Numbered from the stretch's first letter, positions 1-64,000 are shown. The stretch is 64,000 nt of DNA from Monocercomonoides exilis PA203 (GCA_001643675.2 LSRY02000039.1:434001-498000); one strand, 5' to 3'. A program made the numbers and translations. The notes: generated by a model from the letters alone, not told the origin.

Positions 1-3000
1 CTATTTTGAAAAGAGAAGAAAGAAACTGCATTGTTCCTTTTGACAGCCAATAATGAATTCTGCGGATTATCAAAATTGGCGAGGCAAACACTGAAATAGA
101 AGGAGAAGATGACGAAGAAGATTCGGTTGAAGCATTCTCCAGAGCAGATTGAGTATTTTGAGTCGAAATACAATTCGGAAGGAGAGGTGTAAGCAAAGGC
201 AGAGGATGGAAAGGATGCATTTCTTCTTCTTGTTTCGAAAACAAACAATAAGCTCGAAGAGGATCCTTTTCATTGTTCACAACTTCATTTCCATTGTTTA
301 TCTTAGTTTGAGTCAAAGTTTCCTTTTCTGTCGATTGATCTGCTTTTTCTTCTTTTTCTTCTGTTTGTTTAGCATTTAGCGGTTCTGGCTTAATCTCTGT
401 GTTCTTTTGTGCCTCTTCAATTCTCTCAATCGAATTCTGCTCCTTCTTTTCTTCATCTTCCTTTCCATCTTTTGAAGTCTGTTTTTGATGTGCTTTTTCT
501 GTCTTTTCATTTCTTTTCTGCTTCTTTTTCTCTTTTTCAGCTGACTTTTTCGAATTTGACGACGAAGACGACAAAGAAGAAGAAGGCGGAGGAGGGAAGT
601 CCAATTCATTAACTGCATTTTCACTTGTCACTTCTGGGCATAGAATTCTTCCTTTGTTCAGGTCTTCTTCTATTTCTTCTCTCAGCCATTCTTCGTCTTC
701 TTTTGTTCTGTTTATAAGCTCTTGATCAACAGCATCTTCGTCACAATCCTCAACTTCTTTTGCTTTTGAAATGGATCCATCGATTTCTGCTCTCAAAGTG
801 TGCAATTGATAATACAACCCTTTCCCTTTTGCTTGCATCCTTCTTTCCTCTTCTTCTTCTTCTCTTGTCAGCATCGCAATCAGGCAGCAGATGAAAGGCA
901 GTTCCCACAGCGAAAAGAGAGATTGGCTGCTTAAAAGAGAAAGACACCGCAGCTGCAGAGAAACAGCTGTGTAAAGAAGACGGTGGCGAAGAGGTCGAAG
1001 CAGAGAGAGAGGAGGAAGCATGAAATGAGAGGAAGAGGAAGAGGAACAGGAGGAAGAAGGAGAAGAAGATGTTGCTGTTAATGATGATGGTTCAGTTGAA
1101 GATGAAGCATGTGTGCTTTCATCATCTTGCGATGCCAAAAAGTTCATAAAGGATGGAATTATCTGCTCCATCTCTTCCTCTTTTGAATGATCGTTTTTAT
1201 TTTCCTTTCTTTTCGCCTTCTTCTTCCCTCCTTTCTGACTTCCCTTTCCGCTCTCCTTCCCACTTTCACCCGCCTTCGAAGAAGCAGCATACAGCATTGG
1301 CAGCTCCTTCATTCTTCTCTCCTTCTCTTCTTTCTCTCTCCTCTCAATCTCCTCTTCCACCATCGTCAGACCTTTCCCTATCACCCTCAGCACTTGCTTC
1401 GTTCTCCTTCTGAACTCTGTCTTTTGATAGAGCAAAGTGCAAACATCGCCTGCTGTCAGCTCCTGCGAAGAAAGCAGCACTTTCAGCACAGTCTGATCGA
1501 GAAACTGAGACTGGAGGAGTGGCTTTTCAGAAGGGATGATGAAGGTTGAGAGAAGCTCGGGGGTAAATGGTGATGATGTGAAAGGCAATTTGATGGAAAG
1601 TGCTGAGGAAGAAGAGGAAGAGGACGATGATGATGATGAAAGATTTGAACTGTTTTGCGCTTTCTTTTTGGGGTTCTTGGGTTTTGCAGCATTTTGCTGT
1701 GTTTTCTCGGAATCTGCCAGAATTTCTGGCTCAACAACATTCTGAGCATCATTTTCTTCCTTTCTTTTCCCTTCTTCTTCCTCTTCCTTCTTTTTCCTCT
1801 TCTCTTCTTCCATCTCCTCTGCTCCCTTCATCGCCCTCCTCACCCACTCTCTCCTCTTCCCCCACATCCTCCTCACGAGCACTTTCGCCATTGTGTTCAT
1901 TGCCATAGCCGTTTCTGCTTCGACCAGCTGCGACAGCACTTTGCCCATGGCTTCCGTGAGCTTGATGAGCGTGTCTGCTTCTGGGTTCATTCCGTACTGG
2001 TTCCTGAGGAGCGTCTTCATCACATTCGACGAGCGGACAAGGCCTCCGCAGGTGAGAGACAGGACAGTGCGGGGCAGAATTGTGAGGCAGTTGGAGGCGT
2101 TCATCTGAGGCGTGGGGCACCAGAAGGAGGAGAGCCACTCGCGGGGGAGAGTGGATGGCGGCTGGGGAACGAATACGGTTGAAGAAGAGGAGGAAGAGGA
2201 AGGAGAGGAAGGAGATGATGAAGAGGATGAGGAAGAAGAAGACGATGATGATGGTTGTGATGTGCAAGTTGTTGATGAACTAGTTTCTGATGATGAAGCA
2301 GAAGAGGCAGAAGTTTCTGAGGAATGAATGAATTGATTGATGTTTTGTGGGTCAAAAGATGATTTTCGAAGAGTGTGTTTACTCAGAAGAGACGCAAAAG
2401 GCTCTCTTATTTCATTTAATGAATCTTCAAGCGCACCGACAGTAAGCCGTGATGAGGTTTCTCCTTCTTTTTCTTTTTCTCCTTCTTTTTCTTTTTCTCC
2501 TTCTTTTTCTTTTTCTTTTTCTCCTTTTTCTCCCTTGGCTTTGTCTGCTGCCTCTGTTTCAATGAATTTCTCGTCTTCTGTGTGATATGCCCTTTCGAAG
2601 ACGGATGGGCGTAAGAATGTGGTTGTGTCCCAGGAGTAAATGGCAAGCATCCAAGAAATAGCAGAAGTTGGCAGAGGAGTTTGATGGAAATGGAAATGAG
2701 AAGAAGAAGAAGATTGTGATGATAAAGAAGAAGAGGAGGAGGAGGAAGAAGAAGAAGAAGAAGAAGAAAATGAAGAAGAAGAATTCAATGACGAGAAATA
2801 CTGATCTGGTGAAACAAGCCATTGAATGGGAATCTTTTCGATAAGAGGATCGATCCGCTCAGAAAGTATTGGCGCTGCTTTAGCCAACGCTTCTGCCTCT
2901 TTCACTTCTGAATTATCTTCTTTTAGCTTCTCTTGTTTGCCTTTTTTACCTTTCCCACTTTTGTTCTCTTTGGCTTTCTCTTTCTCTTTCTCCTTCTCCT

Positions 3001-5557
3001 TCTCCTTCTCCTTCTCTTTGTTCTCAAATCCTTCGTTTTTAACTTCGATATTTCCGATCTTCAATATCTCCGCCATCTCCTTTTCTTTGCTCCTTTCGTC
3101 TTTTTCCTCCCACATCCTCAATTTCTCCATCAAAACCGCAGGCATAACAGCATTCTCTGGGTCTCTCACAACTCTACACTGATACACACCTTCTGAAATC
3201 CTTTTCGCAACCTCACAAATGTTCTCAAACTTCACCAGAAACGAGAAAAACGCATAGAACATGTCGTGTTTCTTCGGCCAGAACATCGCAGAGGGAGGGC
3301 TGATGAGGTTTCGGACAATGCCATCTGCAAAGGAAGGGAGTGTGGTGAAGCGAGAAAGTGTGATAATTGTGTTGGTGACGTAAGAAGGAGGATCAGAGGG
3401 ATCAGAAGGGGAGGAGGAAGGAGGGTGAGGAGGGGGAAGGGGAGGAGAGAGGGATAAGGAGGAGTCGAAGAGAGAATTGGAGGAAAGAGAGAGAGAAGAA
3501 GAAGAAGATGATGATGATGATGACTTTTGACTGGAATCTGTGTTGTGTTTGCCTTCGTTCTTTTTGGATTTCTTTTTGTGCTTTGACGATTGAGATTTCT
3601 GATTATCGTTATTCTTTTCTGCTTCTGCTTCTTTCGATGAAGCATCAGAAGAAGAAGAAGAAGAAGAAGTCGAAAGGGAAGAAGAAGAATCTTGCAGTGC
3701 ATCTTCTGCTTTGTCTTCTTTAATCACACTTTCTCCTTTTTCTTTTTCTTTTTCTTTTTCTTCTTTCCTCTTCCATATTTTCACATCGCATATGCTTTCT
3801 CCATCAAACTCCCGTTCTTTCTTGTCCCACCACTGGATGATCTCCATCAGAAGCTTCTGACATTGCAGCAGCATCGCCCTCGCTGCCTCAAGCGCTTCCA
3901 CACGCTGTTTGCAGGAAGACGGCTGGGAGATTGGCAGAAGCTCGGAAGAATCCAAAGAGGAAGAAGAAGAGGAAGAAGAGGAAGAAGAAGAGCTTAATTC
4001 TTCTTTATCTGCTTCTTTATCTTCCATTTTTTTCTCTTTCATATCAACTTTTTCTTCAATTTTTTGCGCATTTTCTTTATCTTCTGCTTTTTCCTTGGCA
4101 AATCGTATAACCTCTGCCTGCTTCGTCTTCCCTGCGTTGATGCGTTCATTCACAGGAGATTTTCTGTATGCTTTGAGCATCCTTTCAAGTGGGTCCATCG
4201 CTCCTTTAGGCTCCTTCTTCTCTTTCTTCTCTTTCTTCTCTCTCCTTCTCCCAATCACAAGATCCTCCAACTTGCTTAAAAGTGTCTGTGATTCTGTTTT
4301 ATTTGTCTTCGAATGGTTTGTTTTGTTGATATTTTCGTCATTATTATCTTCTTCTTCTTCTTCTTCTTCCTCTTCATTCTCCTCTGCCACAATAGAAGGA
4401 ATCGATGCCAATTTTGACATGGATGTCAAAAATTGCTTGTGAAAGCGCAGTCTGTTGTGTATTGCAACTACAAATGGCAGGTCAGATGACTGCAGCGGCG
4501 TAACCAAAGAAGACGCAAAGCCGCCTGCTGAGAGAAAAGAAGGTGCGGGTTTTGGCTGCTCTTCGCTTTTAGCTGAGGAATTGGAAGGCTTTGTGGAGGA
4601 AACAAATGGAGGACAGCGGATAAAGCAGTGTGAATGCGTGGATTGGTCAAAATGCTGCTGGTTTGGCTCCTTTGGGATGCTGTGATTGGCAATGTTTCGA
4701 TGGTTTTCAGTCATGTTCTCTAAGACATGTTGATTCGTCGTGCCTTTTGTCGTTTTTTCCGTTGGTGCCGATTCACTCTCCGCTGCTTTTTTCTTTTTGA
4801 TCTCCTGCATTGCACATAACACCCACAATTCTGATTGCTTCCATTGATCATCCATCACATAATATGCTGGAGGATTTCTTGTCTTCATTTCCGGAGATTG
4901 AGATAAATAATATGGCAATAAAGGTGATTTTGAGTTTTGAACAACCAAGGGCGCCTGAGCATTTGTTGACGTGGAAATTTCATCGTCCTAAATATTAAAA
5001 TTAATTTTTTAAACCGCATGGTAATTACACGGGAATAAAGAATTCATTTAAAAATGCTTTAAAAGTGAGTAATGACATACTGCTGCTATCTGTCCTGCGA
5101 GTATAGCATCTTTTACGATTGTGATAAGACTTAAAATTGATACGCAAAAGCACTGAAGCGGTGGAGGAGCAAGATCAGGTCTTTGAACATAAACATTTTG
5201 AAATAATGTCTGCGTAATATTTTCCCCTGATAGCCACATAAATTCTAGCATTAACAAATGATCCATAATTCCAACCATTTCTCCCAGTGACAGAAACTGA
5301 CGGAGTAATCCAGCCTCAAAAAATTGATCAATTGAATGTGGTTCTCCAATAATCATTCCTGAATCCATTTGCGGTAACATCAAATTTGGAGATGACATGC
5401 TCTCTTCTACAGTGTAATCTTCTTCTTTAATAAGCTCTCCTCGCTTTAGTTCTGTCAAAAAACGAAAAAGCCTATATTGTTTTCAAATAGAATTAAAAGC
5501 GAAACCTTTGCACTTATCAGATATCCATTTTGTTATATCTATAAATTTTGCAGACAT
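1..5557 (-). CDS. NAA35: NatC auxiliary subunit NAA35/Mak10 homolog, greatly expanded by low-complexity inserts; 3' end beyond the window. Exons 5557-5506, 5451-5081, 4987-<1
   Basis: Spliced N-terminus reads MSAKFIDITKWISDKCKELKRGELIKEEDYTVEESMSSPNLMLPQMDSGM...GEMVGIMDHLLMLEFMWLSGENITQTLFQNVYV, matching the Mak10 N-terminal motif (DIT..F...L..GEL...AMSA...DPKMD.GM; W..G.S..QT). GT-AG introns 5505-5452 and 5080-4988 keep the frame. The exon-3 frame was open wherever I spot-checked it; it is probably absent from the ORF track because it has no stop inside the window. Confidence 0.85.
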
Positions 5558-6009
5558 ATTTTAAGTGTTGATTCTCTATAATTCAGAAAATCTGCGATTC
5601 TATTTTGGTTAGAATACAGAATATATTATGGGATTAAGAAAATGGATAAAAGTTTGAATGAATGAAATACATCTATTGAACATTTTCCTTCCATTCAACA
5701 AAAACAAAAAAAATTCAAAAATATTTTTATTGCTACTATGAATCTCTGTTTCTCAGAGAGAAGCAGAGTTTAAATATTTTCAGTTTTTTATTCCTTCACA
5801 AAAATACACAATAATGATATCATTGTACATCAGAAAGTAGTAGTTATTCTCTTTGTTGATGATAGAAGGTGATCTGATAAATTTACAAGCAAATGATAAA
5901 ATTCACATCTGATCATTGCGCATTGAAATAAATATTCAAACATTGTTAGCAAAATCTTTATTAAAGATATCCAAAGCAGCATTGGACAAAACAAACACAT
6001 TTGCAACAG

Positions 6010-6320
6010 TAGAAAGAAAGAGAGAAAGAGAGAGAGAAAGAGAGAAAGAGAGAAAGAGAGAAAGAGAGAGAGAAAGAGAAATCACAAATGAAAAAATAAT
6101 GTTTTTATTTTTTTAAAGAAAAACAGACAAACAAAAAGTAGAGAGGATGAAAGGATGATGAAAAGAGAAAGGGAGAGATAGACAGATAGATAATTAGATT
6201 AATAGAATGAAAAGAAGAAAGAAGAGAAAAAAGATGAAGAAGATGAAGAAGAAGAGAAAGAAGATGAAGAAGAAGAGAAAGAAGATGAAGAAGAATAAAG
6301 AAAGAAAGAAAGAAAGAAGA
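6010..6320. repeat. GA/GAA-rich microsatellite and short tandem repeats (AGAGAA, GAAGATGAAGAA)
   Basis: Purine-only low-complexity tract directly visible between the two minus-strand genes. Confidence 0.8.
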
Positions 6321-6440
6321 GAAGTTGTAACAGTCTGATTTATTGATTGGAAATTTTCATTTTAATAAAAAAAAAAAAGAATTAGGAAAAAAATAAAATA
6401 AAATAAGAAGAAAGAAAAGGCAAAGGATAACAAAATTGTC

Positions 6441-6510
6441 TTAAAGTCTGCAAAATTCTGTCTCATACAGGGACATCAGAGAAGAGGAAGGAGAAGAAGA
6501 AGAAGAAGAA

Positions 6511-6555
<45 letters not shown>

Positions 6556-9073
6556 GGAGCAGAAGAAGAGAAATATTTCTTCGAAGAAGAAGAAGAAGAA
6601 GAAGAAGAAGAAGAAGAAGCAGTAGGAGTCACAGATCTCGGTGTGTATTCAGTAAACTCCACAAACTCCTTCTCCTTCAACGGCTGTGTCCCTCTTCTGA
6701 CTCCTTTTTTATTCAAATTCATCTTCGTCTTCATCTCGCTCACAATCTTATTCGCTGCCAGCTCCAATCTCCACTCTTTCTCCAGCAGCAGCTTCTCTCT
6801 CTCGTCGTTCAGCGTCTTCATCCCTTTCAGCAGCTTTACTTGAAGCGTCTCATCAAACTCTTTCTCATTCCGAATCCTGTCCAGCACTTTCTCCAACGCC
6901 GTCTGCACTGCTTTCCTCCTCTGCGCCGTCCTCTTCTGCTGCTTCTGCTTCTTGTTCAGCTGCTGCCTCCACTCTTGCACACGCTCAAATAGCAGCTCAG
7001 AATATCCTCTCCCTCTCCTCCATTTTCCTCCTTTCTCTTCTTCCTCCTCCTCTTCATCTTCCTCATCTTCTTCTGCCTCTCTTGCCACCCTCGCCTCCTC
7101 CTCCTCCTTCGCCAGCTCTGCCTCTTCATCGTCCAGCACACCAATCTCCCCAACTTCAGCCATCCACAAGTTCCTCTGCTCGTCCTGCACTCGTCTCCTG
7201 TTCGCCTCCCGCTGCCTCTCTCTCCTCTCCAGCTTCAGCAGCAGCCGCTGGTAGTTGTGCATCTCCTCAATGTCCTCGTCCAATTGCCCATCAATCTCCT
7301 CCAGCGTCATCATCCGCGGCGGCATCTCCCGGTTCACCAGAATCGTCATCTTCTTCTCCTCCGCAGTGAAGTCCTCGCTCGCAGGCAGCTGCAGGATGTC
7401 CTCCATCGCACGCGGCTCGTTCAGGAACTCATACACAGAGTCAAGAGAGGTGGCTGGAGAGAGGGGAGGTTGGGGTGAAGAGGAGGAGGAGGAGGAGGAA
7501 AATGATGATGAAACAGCAGGTGCACGTTCATTGAATGTGCGCTGTCTGATAGCGTTGAGGCGTATTTCATCCTCATTCTCTTCTTCTTCTTCTTCTTCTT
7601 CTTCTTCTCTCTCAGCGCTCACTTCATCTGCATCGTCAGCATAATCCTCTGCTCGGTAGATGGCAGGATAGTCGATGAACTGCCCTGCCTCGTCTGTCGG
7701 ATATTCGTATTCTTGCTCGTCTTGCTCTTCATCCACGTCCTCTTCATTATAATTGTCTTCTTCTTCCTCTTCCTCTTCTGACTCTTCTTCTGTCCCTTTT
7801 GCTCCTTTGTTGCTTCTGCTACTGCTTCTGACATATTCTGCTTTGTTTAATGCTGCCCTCTCCTTTCTCGCTGAACTGCTGCTGCTGCTTCTCTTTTTCT
7901 GAGATTTGCCGTATTTCACTATTCTCTCTTTCTCTCTTTCTCTCTCTTTCTCCCTCCTTCCTTTTTCCTCTTCTTCTTCCTCGTTCTTCCTCTTTTCTCT
8001 CTTCAGAAGGTCTCTTCGCAGCTCCACTTGGCTTTCCAGCGTCTTCACCGTCGTCTCCATCTGCTGCATGTCCCGCATCGCCCGCCGCACTGCCCCAGCC
8101 ATCCCACTCACAATCTCTGAATCGGATTCTCCTTCCTCTCCTTCCTCTCCTCTTTCTCCTCTTTCTTCTTCTGATTCATCTGAAGAGCTGTCGTTGCTTG
8201 CATCTTCAGCACCACTTTCTCCTTCTTTCAAATGCTGCTCTTGTTTTGAAGCAGCAGTGCCTTCTTTTGCTTCGGCTTTCTTCTCTGCTGCGTTCAATTG
8301 CTCAATCAGCAATCCCAGCGTTGAGTCCCTCTTCACTCGAATCTGCATCAAAATCTCATTTTCTCCCAAAACAGATTCGATTAATTCGGTCATTTCCTTC
8401 AAACGCTCTCTCAAATACTGAACATTCTGCATTTTAACACTGATTGGCTCGTTATTGGATTCCACCTGTTGAATCCTATCGGGGCCAACCAAATATTGAA
8501 GACCAACTGTCCACGTCAAAAAATCACTGTTTTTCAAAATCAACAAATTTCAAATTGAAAATATCTTTTAAAAGGCATACGAATATGTTGGGAAATATAT
8601 TTCAAGTGGTTTTCCTTTGTGTTGAATGAGAATTGAATGAGATAAAGGAGAAAGGGATGCAATTTGATTCTCTTCATCCTCGCTTTTTGCAGGCTTTAAA
8701 AAGTTGAAAATGGTTTGAATTTCCAAAAATCATAATAGAAATATAATATGAAATAGACAATGGGATCATAAGCACACCGTAACATCAGTGCTAACAAATA
8801 TTGAATTTATTTGTGAAATTAGAACAACGTTTTCAGTTTCTATTGAAAACTGATCCTTTTTCGGATTTAGCCAATAGAGGTATTTTCTATCTCTATCAAG
8901 AACAACCCATCTCAAATGAAGTCCGTTTAATTCTTGCTTTAAAAGCAATGATCCTATAATAGAAAAGGTATATTTCATAAATATAGTGGATCAAATAAAT
9001 ATATACCCTTTTGCATCATTGAAATACAATTTGTAATTTCATCTTGCGTTGTAACCCTCATTTTTATTGCCAT
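6441..9073 (-). CDS. PH-domain protein with long acidic coiled-coil C-terminal region (~813 aa). Exons 9073-9007, 8953-8778, 8693-8581, 8526-6441
   Basis: Three short GT-AG introns join in frame to give MMQKGSLLLKQELNGLHLRWVVLDRDRKYLYW...VLISQINSIFV...SILIQHKGKPLEIYFPTYSDFLTWTVGLQYLV, a PH fold pattern with the terminal W..GL helix (PLC/Num1-Mcp5-like). An E/K/R-rich helical region and poly-Ser follow. Confidence 0.75.
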
Positions 9074-9403
9074 TTAAAAAGTTAATTTTTTTTGTAAAAA
9101 TTCTTGAAATGAACAGTTCGATTAAGGGTTCGTTATAAAAAAATAATTTCTTATGTTTCATCCACGGAGACTTGACAAGATTAAATCAATAGCGATGCAA
9201 TCAACTTTGCAATATTTTCTTGTTTTGATTTCAAAAAAATAAATTTTAATGTTTTTTTTTTTTTTTGAAAACCCCGAATTCACAAAAAAAAAAAGTTGGA
9301 ATATATTTATTATAAGAAAAGTGGTATTTCAAAAATAACTTAAAAAAATCTGAATAAAATCATAACAGTTTAGGGTCACGGAGATCATATTCGCTGATTT
9401 CGA

Positions 9404-10609
9404 ATGACTTTCATTCAATTTTTGGTTTTATTAGCGTTAATTCCGATAATATTTTACGTGTACAGAATTGCAAAGTATTCCGGAAAAATTAAACCAGTGA
9501 ATAAAAGTTCTCGAGCCTTGTCATTTTTGAATGGAAAGGAATCTTCTTTATTTTATGTCGCAAACTTGAAATACGGCATGGATCCGTATATAAACACGAA
9601 TGCTGCGTTTACGTGCAATAAATTTAATTATAAACCACGAAGAGAAATGCTTAAAGGTGCAGACGGAGGAGAATTTGGAGTTGATTGGTTTGATTTACCT
9701 CAGCAGGAAAAGCTTTCTGATAAAGCCCCTATCGTTATATTTGTTCATGGAATTAATGGAGGAAGTCATGAAAGATATCTTTCAAAATGTGCTCGTCGAT
9801 GTGCAAATTGCGGTTGGCGCACTGCTTGCGTGATATGCAGAGGATGCTGCGGAACGACGCTTACAACGCTTAAAACTTACAATGGCGGAAACACAGAGGA
9901 TATTCATATTGCATGCAGAGAAATCAGCAAAAGATATCCGCAAGCCCCAATTACGATTGTTGGATATTCTCTTGGAGGAAATATGGTGGCAAAATATCTT
10001 GGGGAACAAAAAAGTAAAAATGTTCCATATTGCAGGTATCAGCATATTATCGATCATGAATCCGTCCCAAAGAATGTGATTTGCGGAATTGTTGTTGGAA
10101 ATCCATTTGATCTTAAAGGTACAAATGAAGGAATATCCATAAAGGAGCAATTAACATATGGTGCAGGACTTTGGAAGCACGCAATGAAACATGAAGAATC
10201 GTTGAAGAGTGTCAAAGGTTTTACAGAGTACAAAGCAGCAAAGAAGCATTTTGTGAGAGATTTTGACAAAATATTTACTTGCCAGTTTTATGGATATGAC
10301 AATCCTGAGCAATTCTACGAAGATGCTTCATCAAAGAAATATCTTGATGGCGTGAGTGTTCCACTTTTGTGTATTTCATATAGAAATGATCCTGTTTCCA
10401 TCTTCAAATGTTTCCCTGAAATGGAGCTTTCAAAGAATCCGAACATTGGAGCGCTTGTCTTTCCCGGAGGAGGGCATTTGGGTGGTTTTGCAACAACGTC
10501 TTCGAAAAAAGCAGTGGACGAGGATTTGGTGGTGAAAATGATTAAATTTGAAAGTGAAAAGTGGGTGAAAGAAAGAAAATTGGGGAATGATGATAATAAA
10601 GACGAATAG
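9404..10609 (+). CDS. Alpha/beta hydrolase, ABHD1/2/3 (EHT1/YheT) family esterase/lipase
   Basis: N-terminal hydrophobic anchor, REML...DGG...DW, HGINGGSHE, RGC, nucleophile elbow GYSLGG, acid NDPV and GGHLGG His motif; intronless 401-aa ORF. Confidence 0.9.
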   Translation: MTFIQFLVLLALIPIIFYVYRIAKYSGKIKPVNKSSRALSFLNGKESSLFYVANLKYGMDPYINTNAAFTCNKFNYKPRREMLKGADGGEFGVDWFDLPQQEKLSDKAPIVIFVHGINGGSHERYLSKCARRCANCGWRTACVICRGCCGTTLTTLKTYNGGNTEDIHIACREISKRYPQAPITIVGYSLGGNMVAKYLGEQKSKNVPYCRYQHIIDHESVPKNVICGIVVGNPFDLKGTNEGISIKEQLTYGAGLWKHAMKHEESLKSVKGFTEYKAAKKHFVRDFDKIFTCQFYGYDNPEQFYEDASSKKYLDGVSVPLLCISYRNDPVSIFKCFPEMELSKNPNIGALVFPGGGHLGGFATTSSKKAVDEDLVVKMIKFESEKWVKERKLGNDDNKDE

Positions 10610-11049
10610 TTTTTGATAGTTTGGAAAATTCTTTCAAATGATTTTTTATGAAATAATAATTCTAATTGTCTTCGTTTTGTATTCATATTATCAATCACGA
10701 AATTGTTGTGATTGATTCGCTCTTCTTTGAACAGTATTATTGAATGGCATTCGAACAATTTTTAATTTTATTATATGTATTACAAATTTCATTTCATGTA
10801 ATGATCATTTTCATTTTAATACTTTCAAGATGAAATCATTCAAATAATCTGTTTATTGAAAATTGGTTTTTTAAGTATTGACATTGACTGTGTGAATATT
10901 CGTTAATATTCTATTTTATTTAAAGTTAAACGAATAATACTAGTTTTAAAAATACATTAGGTGATATTTGAATAAAATTCTTCCATTCAAATAAACCCAT
11001 TTAATTTAAATAAAGCTTGTTTATTCATATAAAAATTAAAATCCATTCA

Positions 11050-11084
<35 letters not shown>

Positions 11085-11113
11085 AGGAAAGAACCCATCT
11101 GTCTCAATTATCT

Positions 11114-11296
11114 AGGACGAGATTTTTCGCTTTTAGAATTTTGTTCCATTCTGAATTTTCGAACAAATTTCTTATTTAATCTTATATTTTTTTTTTAACA
11201 TTTTTTCATGAGAATGTTTGATTTGTTATGATATGAAAACAAATAAAGTTTGGAAAAAATCGTTATTTTTTTCATGAAAAGCAAGAATTTTGTCCC
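11114..11296. mobile_element. Degenerate MITE-like element (ends (A)GGACGAGATTTT...AATTTTGTCCC)
   Basis: Ends resemble the GGGACGAAATTTT terminus of the MITE at 42941-43209; the right end is followed by ATAT. Confidence 0.4.
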
Positions 11297-11531
11297 ATAT
11301 TGGAAAAAAGAATAATCAAACCTATTTGTTGTGAGAAAGCATGCATTGTGGAAATTTTTCTTTAGATATACTGCAACAAATGAACATTCAAGCTTTATAT
11401 TTTTTTTTACTCAGATATTTAACATGGCTGATCCTTATTGAAATCATTCTTTCGTTCGAGTTTTGATCAAAATTTTTTTCTCAATGGGATTTTGAATACG
11501 ATTTATTTTCTTTGAAATATCGTTATAAGAT

Positions 11532-11787
11532 GGGTGATTATTTTTGAAATCATATTTTTTTCATACAAAATATTCGGTGCTTAAATATTTCTTGAATATC
11601 AATAAAAATAAAATAATAAGTGAAAAAACTTATTGAATGCATTTTAATTTTTGATTCGGAAAAACCATTTATTTTGAAAAGCAATTATCATGCTTTTTCT
11701 CTTTAAAATAAAAATTTCATTCAAAAAACTAAATATCTTTGATAATTAACACCCCGAAAAAGTTTATGATTTCAAAAATTATCACCC
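11532..11787. mobile_element. MITE family A (256 bp; TIR GGGTGATTATTTTTGAAATCATA)
   Basis: Inverted termini GGGTGATTATTTTTGAAATCATA / TATGATTTCAAAAATTATCACCC; flanks AGAT/ATAT; related copies at 38222, 62286, 63078 and 63568. Confidence 0.85.
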
Positions 11788-12470
11788 ATATAAATATTTT
11801 GATTTATTCGATAATTAAACATTTGCGACTTTTCAAAATGAATTACACATTTTTACCTTTTTTTTTAAATCAAAGATTGCAATGTCACAGATAACGCAAT
11901 TCAACCTTTTCTTTCTCCATCTATCGCACAAACATCGCACGTGAACACATTCATCAATTTTTGCGATAACCCGATCACAACCAGGCTTGGTTTCAATAAT
12001 AAGGATTTTCGAAAACGATATTTTAACAAAGATTGCAACTTCAAAACTTAACCACTTTATTAGACCAACGAACACATGTTGTTCGATTGTTTGTGATATC
12101 CTTGATCAAAAAAAGAAAAATGATGAGAAAAGACTCATTTCTCTTTCATTTATATATCATCAGAAATAATTATTAATGCAAAGCTCTTTTTGTTGAGTAA
12201 TAGAAACAAAATTATCAACTACTTTCTTTATCTTTCCGGAAACTCTCTTCTTTTCGAAATAATGAAATTCTGGGCCTTTATCTTCAAGATTTTTTACTAA
12301 ATACAAATAAAACGATGTTTGCTCTTTGATAAATGACAGACTTCAGGTACAACTCATTATTATTATAATAACAATATATATTTTTGATCATATACAAATT
12401 TTCAATAAACTTGACAAGGAAGAATACTTTTTTATCGCAACGAAAACGAAAATGAGAAATAGTCTTTTCT

Positions 12471-12474
<4 letters not shown>

Positions 12475-12540
<66 letters not shown>
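12475..12540 (+). repeat. Poly-A homopolymer (~66 nt)
   Basis: Direct observation; similar tracts at ~11052-11083 and ~37351-37392, the latter followed by (AG)n. Confidence 0.9.
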
Positions 12541-12543
<3 letters not shown>

Positions 12544-12878
12544 AAATAATTTTCAATCACAAATAAACACATTTTCAAACACATCCGATACAAATAATTC
12601 ATCATTTGAGACGTTGGATCTCACTCATGAATAATGTGACAGAATCCATTGAAGAGATCAATAATTTAATGAAAGAAAAAGAAACTCTGGGAGAATAGGA
12701 AGAACATTGAGCCAAGTCAATAAGATAGTTCCAAAAGTCGGATATGATGACATATATTTGTTTTTCTTCTAAAAATGGAATAGTCACAACTTAAGAATTC
12801 TTTCTTTCATTCATTTTAATGTTTTGCTTAATAAAAAGAAGAATTAATTCTTTCAAAATAAATCTTCAAGTCTGTTTT

Positions 12879-14382
12879 CTATTCTTTGAAATGAAATAAA
12901 AAAAAATTAAAAGAAAATAGAACACATAATTCTATTTTTTCATACCAACAAGCATACACAAGATAATCAGAAACATTTAATGATAACTCACTACAAAATT
13001 TTTCGGAAAGAAAAAAGAGTAATTCATATTGACTTGTAATAACATCTTCATATCCTTCTTCTTCCATCTTTTTCGATCTTTTCCTTTTCGACATCTTTCT
13101 TTTCGATTCTTTAATTTTATCTTTCTCCTTCACTTTCAATCTTCTTGAAAACTCAATAAAAAATCTCAAGCTTTCACCAACCATTTCGTCATTCAATGTT
13201 GGTTGCTGAATCTCCTCCAAAACAATATCAAGTGCTCCCTCTTTCAACAGGTCATCAATGTTTATTGCTCTGTTATACGCTGCTTCCATCAATGAATAAA
13301 TACATTTTCTGCTTATTTCTCTGAAATTATCCCTTGCTGTTCGAAATGCACTCACAATGCTGCTGATAAGTCCCGAATATTCTTCATTCCACAATGTGCG
13401 TCCACAAAAGAAAAATGTCAATGTTTCGATCCATCTCATAAAAATGTTTTCTTCTTCCCTTCCTTTTCCTTTTCCTCTTTCTTTTTCCTCTTCTTTCCTT
13501 TTCCAATCCACATATTTTGACAGATCTTCCAGCTCTCTTCTTGCTTCTCTGATAAAATGCATCTCATTCACAACTGCATCTTCCAAACTTTTGTCTGCAA
13601 ATAATCTTCCAATCAAAAACTGCCAAGCTGATTGATAACCAAGTCGTGTCAGATTGTGATGTTTCTGGTGATATTTGATTATTTCTTTCGTATCATTCAA
13701 AAACAAATCTTTTTTGATTTCCTGTTTGACAATAAATGAAGAAAAATCTATAACATCAAAAGGAAATGAAAATGGAAATGTTCATACAACATATTGACTG
13801 ATGCAACTCAATGGCAGCAAAGCCATTTCCACCTCTTTTTCAACCTCCTCGTTTTCTTCTTTCTTCGATGCAGCTTTCAGAAGGCAAGGCATGATGATTG
13901 AAAGAAATTTTGAAGAAAATCCGTTTGCAAGCAAAAGAAAACATTCGCAAAGATCTTTCAGAAGCTTCTCGTTCTTTCCATCTCCTTTTTCATATTCGTC
14001 AAATATTATCTTGTCAAATCTTTCGCACAATAAAGTTTCTTCAAAGATATTAACCCACATGCGTTTCAACGATTTCCAATATCCTACATGTTTCATCAAC
14101 AAAATTGCATTCTCAATTGACAATTTCTCTTCTTCAATCATTTTATCTATTTTATCGAGTAATTCTTTTGTGAAAACGAATTTAAATTCAGTGTAATTCA
14201 TTCCATCAATTATTTCCCTCATATCTTCTATTTTCAGTCTTTGACATTCCGCATTGCAATTTTCAAGCTCAGAAAACAATTCTTTAATGAAAAAAAATAA
14301 AGAAAAAATTACGATCACCAAGAATTCAAATGAAACTGCATTGAAAACCTCTTAACTTTTTTGCTTTGTTCGATTCCTGCAT
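12879..14382 (-). CDS. Lineage-specific multicopy helical protein ('LFSELE...EEEGYED' family), apparently intact, ~456 aa. Exons 14382-14349, 14281-13788, 13721-12879
   Basis: Two GT-AG introns join ORFs 13782-14321 and 12879-13706 in frame. Motifs LFSELE, PCLLKAA..KEE.EE..KEVEMALL, EIIKYHQ.H.NLTRL.Y.SAWQFL and MEEEGYED recur in two paralogues in this window. Function unknown. Confidence 0.75.
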
Positions 14383-16079
14383 TTTTGAAACAAATTACAG
14401 CCAGAAAACACAATAGTTTATTCATTCATATTTAATCCGCACATGCTTAGAAAGAAGAAGTTTATGAAAAACAAAACCTCAAAACAGCTCTTAAAAATGT
14501 GTGTGCATACTGCAATTTTTAGCATTTAAGTATTTTTTCAAAAGATAATGGAGAGAAACAACGCTTTTTCTATTTTTCTTTATTTATTATGGATTTAACG
14601 ATCGAACAATTTTCTTTGAACTGATATCCATTGGCAAAAGGGGAGATTGGTGAGTTAAACTGGTTTTCAAAATAAGGAATATTATTTCTTCTATTGGAAT
14701 GGAAGGCAGAAAAAATCATTTCTAAAGAAGGATTTCTGCTGAATAAATTTTGGAAATTGGCTGAACCAGGAAGTTCAACAATTTTATATTTTGATGAAAA
14801 TATCAGCATGCATATAATTTTTATTGTTCTGTTGATTGCGAAGATATTATCATCTATATCCTTTCCAAAGCCCAGGAATCCGAATTATTGTTGAAATGGC
14901 CAATCTCAGTTTTGGAGAGCAATACGATGAGAACGGAGCAGATTATTATATAGCCATTGGGAAACAAATGAAGTTGCGCAAGACACATGATTTTCATACT
15001 TTTTATTTGGTGCAAGAGATGAAAACAAACTCAAATAATGTTTTGTTGGATGAAGACAAAAGAGGATGGAATTCTTTGAAAAAGCAGGAACACTCAAAAT
15101 TATATATAATTTTGGAGCATGAGGAAGAGGAGTAGTTTTTTGTATTTTTGGGCAAGGAAAGTGGTTGGCTGTGTGGAAAGCGAGATATTTATTGCAAAAT
15201 GATGCAAAGAAATGAATGCAAAGGGATGAGATTGGAGCTCGGCACAAGTATTGAGCTGACCATCATCTGTTTTTGCAGTCATAAAGGTGTGCCCATGTGT
15301 TGTGGAGTGTTTTTTCAACGAAGCATGGTTTTTGGTGGCAATGCTGTTGAAACAGATGAAATGAAGATCAGCAGCTTCTGTTTCAGGCCATGCTTTTGAA
15401 AGAATAACAAAACTTGAGAGGATTGCTTCAATCACACTCCATCTTATGCCTTTGAAGGATTTGCGAAACAAGCAGACAGAAATCTAACTGTCTCTGTATA
15501 ACAACCTGCATTTGATGATGTTGAAACGACATGATGAATGCGTTGAAAACACAGAATCATAATCATCCTCTTCTTCTTTTTCTTCTTCTGGTTGCTGTGT
15601 GGAGTCGTATTCAGATGCAGTTGGCTTGGCAAGAGAATGCATCAGGTGGATTCACTCTTCATACAGCTCTCATTTCTTCCCTAACAAAAAAGGAGAAAAG
15701 AAATCAACAGAAAAAAAAACAGATTTTCTGAAGTGTTTCCGAAAAAGAGACCAAATAAAATCAGTTGCGCACTCAGAAATAAGGAAAGATTAAGTAATAA
15801 GCCAAGAACGTAGCATTTCTTTCTTTGAAGATAATATTTATTCACATTTCTGAATTTACCATTTCATTGACATAAGTTCGCACAAAATTCAAGTACAGAT
15901 AAATCATTCTCACATAATAGATGAATAAAATTTATATTCGATCATTTTTATCGTTCAATTTAATTCGAAATAATACATCTTATGGGTTTGATTAACAAAA
16001 ACCATTTTTAAAAAAAGAAATACGTTTGTTATTTTTGAAACAAAAATCAAGCACCACTTGATTGAAGTTAGCATTTTTT

Positions 16080-17348
16080 ATGTCAGAAGAGATTCCAAAA
16101 AATTTTCGTTGTTTTACTGATGGATCGTATGGAGATTTTTACAAAAACATGTTTGAAAGCCCTGATCAAACAAGCTTCGATGAACTGGATGAACATATTT
16201 TTGATGAATTCGAGCCGCATTTGTATCTAGATGAAGTTAATGAATTCACTAAACCATCAAAACGTCCTTCATTTATGATTGAAGATATTGAAATGAAAGA
16301 AAGTGAAAACATATTTGATTCGTTTTATTCCCAGGGGATCCAAGAACACTATGAAAGTGAAATTGAACCAATGAGCACATATGATTTTCCTGAAAATGAG
16401 CCAAAAGACTCAACTTTTACAGATGGATTTGGTTGCGTTGAAAATCCTCTTCCCCCTGATGATTTATCAACTTGGTCGAGTTCATCTTACCACTCACCTT
16501 GCTACGAAAAAGAGTCTCCTAAGCAACTTGAAGTTGTTATACAAGATAGTTTTACAAATCCGAAAGAAATAATTACACCTATTGAGCTTCCTGAATTAAA
16601 CAGAAGAGAAGAGACAAAAAAGCAAGTCATATTTGTTAAACCGACTATTTCTTTAGCAAAGCTTCACTTGTCTGAAAGATACACAAAAATGGATATTCGA
16701 TCAATTACGTTTTATAATAAACAAGAAAAAGTATCACATTCTTTTTATTTAGGCAGAGCAAAATTGGTTTTACGTGGACCAGCCCAACAGTTCTGGTTGA
16801 GATTTAAAACTACAGGGGAAATCTTGGATATATCTCCAGTTGGAAAATTATTAAAAATTCAACCAAATGATGTCATTCCGGAAGAGTCTAATTTTTATGC
16901 CAATTCAGCAAATGTGAAGCCAATCGTGGAAACGAAAGTCCCTGAAAGCTGTATAAAAACATGTACATTGGATGCAAGAAAACACGAGAACATTTATTTT
17001 AGGATTGTTGGATTTCATAAATCAATCTTATCTAATGAAAAAACGAAAAAAGGATATTTGGAACATCCTCAAAAGCGTTATCCTATTCTATTATGGATTG
17101 AATCACCGGGACAGATGGAATTTACTTCTAACATTATTCGCGAAAAGGGAGGCTTGAAATCAAGTGGTGCTGAGTCAAGTTTTAGTATTAGCGATACTTT
17201 TGCTATAAATGATGCTGCCTCTCAACCGAACATGATATTGCTTGTGATCGAAACTTCGATTGGAAGGTTTCAAAGTGCAATGAAGCAGTTTCTGGCCTGT
17301 GGAGACCGTTCTCTACAAGAAAAATGTTATGAAGTGATTGAATGTTAA
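16080..17348 (+). CDS. Hypothetical protein (~422 aa), acidic N-terminal half, no recognisable domain
   Basis: Single long ORF with normal amino-acid complexity; first ATG at 16080. Confidence 0.7.
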   Translation: MSEEIPKNFRCFTDGSYGDFYKNMFESPDQTSFDELDEHIFDEFEPHLYLDEVNEFTKPSKRPSFMIEDIEMKESENIFDSFYSQGIQEHYESEIEPMSTYDFPENEPKDSTFTDGFGCVENPLPPDDLSTWSSSSYHSPCYEKESPKQLEVVIQDSFTNPKEIITPIELPELNRREETKKQVIFVKPTISLAKLHLSERYTKMDIRSITFYNKQEKVSHSFYLGRAKLVLRGPAQQFWLRFKTTGEILDISPVGKLLKIQPNDVIPEESNFYANSANVKPIVETKVPESCIKTCTLDARKHENIYFRIVGFHKSILSNEKTKKGYLEHPQKRYPILLWIESPGQMEFTSNIIREKGGLKSSGAESSFSISDTFAINDAASQPNMILLVIETSIGRFQSAMKQFLACGDRSLQEKCYEVIEC

Positions 17349-17871
17349 GTTACTTCAAATGTGAAACATTTTAACATTTAATTTGGACGAAAAAGAAAGA
17401 AAGAAGATTATGAATGAATAAGTTTTTGAGAAAGAAATCTTTAAAGTGATTTTTATCCTTTTATCTATTTATGAACTTTATGGCTCTTTCATTGTTCATG
17501 CGCCATTGTCTTTTCCTTGTTGCTTTTACTCTCCCCTTCTTTTAAATATTTTCTTTTGTCTTTGTGATTTCAACTTATTCTCAAAATCCTTTTTTCTTTA
17601 TATCTTTTTCATAATTACCTTTTCATTTATATTATTGTTGATTCATAAATATGTTTTATGAATGTTAACGAAGAACCTGAATTGTGTGCACTCATGGTAA
17701 GAACATATTCCCTTGCACAACTATATTGTTGCTGCACTGCTGAGTGTTTTTATTATAGTTCACGCGATAGCTATCGGAAATATTCGTTTTATTATATAAC
17801 GAATATTCTACCCTATTACTCTATTAGTCGCTTCACTTTTATGCTAATTCTTTTTTGAAATAACAATAATA

Positions 17872-17915
17872 GGGTAGTTTTTTATCCTTCATTTTTTTTA
17901 TCCGGACATTTTTTC
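17872..17915 (+). mobile_element. Solo left terminus of a TA-targeting element (TA|GGGTAGTTTTTTATCC...TATCCGGA)
   Basis: Similar to the reverse complement of the terminus at 63347-63366 and to the palindrome at 22595-22627; no partner end found nearby. Confidence 0.5.
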
Positions 17916-18889
17916 ATTGGCGTTTCTCACTAAATAAAAACTGAAAATGGAAAAATCATATTGAACCAGATTTGTATTCCAATTTAATGTTCATACAATA
18001 ATATTTTTTGTTTCAATTTTTGTTTTTCATGAAGATCATGAGAATTTTTAATTTATTTTTGATCATTTGTTTTGTCCATTTTGGACTATCTTTCTTTTTT
18101 TGTTTATTTTTAACTATAAGCCCATGAAACACGCACGATGAAGTTTTATTATTGCAAATATTATTAATTTTTAACTATTTTTTCGATTGTTTTTCGCATT
18201 TCATCGTTTTTGACAAAAAATGCCAACAAATGAATATTTCCTTTTATAAAAGAATGCTGAATTGGATTTTTTACAGATTGCATCAACAAAGAAGTCACTT
18301 TTCTTGAAGCTGTTTGAACATGCTGCTTTTAAATTGTTTTTTGAAGTTTGACGTCTTTCATTTTCCAATCTGATGAAACTTTGCAATGATTACTTAAGAA
18401 ATCAATTAATAAGACCTTATTCTCTTCAATTTTTGTATGTCTTGTGCAAAAACCTTCCTGATGTAGTTATCCAAGCACATTTTGAAGATGTATGTCAAAA
18501 TATGAAAAATATTTTCCGTTGTTTTTATCAATAAAAATATTTGATTTTTAGGATCTTCTTTTTGAAACCATTTGGCAAATTGCTGTTGAAGATGAATGCT
18601 ATGCATCCCGCGTGTTTTCGATAGCTGTGATTTCGCTCCTTTGCGCATATGGATCGTTTCGTCAACAAATTCTTGATCTTGGCTTTTCATCGATTTTATT
18701 GACTCGTTTAACATCTTTAATCAGTATGCGCTATTTTTTCGTTTATTTGATGAATCTTTTTATCCCATGATATGTGAAAAGTTTATTTTTCCCTGCAAAC
18801 ATCAAAAAGTGTGGATGAACATTCGTTTTCTACCTCATCCATCACAACTCAAAAGTCGAACACCTCTTCTTTTTCAACTTTGCTTCTTT

Positions 18890-19435
18890 CATCAAAGCAA
18901 ACAGCTCCGTCCACACAACTGCTGTATTACCACTGCTTCATTCATCGCTCTCCTCTTCTGTATCATCAACCAAGTCTGCAGCGTCTCAGCCTCTTCTTCC
19001 TCCGCTTCCGAGTGAAAGAGAGCTGGAGTCGCTGGAGTTTCTCTGCTGCACAGTGGGCTTGCGGGCGCTTTGCTCTTCAGCTGCGTCGATCTCGTCGCTG
19101 TGGAAGTTGGGCTCAGTCGCTGCGAGGCTGAGCAGAAGCGTGGCAACTGTGTCGTGGACGCGAGTTTCCTTTGTCAAGCTGATGAGTGACAAGAGAAAAG
19201 ACATGCAGACATCGAAAGGATCTATGAAAGCATTCAGCAACACAGCTGATAAGCTATTGGCATCAGAAAATGCTAATTTATCGTCTTCTGCTGAGCGTGA
19301 AAAGCAGATTCTGAATGAAGAAGCACAACATTCGCTATCATCACTAACACCAACATCATTGCCCAATATTGCCATCGGAAATAATAATACTATTATTGTT
19401 GGAACTATTTCATTCTCCGTTCTCTCATTTTGCAA
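18890..19435 (-). pseudogene. Isolated GC-richer gene fragment of unknown family
   Basis: Coding-like composition island with short overlapping ORFs on both strands and no clear start; strand uncertain. Confidence 0.3.
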
Positions 19436-19699
19436 ACGGATGCTCCAGTTAAAAGATAATTATTCGTTCATCGAATTTATTACAACAAATCAGAAAAGAT
19501 AAAACTTAAAGCATTTTAAATTTCATTTATAACTTTCCAAAAATGCAAGTGCAAAAAGCTGCAGTGCGAAAACACAAATTTCATTGGCCGTTTTGAGGTT
19601 TTGTTTTTTGTCTTTTTCTTTCTTAACACTTACGAATTCAGTGTGTATGATAAAAATATGTTTGTTTTCTGAATATCGTGTATTTTCGAAAATTCAGGA

Positions 19700-21110
19700 G
19701 CTATCTTTCACCGAAAAATTCACAGGTGTGCAGTCGTTGATGTTTTTTAATTGATTGTTCAGTTTTTTATTCATTATTTTTTAAAGAATTGTTTTCTGAG
19801 CTGGAAGATTGCAGCGAGGAAGAGCTAAAACAGAAAATTGTTGAAATGAATGAAATGATGGAGTTAATGGACAAAGAAGAATTCAAATCTGTTTTCACAA
19901 TCGAACTGTTCGACAAAATGCACAAAATGATTGAAGAAGAGAAAATATCATTGGAAAATTCAATTGTGCTGCTGAAATGTGTGGGATAACACAGTGATAT
20001 TAAAAATGTGTGGGTTTATAGCTTTTGCAAATTTTGGTTGTGCCACGATTTAGAGAAGCTGATGATTGATGAAAATGAGAAAAAAGATGAAAAGAATGGA
20101 AAACTCTTGATTAATCTTTGCGAATATCATCTTTTGCTTGCAAGCGAATTTTCTTCGGAATTGGATTCAATTTGCGTGCCCTGCCTTCTGAAAGCTGCTT
20201 TGAACAAAGAAGAAAAAGAAGAAACGCAAAAAGAAGTGGAAATGACTTTGCTGGCTTTGAAAAATCTCGGGATGTGGAAGGTATGAATATTTCTATTTCA
20301 ATTTTTATATCCTTGAAATGCTCCTCTCTGTTTTTGATCAGTGTGTGCTAGAAGAATGGCTTTTGAGCGAGATCAAAGAAATCATCAAATATCACCAGGA
20401 GCATCGCAACTTGACACGACTTGCTTATTATTCTGCTTGGCAGTTTTTGATTGGAAGATTATACAATGAAAGCAGCTTGGCGAGAGCGATAGTGAATGAG
20501 ATGCATTTTTCGATAGAGGGAGCAAGTGAGTTGGAAGAGCTTGCGAAATGCGTGGATTGGAAGAGAAACTTCGAGGGCAAAGGAAAGAGGAAAAAGATAA
20601 GAAAGAAGTGAATGCAATCTGGAGATGGTTGACTGAAATAGAGTATTTCTTATTCTGGAGCAAATTGATAAATGAAGAATTTGCAAGGCTTATTGGTAGC
20701 GTTGTGAGAATATTTCCAGCAGCAAAGGATTATCATAGATGTTTTAGCGAGCAATGCATTTGTTCATTGATGGAAGCAGCAAAGAATTTAAATGTGCAAA
20801 TTGAAGATTTGTAGAGAGGCGGAGCCGTTGATATATTTTTGAAGGAGATTCAGCAACCAACATTGAATGATCGAAAGGTTAAAAAATTCCAAGAATTTTT
20901 TGGCTATATTTCATATCGATTAAAAAAAAAGAGGATGTTGATGAAAAGGATAAAACGAAAATGAAAGAATTGAAAAGGCAATTATTCGAAAGGATGGAGG
21001 AAGAAGGATGCGAAGATTGGATCATCGGATTGAGTAATTACGTTGTTAAAGAAATATGTTATTTATGCTTTTTGATTTGAAATAATGAGGAATATCTTTT
21101 TGTATTGTTA
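19700..21110 (+). pseudogene. Pseudogene of the LFSELE family
   Basis: Colinear with 12879-14382 including the GTATGA intron at 20281; in-frame stops at 19987 and 20812 and frameshifts near 20580 and 20930. Confidence 0.85.
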
Positions 21111-21775
21111 AATTTTTTTTGAATTCTCTTCATTTGAATATGGGAACAACATTTGATCGTTTTTTTCTTTTTTACGAAAAAAATGGAGAAAAAGTGCTTT
21201 TCTATTTCTAAGAGAAAAATTCATTTGTTTTTTGTATTTTCTCAAAAAAGTTGTGAATGTCAAATAATTGAGAAAAGTGAAATGTAATTACCTCTTTTTT
21301 TTCCTTCAACTTGTTTCTCATTGAATTCTTTGACGGACTTCCTTCTTTCAAAGGAGATAATTTTGCTATTTATTTCTTCTTCTTTTATATCTCAATTCAG
21401 AACAGTTCATTTCTTTCTCTGCTATTTTTTTTTCCTGATGGATCAATCAGAAAGACAGAATTAACAAAAAGGAATTGATAAGAAATTATGAAGAGTTAAA
21501 TCTGAAGAAAAGAAACGTTAATTTGACATGATGCGATTCGAATAAAATATCAAGGCAGTTTATTAGAAGATACATGAACGGAAGAAACACTATTTAGGAA
21601 ATCGAACGCATTTTCCAATTTCTTTCTTTTTTTTATGTTTGTTCAACTTCGAAGTTACGAAAAAATGTTTTTAACAAAATCACTATGTTAATTGTTGAAT
21701 TGTAAAAATGATTATAAATTGAAAAAATGAATTTTTTTGAGTTTCATAATGAAACTGTTATCATTTCCTAAGCAT

Positions 21776-23100
21776 TCACAAAATAGTTATAATATTGCAC
21801 GGAAATTCATCATATTTATATCGTCTTTGATAATAAGGAAGTGTTTTATAAAAACTTGTGATAACTTCCTCGTATCCATCTTCTTCTAACTTCACAAGCA
21901 CTTTCTTTTTCATTGCCTTTCTTTTCACTTCTTCCATTTCATCATTCGCCTCTTCTTTCAATCAACACGAAATCAAATTAAAAAATAACAAGCTTTCACA
22001 TGTCATTTTGCCATTCAATGTTTGCAGTTGAATTCCTTTCAAAGCAACATCAACAGCTCCGTCTTTCAACAAGAAATCAACTTTTATAGCTTTGTTATTT
22101 GCTGCTGTTTCCAATATTAAAATCCATTTTCCGTTTGTTTTTTCGAAGTTATCCCTTGATAATCGATAAACCTGAATAATGCTGTTAATAAGTCCAATGC
22201 ATTCTTCTTTCCACAGTTGACAATCGCAAAAATAAGAATCCAATACTTGTAGCCATCTCATCAAGGCATATTTTTCTTTCGTTTCTTTTTCTTTTTCCTC
22301 TTCTTTCCCTCTCTTCCAATCCACACTTTTTGTTAGCTCATCCAATTCACTTCTTGCTTCTCTCACGAAATGCAGTTCATTCACAATAACTTCTCCCAAA
22401 CTTTTGTCTGCAAATAATCTATTGATAAAAAACTACCAAGAAGATCGGGAAGCTTGTCGAGTCAAAGTGTGATGTTTTTGATGATGTTTAATAATTTCTT
22501 TGATTTCATTCAAATACTGTTCTTTTGCAACATCCTAATTAAAGAAAAGAAAGTTCAATAATCTTCAATAACAAAATTTAAAGAAAAGTTCATAGGGTGG
22601 TTTTTTTGTCCGGATAAAAAACCACCCTACGTCAAATTTCCCAATGAGACTCAAAGCCATTAAGCAATTTCCACTTCTTTTCGTGCATTTTCATTACGAT
22701 CCTTTTTGAAGTGAATTTCAGAAAAAATGGAAGACATATTGAAGCCACTTCTTTTGATAGATTGTTCAAATAATCATTCAATATCAGTCTGCATTCGCAA
22801 AGGTCAATCATAAGATTCACATTCTCTTCTTCTTTCTTCTCATTTTCTTCTGTTATCATCTTTTCAATTGTATCGAAAAGTCTTGCAGCGAATTCAGAAC
22901 GAAGTTCTCGTTCATTAACTGCGTTAATAAATTCTCTCAGCTTTTCAATTTTCTGTCTCTGTTCAACCTCTTCGCAATGTTTCAGTTCAGAAAATATTTC
23001 TTTTTGAAACAACAAATATTATAGGTGTGAAATCAACAATGAAAATGATCAAACGAGAAAACTGCTGCTTTAGGGCCATTTCTCGAAAAAAATTAGATTT
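21776..23100 (-). pseudogene. Pseudogene of the LFSELE family
   Basis: IFSELK..., VNELHFVREARSELDEL.K.VDWKR and LEEDGYEE motifs; internal stop (W*F for WQF), frameshifts, a deletion, and a 33-bp insertion in the intron donor. Confidence 0.85.
22595..22627. mobile_element. 33-bp palindromic mini-element (fused TIRs) with TA duplication
   Basis: TA-GGGTGGTTTTTTTGTCCGGATAAAAAACCACCC-TA; removing it restores the paralogue-conserved GTATGA splice donor. Confidence 0.75.
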
Positions 23101-25150
23101 TCTTCTTCCAATCACCCTCATCCTGCAAATAATAAAACATGGTTAATTTTTTGGAAAAGTTTTGCAATTTTCAGAAGAATCAACAAACACAAACATTATG
23201 AATTTTGTTGTTAGAAGAAAAAAAAGAAACAGAGTCAATACAAATTGTTGCATACGCAAAAAGAAAAGTTCAAAAGCAAACGCTGCGAAATCACTGGTTT
23301 TTCTTTGTGCAATCAGAAAAAAACAATCTTTTGTTATGTTTGATTGAACGAACAATAATTTTAAACAAAGGAATAGAAAGTTGTTAGCGTACCCATAATG
23401 TTTCGTGAAATTTGTTTCTGCAGAACTTGAAATTGTGTTGATTCAAAAATGGAAATGGAAATAGAAAGAAGAGAAGAGAAAAACAAGCAACGCTCCTGTT
23501 GATTGAAAAGTGATTTCTCGATTTTCACTAAAGTGGTTCAGACTGACGGAAAGGGCAGATGATTTTCACAAACCTGAGGATCCTTGAGGCTCTTGAATGC
23601 AATATCCTTTTAATATTTTGACTGAACTTTCATGAGGTTCATGCGGTTAACAAACAAATCATTTTCATTCAGATCCAAACTGATGTGGTGCGATTCATAA
23701 TGAAATACTTTACAAAGTTACTCAGTTATCTTTCCATTCGAATGAAGAGAATGAAGAAAGGTGTTTTGATTTGTTAACCAAGGATTCTTTTGAAATGTTA
23801 TCATCTTCATGTGAAAATCTGAAGGCACATTTTCATCATTTTTCGAAGACATCGGTTGAAGGCAACAACACAGAAGAACGACTGGATATTTATTTGGAAT
23901 ATCTCATCAACCATTTATTTTTCTGTTTCAACACAATCATTTCTTGAAATGAATGCTTTTTTCCGAATCTGCCATTCAACTTAACAAATAATATGTGAAT
24001 ATCTTCATCATCCAATCAGCCTTTTGATCCTTGCTTGTTTACGACTAACGACAAAATGATGTCTTTGTTTGTCTTCTTTTGTCATTCTCTCACGCAAAAT
24101 GAATAATCATTCACTTTTTGTTTCAGGAAGAAAAGAAATATGCTATTGAGGATGAACAAAATTGATTTTTCAATTCAATTATTCATCCGATGCAAATGCA
24201 GAAAGAAAAAGAAACTCCTTTTCCTGTGAAGAATGTGGTGCATAGATGCAGACGCTTTGGAGCAAACTGAATTGGAGGAGAAAAATGAGGTGATTTGGGC
24301 AATCTTGTGTCTTTTCGTTTAACAACTGGATTTTCTCATTTATTGAGCAATCCTGCAACAACCGTCCATCATTTTGTTGTTCATCAGGTTAAAGATGGGA
24401 CAAACACACTCTCTCTTGACCGTCTCTACCAAGAAAAGCCATGTCATTCACTCCTTCGTTTTCTTGCAATTTGTTGAACGCATCATATTTGACATCTTTG
24501 GCTTCATCTTCTTCTCCTTCTTTGTTTTCTGCATAAATATTCAATTGATAATAAGAAATGTGGCTTCTTCTCATTTTGAAGAATTGGAGAATTGTTGGAA
24601 AAGGCAGAAAAGGAGGGGATTTTTGAGTGGGATGAAGAAGGATGAGAAAGAGGAGAGAGAAAGATGAATTTTTTTGAATTTCAAATTCAAAAATATAAAA
24701 AGGATGATAGAGATGACTAACTTAAAAAAGGAAATGAATGGAGATATTTGGAAGAATGTGAAGAAAATGCATGCAAAGTGTGTTGGTTTGTGAATTAAGC
24801 ATAATCAAATGTTTCCACTTTCTCATTCACTTTCTTTTGTGAATTCTTTCCACTTATCAGTCTTTTCATTGACATTCTTTGAAATGCTTGCGTTGCATGC
24901 GAAATCTTTACCCGCACATTTCGAAATAAAATGAATTCTATTCATTCTCCCATTTTGTTCTTGTGAAAACACTTTGGATGCATAAACGTTTATTATTTCT
25001 TCTTTGGATAACAATTCATTTTCTTGGTGATTTTTGAAAGAAAATGAAGATTCAATGCGTTTTCTTTCTTTATATTTTTATTCGACAAACCCCAATCAAG
25101 AATGAATTCCAGATGTGAAATGGACATCTGATTGAGTTTTTTAATATGTA

Positions 25151-27677
25151 CAGTTAGTGACAAAGCCGATCCTTGGTGCGAAACCCGAACCAAAAGAGAG
25201 AGAGAGAGAAAATGCGATCATTTTACGAAGTTGTTTAATATTTCTTCAACAAAAAACAAAATGTATTTAACTATTCGTTGGAACCAGGTATTTGGCAACA
25301 TATTTAGTAATTTTCAAATGAAATAATAAACAAAGAAAATACATTTGGTTTTTGTTTTATTATTGAAATGGTTAGAAAATAATCGATATGAAGCAATTCT
25401 TCAAATAGAAAACTTCTTGTTAGTTCTTCAAAATGGTGTGAAGGCTAGAGTTTTATTCTGCAGTTGAATTTTGAGTTAAATGTTTCTCTAATGCGTTTTT
25501 CTTTTGAATTGAATGAAGGAGAAATTTCTCTGGGAGGGTGATCAAAATCTCTGTTTTCATTTTTTGAAGTTTATTTCACTTCGTTTTCATCGTTTTTAAG
25601 TATTTCAATCATTCTCTTTGCATTTTTTCTCGAAGCCTTTTTTTCCTTTGCAGGTTCTAAATTCATCAATTCATTAAGTTCTTGTCGACTATGTTTATTT
25701 TTTCGTTTCTTTTCAGAAGAAGATGAAGTTGGTTTTCCAATTTTCGCAAGCTGCTTTTGAAGAAAATGCAAATGCTCTTTTGTTGATTCAATTTGTTTCA
25801 TTAGCTCAGATTCATCCACTCATTAGCTTCTTTTGATGTTTTTCATTCAGTGGAATTTTCGTTAGTCGAAAATTTTCTGTGATTAACGATCAATGTTGTC
25901 GGTTCTTTTGTTATTGCAGAATCTTTCACAGATGAATGCTTTGAAGGTTGTGAAGAAGACAATTGTTTGTCGCTTTGAGGAGAATATTTCCCAAACAACT
26001 CTTCTCTCCAATCTCGGGATGAAACAGAAGTTTCAGAATTGCATTTGAGATTCTGTATTGGTGATCCAGAGATGCGTTCCAAAACTGTTGCAGCAGTAAC
26101 AGGCCAAACTCCACTTTTAATGAAAGCTGATTTGATTGTGGAAGGCATTGGTGCTGCAGCTACTGCTTCAGGGAGAGTGTCCGCAAGTGATGCTCTGCAT
26201 GAATGGATTGAAAACGGAGAAGGAATTTGAAACTTGTTATAAAGCGTTGTTTTCAAACGAGAGAAGATGCATGAATCACATGGCTGTAAAAGATGAGTCA
26301 TGTTGGGAGGAAAGAATTTTATTATTATGTTGTGTTCCTCAGCCGATCTTGAAACAGAATCATCTGTATGAGAAATATGATTATCCATCATGAACAGGGC
26401 TTTATGTGAGTGGTTGGCTTAACTTTGGACACGATCCAGGGAATCCAGCTGTTGATCATGATGCTCCTGAAAATCTCTTTTGAAATCCATCCAGATGAGG
26501 AAGGAAGAACTTCAATATCGAAAGATGTATGTTTTGAAAATTCTTCGGGAAAACGTTTTGTCGGCCAAAGAAGAAATTTTCTTGGAGAGGATCCATCCGC
26601 ACATACACATAAGCACAACGTTGAATTTGGCACTTTCGGAGGAGCTGGAGAAGACGGAGGAATTTGATTTTTCAGGCAAACAATTCGTTTGCTTGAATTT
26701 TCATTCAAATTCAATGAGGTTTCATCAAAATTAAATATTCTCGATGAATCAATGTTATTCCTGCAAATAACGTCAGACAATTTTTCAAACCATTGTCTGA
26801 CATTCTCTGGCGATTGAGCAGCAATTTTTGAAATGTCAGTTGGCCTTGAAATTGCAGCATGAATAATTTCACTTCTTTTTAACAACTTGAATGCATATTT
26901 TTCGTTTATTTTTCTTGACTCGTTTTCATCTGTTGAATCCTTTTCGAGAATGTCCACGCACTCATAAAAATGAATAATTAAAAAAGAAAAAGTCAAAAAC
27001 GAATCAAACCATGTTTTGAACGTCATGCACTCTAACAGTTTCCTGTTCCGAGAACTTTTGCAAGAACTTGATTTTCTATTGTTTCGAGCTGTCGTGAATT
27101 AATGGTTAAAGGATGCCCATCAACTCCAACATCCCTTCCTTCCTTTTGTGCTTTGATTCCCCTGAACCAAGCTCCTTTGGATATTAGTTTTTCATTCACC
27201 GCAGTTTACCATTTCAGTGAGTAATCATTTCGAATTGCAAATAATTTTTTCGTTGTTGAAGGAATGGAACGATATTTGCTGGATGCGAGCTCGCGATGAA
27301 GTTGAAGAGGAGAGAGATATGTTTTGTTGCTCATGTTATATGGGTCATGATCAAATAGAAAATTTAGACAAATGCTTTAAGTAAAAACATTTTGCATTTT
27401 TTGATATTAATCATCGTTTTTTGTGTCAATTTCTTTCAATAACTCAAATATGATCTCATATTTTCCTAATATGAGAATTTAAAATGATAATATTCGTTCT
27501 TTTCTATTTCATCAATCATTTCATTGACTTGTGATTTCATAATTGCCAAACATAGATTAATGATGATTATTGTGTTAATTTATCATGTTTTTAATTTTTG
27601 AAATTCGTTGATGAGAATTTATTTTTAGAAATTTTCGATATTAGCATATTTTTAAGGATCGGGTTTCGCACTGACTG
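25151..27677 (-). mobile_element. pogo/Tigger-type (DDE_1, CENP-B-related) DNA transposon, defective
   Basis: TIRs CAGTTAGTGACAAAGCCGATCCTT / CAGTCAGTGCGAAACCCGATCCTT (rc) with TA on both sides; encloses a transposase relic. Confidence 0.85.
25571..27334 (-). pseudogene. pogo-like DDD transposase pseudogene
   Basis: RIFNFDETSL, CVCADGS, SSSGWIS, MDNHISH and FFPPNMTHLLQPCD..IF..LK motifs; frameshift near 26390; stop and frameshift in the 5' part; probable 49-nt intron 27009-26961. Confidence 0.85.
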
Positions 27678-27868
27678 TATTCAAAATCAAAAATTCAACT
27701 GCAAACATAGCATTTTTCAAACTTGCAAACAAATTCAAAAATGTAAAAATCATCAAAACATTAATATTCTTTTGAGACTTTTTTATTGAAGATTATTAAT
27801 TATATGCGTAAGCCCTTAATAAATGATGAAAATTGTATTGTTACAAAATATCAGATTTACTGCTAAAG

Positions 27869-30800
27869 ATGCGACTGATGATTTTATTTTCAATTGTTTT
27901 GGCATGCAATTATACAGAATACACTTATGCGAATAAACAACTTTATGATCGACTGTCTGACGAAGTGGGCGAAAGCGAGAAGATATTTTCTTATCCACAG
28001 GCGCTCAACTGTATTGAAAATTCTCCATTGCGTGAAACACATAGCAATAATTTATTTCAACACATGAATACTTTCCAACCGAGCATCAGGAGCGGAAACA
28101 CTGAGATTGAAGGAAAATACACAAAACACAATTTGCAACATGAACTGAAGGAAAACAAAAGAAATTACCGCACAACCGAATCAGAAATGTCAAGCGATTA
28201 TTGGATGCACTTATATCGAGAATGCTTCAATGAGTTTCCCCAAAGCGAGATTGAGGGATACATTTGCGCTTGGAATTCTTCCATTGAATTGAAAGGGATT
28301 GGGCTGATGGGAGGCGAGTGTGGGAGCGTGGCGTGTGGAAGGAGGAGGAGTGTGGTTGTGGCGAGAGGGTGTGTTGTGGGGATGGGGAAGGACAATGAAG
28401 CAGGGACATTTGATCTGAGTGGGAGCATTGGGGTGTTGACAAACATCACATTGAAAGGGTGGAGAAGAGGGGGAGAGATCATTTCAGGCAGGCTGTTTGG
28501 AGGGAATGGATATGGAGGGGAGAAGGGTGGATGCGAAAAAAAGGGAGGAGGAGGAGGAGGAGGAGGAGGAGAAGGCGTTGAAGGGAGTATTTCAGTGAGC
28601 GAATCACACTTCTCTTCTTTTAGCGTCTCATCAGCTCCATTCCTCTCATCACCGTCCATTCCCGTTGTGTCCCTCTCTCATTTGATATTTTTCAATATTT
28701 CAACAGGAAATGATGCATGTCCATCTCCAACAACTACGTCAACACAAGCCACATATTTTATGAGCAGTTGCTCATTTTCATCCGTTTGCGATGCATATAA
28801 TGGCGGGATTGTTCCTTCCCTCAACAATCCCTTGGTCTCCTTAACAGCCTCAAATGCCTCATTCGTTGGGTGTTGTCGGACAAGAAATGTTGAATGTGAA
28901 GGAACTTCAGATAATAAGAAACATCCAGAGAGACAGAGCATAACAGAAAATATAGCAAATTCATTAATTTGGTGCGAATGGAATGGATCGAAAGCAACAG
29001 GAACAAGTGATTCTCTTTCGGATGGAGTGTCAAGTGGCGGGGCAATTTGCATGCATAATCTCAATTCTGGAGAACTTTCAGTTTCTCATTGTGTGTTTAA
29101 TAATTGTTTTGCATACAGCAGTGGAGGTGGAATCATGTGCCGTTCTATTAAGTTTGTTTGTATCGAAAATAGTATATTTAATTTCTGTATAGCTCAAAAC
29201 CATTGCGGAGGAGGATTTTACGTTGTAATGATTTCAACATGTGTTCGGATCAGCGGATGTGAATTCCAGAAATGCAAAGCCGTTTATGATGGAGGAGGAT
29301 TTTGTCTTGAATCTTTTCAGGTTTTGGGAACAGATTGCATTCCAACAGAAAATGGAGGAGGGGAAAGTGCGTGTGTATTTGACTGCAGTTTCACTTTGTG
29401 CTCTGTTGTAAATGCTAATGGTGGAGGCATTAGTTTATATAATGTTCCATTCCAATTCAAAATGAGGAATTTTCAGTTTATTTCATGCAATGCATCGTCA
29501 AATGGGGGAGGATTGAGTGCGGATCCACGGATGACAACAGCTCCAAAAGATGGACATTATTTTTATTTCTTATTTTTTCATGAATGCAAATGCTTGGCCA
29601 ATGTTCCATATGGCCATGACATAATCTATGCAGATTATTACAATGTCTTTTTAAATTCAGGCAATCCGTTCAATGAATGTTACACCACTAATACAGATGA
29701 AAAGAGAGTGTGCTATGGATATAATGTGTCGAATTCTGGGAGTTGGGCATATCAGCACACAGAAAAGAAAGATTGGCTGAAGGACAAGGCAATTTATGTT
29801 TCTGTGAGTGGAAATGACATGAATGAGTTGTGTGGGGCAAATGAGTCAAATCCGTGCAAAACGGTGAAGAAGGCGTTTGAGATGTGTGAGGTGGAGATAA
29901 GCTTGTCAATCACGCTGATGGAAGGAGATCATCAAAGTGAGACGACAACAGTTGAGATTGGAACAAAAAAGATTTCAGTCATTGGGAAGGGAAGGGAAAC
30001 ATGTTCGATTAGAACTGGAGCACTTTCATCAAGTGGACCGCTGTTCAGCGTGTCAACAGGTCATCTTGGTTTATTGCACATGAAGGTTGATTGCTACTCA
30101 AATGAAAATCCTTCTTCTCCGAGCGTGGTTGTGATATCCGATGGGAGTGGGTCACTCTCGTTGGAGGATGTTGTGATAACCACGAGAAATACAGGAGACT
30201 ATGTGATGTCGTCATCAGTGTTTGTTGCGCCGCTGTCGCAGCTGTCGATGGTTGATGTGGAGATCAAAGATATGAATATTTCTCAATCATTGTTCTCTGA
30301 GTCGGATATATCTTCTTCTTTATTGTCTTCATCTACACTGTTTTTGACAGCCACAACATCAGAAGAGAGTATGCTTGCAAATGTGACAGTTCAGGATGTG
30401 AAGCTGACGAGGGGAGATGGGGTGGTTGTGGCAAAGAGTGTGAAGGAAGGAGAGACATTCGTTGTTCGGAATTTGACAGTCGAAGATTGCCAGTGCATTA
30501 ATGGAAGTGGTGGTGGGATCAAGGTTGAATTGGAAACTGATACGAGCAAGCTTCAGGTTGATTCAACAACAATCAACAGATGCAAGTGCAGCGGATATGG
30601 AGGAGGGATGATGCTGTATCTGGCTGATGGCTCACATGACTTCTCAATAAAATCCGTTGGTTTTTCAGGTTGCACAGCTTTATTGCGTGGGAATTATCTG
30701 TTTGTGAATGGGAGCAATTCAGCGAGATGGGGAATAACAACAGAAAAGCTGAATGTCCAGCATGACGATTCAAAATACAATGAGCTGGCGGGATATGATC

Positions 30801-33800
30801 GGAGTGACACAACAATGGGGCTATTCCCACTGAATGTGTATTTGGACGGATATCCAGATGCAGCACATGTGGGGAAGGCGAAGGATGGGCTGGGCGGATA
30901 CGACTCGTGGTTCTGTGGGTTTGACTATTATCCGTGTGCCACCATCACCCATGCGGCGCAGGTGAGATATGCAGACACAAACAAGAAGATCGAATTGGAT
31001 TCAGGATATGAGCTTGCTGAAGAGGTTGGAATGACAGATGGCAATGAATGGGAGATTTCATGTGCCACAAAAGGGATGGAAGTGGGAGTGAAAGCACCAG
31101 AGAATTTTGAGTCATCTTGTCTGATTGAGGTTCAGAGCAAAAGCTCAATGAAAAACATCAAGTTCTGTATTCCAAGTCTTCTGTCTGGTGTATCATCTCT
31201 GATTTCATCCAACTCCACACTCCTCACACTCACTGACTGCTCAGTTGCGCATTTGTCAGAGAATGCTGTGAGCAGCTCGATCGGATACTCCTTTGCGAAG
31301 GTGGAGAGAGGGAGTCTGAGGTTGGTGCGATTTGAAGTCAAAGAAACATTGCAATTCGGGGAGCACTCGCTGATCGAGTTTGTCGAAGGTGTGGATTCAG
31401 CTGTATTTTCTAGATGCAATGTTAACAACATTGAAAAAAGAAATGGAGACGGAGGATGGATGAATGGAGTGATTGGTGCAGAAAGAGATGAGGGGAAGAA
31501 TGGGATAATTGTGATTGAATCATGCTACATCAAGAACTGTAAATGTTGGAGAAAAAACGGAAAAGACGGAAAAGGAGGAGGAATTTGTGTAAAAATAAAT
31601 GGAGAAGGAGGTGTAATTGTGAATGGAACGAGTGTGATTGATGGTTGCGAGGCAACGAGTTTGGATGGAAGTGGTGGAAGAGGAGGAGGAATGATGATTG
31701 AGATGAGAAGCACGCTCAGCACACTGAAAATTGAATCTGGCGTTCACTTTTCGGTTGATGCAACCAATAGAGCAAAATATGGGAAGGATGTATTTGTTTG
31801 CTGTGGTTTGGGATTTTTGTTGAATACAAAAATAAATGCAACTTCATTTGCCTTCATCAAATCTACTGATCAAATATCAAATAATTCGCAAGTGGTTTTG
31901 AAATTGTGTGGGAGTGAGAATGGGAATGAAGATGAAGTGGTTCCATTATTTGTTTATTTGCGCTCAATTGAGTCGAAATTAAATGTTGATGGAAGGGGAG
32001 AAATTTCATTGGATCATAGCTCTTGTGGATTCGAGAAGTTTGGGTGCCTGACAATTGATTATTGTTTGAGCAATAGAGCGAACAGTAATGTGAATGAAAT
32101 CGAAGTTGCCTCAGAATCATGGATAAAGAATGAAATGAAAGTGGTTTCATTTGAGGTGAGTGTTTCAGGGAAAGAAGAAGGGATGAGGGTATTGGTGAAG
32201 GATGAAGGATCATTAAGCCAAAATAATCTTATTGAGTGCACAAAATCATTTGAAATTATAAATTTGGCATTTATAATGAACAAAGTTATTAATGGAAGGA
32301 GGAATGCATTTATCCATTCCTCGTCAACAGTCACAATTACCAGCTGTTCATTCTCGTTTGAAAATAATGCATTAACTGAAGAAAAGATTGGATACAACAT
32401 ACTGAATATTGAGGGAGGAAATCTGATTGTCGATGGACTTGTGATGTCAAAAACAGTGACAATGAACGGAAAATCACCAATTGTTATCATAAATGGAGCG
32501 AAATTGGATATGAAGAACAGCAGAGTGAGCGGAGTGACAGTGGAAGGTAGAAGTGGAAAAGGAGGATGCATTGGTACTGAGATAAAAAAAGGAGGTAGCG
32601 CGATTGTGAATAACTGCAGTTTTTCATCAACATGCACAGGTGGAGGTGGGACGAAAGGAGGAGGGATGATGATTTCAGTTGAGTGTGGAGGAAGTTTGGA
32701 GATTAAAAGCGTAACATTCACAGGATGCCAGGTGCCAACAGAGGACAGCTTGCAGAAAGGAAGGGGAATTGGAGGAGGGATGTTTGTGAGTTTGGATGAG
32801 ATGATTGAATCATTTTCGTTGGGGAGCGTGATATTTGAAAGATGCAATGCTTGGAAAGGAAAGAAAACATTTGTTTCAGGATGGGATTTGAGTGAGATTG
32901 TGAAGAAGGAGCACTTGAAATGGGAGATGAGTCCAGAGGAGTTGGAGTCATTGGATGAATTGTGTGGATGGGAGAGGAAGACAACAGGAGAGGAGGGATA
33001 TGTGATCCCATTGGTTGTGTATTTGTGGAGTAATTGGAGTGGGGATGGGTTTGTATCAGTTGAGAAAGGAGGAGATTTCAGTGGGTGTGGGTTTTCTGAG
33101 GCTCCATGTTTATCGATTGACCACTTGATATCACTTCGATGCCCAACACTTGGAGAAGGGGAAACACACATCAGCATTGTGGGATCAGGGCTGTTGAGCC
33201 ATTCCATTTCATTTTCTTTTATTTCATCATCAATTTCAGGGTCACAAAAAGTGGTGATTGAAGGGACAAAGAAAGGGACAGGGGTGACGATCAGTGATGA
33301 AGATGAGAATGAATTGGATGATGGTTCAATGATATCCTCGAATGTGAGTCTGTCATTTGTGAATGTTTCATTCACAAAACCCAGCATCACCACCCATCAT
33401 GAAGTATTTATTGAATCCTCAGGAACAAGTTCATTATTGTCGGTTGCTGATTGTTCATTTGGTTCATTGACAGGATTGACAGAGACAGCAGGATATTGCC
33501 TGATGAGAGTGAATGGAGGGAGTGTTGTGATTGAAAGGAGTTCATTAAGCTTGATCTCTGAGTTGAAAGGATTCATCTGTTTCAGCTCAAGTGCAGCTGA
33601 GGTGACTCTTCAAAATGTGAACATTTCATTTGCTTCTGTGAAGGAGAAAAGCTTGATTTCGATGATAGACGAGAATCAAATGGATGGAAAAGGAAATTCT
33701 CATTCAAATGGCAACAAACCTGTTTTGAGGGTTGTTGGGTGTTCATTTGCGAACATCACAAACGAAGGGATTGGAGCGAGTGTTGTTGATGTGGGTTCTT

Positions 33801-36800
33801 TTGATTACGCAGTTGAATACATATTAGATGAGTGCACAATGACGAGTTGCAAGAGCGCTTTGGGCACTGAAGGGGGAGGAATGAAAGTGGCGCTGAAGAG
33901 CGAAGAAACAGTTTTTAAAATCAATGATAGCTCTTTTTCGATGTGCAAGTGCTCGAGTGAGACAGGGTGTGGAGGAGGGCTGTATATTGATGGATATGAA
34001 CCAAGTGCCAATTATGGTGATGACACTCAAATTCCGCCTCTGAATTTCAAGATTGTGAACATTCTGTTTTATATGAATGAGGCACATGTGGGGAAAAACA
34101 TTTTCATCAGATGTTTCTCGATTGAGCACCAAATTAACGAAACACTGTTTGCCCTGAACTACAACCAAGAGTCACTGAACTCGAACAACTCGATCTGTGG
34201 GAGGGATGTTGAGAGCGAAGGAGATGTTGATTTGATTCCGCTGATCACATACTATTATGGACTTCAAGTGTTTGTGAATGGAACGGGAAGTGATGGCAGG
34301 CGATGCGGGGCACAGGCCAATCCTTGTTCCAGCATCAATTGTGGGGTTGACCACATTGAGCAAGGTGTGATGAATGCGATTTTGATTGATGGGGAAGGAG
34401 CTGTGACAAAGGAATGTGTGATTGGAGACCTGGTTGTGAACTCATTCAAAAAGACACAGGCGATTGTGAGGTTGAACTGCAAGATTGAGAAATCATTTGA
34501 GAAGGATTGCATCATGGAGTTTATAAACGAAAGCGCTGTGGAGAGGTGCTCATTCCAGCTTGAAGATGGAATTGAATTCACTCACAATTATCTCATGAAA
34601 GTGAAGAATGGAACAACAAAAACACAAGAATGTGAATTCTCCTCTGCAGATGTGGTGAAACTGAACAGTTCAATTGTTAGTGTGGAAAGTGGAGAGCTGA
34701 AGATATTTGAAACTTCATTCAAGGATTTATTTTCAAAAACATTTGTGCTTTTCTTTAATAAAGAATCAGATGTGACAATTGATGAAACAAGAATATCGAA
34801 TATCAGATGTGAGGGAGATACTGTGAGTGTTGGAGGGAAAGCGAAAGTGGAGATGAAAGAGATGGTGGCTGAGAATGTGACTCTGTTGTCAAATGGGTGT
34901 GTAATTGGGATGGATGATGCTGAGAAAGAGGTGAGTGTGTTGAACTGCTCGTTAGAAAAATGTGTGAATTCGGTGGAAAAGGGAAGAATGATGCAGATAA
35001 GACAATCCAAGGATGTGAGGATTGAGGCATGTGTATTTGATGGAGAAAAAGATGAAGAGATGATCAATGAAGGAAACGAGACAAAAGAAGGATTATGCAA
35101 ATGGAATGGGTCATTAGTTGGTGTTGAGAAGAGCAATGTGGAGATGAGGGAAACAACGATTATGAAGAGCAAGGAAGGTGGATTGTGGGTGAGTGGAGGG
35201 AGTGTGAAGATTGAGAAAGGAAAATTTGAGAACAACAACCCATCGATTGAGGGATATCCATCAGCCAGAAGGAATGCGATTTGTGAAGGGAATGGTGAAT
35301 TGGATGTTGTGAGTGTGAAAGGGGGAGATGGAATGTTGCCAAACACATCGTTGTGGATATTGGACGAAGGATGCAAATTGGGAGGGATAGCTTCAGAAAG
35401 AGGATCATCATATTTCATCCCGGTTCTGGAAGAAGTCAAGAATTCAACTCAGCCAAACGGAGAGATGGAATTGGTCATCCTTGGGAAACTGCTTCTTCCG
35501 TGTGGTTTAACACTGAGATTAAACATGAAAGAAGGGGTTTTTGAACTTCCATATACGAGCACCATTGAAGAAGGTGGGTACATATCAGAGAACGAGGTGC
35601 ATTCAATGATTTCATCGGAATTACTGAAAGTGATGGAGAACAAATCAGAAGTGAGTGTGTGCGTTGTGTTTGGAAAGGATAAAATGTCTTCTTCGAATGG
35701 AATTATGGTGATGAATAAGAGTGAATCTGAATCAAAGAGAGATGACAATATCGATGAAGAAGAAGAAAATGAAAATGAAGGAGGAACCAACAACGAATGG
35801 AGCTTAATCGTGATTGTTATTATGGCCCTGCTGCTTTTGTTATTAATATTTATTATTATAATTATCGCTATAATTCATCGAAAAAAACTGAGTGAAATGC
35901 TTCAGAAAATAGAGGAAATGGGATATAAAGAAGGAGCAATAATAAATAAGGCAGAAAGGAGAAAAGAAAAGAGCGGAGAAACATTTGAGATGAGCAGCAT
36001 GCCTTCATCTTTGCTGGAGGGGATGACAAGTCAAATGCCATTATTGATAGATGATGAAGAAGAATTGAGTGAATCACAAACAACAAATGATGATGATGAC
36101 TCTCCAAATGAAAATGATTTGTTGGCTTTTGGTTTTCCTTCACCAGCATTAGGAGATGTTTCTGTTTCTGGGGTGGAACAATCGCATTTCTTCAAAGTTT
36201 TATCTGCAAAAAAGCCATTTCAAGAGAAGGTCAAGAACCTTAAAACGTTACACTCAGTGATTCATTGCGTTCTAGGGGGATTCTCATTGGGAGCAGATGC
36301 GATGGATGTTGTTAATGAGAAGGAAGTAGTTTTTGAAGTTGCAGATCTGTTTGAGAACTTAATATCAGTTGGAGACGAAAGGGTGAAAATGATGGGGAGA
36401 CAGCTTTGCCCGTTTACGATCTTTGTTGAAGGAAAAGGAAAAGGAAAAGGAAACGAAGTGTATGTTTTAACAGAAGAATTAAAAGGTGAGAAGCTGAAGG
36501 AAGAAATGAAGCGGTGGCAGGCGCCTGAACTGAGAAATGATTATGTGGAAACAGAAGATAAGGGAATTGAACAGGGTGTTGTGTATGTGCTTGGACTGAT
36601 TCTATATGAAATGATAACAGGGGAAGTGCCCTTGAACGAATGCAAAGCAGAAAAAGCTCAGGAGATGATGAAGGCTGGGGTGCGACCTATGACTGAAGGA
36701 ATTGAGGGGGAAGAATTGGTTGAGCTAATGGAAATGATGTGGGGGAATGAGCCAAACGACAGACCCACTCTGAAGGAAGTGAAGAAATCAATAAAGAAAA

Positions 36801-36823
36801 TTATGAATGATCAGGTTGAGTGA
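27869..36823 (+). CDS. Giant type-I membrane receptor-like protein (~2,984 aa): signal peptide, beta-helix/Pmp-like GG-repeat ectodomain with repeated Cys modules, TM helix, degenerate kinase-like C-lobe
   Basis: Intronless ORF; MRLMILFSIVLAC signal; many F..C......GGG[I/M/F] repeats; five V..G.D...CG....[PG]C..[IV] modules; TM WSLIVIVIMALLLLLLIFIIIIIAII (~35798-35875); C-terminal RWQAPEL, VYVLGLILYEMITGEVPL and RPTLKEV kinase subdomains VIII-XI. Confidence 0.9.
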   Translation: MRLMILFSIVLACNYTEYTYANKQLYDRLSDEVGESEKIFSYPQALNCIENSPLRETHSNNLFQHMNTFQPSIRSGNTEIEGKYTKHNLQHELKENKRNYRTTESEMSSDYWMHLYRECFNEFPQSEIEGYICAWNSSIELKGIGLMGGECGSVACGRRRSVVVARGCVVGMGKDNEAGTFDLSGSIGVLTNITLKGWRRGGEIISGRLFGGNGYGGEKGGCEKKGGGGGGGGGEGVEGSISVSESHFSSFSVSSAPFLSSPSIPVVSLSHLIFFNISTGNDACPSPTTTSTQATYFMSSCSFSSVCDAYNGGIVPSLNNPLVSLTASNASFVGCCRTRNVECEGTSDNKKHPERQSITENIANSLIWCEWNGSKATGTSDSLSDGVSSGGAICMHNLNSGELSVSHCVFNNCFAYSSGGGIMCRSIKFVCIENSIFNFCIAQNHCGGGFYVVMISTCVRISGCEFQKCKAVYDGGGFCLESFQVLGTDCIPTENGGGESACVFDCSFTLCSVVNANGGGISLYNVPFQFKMRNFQFISCNASSNGGGLSADPRMTTAPKDGHYFYFLFFHECKCLANVPYGHDIIYADYYNVFLNSGNPFNECYTTNTDEKRVCYGYNVSNSGSWAYQHTEKKDWLKDKAIYVSVSGNDMNELCGANESNPCKTVKKAFEMCEVEISLSITLMEGDHQSETTTVEIGTKKISVIGKGRETCSIRTGALSSSGPLFSVSTGHLGLLHMKVDCYSNENPSSPSVVVISDGSGSLSLEDVVITTRNTGDYVMSSSVFVAPLSQLSMVDVEIKDMNISQSLFSESDISSSLLSSSTLFLTATTSEESMLANVTVQDVKLTRGDGVVVAKSVKEGETFVVRNLTVEDCQCINGSGGGIKVELETDTSKLQVDSTTINRCKCSGYGGGMMLYLADGSHDFSIKSVGFSGCTALLRGNYLFVNGSNSARWGITTEKLNVQHDDSKYNELAGYDRSDTTMGLFPLNVYLDGYPDAAHVGKAKDGLGGYDSWFCGFDYYPCATITHAAQVRYADTNKKIELDSGYELAEEVGMTDGNEWEISCATKGMEVGVKAPENFESSCLIEVQSKSSMKNIKFCIPSLLSGVSSLISSNSTLLTLTDCSVAHLSENAVSSSIGYSFAKVERGSLRLVRFEVKETLQFGEHSLIEFVEGVDSAVFSRCNVNNIEKRNGDGGWMNGVIGAERDEGKNGIIVIESCYIKNCKCWRKNGKDGKGGGICVKINGEGGVIVNGTSVIDGCEATSLDGSGGRGGGMMIEMRSTLSTLKIESGVHFSVDATNRAKYGKDVFVCCGLGFLLNTKINATSFAFIKSTDQISNNSQVVLKLCGSENGNEDEVVPLFVYLRSIESKLNVDGRGEISLDHSSCGFEKFGCLTIDYCLSNRANSNVNEIEVASESWIKNEMKVVSFEVSVSGKEEGMRVLVKDEGSLSQNNLIECTKSFEIINLAFIMNKVINGRRNAFIHSSSTVTITSCSFSFENNALTEEKIGYNILNIEGGNLIVDGLVMSKTVTMNGKSPIVIINGAKLDMKNSRVSGVTVEGRSGKGGCIGTEIKKGGSAIVNNCSFSSTCTGGGGTKGGGMMISVECGGSLEIKSVTFTGCQVPTEDSLQKGRGIGGGMFVSLDEMIESFSLGSVIFERCNAWKGKKTFVSGWDLSEIVKKEHLKWEMSPEELESLDELCGWERKTTGEEGYVIPLVVYLWSNWSGDGFVSVEKGGDFSGCGFSEAPCLSIDHLISLRCPTLGEGETHISIVGSGLLSHSISFSFISSSISGSQKVVIEGTKKGTGVTISDEDENELDDGSMISSNVSLSFVNVSFTKPSITTHHEVFIESSGTSSLLSVADCSFGSLTGLTETAGYCLMRVNGGSVVIERSSLSLISELKGFICFSSSAAEVTLQNVNISFASVKEKSLISMIDENQMDGKGNSHSNGNKPVLRVVGCSFANITNEGIGASVVDVGSFDYAVEYILDECTMTSCKSALGTEGGGMKVALKSEETVFKINDSSFSMCKCSSETGCGGGLYIDGYEPSANYGDDTQIPPLNFKIVNILFYMNEAHVGKNIFIRCFSIEHQINETLFALNYNQESLNSNNSICGRDVESEGDVDLIPLITYYYGLQVFVNGTGSDGRRCGAQANPCSSINCGVDHIEQGVMNAILIDGEGAVTKECVIGDLVVNSFKKTQAIVRLNCKIEKSFEKDCIMEFINESAVERCSFQLEDGIEFTHNYLMKVKNGTTKTQECEFSSADVVKLNSSIVSVESGELKIFETSFKDLFSKTFVLFFNKESDVTIDETRISNIRCEGDTVSVGGKAKVEMKEMVAENVTLLSNGCVIGMDDAEKEVSVLNCSLEKCVNSVEKGRMMQIRQSKDVRIEACVFDGEKDEEMINEGNETKEGLCKWNGSLVGVEKSNVEMRETTIMKSKEGGLWVSGGSVKIEKGKFENNNPSIEGYPSARRNAICEGNGELDVVSVKGGDGMLPNTSLWILDEGCKLGGIASERGSSYFIPVLEEVKNSTQPNGEMELVILGKLLLPCGLTLRLNMKEGVFELPYTSTIEEGGYISENEVHSMISSELLKVMENKSEVSVCVVFGKDKMSSSNGIMVMNKSESESKRDDNIDEEEENENEGGTNNEWSLIVIVIMALLLLLLIFIIIIIAIIHRKKLSEMLQKIEEMGYKEGAIINKAERRKEKSGETFEMSSMPSSLLEGMTSQMPLLIDDEEELSESQTTNDDDDSPNENDLLAFGFPSPALGDVSVSGVEQSHFFKVLSAKKPFQEKVKNLKTLHSVIHCVLGGFSLGADAMDVVNEKEVVFEVADLFENLISVGDERVKMMGRQLCPFTIFVEGKGKGKGNEVYVLTEELKGEKLKEEMKRWQAPELRNDYVETEDKGIEQGVVYVLGLILYEMITGEVPLNECKAEKAQEMMKAGVRPMTEGIEGEELVELMEMMWGNEPNDRPTLKEVKKSIKKIMNDQVE

Positions 36824-37349
36824 AAAGAACATCACAAATGATTGTGCAAATGAAAATTGATGAATAGATGAAAAACAATCAAAATGCAAATAGTGCAGGT
36901 TGAAAGTTGGTGTATTTGGTGCAATTTTCACAAATTGCTTCATGAAAAAAACGAAATCTTTTTATGAAGCATTGGATAATAATTGCCCATGATCTTGCTG
37001 GTTGCCTGAAAAACAAAAAGTTGAATACAGAAATGTTATTGTCATTCATTGTCCCTATTTTATTATTCTGTGCAAGATAGAAGTCGCTTTTGACTTTCCA
37101 CTTCATAATACATTCTTTTGAGGTATCATTTTGAATCTCATTTTGTTTATTTTTAATTTTTCATTTCATTCAATGAATTTTAAGCGAAATCGTCTAATGA
37201 AGACAAATTCATTCCAATATTTATCTGTTATCGAATGAATACAAATGGAATGGAGGATGTAATCGTTCATAGAGTACATATATTTTCAACTCGTTGCATT
37301 AATAAAAAGTGATTCACAAGATGGAAACAAATTTACAAAAAATTATACT

Positions 37350-37422
<73 letters not shown>

Positions 37423-37667
37423 AAGAAAGTATGAAAAGATCAAGAAAGAGTGTTTATGAAGTTAAAGAAATGACAATGAAAGCTTGGGTTTTATTCTTAT
37501 TTGTATTTATAAGTTATATAATTTGAAAAGTCGCAAATAATAAATTTCTGGGTTAAAGCTTGAATGAATTTTTCTGAAAAATGATCAAATAATGTTCGTA
37601 TTTTTTTATTCCAGATATTTAACATTTGCACCTGTACTGTAAGAATAAAAATTATATATATATATAT

Positions 37668-37935
37668 GGGACAAAATATTTGACTCCAGGCATTTTCATT
37701 GAAAAATTATGTACTTTTCATCAACTTTTTGAGAACAAAAAACAAAATGAGAATGAGCCCATTTTTTGATATTCGTGATATATCACAATACTTTATGTTT
37801 TGTTTTTAACGATGCCTGTTTGCGGATTTGAAAATCATATTTATTTTGTAATCAAAGAAAGCGAAATAAAGTTATGAGAGAAGCAATTTTTTCATGCTTT
37901 GTGTATAAAAAGCTTGAAAGTCCGTATTTTCCCCG
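37668..37935. mobile_element. MITE family B (~268 bp; GGGACAAAAT...TATTTTCCCC)
   Basis: Homologous along its length to 54955-55222 and (reverse complement) 42941-43209; preceded by a (TA)n tract. Confidence 0.8.
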
Positions 37936-38221
37936 AAATATATTCTTTTTCTTTTTCTATTTTCTTTTCTTTCTCTATTTCTTTTTCCATTTCTTTTTCT
38001 TTTTCTTTTTCTTTTCTTTTCTTTTTCTTTTTCTTTTTTTTTTTTGGTTTATTAAAAGTGATTTATAAAAATTTTTGTTATAAACAGATTGAATAATAAT
38101 ATTTATTTATTTTTTTAATTAAATTAACTTATTAATAAATAAAAAATAAAAGTTTTATTAATTTATTGAGTGGTCCTAAATATTTTGGAATAATTATTTA
38201 TTACAGTATTAAAAAAAATGT

Positions 38222-39183
38222 GGGTGATTATTTTTGAAATCATAATTTTTTTCTGTGTGTTAATTTTCAAAGATTGAATGTTTTTTTGAAGAAAATACAC
38301 CAAAAATTATTCAACATCGAAAAAGTTTAATTCAAAATCGAAAATATTTAATTCAACATCGAAAATTCTTTATCATTAAAAATTTCGAAAAAAATTTTTA
38401 AATTCATACTCATGTCAGTTTCTTTTCTTTCAGTTATTGATCTGAGAAATTTGTCAATTTCAATTAGAAAAATATTTTTTGATCTTTATTTTAGTGTTTA
38501 AGTGTGTGAAATAGTGGAAATAGGATAAAACTGAGTTATGATTAAACTTTTCACATGTGTTCAGGAGATTATAAGGAATTTTAGAAAAAAATAAAAGTGA
38601 TTGGATAGTTCATGATCTTGTTTTGTGCACAAACAGACAGAAATTTATCACATTTATCGAATTCGAAATGTTTTGAATTTCATTTATTGCATTGGAAGCT
38701 GATAAAATATAACATTTTCAATATTCAAAATGAGAAAAGAATCGATTGATATCAGTCAATATCGTAGAAAACAGTTGTTGAAAACGAAAGAAAAACATTT
38801 CCAATAAATAAACATTTGTTCCTATTAATATTTGTTTCAATAAAACTTTTTTGGTTTTGACTTGAATTGAAATTCTGAACAAATTATCTTCTTTTTCGAT
38901 TTTGAATTAAACATTTTCAATGTTGAATTAAATATTTTCGATTTCGAAATAAACTTTTTCGATTTCGAATTAAAGTTTTTCAATTTTGAATAATTTTTGG
39001 TGTATTAATTCAAAAGAGAAAAACATGATAATTGTTTTTCAAAACAAATGGTTTTTCCGAATCAAAGATTAAAATACATTCAATAAGCCATTTCACTTTT
39101 CAATTTTTGTTTATTGATATTCAAGAAATATTTTAGCACCGAATTTTTTGAATGAAATAATATGATTTCAAAAATAATCACAC
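38222..39183. mobile_element. MITE family A copy carrying a nested 705-bp insertion; 4-bp TSD ATGT
   Basis: With 38298-39004 removed it aligns end to end with the reverse complement of 11532-11787; ATGT on both sides. Confidence 0.85.
38298..39002. mobile_element. Non-autonomous TA-targeting TIR element with subterminal repeats (Tc1/mariner-like or foldback-like)
   Basis: TA|CACCAAAAATTATTCAA ... TTGAATAATTTTTGGTG|TA; arrays of ~21-bp TTTAATTCAACATCGAAAA-like units in inverted orientation at both ends. Confidence 0.85.
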
Positions 39184-40294
39184 ATGTGAGAAAAAAAAGT
39201 CTTTCATAAAAAATAATTACCATTATGAGTCGTTATTAACTGCAATCGTCTTATCCAACAATCAAACACTTGAAAAATCATATCTGATGAAATATTTGAA
39301 AGTTTATTGTCTTTCAGGAAGCTCCAAACTGCAACAAATTGAAGCTCATCAGAAATTTGATCATTATTCAAACTGATTAACGTGAAAAAATTCAGTTATA
39401 TCGAATATTTTTTGATTATTCATTTTTGATTTCCCATTTTTATATTTTTGCAAAGAAATATGGACCACCCTATCGAAATAACAAATATTAATATATGCTA
39501 ATCCGATGAAACCGAATAACCTTCAGCTGAGGACTAGACTGACTCCATCCTGTTTCTTCATTCTTTCTTAATAATAAAGTGACTTGAAGGACTTGGATCC
39601 AGAATCAGTTTCCCAGGCAAATTAATGTTTGTTGTCGATTTTTTTATAAAAATTAAAATTCAGAAAACTATTCAGAAAACTATTTAAAATTGTGTTGAAA
39701 TTTTTGTCTTAATAACGGGTGAACCAAAATTTGGAAAAAGAAAATTTCTCCCCTGTTTCATTGTCTAAAATGTTTAAAATATCGAGAAAATGTGATTTTT
39801 TACAAATCGAAAGTGTTTGCATTATCATGAAGACTTATTTTATATGTAAATTTTCATCATAAAAAATATATACAGTTAATTAAATAATTTTGAAAAATAT
39901 CTTTGATCTAACCTTCAATAAATTTATTTATTATATGAAAAGTTAAATATGCTGTTTGAGCAGAAATCGAACACAAAAGTTCGTGATTAATATTCTTATG
40001 TATGTTAATAAAAGCATATTATTATTAGCATACTAGCTTTTAATTGAAAATAGCTCTTATTTATCAGTGACACTAACGCATGCTTGTTAACTTTTATGGT
40101 AAGAAATGATTTCAGCGACTTTGGAATTGAAAACTTTTTTATGGAAAACAGAAGTTTATTTTTTATTCTATTTCAATAAAAAATGTATTTATTTAACGAA
40201 AAAGGAGAGATAAATAAATTACAAAAATCTCAGGAATAATAAAAATTTCAGGGAGCAAACCCTTAATAAATATTTCAGATTCACTTATTTTTAA

Positions 40295-41662
40295 ATGCCT
40301 TTCAAAACAGACGAAAAAAGACATTTATCGGAGCTTAACGAATTATTTCAGGACGAGTTGAAGACTATTACGTGGCTTCAAAACAATAATTACATAAAAT
40401 CATCGTTATACTGCTGGAAGTGCTAAAAACACATGAATCTTTAACTTGAAAAAGGAAATTACTACAATTTCAGATGCAAACACTGCAAAAAATCATTGAG
40501 GAGTTATGCCATTTTTGAAAAAATAAAATTTCCTCTGAGAAAAATATGTATTATTGCACTTTATTTTTGGTTGCTTTTGGAGCAGCTGCAAGCTGCAATT
40601 TTGGCGTCAGTCAGTATTTCCACAATTACTAAGCTTTTCACTTTATTTCGGAAAGCTATCGTTTTTCATCAACAACAACATCCTTTCAAAACAGGAGGAG
40701 AAAATAAAACTGTAGAAATTGATGAAACAGCTTTTTACAGAAGAAAATTCAAAGTTGGGAGAAGGAAACCATTGTTATGGATTGTTGGTGGTGTTGAAAG
40801 ACCTGTTGCAACAAAAGGAAGGGGCAATATGTTTTTATCAATTGTACCGAATCGCACAAAACCAGTTTTGCAATCACTTATTGAACAAAAAGTCAAAAAG
40901 AACACAATAATGAACACTGATTGTTGGAAAGCATACAGTTCATTGGACACTCTTGGTTTTGTCCATCGAACTGTGTATCACAAAAATCACTTTGTTGATC
41001 CATTAACAAAGTGCCATACAAATAGAATCGAAGGAGCTTGGTCACTTTTAAGGCATTTTCTTCCTCGACATGGTGTTCAAAGGAAGTACAGTCAAAACCG
41101 GATATAATCACATCGGTTTTTGCAGGACTTTTTGTGACTATATCCGATTATGATTATAAGCGATGTGACTAAACACAGAAAAAAATGAAATTTTATTTTT
41201 GAAATAATTAATTTTGGGTCAATTTTTTTATTTTTGAAAAAACATGACAAATACACAATTTTCAATAGAAATAACAATTTTTATTGTTTTATTATGTTAT
41301 TCAGACTTATTTTAACATTATTTTGAAAAATCGATTTTTGAAATTTTTGATCAAAAAACCGATTTTTCATTGAAAAATCACCCATTATAATTTGAAATGT
41401 GATTATATATTTTCATCTTTGTGATTATATTCGATGGAAAATGAATGAAAAATAGGCCAAAAATGTCGGTGCATGGAAAAATGTGACTATTAACGAATGT
41501 GATTGTATTCGATGTGATTATATCCGGTTTTGACTGTATTTGTCCAATTATTTACAAAAGTTCACTTATCGAAGAAATCCAGAAAAGAATTTTGATGATT
41601 TTTTTGAGATTTTTGTAAAGTCTACGAACGATGATGTTACCGTTTTCGAGGATGATAAATAA
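40295..41662 (+). pseudogene. Merlin/IS1595-family DDE transposase (Merlin-1), inactivated
   Basis: CWKC...RCKHC zinc ribbon, VEIDET.F.RRK...GR, WIVGGVER, VPNRT...L, NTDCWKAY, H.TV.H...FVDP.T..HTNRIEGAWS. Two in-frame TAA in the N-terminus. Excising the MITE 41089-41536 restores HGVQRKYLSNYLQKFTYRRN. Confidence 0.92.
41089..41536. mobile_element. pogo/Tc1-mariner-type MITE (448 bp; TIR CAGTCAAAACCGGATATAATCACATCG; TA TSD) inserted in the Merlin-1 transposase
   Basis: Perfect 27-bp TIRs flanked by TA; removal restores the reading frame. Confidence 0.92.
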
Positions 41663-42736
41663 ATCTGGTATGTGATGCAAATCTCAGAATTTCATTGTTT
41701 CATATTTTGAAAATTGAGAATGTGTAAATTGAGAATTGTTAATAATAAAGTTTTTTTCTTTTATTTTTGAAACAAGCATTTACATTATATTTTTGTTTTT
41801 CTATGAGGATAGAAAACAAGTGTAATATTTTTTTAAAGTATTTTTAGCCAAGCTCATTGTCAATGAGTTTGTTATCTTTTTGAAATTCTTATAAACACAT
41901 TTATTTATTGATATGAAAAGGATAAAAATTTTTTATTTTTCATTTTCTTAAAGTCGATAAAATAGATTAATAATAAATCAAACAAGCGCAGAGGAAATAA
42001 TTGGCATGTTCGAAATAAAAGTTCAAGCTTTTATTCAATGAAGAATTTATATCGCGCAATATTATATAAAAACCATGAAACGATTATTCATTGATGGAAT
42101 GCTTTGTATGAAAATAGCTGCAATCAAGTTTTTAATGAATATCATTCATTCAATATTTGTTTCAAATAATAAACTCATATTAATTACTGTCAATATTGGA
42201 AAAGATAAAGAAGAAATATTTCAAATGCCAAAGGAAATATATAGTAGATTTGACTATATAGGGTATTAATAAACAGACAAACAGAGATTAAAAAATAGAA
42301 AATCAACAATTATTTTTCAAATTTCACATAAGTTTAATATTTTTCTTCTGTCGAATCCGTTTTCAGATTTGTTCATGGAAAAACGCGAAAATCTGAAATT
42401 TCAGTTGTGTCATCATTGCAATGCTTTATATATGTGCAATCTTTTTTTTGCAACATAAATATGGAACAAATAATGGGAATCAAAAACGCTTTGATATTTT
42501 TTTGAATATGAAAACAGTGCATATATTTTGAATGTTGACAAATAAACTCAGGAGATATGCAGTTTTCTGCAGAAGAACGTGATTTCATAAAAATAAGTTC
42601 AAATACAAAAACGTTATTAACTAAGTTTGTTATTTTCATAATTCTAAATGGCATATTCGCAGTTATTGTTAACTTTGAACGGTTTTGTTCCAGAAAAACG
42701 AGAGAAGGAAGAAATGAAAAATTAAAGAACAACAGA

Positions 42737-42761
42737 AAAATCTCCGAAATCATTTCTAACA
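42737..42761. repeat. Degenerate inner terminal repeat of Merlin-1
   Basis: AAAATCTCCGAAATCATTTCTAACA vs reverse complement of the outer end AAAGTCGCTGAAATCATTTCTTACC (20/25 identical; terminal CC damaged); mirrored at 55402-55426. Confidence 0.55.
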
Positions 42762-42940
42762 TTCAAAATTTTCATTGATATGTTATCTGAAAATCCACTT
42801 TCAGTTGATTCATAATATCTTTGTTGTTATAAAATAAACACAGATAAATCATATTTTATTGAAGAAGTGAGACCAACGAAATTAATTGCTTCAATGATTT
42901 TTAGAATTTGAATTTGTAACATTGTTCTTTTTTCCAATAT

Positions 42941-43209
42941 GGGTGGAAAATACGGACTTTCAAGCTTTTTATGCACAAAGCAAGAAAAAATTGTTTCACT
43001 TATAACTTTGTTTCGTTTTCTCGGATTTCAAAATAAATTTGATTTTTGTATCCGCAAACATGCATCGTTGAAATCAAAACATAAGTGTTTGTGACATTTC
43101 ACGAATGCAAAAAAATAAACCCTTTTTTATTGTGTTTTTTGCTAAAAAAAAGTTGACGAAAAGTGCATAATTTTTCATTGAAAATGCCTGAAGTCAAAAA
43201 TTTCGTCCC
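42941..43209. mobile_element. MITE family B, 4-bp TSD ATAT
   Basis: ATAT|GGGTGGAAAATACGG...AAATTTCGTCCC|ATAT. Confidence 0.85.
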
Positions 43210-44371
43210 ATATGAATACTAACGAATGATGTTAATTACCCTTCCATCAATAATAATACATAAATATGAATAATTAATTGAATGAATTAGACTGTTTTTG
43301 AAATAAAAAAAGAAAAAACGATTCGAAAAATGAAATGAAATAATTGTGAATACTTGATGTTTTATTATTTGATGAAGTCAAATTTCCCTCCTGCAACAAA
43401 AGACGTTGTCTAATTTATCAACTTTTTCTATATGAACTTTTCATTAAATTGGTTGTTATTGTTTCACTGCGAAATATTTTTTAATCCTTTCCTTCATTAA
43501 TTTTATCGATCTGCATTTTTCATTGACTTCGCATTTTTCATAATTGATAATACTGTGTTGAATTCATTCAAATTATAATGAAACTGATACTTCTTTTCTA
43601 AAAAAAAAAAAAAAAAAGCAACACTTCAATAAAAATCAAAAATATAACTCAAAAACAATGAAGATGGCAAAAACATCTGAAAAATATTTCGAAAAGCAAA
43701 ATTAATCAAATTATTCCAAGTTGAAATCAACAACAAACTCATTTTCTTTATTCACACACATTTATAAAGCACTAATCACATTTTTTCCATAAACTTGTTT
43801 GAGCAAGCTCTGATTTTCTTTTCCGTAATTTTTATCGAATATCGGCGAGATATCACCTCCCTGAAAATGCAATATCGAAAAATCGGATATGTCAAACATT
43901 TCTTTATGTTTTGCTACTGTTTTTAAAATTATTTGCAAATAGCGAATCTTCTTCTTTGTTTAAAAAAATATTTTTCAAAGGAAAAATTTTATTATGGGCA
44001 TTGATCAATCGCATAATTTGTTCATTTTCATTTCTCATTAAATGGTGAAAAGTTTTATTCAAATACCTCGGTTTGCTTTTTAGATTTTGTTTCTGTTTCA
44101 TGAAATATTGCGTGATTTCTTATATTTTATTTAATTAACAAAAACAGTGACGTGATCTTCAAAATTAACAATTCGAAGCAATGCTTTTGAAATAGTTATA
44201 AGCTAAGTCAAAACTGTATGTTATATTTTGTTGATTTTATAATCTCTCTTTTATTTTATTAAATAATCTTGAATATTCATTAAATTTTTGATAATAACAT
44301 GTGTGACTTCAATTTTCTCTCAATATTGCATAGAATTGATATCGTAAAGCGTATACAAAGAAAGATGCTAA

Positions 44372-44545
44372 GGGAAGCAGCACAAAGCTGGGGGAAGCAG
44401 CGCAAAGCTGGAGGAAGCTGGGGGAAGCTGGGGAAGCTGGGGGAAGCTGGGGGAAGCTGGGGAAGCTGGGGAAGCTGGGGGAAGCTGGGGGAAGCTGGGG
44501 GAAGCTGGGGGAAGCTGGGGGAAGCTGGGGGAAGCTGGGGGAAGC
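44372..44545 (+). repeat. G-rich minisatellite (GGGGGAAGCT)n, ~13 core units
   Basis: Direct observation; the mirrored copy at ~53670-53797 has 8 core units. Confidence 0.95.
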
Positions 44546-44969
44546 AATACAAAATGATTTAAAATGTAGTTTTGACACATTAGTTGATTATTAGTTAATA
44601 ATAATGAAAATTGAAAAAATCGAGATGAGAGAAGTGAGAAGAGAAAGGAGAGAAGAGAGAAATGAAAGGAGAGAAGAGAGAAGAGAGAAAGAAGACAAAA
44701 AATAAATATACAGTTATAATTTGTTTTGCTTTTTTTAATTTATTGTTTTTTGTTAATAAATAAAAAATAAAACATTGAACAGCTCTTATTTTTTATTTAA
44801 TTATTTAATTTGATATTTGCAAAAATTGTTAAAAATTTAACAAATGAATTGGCTGGATTTCTTTGAAATGTGAATGCATCCAGATATTCTTCCAAGTATT
44901 TTTTTCTGACTCCATAAGGAGGAAGATATTTTCTTAACAAATACACGTACTTTCAATTCGTTGAGTATG

Positions 44970-47374
44970 GGCATAGGTCTAAATTGTACCAGTAGTGAAT
45001 TTTACATTTTTTTATGAAATTTCTATATATTATTGATTATTATAATTATTTAACACTGTAGTATCGAAAAAATTTCAAAAATCTTTGATTAAAAAATAAA
45101 ATCCAAAACCATTGATCAATCCCATAATAATATTTGTGTATTTTTATTTTGTGTTTTGTGAACGAATAAGAGCTGTTCTTGGACTATTTTCTGCATTCAT
45201 TGTTTTGTTGTATTTTTTGCATTTCATGCTCTTTTATAAAAAGAACAAATCAGAATCATGTTGTTGATTTTCTTTAAAAATTCAAATTGCAAAATTTGAA
45301 ATGAATGCATTGAGTAATATTCTAAATATCACAACTGTTTTTATAAAGTTCTTATCTGTGTTCAGAAAAATATATCCACAAAAATTCAATTTCTCTGTAT
45401 TTCAAAATTGATGTTCCAATAAAAATTTCACTTGTTAAATCCTTCAACTCAATCTTCATCGCTCCGCCATTCCCATTCGCGCACTCACATCCTACCATCG
45501 TTGTATTCCACCCCACAAATGTCTCTCCTTCCTTCACTCTTTGCCAATACCATCCCTTCTTTTTCAATCAACTTCACATTTCGAATTGTCACATTTGCCA
45601 AAACTCTCTCTTCAGATGCTAATTCAGCTGTTGATGCATCGGTGAACAGCGGTTGAGATATTTTCATGTTTTTGACTCAACATCACTCATTTTCAATCGC
45701 GATAGTGCCATCACAAATATCAATGAAGATATATCTCTCTCTTCTGATATTAAAGAATTGATCAGCACATCTTCCAATGAGAGTGAACCACTACCATCAG
45801 ACACCACAACCACACTCGGCGAAGGATTTATATTTGAGTTACAATCGACTTTCAAATGACTCATTCCAAGATGACCTGTTGACACGCTGAACAGCGTTCC
45901 TGCTGCTGATTGGGAAGAAGAAAATGCTCCTGTTCCAATCGAACTCTCCGTCCTTCCTTTCCCAATGATTGAAATCTCCATTGATCCAATATCAATCGTT
46001 GTTGTCTCGCTCGTGTGATTTCCTTCCATCAGCGTGACTGATGAGCTCAGCTCTTCCAAGCCCGTCTCCACTGCGTGTCCCACCGTCTTGCAAGGTGCCG
46101 ACTTGCCCATTCCACACAGCCCACTCGAATCCTTTCCATTCACCCCTACAAACAGAACCTTCGACCATTCGTTCAACAAATCCTTCTTTTCCGTGTGTTG
46201 AAATGTCCAACTTGTTGAACTCGAATAATTATATCCATAACATACCCTCCTACTATCTGTATTCGTTGTGTAACATTCATGAAATGGATTTCCTGATGAA
46301 TTAAAAAGTTCAAAGCGATCATAATACATCACATCGTGGCCATAAGGAGGATTGGCCGAACATTTGCATTCATGAAAGAACAAAAAATAACAATATATTT
46401 TATCATTTGGAGTTGTTGGTTGATTTGGATGAAACCAAAATCCTCCTCCATACGCCGCTGCTGAGCATGAAATAAATTGTAAGCTCCTCATTTTGAATTG
46501 AGTAATTGGAATGTTAATACAGCGCATTCCTCCACCATCATTTCCAGTAACCGAGCATGAAGTGAAACTGCAGTCAAACACACACGCACTCTCCCCTTCT
46601 CCATTTTCTTCTCCAATGCATCCTGTTCTTGAAACCTGAAAATTGTCGATATAAAGTCCTCCTCCATAGCCATTTGCTTTTCAATTCTGGAATTCACATC
46701 TGCTGATCAGAACACATGTAGAAATCGTGTTAACACATGTCCCTCCTCCAATCCATGTTCGAACAGTGCATGAGTCGAATGTGTTATTTGCAATGTCAAC
46801 TGATGAAATATTGAAGCAATTAATTCCTCATCCTGCATAATGGGTATAGCAGTTGCTGAAAGTGCAATGAAAAACTGAAAGTTCTCTATTTCCCTTGTTG
46901 TGCATGAAAATAGCCCCTCCACTCGATATCCCATCAGTGAACGAGTCGCTTTCTCCTGTTGTCTTCGATCCACTCCATTCACACCTAATATATGAATTTT
47001 CCAAACTTAGAGATCCTCTCTCTTCAGAAACTTCCAATTATCAAATATGCATTATTCTTCTCACATAATTTGAATACAACTTATAAGAAGCAAGTTGATA
47101 AAAAGTATTTTATGAAACACGTTGAAATTTATTTATGTGAAATTAAATTTGGTTATTAACAATTTTATTGTCACAACACGTTCATAAAATACGAAATGAA
47201 AAAGAAACAAATATTATTATGGGATTGATCAATGTTTTTGGATTTTATTATTAAATCAAAGATTTTTGAAATTTTTTCGATAATATAGTGTTAAATTATT
47301 ATAATAATCAATGATATATAGAAATTTCATAAAAAAATGTAAAATTCACTACTGGTACAATTTAGACCTATGCC
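44970..47374. mobile_element. Gene-capturing non-autonomous TIR element A (2.4 kb, ~168-bp TIRs, 8-bp TSD TGAGTATG)
   Basis: TGAGTATG|GGCATAGGTCTAAATTGTACCAGTAGTG ... CACTACTGGTACAATTTAGACCTATGCC|TGAGTATG; TIR similarity extends over ~44970-45137 / ~47207-47374. Confidence 0.9.
45430..46990 (-). pseudogene. Captured internal fragment of the giant receptor family
   Basis: CEWSGSKTTGESDSFTDGISSGGAIFM, PYGHDVMYYD, ECYTTNTDSRRVCYGYN and LFSVSTGHLG align with the ~28970-30540 part of the giant gene; frameshifted; no start, TM or kinase part. Confidence 0.9.
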
Positions 47375-48539
47375 TGAGTATGAGCTTTAGTTATCGGATC
47401 AACAAATCTTTTGCTGTGGTTAACTGTTTCGTGAAGATAATCCTTTTCGTTGATTCCGTTATAACCCTTCCAGCAATCTGTAAATATCTTTGTCTTTTTT
47501 GAAACATGCTCCTCGATTGATGAATGAAGAATTTCACGAGTTCTCTTTATGACTGGCAATAAAAAAAGCTTTGTTTTTTCTCCTTTTTTCTTTGGCCTCT
47601 CTATTCCACCCAATATCCAATTTTGCCTTTTCCCTCTTCCTCTATTGTATTTTCTCTTTGGGAAAACGGCTTCATCAATTTCAACTTCAACATTTTCTCT
47701 TCCAATTTTTCCCTTATGTTTCTTTTTGATGAGCGAAATTGTCTGTCTGAAATTTGCAAACATTTTGCTAACTGTAATTGGAGATTTTCCAGTGATAAAA
47801 GAACAATGTTTTTGAGACATTCCTGTCCAAAAACACAATGCCATCAAACAAACACAAGAAATTCTTATTTTGAATTGGCTAAAGTGGTTGTTGGCCTTAA
47901 TGTTAATTTGTTTGTGTCTGCAAACAAATGGCAAAATTTTTTTGAAAAGTTCCATGACTTTAATTTTGTCCCACAAAAGATCATAAAAGATCAAAAAATA
48001 TCGATTATTCCGTTCCCATTTTAGTTATATAAATGTTATTTGTAGTTATTTATTTCGCTTTTTATAGAAAAATAATAAACAAATTCGTTAATATCATATA
48101 ATTTTTTATCTTTATTTTGAAATATTCATTTGAAAGATTCTGCTTTCCAGCTATTTCAGTCAAATGAGTTGCATGTTTTTATTTCTTCATTTTCATTTCA
48201 TCTTTTCGAATATTCGTTATGATTTTATGAACAGGAGCTAAGATTTAATTATTTTCTTTTATGAAAGACAAATAATATTTGATTTTCTTGAATAATTGAA
48301 TTTTTTTTTTAGAAATTTTCAAACAGAAAAAAATACATCAAAACAACACTCGAAACAATCGAAAGATATTCGAAAAATTGAAAGCGTTGAGCAACAATAA
48401 ATGTTATCATCCAGAAATGCAACATGAAATGTTATTTTTCAAAACAAATCTTCATTTTTTCAAACTCAAAAATACAATCTCTTCTCTTAAAAAGATTCAA
48501 AAATTTTTATATTAAACAACTTGTTTTCATCTCAGTACG

Positions 48540-51500
48540 TGTTGTTTTCTTCGTCTATTTCACAGTTCTGGAAGTGGAGAAGAGAAGAAGGCTGGATGGG
48601 ACAAGCAGCCAGTATTCTCTTCATCTTCATCTTCATCATCAGCGCGTAAAATTGATTCTTCGGATGCCTCGGCTGTGGCGGTGTCATACACGTCGGAAGT
48701 GGTGATGGACGACATCGAGAGGCAGCTGGAGTGTATGAAAATCACAGACAGTCGTTACTGAGGGAGCAACAGACGCTCGAAAAATATGTTGTGGAGTGAC
48801 ATAGCTGGTTGCATTGCACAAAAGTGTTGTGTGTGAATACGATGTGGAGCTTTCGGAGATGCTTTCGGTTCCGCTGGTGGCGCCTCTTTCGTAGCTTGCA
48901 GCGTCGGTGGGCACGAAATCGGGGAGCAAGCGGATCTTTGCATCGGCAGATGTGAATGCAATCTGTTTATAACATTGCAGCTGGCTTTGCGATCACCGCA
49001 GTCGATGCGTGTGGTGGTGAGGCTGGACGATGAAGTGATGGGGCGAGGGGTTGCAGTGTGTGAAGTGGGGGGGATTGTGGGGAAAGGGTTGGATGCGGAG
49101 AGAATGAGGAAGGAGGAAATGGTTCTATCACCAGCAGCGATTGCGCTGGAGGTGCTGGAGGAGTGGGAAGAGGCAGAGGAAGGAGAAATGGAAGAGACAG
49201 AGGGAGGTGATGGGAATGAGGAGAAAGGTGGGCGTCCGATAGCGCACAGAGAGTTTGTGGAGGGAATTAAAGAGAATCAGGGGAAGCTTGAAGAAGCGAT
49301 TGCACAGCTGGTTGTGGAGGCGCTTGGGCTGAGTCGGCTGAGGTTTGTGAAGGCAAGGACAGCTACTGAGGCGAGCGCAGGCAAAAAGTTTTCAGTGCAA
49401 CCTGAAATGCGCAATTTTTCTCCAGCAGATGGCATTCGATAGGAGATATCAAGAGCAGAAGAAGTAGCAGATGTGTCTTTAAGAATAACTTCAGATGGAA
49501 GTGAAGGAAGTGCGAGGAACAGATGGAAATATAAGTTGATCATTTGACAATAATTGAGGAAAAAGATAAATCCAATGAAGAAGTCTGGTGAAAAAAGTCG
49601 TTTGCTTAATGAGGAGTGATAATTAGAAGAGGAGGAAGAGGAGGAAAATGGAGGAAAATTTGAGTTCACCTGGAAGAACGGAGTGACGAGGTTGTTATAT
49701 CTGATCGAGTGCCGATGAGCAGTGCCTTGACACAAAAAGGCAATCAGCGAATGGTGCGTGTGTGCATTGCAAACGGTCAGACTTTTGATGTGCTGGGCAA
49801 GTTGAACATGCAGCTGCCTTGAAGCTGTGCAAAGATGCAGATGAAATGGTGGAGATCCAGTTGAGAAACAAAGTCGAAGAGGAATCAAACTTTAGAGCCG
49901 TGTGAGATTTTCATGCAGCATGGGACTAAGAGTGAAGCAGGGATGAAGCAGGCGATTGAGGAAGATTTGGCGGTTCTGTTTTTCGTACTTGTTAAATGGT
50001 TCGAGCACAAAGCTGAGGAGAACGAGTTTGTGATTGATATCTTTATTAGCCATAATGAGCTGATCCACATTGCGAATGCGCACTCTTTGATGAAGCAGCG
50101 GCTTCTGTGCTGTGGAGTGACAGCGTCGTTAGGTATTGCACATGGATAATTCAGTGAATGTGATGTTCACAACGGAAAAAAGAATTGAAGCTTCGCGGCA
50201 GAGCAGGGAAGGAGCAGAAGCATGTAATGCGAAGGTGATTCTGAGCAATTGTTCAGCGACACTATCAGTGCATGCGTTTGAGTGTGTGTTTGATGGGGCG
50301 CCTGATGCGGATAAACAGCTGATATGGCTTGGTGAGTGAATGGAGGTGGAGGTGAAGAAGGTATGGATGCGGGTTGATTCAACACGTCAAACAAGAGGCT
50401 CGGTACAGAAGAGGTGTTTATTCAGAGAAGACAGTCGAATGTTGTACAAACAATAGGGGAATGCGGCTATGATGCTTAGAACGCCATTTCTGACTGACGA
50501 CGCTTTCTCGGTGGTTGTTCCGATGGATGCTCCCATGGCATTGAAGATGGCATCAGAGAATCTGCATTATAGTTTTGTTTCTTCTTCTTCGTCGTCGTCA
50601 TCGTCAATTTCTATTATTTTTGAGTGTCTGTTCCTTCTTCTCATCCTCCTCTTCATCTCAAATTTCTCATCTGTCACATTCCTCTTCTTCTCTCTCTTCA
50701 TCAGCCTCAGCACATGCATCTCTGGAAGCACTTGCTTTGAACAGCATGTCAAATGAGTGTGTTCTGACGAGTTGCTTGTTGATGTTTCTTGTTTCATTGG
50801 CTTTTCGGTATTTGCGTAGCTCCATCGACCTCCTCATCTCCTGATGCGACGAATGGGAAGAGTGTGACGAAGGCATTGGAAGATGTTCATCTTCAAGAAA
50901 AGTGGGGGATTTGAACAGACGAGGAGACGAATGGAAGAAGCGCTTCTGCGACGAGGTGTGTGAAGATAAAGAGTATGTTCCAATGAGAAGCGGTGGGGCA
51001 TCAGCAGTGGAGAAGGAAAGAGGAGCAGACAGAGCTGATGAAAGAGATGAGGAGGAAGTGGTGGAGATGATAACAGACGAAGTGACAGCAGCTGGCAAGT
51101 CTGATGAGGTAGTTGGGGCTGCAACAGCAGCAGATTGCTGGAGGCTTCCTGGCTAAGCCAAATGAGACGGGAGGGAAGGAGAGCTTGCCTGTGTGAGTGA
51201 TTGCTGCGATGTGGCTGAGGAAGTGCGAGTGTGGAGAGAGTTTGTGTTCTGAGAGGAAGACAACGATTGAGACTGAGACTGAGATTGAGATTGTGATGAA
51301 GACTGAGGCTGAGGTTGTCTGGTGAGTGCAGGGCCTGGCGATGTGGATATAGACATCTGCTGGATGGGCTGAGAGAAGGAAAGAAGAGCAGAGAAAGAGG
51401 ACGAAGCAAGAGATGTTGGAGAAGTCAGAGAGGCCAAGGAAGAAGAAGAAGAGGAAGAAAAAGGTGGAAGGGAAGAAGAAGACGACAACGAAGAAGAAGA

Positions 51501-51760
51501 AGAAAATGTGATGGATGCAGTCGAAGATACCCCAAGCCCAATCGTCGGAGCCAACAGTGATGAAGACACAGAAGACGATGTGTTATCAAAGAAAGAGCGA
51601 AGCGTGGCTAACTCAAAAGTGGTAGAAAATGGAGTGTTTGAGGTGCTTATCTCAGAGCGGTGAGCTGTTGATGAGTGCGTGCGTGCTATTATAGTGGTTG
51701 TTTGAGTGATGGCTGGTACAGGGAAGGTGAGGGCAGTGGCTGAGACGGAGGAAAAGGAGG
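48540..51760 (+). pseudogene. Captured, decayed host gene fragment(s) of unknown family
   Basis: GC-richer, codon-like sequence with acidic/Ser tracts, many stops and frameshifts (e.g. ORF 48975-49442), enclosed by element B. Confidence 0.55.
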
Positions 51761-52520
51761 ATACTGTTAATGAAGGAGAAATAGATATAGAACAAGAAAA
51801 AGAACAAGAAGAAGAACAACAAGAAGAAGAAGATGATGATGATGAAGAGATATTGAAAATGGAGTGAAGAGGAAGGGAAGATGGAAGAGAGAAGATGAGT
51901 TTTGATAATTCTGTTTCAATACTTGCTGTTATCATCGATGAATTGGATGTTTCACTTGAATCGGAGACTGACCAGCCACTTTGATCATCACTTCCTCGGA
52001 TTTCATGCTTCTGTCCAGTAAAGTCCAATTCATCACTCATCAAAATCATTCCACTCACAGTCACTTTCTTTGGCCCTGTTTGCCTTGTGAAGCAGTGTTT
52101 CATTGTCAAACAAGGGAATTGGACGATTCCACAATGTGAGTGATCAGATGCCTCGATGTTATTCACATGTATTTCTTCTGGAGTAGGAATGAGATAGATG
52201 CACAGAGGGATAGCCACACTGTTGTTTCCGTTGTCATATCCCCTCACTCTGTCAACAGAATTCAAAGAGGCTGTAACACATGTAATATTTTGTGATTTTG
52301 CAGTCACTTCCAGATTTGGTGAAATGACAAAAATATCTCTTCCCCATTTGGCTGTATTTGTTCCGAATGAAAACAATATCAGGAAATTTGTATTCTCATT
52401 CATCAATTGAAGAAAAATTCCTCCTCCAAGACCATTTGATGCAGAGCAATAGCATCCATCACACATCCCGCCTTTCACTTTCACTTCATTTCCATTCCCA
52501 ACACATAGCATCATTGATCA
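51760..52520 (-). pseudogene. Captured fragment of a giant-receptor paralogue
   Basis: GLGGGIFLQL, TAKWGRDIFV, IPLCIYL...IHV...ASDHSHCGIVQFPCLTM: the same module junction as in the giant protein. Confidence 0.8.
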
Positions 52521-53669
52521 TCAATTCTCTGAATTCACACTTCAATATCCTGATATTGCTCTCGAATTCTGATCTTTATTTGTATTGTTATTGAAGAAAC
52601 AAATGTTGGCTATCAACTGCGAACTTTTCAATAAAAAAAGCATGTTTGAATAATAAATTAAAAAATTATATTTATATGTTAAAATTGAATGGAAACCACT
52701 AAACTTATCCGATTAACAGTTGCATCGTATATGTGTGTTCTATCTTCGCAATCATGTTGAGTTCAGGCTCATAATGCAAATGAAAAATACTAAACAAATG
52801 AAATTTTGAATTAACATTGAAAATCAAGTTTGTCAGGATAAAGAATCGAAACATACCTTGCACTTTTTATAAATAAACAATTGCAAAGTGGTTCAATCAA
52901 ATGATGCTCTTTTTCATTGAAAAACTGATATTTAAATTTTGATCAAAAAATATGATACATAATTTTTTGATTCATAATATTTTTTCTCATTTAGATGTTT
53001 GCAATAAACCAACAAACATTGTTGTGTAAGTTAGTTTTAATAATTAGAATTATGGAAACGGAATGATAATAAATTAACTTCCACGGGTCAAATTTTTGAT
53101 CTGATGTTACTTTTCAAAAAAATTCAGACAAATCTTGTTGCGTTATCCTCTAAAACATACAATTTCATATTTCTTTTGCATTTCCAGCAATATTTGTTTT
53201 TTTTAAGTATCATATTCTCCAATAGCCAGTTAACTGTTTCTTTTTCTGTTGAAAAGATTCGAAATAACTTCTTAAAGTATGTTCTCGATTCTTTTTGATT
53301 TTGCATAAGAAATATAAATTGATCAGCTTTTAAACAACAAAGCAAAAGTTATGGAAATCCAGCCAATTCATTTGTTAAATTTTTAACAATTTTTGCAAAT
53401 ATCAAATTAAATAATTAAATAAAAAATAAGAGCTGTTCAATGTTTTATTTTTTATTTATTAACAAAAAACAATAAATTAAAAAAAGCAAAACAAATTATA
53501 ACTGTATATTTATTTTTTGTCTTCTTTCTCTCTTCTCTCTTCTCTCCTTTCATTTCTCTCTTCTCTCCTTTCTCTTCTCACTTCTCTCATCTCGATTTTT
53601 TCAATTTTCATTATTATTAACTAATAATCAACTAATGTGTCAAAACTACATTTTAAATCATTTTGTATT

Positions 53670-53797
53670 GCTTCCCCCAGCTTCCCCCAGCTTCCCCCAG
53701 CTTCCCCCAGCTTCCCCCAGCTTCCCCCAGCTTCCCCCAGCTTCCCCCAGCTTCCTCCAGCTTTGCGCTGCTTCCCCCAGCTTTGTGCTGCTTCCCT
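53670..53797 (-). repeat. Minisatellite (CTTCCCCCAG)n, 8 core units
   Basis: Direct observation. Confidence 0.95.
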
Positions 53798-54954
53798 TAG
53801 CATCTTTCTTTGTATACGCTTTACGATATCAATTCTATGCAATATTGAGAGAAAATTGAAGTCACACATGTTATTATCAAAAATTTAATGAATATTCAAG
53901 ATTATTTAATAAAATAAAAGAGAGATTATAAAATCAACAAAATATAACATACAGTTTTGACTTAGCTTATAACTATTTCAAAAGCATTGCTTCGAATTGT
54001 TAATTTTGAAGATCACGTCACTGTTTTTGTTAATTAAATAAAATATAAGAAATCACGCAATATTTCATGAAACAGAAACAAAATCTAAAAAGCAAACCGA
54101 GGTATTTGAATAAAACTTTTCACCATTTAATGAGAAATGAAAATGAACAAATTATGCGATTGATCAATGCCCATAATAAAATTTTTCCTTTGAAAAATAT
54201 TTTTTTAAACAAAGAAGAAGATTCGCTATTTGCAAATAATTTTAAAAACAGTAGCAAAACATAAAGAAATGTTTGACATATCCGATTTTTCGATATTGCA
54301 TTTTCAGGGAGGTGATATCTCGCCGATATTCGATAAAAATTACGGAAAAGAAAATCAGAGCTTGCTCAAACAAGTTTATGGAAAAAATGTGATTAGTGCT
54401 TTATAAATGTGTGTGAATAAAGAAAATGAGTTTGTTGTTGATTTCAACTTGGAATAATTTGATTAATTTTGCTTTTCGAAATATTTTTCAGATGTTTTTG
54501 CCATCTTCATTGTTTTTGAGTTATATTTTTGATTTTTATTGAAGTGTTGCTTTTTTTTTTTTTTTTAGAAAAGAAGTATCAGTTTCATTATAATTTGAAT
54601 GAATTCAACACAGTATTATCAATTATGAAAAATGCGAAGTCAATGAAAAATGCAGATCGATAAAATTAATGAAGGAAAGGATTAAAAAATATTTCGCAGT
54701 GAAACAATAACAACCAATTTAATGAAAAGTTCATATAGAAAAAGTTGATAAATTAGACAACGTCTTTGTTGCAGGAGGGAAATTTGACTTCATCAAATAA
54801 TAAAACATCAAGTATTCACAATTATTTCATTTCATTTTTCGAATCGTTTTTCTTTTTTTATTTCAAAAACAGTCTAATTCATTCAATTAATTATTCATAT
54901 TTATGTATTATTATTGATGGAAGGGTAATTAACATCATTCGTTAGTATTCATAT

Positions 54955-55222
54955 GGGACGAAATTTTTGACTTCAGGCATTTTCAATGAAAAATTATGCA
55001 CTTTTCGTCAACTTTTTTTTAGCAAAAAACACAATAAAAAAGGGTTTATTTTTTTGCATTCGTGAAATGTCACAAACACTTATGTTTTGATTTCAACGAT
55101 GCATGTTTGCGGATACAAAAATCAAATTTATTTTGAAATCCGAGAAAACGAAACAAAGTTATAAGTGAAACAATTTTTTCTTGCTTTGTGCATAAAAAGC
55201 TTGAAAGTCCGTATTTTCCCCC
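54955..55222. mobile_element. MITE family B (arm duplicate), TSD ATAT
   Basis: Mirror copy of 42941-43209. Confidence 0.85.
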
Positions 55223-56501
55223 ATATTGGAAAAAAGAACAATGTTACAAATTCAAATTCTAAAAATCATTGAAGCAATTAATTTCGTTGGTCTCACTTCT
55301 TCAATAAAATATGATTTATCTGTGTTTATTTTATAACAACAAAGATATTATGAATCAACTGAAAGTGGATTTTCAGATAACATATCAATGAAAATTTTGA
55401 ATGTTAGAAATGATTTCGGAGATTTTTCTGTTGTTCTTTAATTTTTCATTTCTTCCTTCTCTCGTTTTTCTGGAACAAAACCGTTCAAAGTTAACAATAA
55501 CTGCGAATATGCCATTTAGAATTATGAAAATAACAAACTTAGTTAATAACGTTTTTGTATTTGAACTTATTTTTATGAAATCACGTTCTTCTGCAGAAAA
55601 CTGCATATCTCCTGAGTTTATTTGTCAACATTCAAAATATATGCACTGTTTTCATATTCAAAAAAATATCAAAGCGTTTTTGATTCCCATTATTTGTTCC
55701 ATATTTATGTTGCAAAAAAAAGATTGCACATATATAAAGCATTGCAATGATGACACAACTGAAATTTCAGATTTTCGCGTTTTTCCATGAACAAATCTGA
55801 AAACGGATTCGACAGAAGAAAAATATTAAACTTATGTGAAATTTGAAAAATAATTGTTGATTTTCTATTTTTTAATCTCTGTTTGTCTGTTTATTAATAC
55901 CCTATATAGTCAAATCTACTATATATTTCCTTTGGCATTTGAAATATTTCTTCTTTATCTTTTCCAATATTGACAGTAATTAATATGAGTTTATTATTTG
56001 AAACAAATATTGAATGAATGATATTCATTAAAAACTTGATTGCAGCTATTTTCATACAAAGCATTCCATCAATGAATAATCGTTTCATGGTTTTTATATA
56101 ATATTGCGCGATATAAATTCTTCATTGAATAAAAGCTTGAACTTTTATTTCGAACATGCCAATTATTTCCTCTGCGCTTGTTTGATTTATTATTAATCTA
56201 TTTTATCGACTTTAAGAAAATGAAAAATAAAAAATTTTTATCCTTTTCATATCAATAAATAAATGTGTTTATAAGAATTTCAAAAAGATAACAAACTCAT
56301 TGACAATGAGCTTGGCTAAAAATACTTTAAAAAAATATTACACTTGTTTTCTATCCTCATAGAAAAAACAAAAATATAATGTAAATGCTTGTTTCAAAAA
56401 TAAAAGAAAAAAACTTTATTATTAACAATTCTCAATTTACACATTCTCAATTTTCAAAATATGAAACAATGAAATTCTGAGATTTGCATCACATACCAGA
56501 T

Positions 56502-57871
56502 TTATTTATCATCCTCGAAAACGGTAACATCATCGTTCGTAGACTTTACAAAAATCTCAAAAAAATCATCAAAATTCTTTTCTGGATTTCTTCGATAAGT
56601 GAACTTTTGTAAATAATTGGACAAATACAGTCAAAACCGGATATAATCACATCGAATACAATCACATTCGTTAATAGTCACATTTTTCCATGCACCGACA
56701 TTTTTGGCCTATTTTTCATTCATTTTCCATCGAATATAATCACAAAGATGAAAATATATAATCACATTTCAAATTATAATGGGTGATTTTTTCAATGAAA
56801 AATCGGTTTTTTGATCAAAAATTTCAAAAAATCGATTTTTCAAAATAATGTTAAAATAAGTCTGAATAACATAATAAAACAATAAAAATTGTTATTTCTA
56901 TTGAAAATTGTGTATTTGTCATGTTTTTTCAAAAATAAAAAAATTGACCCAAAATTAATTATTTCAAAAATAAAATTTCATTTTTTTCTGTGTTTAGTCA
57001 CATCGCTTATAATCATAATCGGATATAGTCACAAAAAGTCCTGCAAAAACCGATGTGATTATATCCGGTTTTGACTGTACTTCCTTTGAACACCATGTCG
57101 AGGAAGAAAATGCCTTAAAAGTGACCAAGCTCCTTCGATTCTATTTGTATGGCACTTTGTTAATGGATCAACAAAGTGATTTTTGTGATACACAGTTCGA
57201 TGGACAAAACCAAGAGTGTCCAATGAACTGTATGCTTTCCAACAATCAGTGTTCATTATTGTGTTCTTTTTGACTTTTTGTTCAATAAGTGATTGCAAAA
57301 CTGGTTTTGTGCGATTCGGTACAATTGATAAAAACATATTGCCCCTTCCTTTTGTTGCAACAGGTCTTTCAACACCACCAACAATCCATAACAATGGTTT
57401 CCTTCTCCCAACTTTGAATTTTCTTCTGTAAAAAGCTGTTTCATCAATTTCTACAGTTTTATTTTCTCCTCCTGTTTTGAAAGGATGTTGTTGTTGATGA
57501 AAAACGATAGCTTTCCGAAATAAAGTGAAAAGCTTAGTAATTGTGGAAATACTGACTGACGCCAAAATTGCAGCTTGCAGCTGCTCCAAAAGCAACCAAA
57601 AATAAAGTGCAATAATACATATTTTTCTCAGAGGAAATTTTATTTTTTCAAAAATGGCATAACTCCTCAATGATTTTTTGCAGTGTTTGCATCTGAAATT
57701 GTAGTAATTTCCTTTTTCAAGTTAAAGATTCATGTGTTTTTAGCACTTCCAGCAGTATAACGATGATTTTATGTAATTATTGTTTTGAAGCCACGTAATA
57801 GTCTTCAACTCGTCCTGAAATAATTCGTTAAGCTCCGATAAATGTCTTTTTTCGTCTGTTTTGAAAGGCAT
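56502..57871 (-). pseudogene. Merlin-1 transposase, duplicate copy with the same lesions
   Basis: Identical 203-aa ORF at 57059-57670; same two TAA stops and same MITE insertion. Confidence 0.92.
56628..57077. mobile_element. pogo/Tc1-type MITE (arm duplicate)
   Basis: TA|CAGTCAAAACCGG...CCGGTTTTGACTG|TA. Confidence 0.92.
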
Positions 57872-58479
57872 TTAAAAATAAGTGAATCTGAAATATTTAT
57901 TAAGGGTTTGCTCCCTGAAATTTTTATTATTCCTGAGATTTTTGTAATTTATTTATCTCTCCTTTTTCGTTAAATAAATACATTTTTTATTGAAATAGAA
58001 TAAAAAATAAACTTCTGTTTTCCATAAAAAAGTTTTCAATTCCAAAGTCGCTGAAATCATTTCTTACCACTTTTATTTATTTATGTGATCCACCTGATGT
58101 TTAATTTATATTTGTTTGCAACGGAACACAAATAGCATTATTTGTTACTTTATAATTGAAAAATATTTATTTTGCATTTTTTTTTTCAAACATTCACTTT
58201 TTTAGATATATTAATGTTTATTTTTTTTTAGCAACGATCATAATATCATTTTATGAACAAAATTCGCATAGTTTAACATTGATAAAGCAAAAAAAGCTCG
58301 ATGTTAAGAAACAAAAACAATGCACAATATAAAAGTTTGTGTTTTGTTCTGAAAAAATGAATTGTTAAAATGAGTATTTATTTGTCTTTCAAGTTTATTT
58401 GATAAATCACATTTAAAAGTGATTGAAGATTAGATGTGAAGCAGAACGAGAAGGAGAGGAAGCACTGTTTGTATGGAAT

Positions 58480-61285
58480 GCGAAAGAAGGGATGGGAATG
58501 AATGGAAGCTGGATAGAAGGTGGAGCGATAATGAATGTGAAATCTCCAATATCAGTGACAAATGGAGTTGAATTGGAGTTTTTGAATAGCAGAGTGAGCG
58601 GAGTGACAGTGGAAGGTGGAAGTGGAAAAGGAGGATGCATTGGTACTGAGATAAAAGAAGGAGGTAGCGCGATTGTGAATAACTGCAGTTTTTCATCAAC
58701 ATGCACAGGTGGAGGTGGGACGAAAGGAGGAGGGATGATGATTTCAGTTGAGTGTGGAGGAAGTTTGGAGATTAAAAGCGTAACATTCACAGGATGCCAG
58801 GTGCCAACAGAGGACAGCTTGCAGAAAGGAAGGGGAATTGGAGGAGGGATGTTTGTGAGTTTGGATGAGATGATTGAATCATTTTCGTTGGGGAGCGTGA
58901 TATTTGAAAGATGCAATGCTTGGAAAGGAAAGAAAACATTTGTTTCAGGATGGGATTTGAGTGAGATTGTGAAGAAGGAGCACTTGAAATGGGAGATGAG
59001 TCCAGAGGAGTTGGAGTCATTGGATGAATTGTGTGGATGGGAGAGGAAGACAACAGGAGAGGAGGGATATGTGATCCCATTGGTTGTGTATTTGTGGAGT
59101 AATTGGAGTGGGGATGGGTTTGTATCAGTTGAGAAAGGAGGAGATTTCAGTGGGTGTGGGTTTTCTGAGGCTCCATGTTTATCGATTGACCACTTGATAT
59201 CACTTCGATGCCCAACACTTGGAGAAGGGGAAACACACATCAGCATTGTGGGATCAGGGCTGTTGAGCCATTCCATTTCATTTTCTTTTATTTCATCATC
59301 AATTTCAGGGTCACAAAAAGTGGTGATTGAAGGGACAAAGAAAGGAACAAGTGTGACAATCAGTGATGAAGATGAGAATGATTTGGATGACGGTTCAATG
59401 ATCTCATCGAATGTGAGTCTGTCATTTGTGAATGTTTCATTCACAAAACCCAGCATCACCACCCATCATGAAGTATTTATTGAATCCTCAGGAACAAGTT
59501 CATTATTGTCGGTTGCTGATTGTTCATTTGGTTCATTGACAGGATTGACAGAGACAGCAGGATATTGCCTGATGAGAGTGAATGGAAAAAGTCTTGCAAT
59601 TGAGGATTTCATGCTTTCTGAGTTGAATGTGGCAAAAGGGTTTGTGGAGTTTGGAGCAGAAATGGAGGTGATTTCAGTTGTGAATGTTTCAATATCGAAC
59701 ACAACAATATCAGTGTGTAGCATGATCACGCTGACTGAGGGATCACACAATTTCCAATTCACAAAAAGAAAAGAAAGAAACGTGAACAAAATTGAGAGTG
59801 AATGAGTCAACATTCACAAACATCACATGCTTTGAGAACAGAGCATGCATGATGAGTGTGGGATCATTTTCATCTGGGATGGAATGTGAGATCGAAGGGT
59901 GTGCGCTGACGAAGTGCATGAGTGAGAGGAGCAAAGAAGGAGGAGGGATGAAGATGTGTTTGAAGAGAGGGGAATTAGAATTGAAAGTGAGAGGATGCTC
60001 GTTGGTGATGTGTATGTACTCGACAGCGGATGGGAGAGGAGGAGGACTGATAATTGTTGCACTTGACCCGAAGGGCAGAGGAGCAGGTGCATTTGGGGGT
60101 TTTGGAGTGAGGCTGGAGGGGATGCGATTCATGATGAATGATGCGCATGAGGGGAAGGATGTGTTCATCAGATGTGACTCTATTGACTTGCTGCTGAATG
60201 TGAGATTGTTTGATATGGACTTCAGCCAGGATGCTTTGAAGTCGAATAACTCGATTTGCGGGAGGGATGATATCGAAAAGGTTGATGTTGATCTGATTTC
60301 GCTGATCACATTCCTTTATTCGGTGCAGGTGTTTGTGAATGCAAATGGAAGCGATAGCACGCAGTGCGGAGCACAGGAGAAGCCAAACCAAAGCATTTGG
60401 TGGAGAGTTCGGCATATCTGAAGGAGTGTTGCGAATTTGATTTTTATTAATGGAGAACATATGATTTGTGGAGAGTGTGTGAGATTGGAGATTTATATGT
60501 GAAATCATTGAAAAGAGCGCAGGCATCCATTCATTTCGAATGAAAGATAGAAAAAACATCAGAGGAGGACAGCATCATGAAGTTTGTGAAAGAGAGTGCA
60601 GTGGAGAGATGTATTTTTGTGTTTGGGGAGATGTTTGGGTGAGATGGGGAAAGCATTGTCAAAGAGAAGGATTGGTGATTGGAGATTTCGGAGTGTTTGT
60701 TCAGCTCATGTGGGAAAGGGCAAGTTATGAAGAGCAGGATTGTGAGTGTGGAGAGCAGAGAGCTGAAAATTGCAGAAACAATATTTTACGAGATTTGCAC
60801 CACAGAACCACTTCTATCATCAACATAAGAGGGAAAGATTGTGGTTTTTGATACAAACATTTCAGAGATTGTTAGTAAATGAGAAGTGATTCGCATCGGA
60901 GGGAAGGTTGATATGGAGATGAAGGATGTGAGTTTTGAGAATAACTCTGTTTGTGGGAATGAGAGTGTGATGAAGATGAAAAAAGCCGAAAAGAGAATGA
61001 ATGTGCTGAACTGCTCTTTTTTACTTAATGCAAGGGCACGAACGAAAGAGGGAGAATTTTGAAGATTTGTGAGTGTGTGGATGTACTGATTGAATCATGT
61101 TTGTTTGATGGGAGTGCATAAGTGAGAAATAAACTTCATTTAAATGTGGAAGAAAAAGAGATATGCAGATGGGTGGATCTCTTGTTGATGCTGTGAAGAG
61201 TTCTATTTTGATGAAAGATTAAACAATATCTCATTTGCCAGATGGTGGAATAACAATGAGTGGAGAAAGAATTAGAATTGAAGCA
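58480..61285 (+). pseudogene. Truncated, frameshifted giant-receptor paralogue (mosaic)
   Basis: Aligns with ~32420-35220 of the giant gene; ~58588-59586 is near-identical to ~32519-33517 while the remainder is divergent, with frameshifts (~59800, ~60420) and stops. Confidence 0.9.
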
Positions 61286-61473
61286 GAAAACACTTATCAT
61301 AATTTTCTGAGACTTTTTCACTTTGCTGAAACTACTATTAACAAATCATTTTGTCACAAATCACCATGTGTCCAAATTTTTTTGAAAAGTTCATTTTGTT
61401 TAATTTTTATAATAGAATAAAAAATAACTTTTTTCGATCAAATCACTGTTTTTTCTCATGAAGCTACAATTTA

Positions 61474-62936
61474 ATGGAAAAAATTTACACTATCAAATAA
61501 TAGATACAATAACAGCAAAACTTGGTGAGAGGGAACAGAAATTTTTTCGAAATATGAATATTCATGTTTTTGAAAATTAAACATAAGGAACTTTTCAAAT
61601 CTATCAAGACATCTTATTCCAATATCAAAAGGAATCCACAATAAAAAAAATCTCTTCCACGAAACGTTGATATTCAACGATTGAATGTTTCTTTCAAACA
61701 GCCTCTTCAACCTTTCTTCTCTCCACTTCAATCACTTTATGACACTCACAAATACTCTCCTTCACTCATCTTCAACACTGATGAATCCTCATTTCGTCTC
61801 TCCGACTCCACAAAACAACTAGCCGTTCCTCCTTCAGACGGTCCAGTTGGGTTTTCAAAAGCTCCAATCAACATGCCAAGCGCCACATCGTGCGTTGCGG
61901 TTGCAACTGATGGTTATTCTTTGAATAGCATCGTTTTATGGCCTTCAAAGAAAATTCCAGCCGAACTGCGTGTGATGCTCAGCTCAAAAATAAGCATTTG
62001 GGAAGACAACGATGGCTGGATGACCGACGCAATATTAAGAAGATACGCAGAAGATGTTCTCCTTCCAGGAATCGTGGAAAGACGAACTCTTTTGAACAAA
62101 GATGTTGAAAGATGCCTTCTTCTGCTGGACTCTCATCCATCGAGAGTTCAGCCTGACATTTGGTGAAAATTCTTTGATGCCTCCATCGACGTGGTAACTT
62201 TCATCCCTCACAACACATACCTCACTCAGTCTCTCAACCGTGGAGTATTTGCTTTCTTCAAAAAATGTTTTTACAAGAAATATTTGGGTAATAATTATTG
62301 AAATCATATTTTTCCTGTCAAAATTTTCTGTTTGAATTTGCGTCACCTATATTTTTCAATGAACACTTCAATGTGAAAACACTGTTGTATTTCAAATCTG
62401 CTTTCATATCCATATCAAACTTTGACTAGTGTTATAATTCTGAAACATTTATTATCAAAAAGAACATTATTTCGAAATTAACGAAAAACTTTTCAAAAAA
62501 CAATTCCCCGAAAAAAGTTATGATTTCAGAAACAATCACCCATTTCGTCACTTCTTCGTCATCTGTCTCTCTTCGAATAAAAGCAATTGCAGATGCCCTT
62601 TCTCAGGCTTTGCAAACAGCATTATTGACTGAAACAATGGTTTCATCGTTCATCAAAAGTGGAGTGTTATCAAGCCAATGGCATGCTGTACTTTCCACTA
62701 AACCTGATGAGCCTTCTGTCACACTGAAGATAAAGAACCACAGATTTGATTTTCATGGAAAAATAATTACCGACCAAGATTTTTTGGATGAATGGAGAAA
62801 TCAAATGAAAATGAAAGAAGAGAAGACAATGAATGATGATAATGAAAAAGCTGTGGAAAAAAAATTGTTTGATGACGAAAAACCAAAGAAAAGGAAAACT
62901 CCACGAAAAAAAGTTTTTTTGATGATAATTCTGTAG
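61474..62936 (+). pseudogene. pogo-like DDE_1 transposase relic interrupted by a MITE
   Basis: LIFNTDESS, CVAVATDG, DGWMT, LLLLDSHPSR, FIPHNTYLTQSLNRGVF (third catalytic D lost); TGA at 62164; the frame continues across the MITE 62286-62541. The 5' boundary is approximate. Confidence 0.85.
62286..62541. mobile_element. MITE family A relative (256 bp), TSD ATTT
   Basis: ATTT|GGGTAATAATTATTGAAATCATA...TATGATTTCAGAAACAATCACCC|ATTT; excision with a 4-bp TSD restores ...FYKKYFVTSSSS. Confidence 0.88.
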
Positions 62937-63077
62937 ATGAAAAAAAACAAGAAAATTCCAGAAAAATAGTCAAGAGAGAGATGATTAACTATATTTATTA
63001 CTAGTGTCCTTTTTTTTTTTTTTGATACAAATATGCTTTCGTGAAATAAAAATTTTTTTATTTTTTCATTCCCATAT

Positions 63078-63333
63078 GTGTAATTATTTTTGAAATCATA
63101 TTATCTCAATCAAATATTTTCGTTTTGAATTCATTTTGAATATCAACAAAAAAACACATAAAAACATGCATAGGCTTAATCAAAATATCTTCATTTTCAT
63201 TGAAGTGAAAACATTTGTTATCAAAACAGTTGTGACAATTTTAGCATTTGATAACAAAATCTCTTCTCAAAAACTTTTAATCTTTGAAAAATCGACACCC
63301 CGAAAAAAGATATGATTTCAAAAATAATCACCC
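63078..63333. mobile_element. MITE family A relative (256 bp), TSD ATAT
   Basis: ATAT|GTGTAATTATTTTTGAAATCATA...TATGATTTCAAAAATAATCACCC|ATAT. Confidence 0.85.
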
Positions 63334-63344
63334 ATATAAAAAAA

Positions 63345-63366
63345 TATCCGGATAAAAAAACTACCC
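63345..63366. mobile_element. Probable right TIR of the pogo-like relic (TATCCGGATAAAAAAACTACCC|TA)
   Basis: Lies downstream of the transposase, ends in TA, and matches the termini at 17872 and 22595-22627. Confidence 0.55.
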
Positions 63367-63567
63367 TATTTTATTTTTGAAAATCTTTGAATTCAATATT
63401 CGAGTGTTTTCATTTTAGAAAATATTGAAGGAACAATTTCATAAAAAGATATAAAAAATTCGTAATTGTTTTTTATTCTCAATTAACAGGGAAAAAAAGA
63501 AATATAGTTTTTTATTTCTTATTTGTTAATATGAGAAAGTCCAATTGCTCTATGAATTTTTGCAAAT

Positions 63568-63744
63568 GGGTGATTATTTTTGAAAACATAACTTTTTTCG
63601 GGGAGCTTATTTTTTCAGATATTGTTTGTATTTGGGAAGAGATTTTGTGTTCAAATGCAAAATTCATCATGACTGGTTTTATAACAATTTTTTCAGCACA
63701 TATAAAAAGGCTGATGTCTATTATTTGTCTTTTCATTTTTCAGC

Positions 63745-63784
<40 letters not shown>

Positions 63785-63853
63785 CGATATTCGAGGGAAA
63801 CTTACGAACCGTAATTTTTGATTGAAGAAATATGCTTTCAAAAATTATTACAC
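63568..63853. mobile_element. MITE family A relative with internal poly-T expansion
   Basis: AAAT|GGGTGATTATTTTTGAAAACATA...TATGCTTTCAAAAATTATTACAC|ATAT. Confidence 0.8.
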
Positions 63854-64000
63854 ATATTTTTTTATTCAAAATCACAATTCGAACTGTTTTTGATTTTTCA
63901 GAAAACAACACTCATCAAAATGATCAAATGAAATACAAAAATAATTAGTATTATCAATACATCTTAAATACCAAATGTTGTTATATTATTAATTCAATTT

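Follow-up and report, generated by a model that had tools for sequence, protein, structure and literature searches.

Composite transposons of the Tn5 and Tn10 type have arms that are complete insertion sequences, with both ends present, and each arm is able to move alone. Merlin transposons from Monocercomonoides sp. PA203 have already been published; at least 7 families, with over 100 copies in all, are reported (PMC8101967). The terminal inverted repeats (TIRs) of most of these families measure 23-29 bp, those of the superfamily 24-462 bp, and some of the inner borders 'could be extended' (PMC8101967). One way in which such repeats can grow is known from Galileo, an element of the P superfamily in Drosophila mojavensis, whose TIRs are extended by the inverted recruitment of adjacent internal sequence (PMC3573991). 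In yeast, a broken end is captured by nearby inverted repeats, which template inverted duplications and divert repair (PMC6103520). Here we describe a locus of Monocercomonoides exilis PA203 within a window, i.e. the whole stretch of DNA that was analysed, of 64,000 nucleotides (GCA_001643675.2, LSRY02000039.1:434001-498000). It holds an 18-kb unit that is real and consists of one old Merlin into which a second Merlin, with long ends, is nested. In the course of DNA repair the right part of this unit was most likely replaced by a mirror image of its left part.

The earlier note on this DNA described ~4.7-kb inverted arms with GGTAAG and CTTACC ends, one 8-bp direct repeat around the whole and the hallmarks of a Merlin element, and all of these descriptions stand. 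The arms (40098-44861 on the plus strand, 53354-58068 on the minus strand) are inverted copies of each other: a gapped alignment that pairs 40097-44861 with 58069-53354 contains 4,768 columns, 10 gap openings and no mismatch. The gaps are indels of 1-2 nt, mostly in homopolymer runs, except for a (GAAGCTGGGG)n minisatellite whose length differs by 47 nt. The unit starts with GGTAAG and ends with CTTACC; the left terminus reads GGTAAGAAATGATTTCAGCGAC, and the right terminus is its exact reverse complement.

The octamer ACTTTTAT is found immediately outside both ends, at 40090-40097 and at 58069-58076. The two copies match at 8/8 positions, for which the chance at a fixed position is ~3e-5, given the base composition. 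The DNA on either side of the unit is part of another repeat family, and in six paralogous copies of that family (L012-L017) only one octamer (ACTTTAAT, ACTTCCAT, ACTTGTAT or ACCTTTAT) stands between the left flank and the right. Because these six empty sites carry one octamer at the same point, ACTTTTAT is a genuine 8-bp target-site duplication (TSD). The possibility, raised in the earlier note, that the same octamer flanks all copies of the element is ruled out by the empty sites and by the different flanks of two other copies, which read AGACGCTT/AGACTCTT at C21 (a 7/8 match) and do not match each other at C33. A single duplication around the whole unit is what a compound transposon would have, and it is equally expected from the insertion of an original 3.6-kb element.

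We call the element of the arms Merlin-1 and the one nested in it LT. Both are members of the Merlin/IS1595 superfamily, since the DDE_Tnp_IS1595 domain, 8-bp TSDs and TIRs that start with 5'-GG are all present. The domain (Pfam PF12762) is recognized in the ORF of the arm (E 4.8e-13) and in the LT ORF of the core (E 1.9e-10), and an intact LT copy at C9 spans its full length (positions 6-153 of 153, E 2.6e-18). An ordinary Merlin-1 measures 3.6 kb and has 265-bp TIRs with the termini GGTAAGAAATG (5'-GG). In the left arm, which we take as the original, the TIR (40098-40362, plus strand) extends into the transposase gene, from the ATG through its first 22 codons, as placed by the TIR alignment and the ORF start. 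The transposase remnant itself (40295-41038, plus strand) has 90 % identity to the C21 copy and two TAA stops, and its downstream part is cut at 41087 by a Tc1/mariner-like MITE (41087-41537) that has CAGTCAAAACCGG termini, a TA duplication and more than 30 copies in the genome. A MITE-like insert of 266 bp follows at 42940-43205; a further copy of it lies outside the unit at 37659-37939 (83 %). Both inserts are nested in both arms. Database relatives of the Merlin-1 transposase come to a single distant match with 27 % identity (E 7e-10). All three transposase copies inside the unit are broken, as the earlier note had it.

The left arm consists of Merlin-1 positions 1-3014 with the two nested MITEs, followed by the left TIR of LT. 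This second Merlin family has ~1-kb TIRs and GGCGAGATATCACC termini, with GGCGAGATATC (5'-GG) as the start of the TIR, and the copy here occupies 43844-54324, its insertion point lying directly after Merlin-1 position 3014. The left TIR (43844-44861, plus strand) makes up the innermost kilobase of the left arm and contains the (GAAGCTGGGG)n minisatellite. An internal segment with a DDE_Tnp_IS1595 transposase fragment (47375-47929, minus strand) is 97.8 % identical to the intact C9 copy. LT is flanked by direct duplications at C9 (CTGCTATG, 8/8) and at C7 (a 7/8 match); here its flanks are mirrored, CGAATATC / GATATTCG, without a direct duplication. In the alignment an uninterrupted Merlin-1 reads CGAATATC followed by CATTATTTTC, and both arms read CGAATATC followed by GGCGAG. 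As the LT flanks are mirrored, the mirror copy must post-date the insertion of LT and have been templated at the LT terminus. The opposite order, in which LT landed in a ready-made Merlin-1 palindrome, is ruled out by the lack of a direct 8-bp duplication and by the exact mirror flanks that meet at the LT termini. At their inner edge (44861/53354) the arms stop just where the TIRs of the LT family have their inner border (L006 position 3108). Since the Merlin-1 terminus is their outer edge, they span exactly from one pre-existing inverted-repeat pair to the other.

Each arm contains only the outer Merlin-1 terminus. The window lacks both the inner terminus and positions 3015-3338, and in the genome these are found only at C21, C33 and C5; the right arm, a mirror of the left, stands where positions 3015-3338 belonged. 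This anatomy bears on the central claim of the earlier note, a Tn5/Tn10-like architecture of two inverted IS-like modules around ~8.5 kb. Such a compound would consist of two complete, independently inserted Merlin modules in inverted orientation that mobilise unrelated cargo. The locus resembles Tn5 and Tn10 in its inverted, transposase-bearing arms, its central segment and the one target duplication around the whole. However, its arms are one-ended rather than complete modules, and are copies of each other. Both stop at Merlin-1 position 3014, both carry the same two nested MITEs, and there are 0 substitutions between them, compared with the 5-7 % by which Merlin-1 copies differ from each other. 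The arms are therefore duplicates and not two insertions; independent insertion of two Merlin-1 elements is ruled out by the shared truncation point, the shared MITEs and the absence of substitutions. Nor is the centre independent cargo, because the inner 1 kb of the arms is the LT TIR, and the "cargo" is thus the LT interior with two nested multi-copy transposons, here called Pack-A and Pack-B. We consider it exceedingly improbable that the unit is a compound of the Tn5/Tn10 kind. No eukaryotic Tn10-like compound transposon is established by this locus, and that headline claim should therefore be dropped. Our literature search for Merlin as a composite transposon matched only bacterial resistance papers.

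We propose that the two nested repeat pairs were bridged by repair in place, with the old TSD kept, and give this reading a probability of roughly 0.6. The history would have begun when a 3.6-kb Merlin-1 with 265-bp TIRs entered the TIR of an older repeat, creating the ACTTTTAT duplication. Merlin-1 would then have acquired its two MITEs, and LT, with its ~1-kb TIRs, would have inserted after position 3014. Pack-A and Pack-B would also have inserted into LT, either before or after the next step. We infer that a break then occurred, at the present locus, in the short right part of Merlin-1 between the right TIR of LT and the right TIR of Merlin-1, and that for its repair the element's own left half served as an inverted template. 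Positions 3015-3338 could be replaced in this way because both broken ends had inverted homology, one through the right and left TIRs of LT and the other through the right and left TIRs of Merlin-1. In exchange for ~325 bp, the repair would have written positions 3014 to 266 in mirror image; the two nested repeat pairs would thereby have been joined as arms of 4.7 kb, with the original duplication left as it was.

A single genome does not prove that this event took place at the present locus, because the final sequence is identical whether the repair happened in place or the finished unit was transposed afterwards. The mirrored composite may instead have formed at another locus and moved here as one 18-kb foldback-like unit, with a Merlin-1 left terminus at each end and a transposase acting in trans, creating ACTTTTAT on arrival. 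We regard this course of events as possible but unlikely. Its outer ends are perfect Merlin-1 termini (22/22 against the ends at C33 and C21), and in the alignment the two TIRs of Merlin-1 are interchangeable, so that two left ends should be a usable substrate. The TSD, validated by the empty paralogous sites, is a perfect 8/8 as in a recent insertion; yet at ~3.5 % per-site divergence such a match is expected in ~57 % of cases by our own estimate. Likewise, any kind of very recent event could account for the absence of substitutions across 4.7 kb. Against movement of the whole unit, the 82-Mb assembly contains neither a second composite nor a second Merlin-1/LT junction; the composite is single-copy, and the other full copies with other TSDs for which the earlier note proposed a search are not there. 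The genome holds three Merlin-1 elements and one fragment, with 7 termini in all. Every copy has stop codons, so no intact Merlin-1 transposase, for which the earlier note also proposed a search, is present in the genome, and neither are MITE derivatives of Merlin-1, which would signal recent activity. Movement must moreover post-date the insertion of LT, which in its interior has kept 97.8 % identity to an intact copy, while Merlin-1 copies are 5-7 % apart. It requires one step more than repair in place, and the comparable palindrome at C25 lacks a TSD. That the 18 kb arrived in one piece, as the earlier note had it, is no more than possible: the junction is single, and repair in place yields the same sequence with the original TSD.

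Another explanation is an error of assembly at an otherwise ordinary Merlin-1 that carries a nested LT: the assembler would have slipped through the LT TIR, and then through the Merlin-1 TIR, to the wrong strand, producing a false mirror arm. The assembly was made with Canu from 12.9 Gb of nanopore reads with an N50 of 8.9 kb (PMC8767320), and the arms differ by indels only, mostly in homopolymers, which is typical of nanopore assemblies. A search for independent records of the neighbouring receptor ORF gave none. However, two exact switches would be required, one of them inside a 265-bp repeat, and the displaced ~325-bp segment of Merlin-1 (3015-3338) is on no orphan contig. The locus lies in the interior of a large contig; its 8.5-kb centre is asymmetric, and on the right it passes into unique flanking DNA. 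The separate indel and minisatellite differences show that the arms were assembled separately, and a coverage of ~150x (our own arithmetic, 12.9 Gb over 82 Mb) should yield many reads across a 4.7-kb arm. We therefore judge an assembly artefact to be very unlikely.

Repair in place has precedents among the systems introduced above. Like the Merlins already published from this host, the elements described here have a DDE_Tnp_IS1595 transposase, 5'-GG termini and 8-bp TSDs, but they differ in their 265-bp TIRs, their perfect ~1-kb TIRs and the 4.7-kb arms at this locus (PMC8101967). In the available portion of the supplementary text of that study, no Monocercomonoides file matched the terminus sequences of Merlin-1 and LT, and the few string matches are unrelated. 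As in Galileo, sequence beside one TIR is repeated in inverted form before the other TIR, the TIRs hold internal tandem repeats, and copies that lack an intact transposase have the longest TIRs (PMC3573991). Specifically, the right arm mirrors Merlin-1 positions 266-3014 in place of the native right part, and the paired TIRs are homogenised family-wide, two features of TIR extension of the Galileo type. Unlike Galileo, with TIRs of up to about 1.25 kb, the arms here reach 4.7 kb, the superfamily is another one, and the TIR pairs of two different nested elements are bridged (PMC3573991). The yeast system likewise uses inverted repeats beside a break as template, a role that we propose for them here; in place of destabilising dimers and break-induced replication, the second inverted-repeat pair would have given a neat closure and a stable locus (PMC6103520).

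The locus would thus be a cleanly resolved case of a tenfold growth of TIRs, by templated repair that bridged two nested repeat pairs. It bears on the reason why TIR length is unreliable as a character for transposon classification, on the origin of large palindromes in a protist genome with about 46 % repeats and on the annotation of the many 'unclassified' repeats of the M. exilis assembly. Its value is chiefly for transposon specialists, and it will be no surprise to the wider field.

Further support for repair in place comes from the TIRs, which evolve in concert. In both families the two TIRs within a copy are 99.6-100 % identical, while those of different copies are 5-15 % different; the within-copy values come from a nanopore assembly polished with short reads, and some homogenisation by polishing is possible. 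Among five LT copies, identity is 99.8-100 % within copies versus 85-93 % between copies, and 73 of their 75 private TIR states are common to both TIRs, with 2 in one TIR only. Two ordinary Merlin-1 copies have 10 private states that are shared and 2 that are single. Near-identity within copies combined with divergence between them points to intra-element conversion as the process that would have homogenised the paired TIRs of Merlin-1 and LT. The TIRs of both families also include coding sequence (the first 22 codons in the case of Merlin-1, the last 65 nt of the ORF in that of LT), which is the signature of earlier TIR extension.

A second copy of the LT family (C25:773727-779414) likewise has mirrored flanks. 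It lies inside a 15.2-kb palindrome with 6.4-kb arms, 3 mismatches between them and no TSD, and the mirror process can therefore act without transposition. With arms of 4.7 kb here and 6.4 kb at C25, it is tempting to generalize: the long-TIR Merlins of M. exilis might frequently copy one end onto the other, overrunning the TIR border both inward and into the flanks, and so build palindromes of several kilobases. Merlin would then be a recurrent, transposase-independent generator of palindromes, some of which, including the 18-kb unit, would still be mobile as giant foldback Merlins. We offer this wider view only tentatively and think it somewhat doubtful.

The "cargo core" is the interior of the nested LT, swollen by two further multi-copy transposons at 44970-47374 and 47930-53125. 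In the larger ORFs no Pfam family other than the Merlin DDE domain was detected. A Maverick/Polinton-like giant with long TIRs is unsupported, as termini, 8-bp duplication and DDE domain alike are of Merlin type. The earlier note further saw the unit as a vehicle that carries surface-receptor fragments around the genome, and for this we found no support: the receptor-like pieces sit in Pack-A and Pack-B, and both of these families have copies of their own elsewhere. The 5.2-kb Pack-B (47930-53125) has a GGCAAAAT terminus and the TSD AAACAAAT/AGACAAAT (7/8 match), contains a weak beta-helix receptor-like ORF (51153-52514, minus strand) and has at least 14 collinear relatives in the genome at 78-85 % identity. 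Pack-A (44970-47374) has GGCATAGG termini, ~190-bp TIRs and a perfect TSD, TGAGTATG, at 44962-44969 and 47375-47382, and in its interior shares 68.6 % identity with the host gene region at 28957-30532.

The genome that we searched (assembly G000) comprises 82,301,135 bases in 101 contigs, and the window corresponds to G000:C35:434001-498000. One ORF near the unit groups with proteins in a cluster that has Preaxostyla as its known members. The 18-kb unit consists of a left arm (40098-44861) and a right arm (53354-58068), each the inverted copy of the other, around a core. Aligned with each other, the arms show no substitutions and 10 gap openings over 4,768 columns. These gaps are 1-2-nt indels, most of them in homopolymer runs, together with one 47-nt difference in the length of a 10-bp minisatellite, (GAAGCTGGGG)n, at 44364-44550 and 53670-53810. 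The unit starts with GGTAAGAAATGATTTCAGCGAC and ends with its exact reverse complement, and the octamer ACTTTTAT is present at both sides. In six paralogous copies of the flanking repeat the two flanks directly adjoin each other, with a single octamer at the junction; therefore, the unit is, between its outer ends, a true insertion that duplicated 8 bp of its target. Other copies of the arms' outer element, Merlin-1, have different flanks, so the octamer is not a family-wide flanking sequence. The earlier note was thus right about the inverted arms, their GG-type ends and the bracketing duplication.

The arms are built from two Merlin families. When compared with the 3,602-bp reference copy of Merlin-1 (C21:719222-722823, 265-bp TIRs), each arm carries positions 1-3014, interrupted by a Tc1-like MITE with a TA duplication (41087-41537 in the left arm) and by a 266-bp insert (42940-43205). 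The rest of the left arm, 43844-44861, is distinct from Merlin-1. Elsewhere in the genome (C9, C7 and C25) this sequence occurs as inverted pairs around 2.6-2.8-kb elements, which identifies it as the TIR, ~1 kb long, of a second Merlin family that we call LT; it also hosts the minisatellite. LT has the termini GGCGAGATATCACC and makes 8-bp duplications: that of the C9 copy, CTGCTATG, matches at 8/8 positions, and that of the C7 copy at 7/8. The C9 copy (L006:2138-4955, G000:C9:987137-989954) measures 2.8 kb, and its two 971-nt TIRs are 100% complementary. Its transposase frame is open over 310 codons, with a full DDE_Tnp_IS1595 domain and a 3′ end inside the left TIR. Judged by its sequence, this copy is apparently an intact autonomous Merlin. 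More than 150 matches to Merlin transposases were found across the assembly; many have stop-free frames of 300-400 codons, which suggests that several families of Merlin may have remained active in this genome. Published Merlins of Monocercomonoides number more than 100 copies in at least seven families, with 8-bp duplications and TIRs mostly of 23-29 bp, and the published TIR range of the superfamily is 24-462 bp (PMC8101967).

The LT copy in the window spans 43844-54324 and is inserted after Merlin-1 position 3014, where CGAATATC is followed by CATTATTTTC in uninterrupted copies and by GGCGAG in both arms. To the right of LT one would expect a second CGAATATC and then Merlin-1 positions 3015-3602. 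What is found is GATATTCG, followed by the mirror image of Merlin-1 from position 3014 down to 1. This mirror copy runs exactly from the LT terminus to exactly the Merlin-1 terminus, and the inner border of the arms is the inner border of the LT TIR. The window lacks Merlin-1 positions 3015-3338, which occur genome-wide only at C21, C33 and C5. Neither arm is, therefore, a complete module: one is a left half, and the other is its mirror copy.

The LT interior in the window is 97.8% identical to that of the intact C9 copy and collinear with it except for two insertions, Pack-A (44970-47374, perfect duplication TGAGTATG) and Pack-B (47930-53125, 7/8 duplication). Both are multi-copy, with at least 12 full-length relatives for Pack-A (69-79% identity) and at least 14 collinear ones for Pack-B (78-85%). 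The 8.5-kb 'cargo' therefore consists of the nested Merlin's interior plus two further nested transposons. A Tn10-like compound transposon is not supported: as first written, that reading falls short on two defining features. Both insertions contain sequence resembling the neighbouring beta-helix receptor-like genes, and the proposal that the unit is a vehicle for such genes is unsupported. The interior of Pack-A (45445-46999) matches, inverted, part of the large G-rich gene upstream (28957-30532; 68.6% over 1.6 kb), and has matches at dozens of other loci, many clustered on contig C80.

We consider the locus to be one Merlin nested in another, with arms that formed when two nested TIR pairs were bridged, and give this reading a probability of roughly 60%. 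Merlin-1 would have broken within its short right part, and its own left half, in inverted sense, would have served as the repair template. Each broken end would have found homology there, one through the TIR pair of LT and the other through that of Merlin-1. Such a repair would explain where both arm borders lie, why 325 bp are lost, why the LT flanks are mirrored and how the duplication was retained, and would require no transposase. We infer both the break itself and its occurrence at this locus. In yeast experiments, repair is diverted by inverted repeats near a break (PMC6103520), and the same type of TIR extension is known in Galileo (PMC3573991).

That the finished 18-kb unit was built at another site and reached this one whole, by transposition, is compatible with its termini and perfect duplication, but we regard this as unlikely. 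The junction between Merlin-1 and LT is unique in the genome, no second copy of the unit exists in the assembly, and there are just seven Merlin-1 termini, forming three pairs and one fragment (a sub-family ~76% identical to Merlin-1 contributes four more). No intact Merlin-1 transposase was found in the genome: the C21 frame stops after 248 codons, and there are two stops in the arms and three in the C33 copy. Moreover, such a transposition must be later than the LT insertion, whose interior is still so close to the intact C9 copy. The C33 copy (G000:C33:856719-870401; L002, L005) is sequence-complete (positions 1-3602) but interrupted by 9.1 kb of inserted DNA at position ~350 and by ~1 kb at ~2443; its flanks, GGATGAAG and ATCTGAAA, show no target duplication. 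An assembly artefact is very improbable, as the strand would have to be switched at two exact points, of which one lies within a 265-bp repeat, and the displaced Merlin-1 segment is on no orphan contig.

Copying between the ends of an element appears in both families. In the two ordinary copies of Merlin-1, left and right TIR disagree at 1 of 265 positions, versus ~5% between copies, and 10 copy-private states are common to both TIRs while two are in one only. Across five LT copies, TIR identity is 99.8-100% within a copy and 85-93% between copies, with 73 private states shared and two single. It follows that mutations arising in either TIR are regularly transferred to its partner. The Merlin-1 TIRs include the ATG and 22 codons, those of LT the last 65 nt of the ORF; this coding content indicates that the TIRs of both families were extended earlier. 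A second LT-family copy (C25:773727-779414) has exactly mirrored flanks. It is enclosed by a 15.2-kb palindrome (G000:C25:768987-784152; L010, L007, L011) with a 2.4-kb centre and 6.38-kb arms that differ by three mismatches and 16 gaps. No target duplication was found at its outer edges, which lie at a foldback MITE, and two ORFs in its centre (228 and 250 codons) match no Pfam family. As a clear example of growing TIRs and of how palindromes form, the locus in the window holds moderate interest.

The unit sits inside another repeat family (39785-40097 and 58077-58500 in the window), which supplies both flanks and is frequently found in inverted pairs. These pairs are 1-20 kb apart at many loci (e.g. 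C34:538285/541570, C22:1277364/1278408 and C1:2186714/2189767), and resemble long TIRs, which would belong to a further family of DNA transposons. Directly right of the unit is a 460-codon beta-helix ORF (58423-59802; Chlam_PMP/DUF1565-like by its features), with a paralogue 26 kb upstream (32375-33589) that shares 87.7% protein identity over 405 residues.
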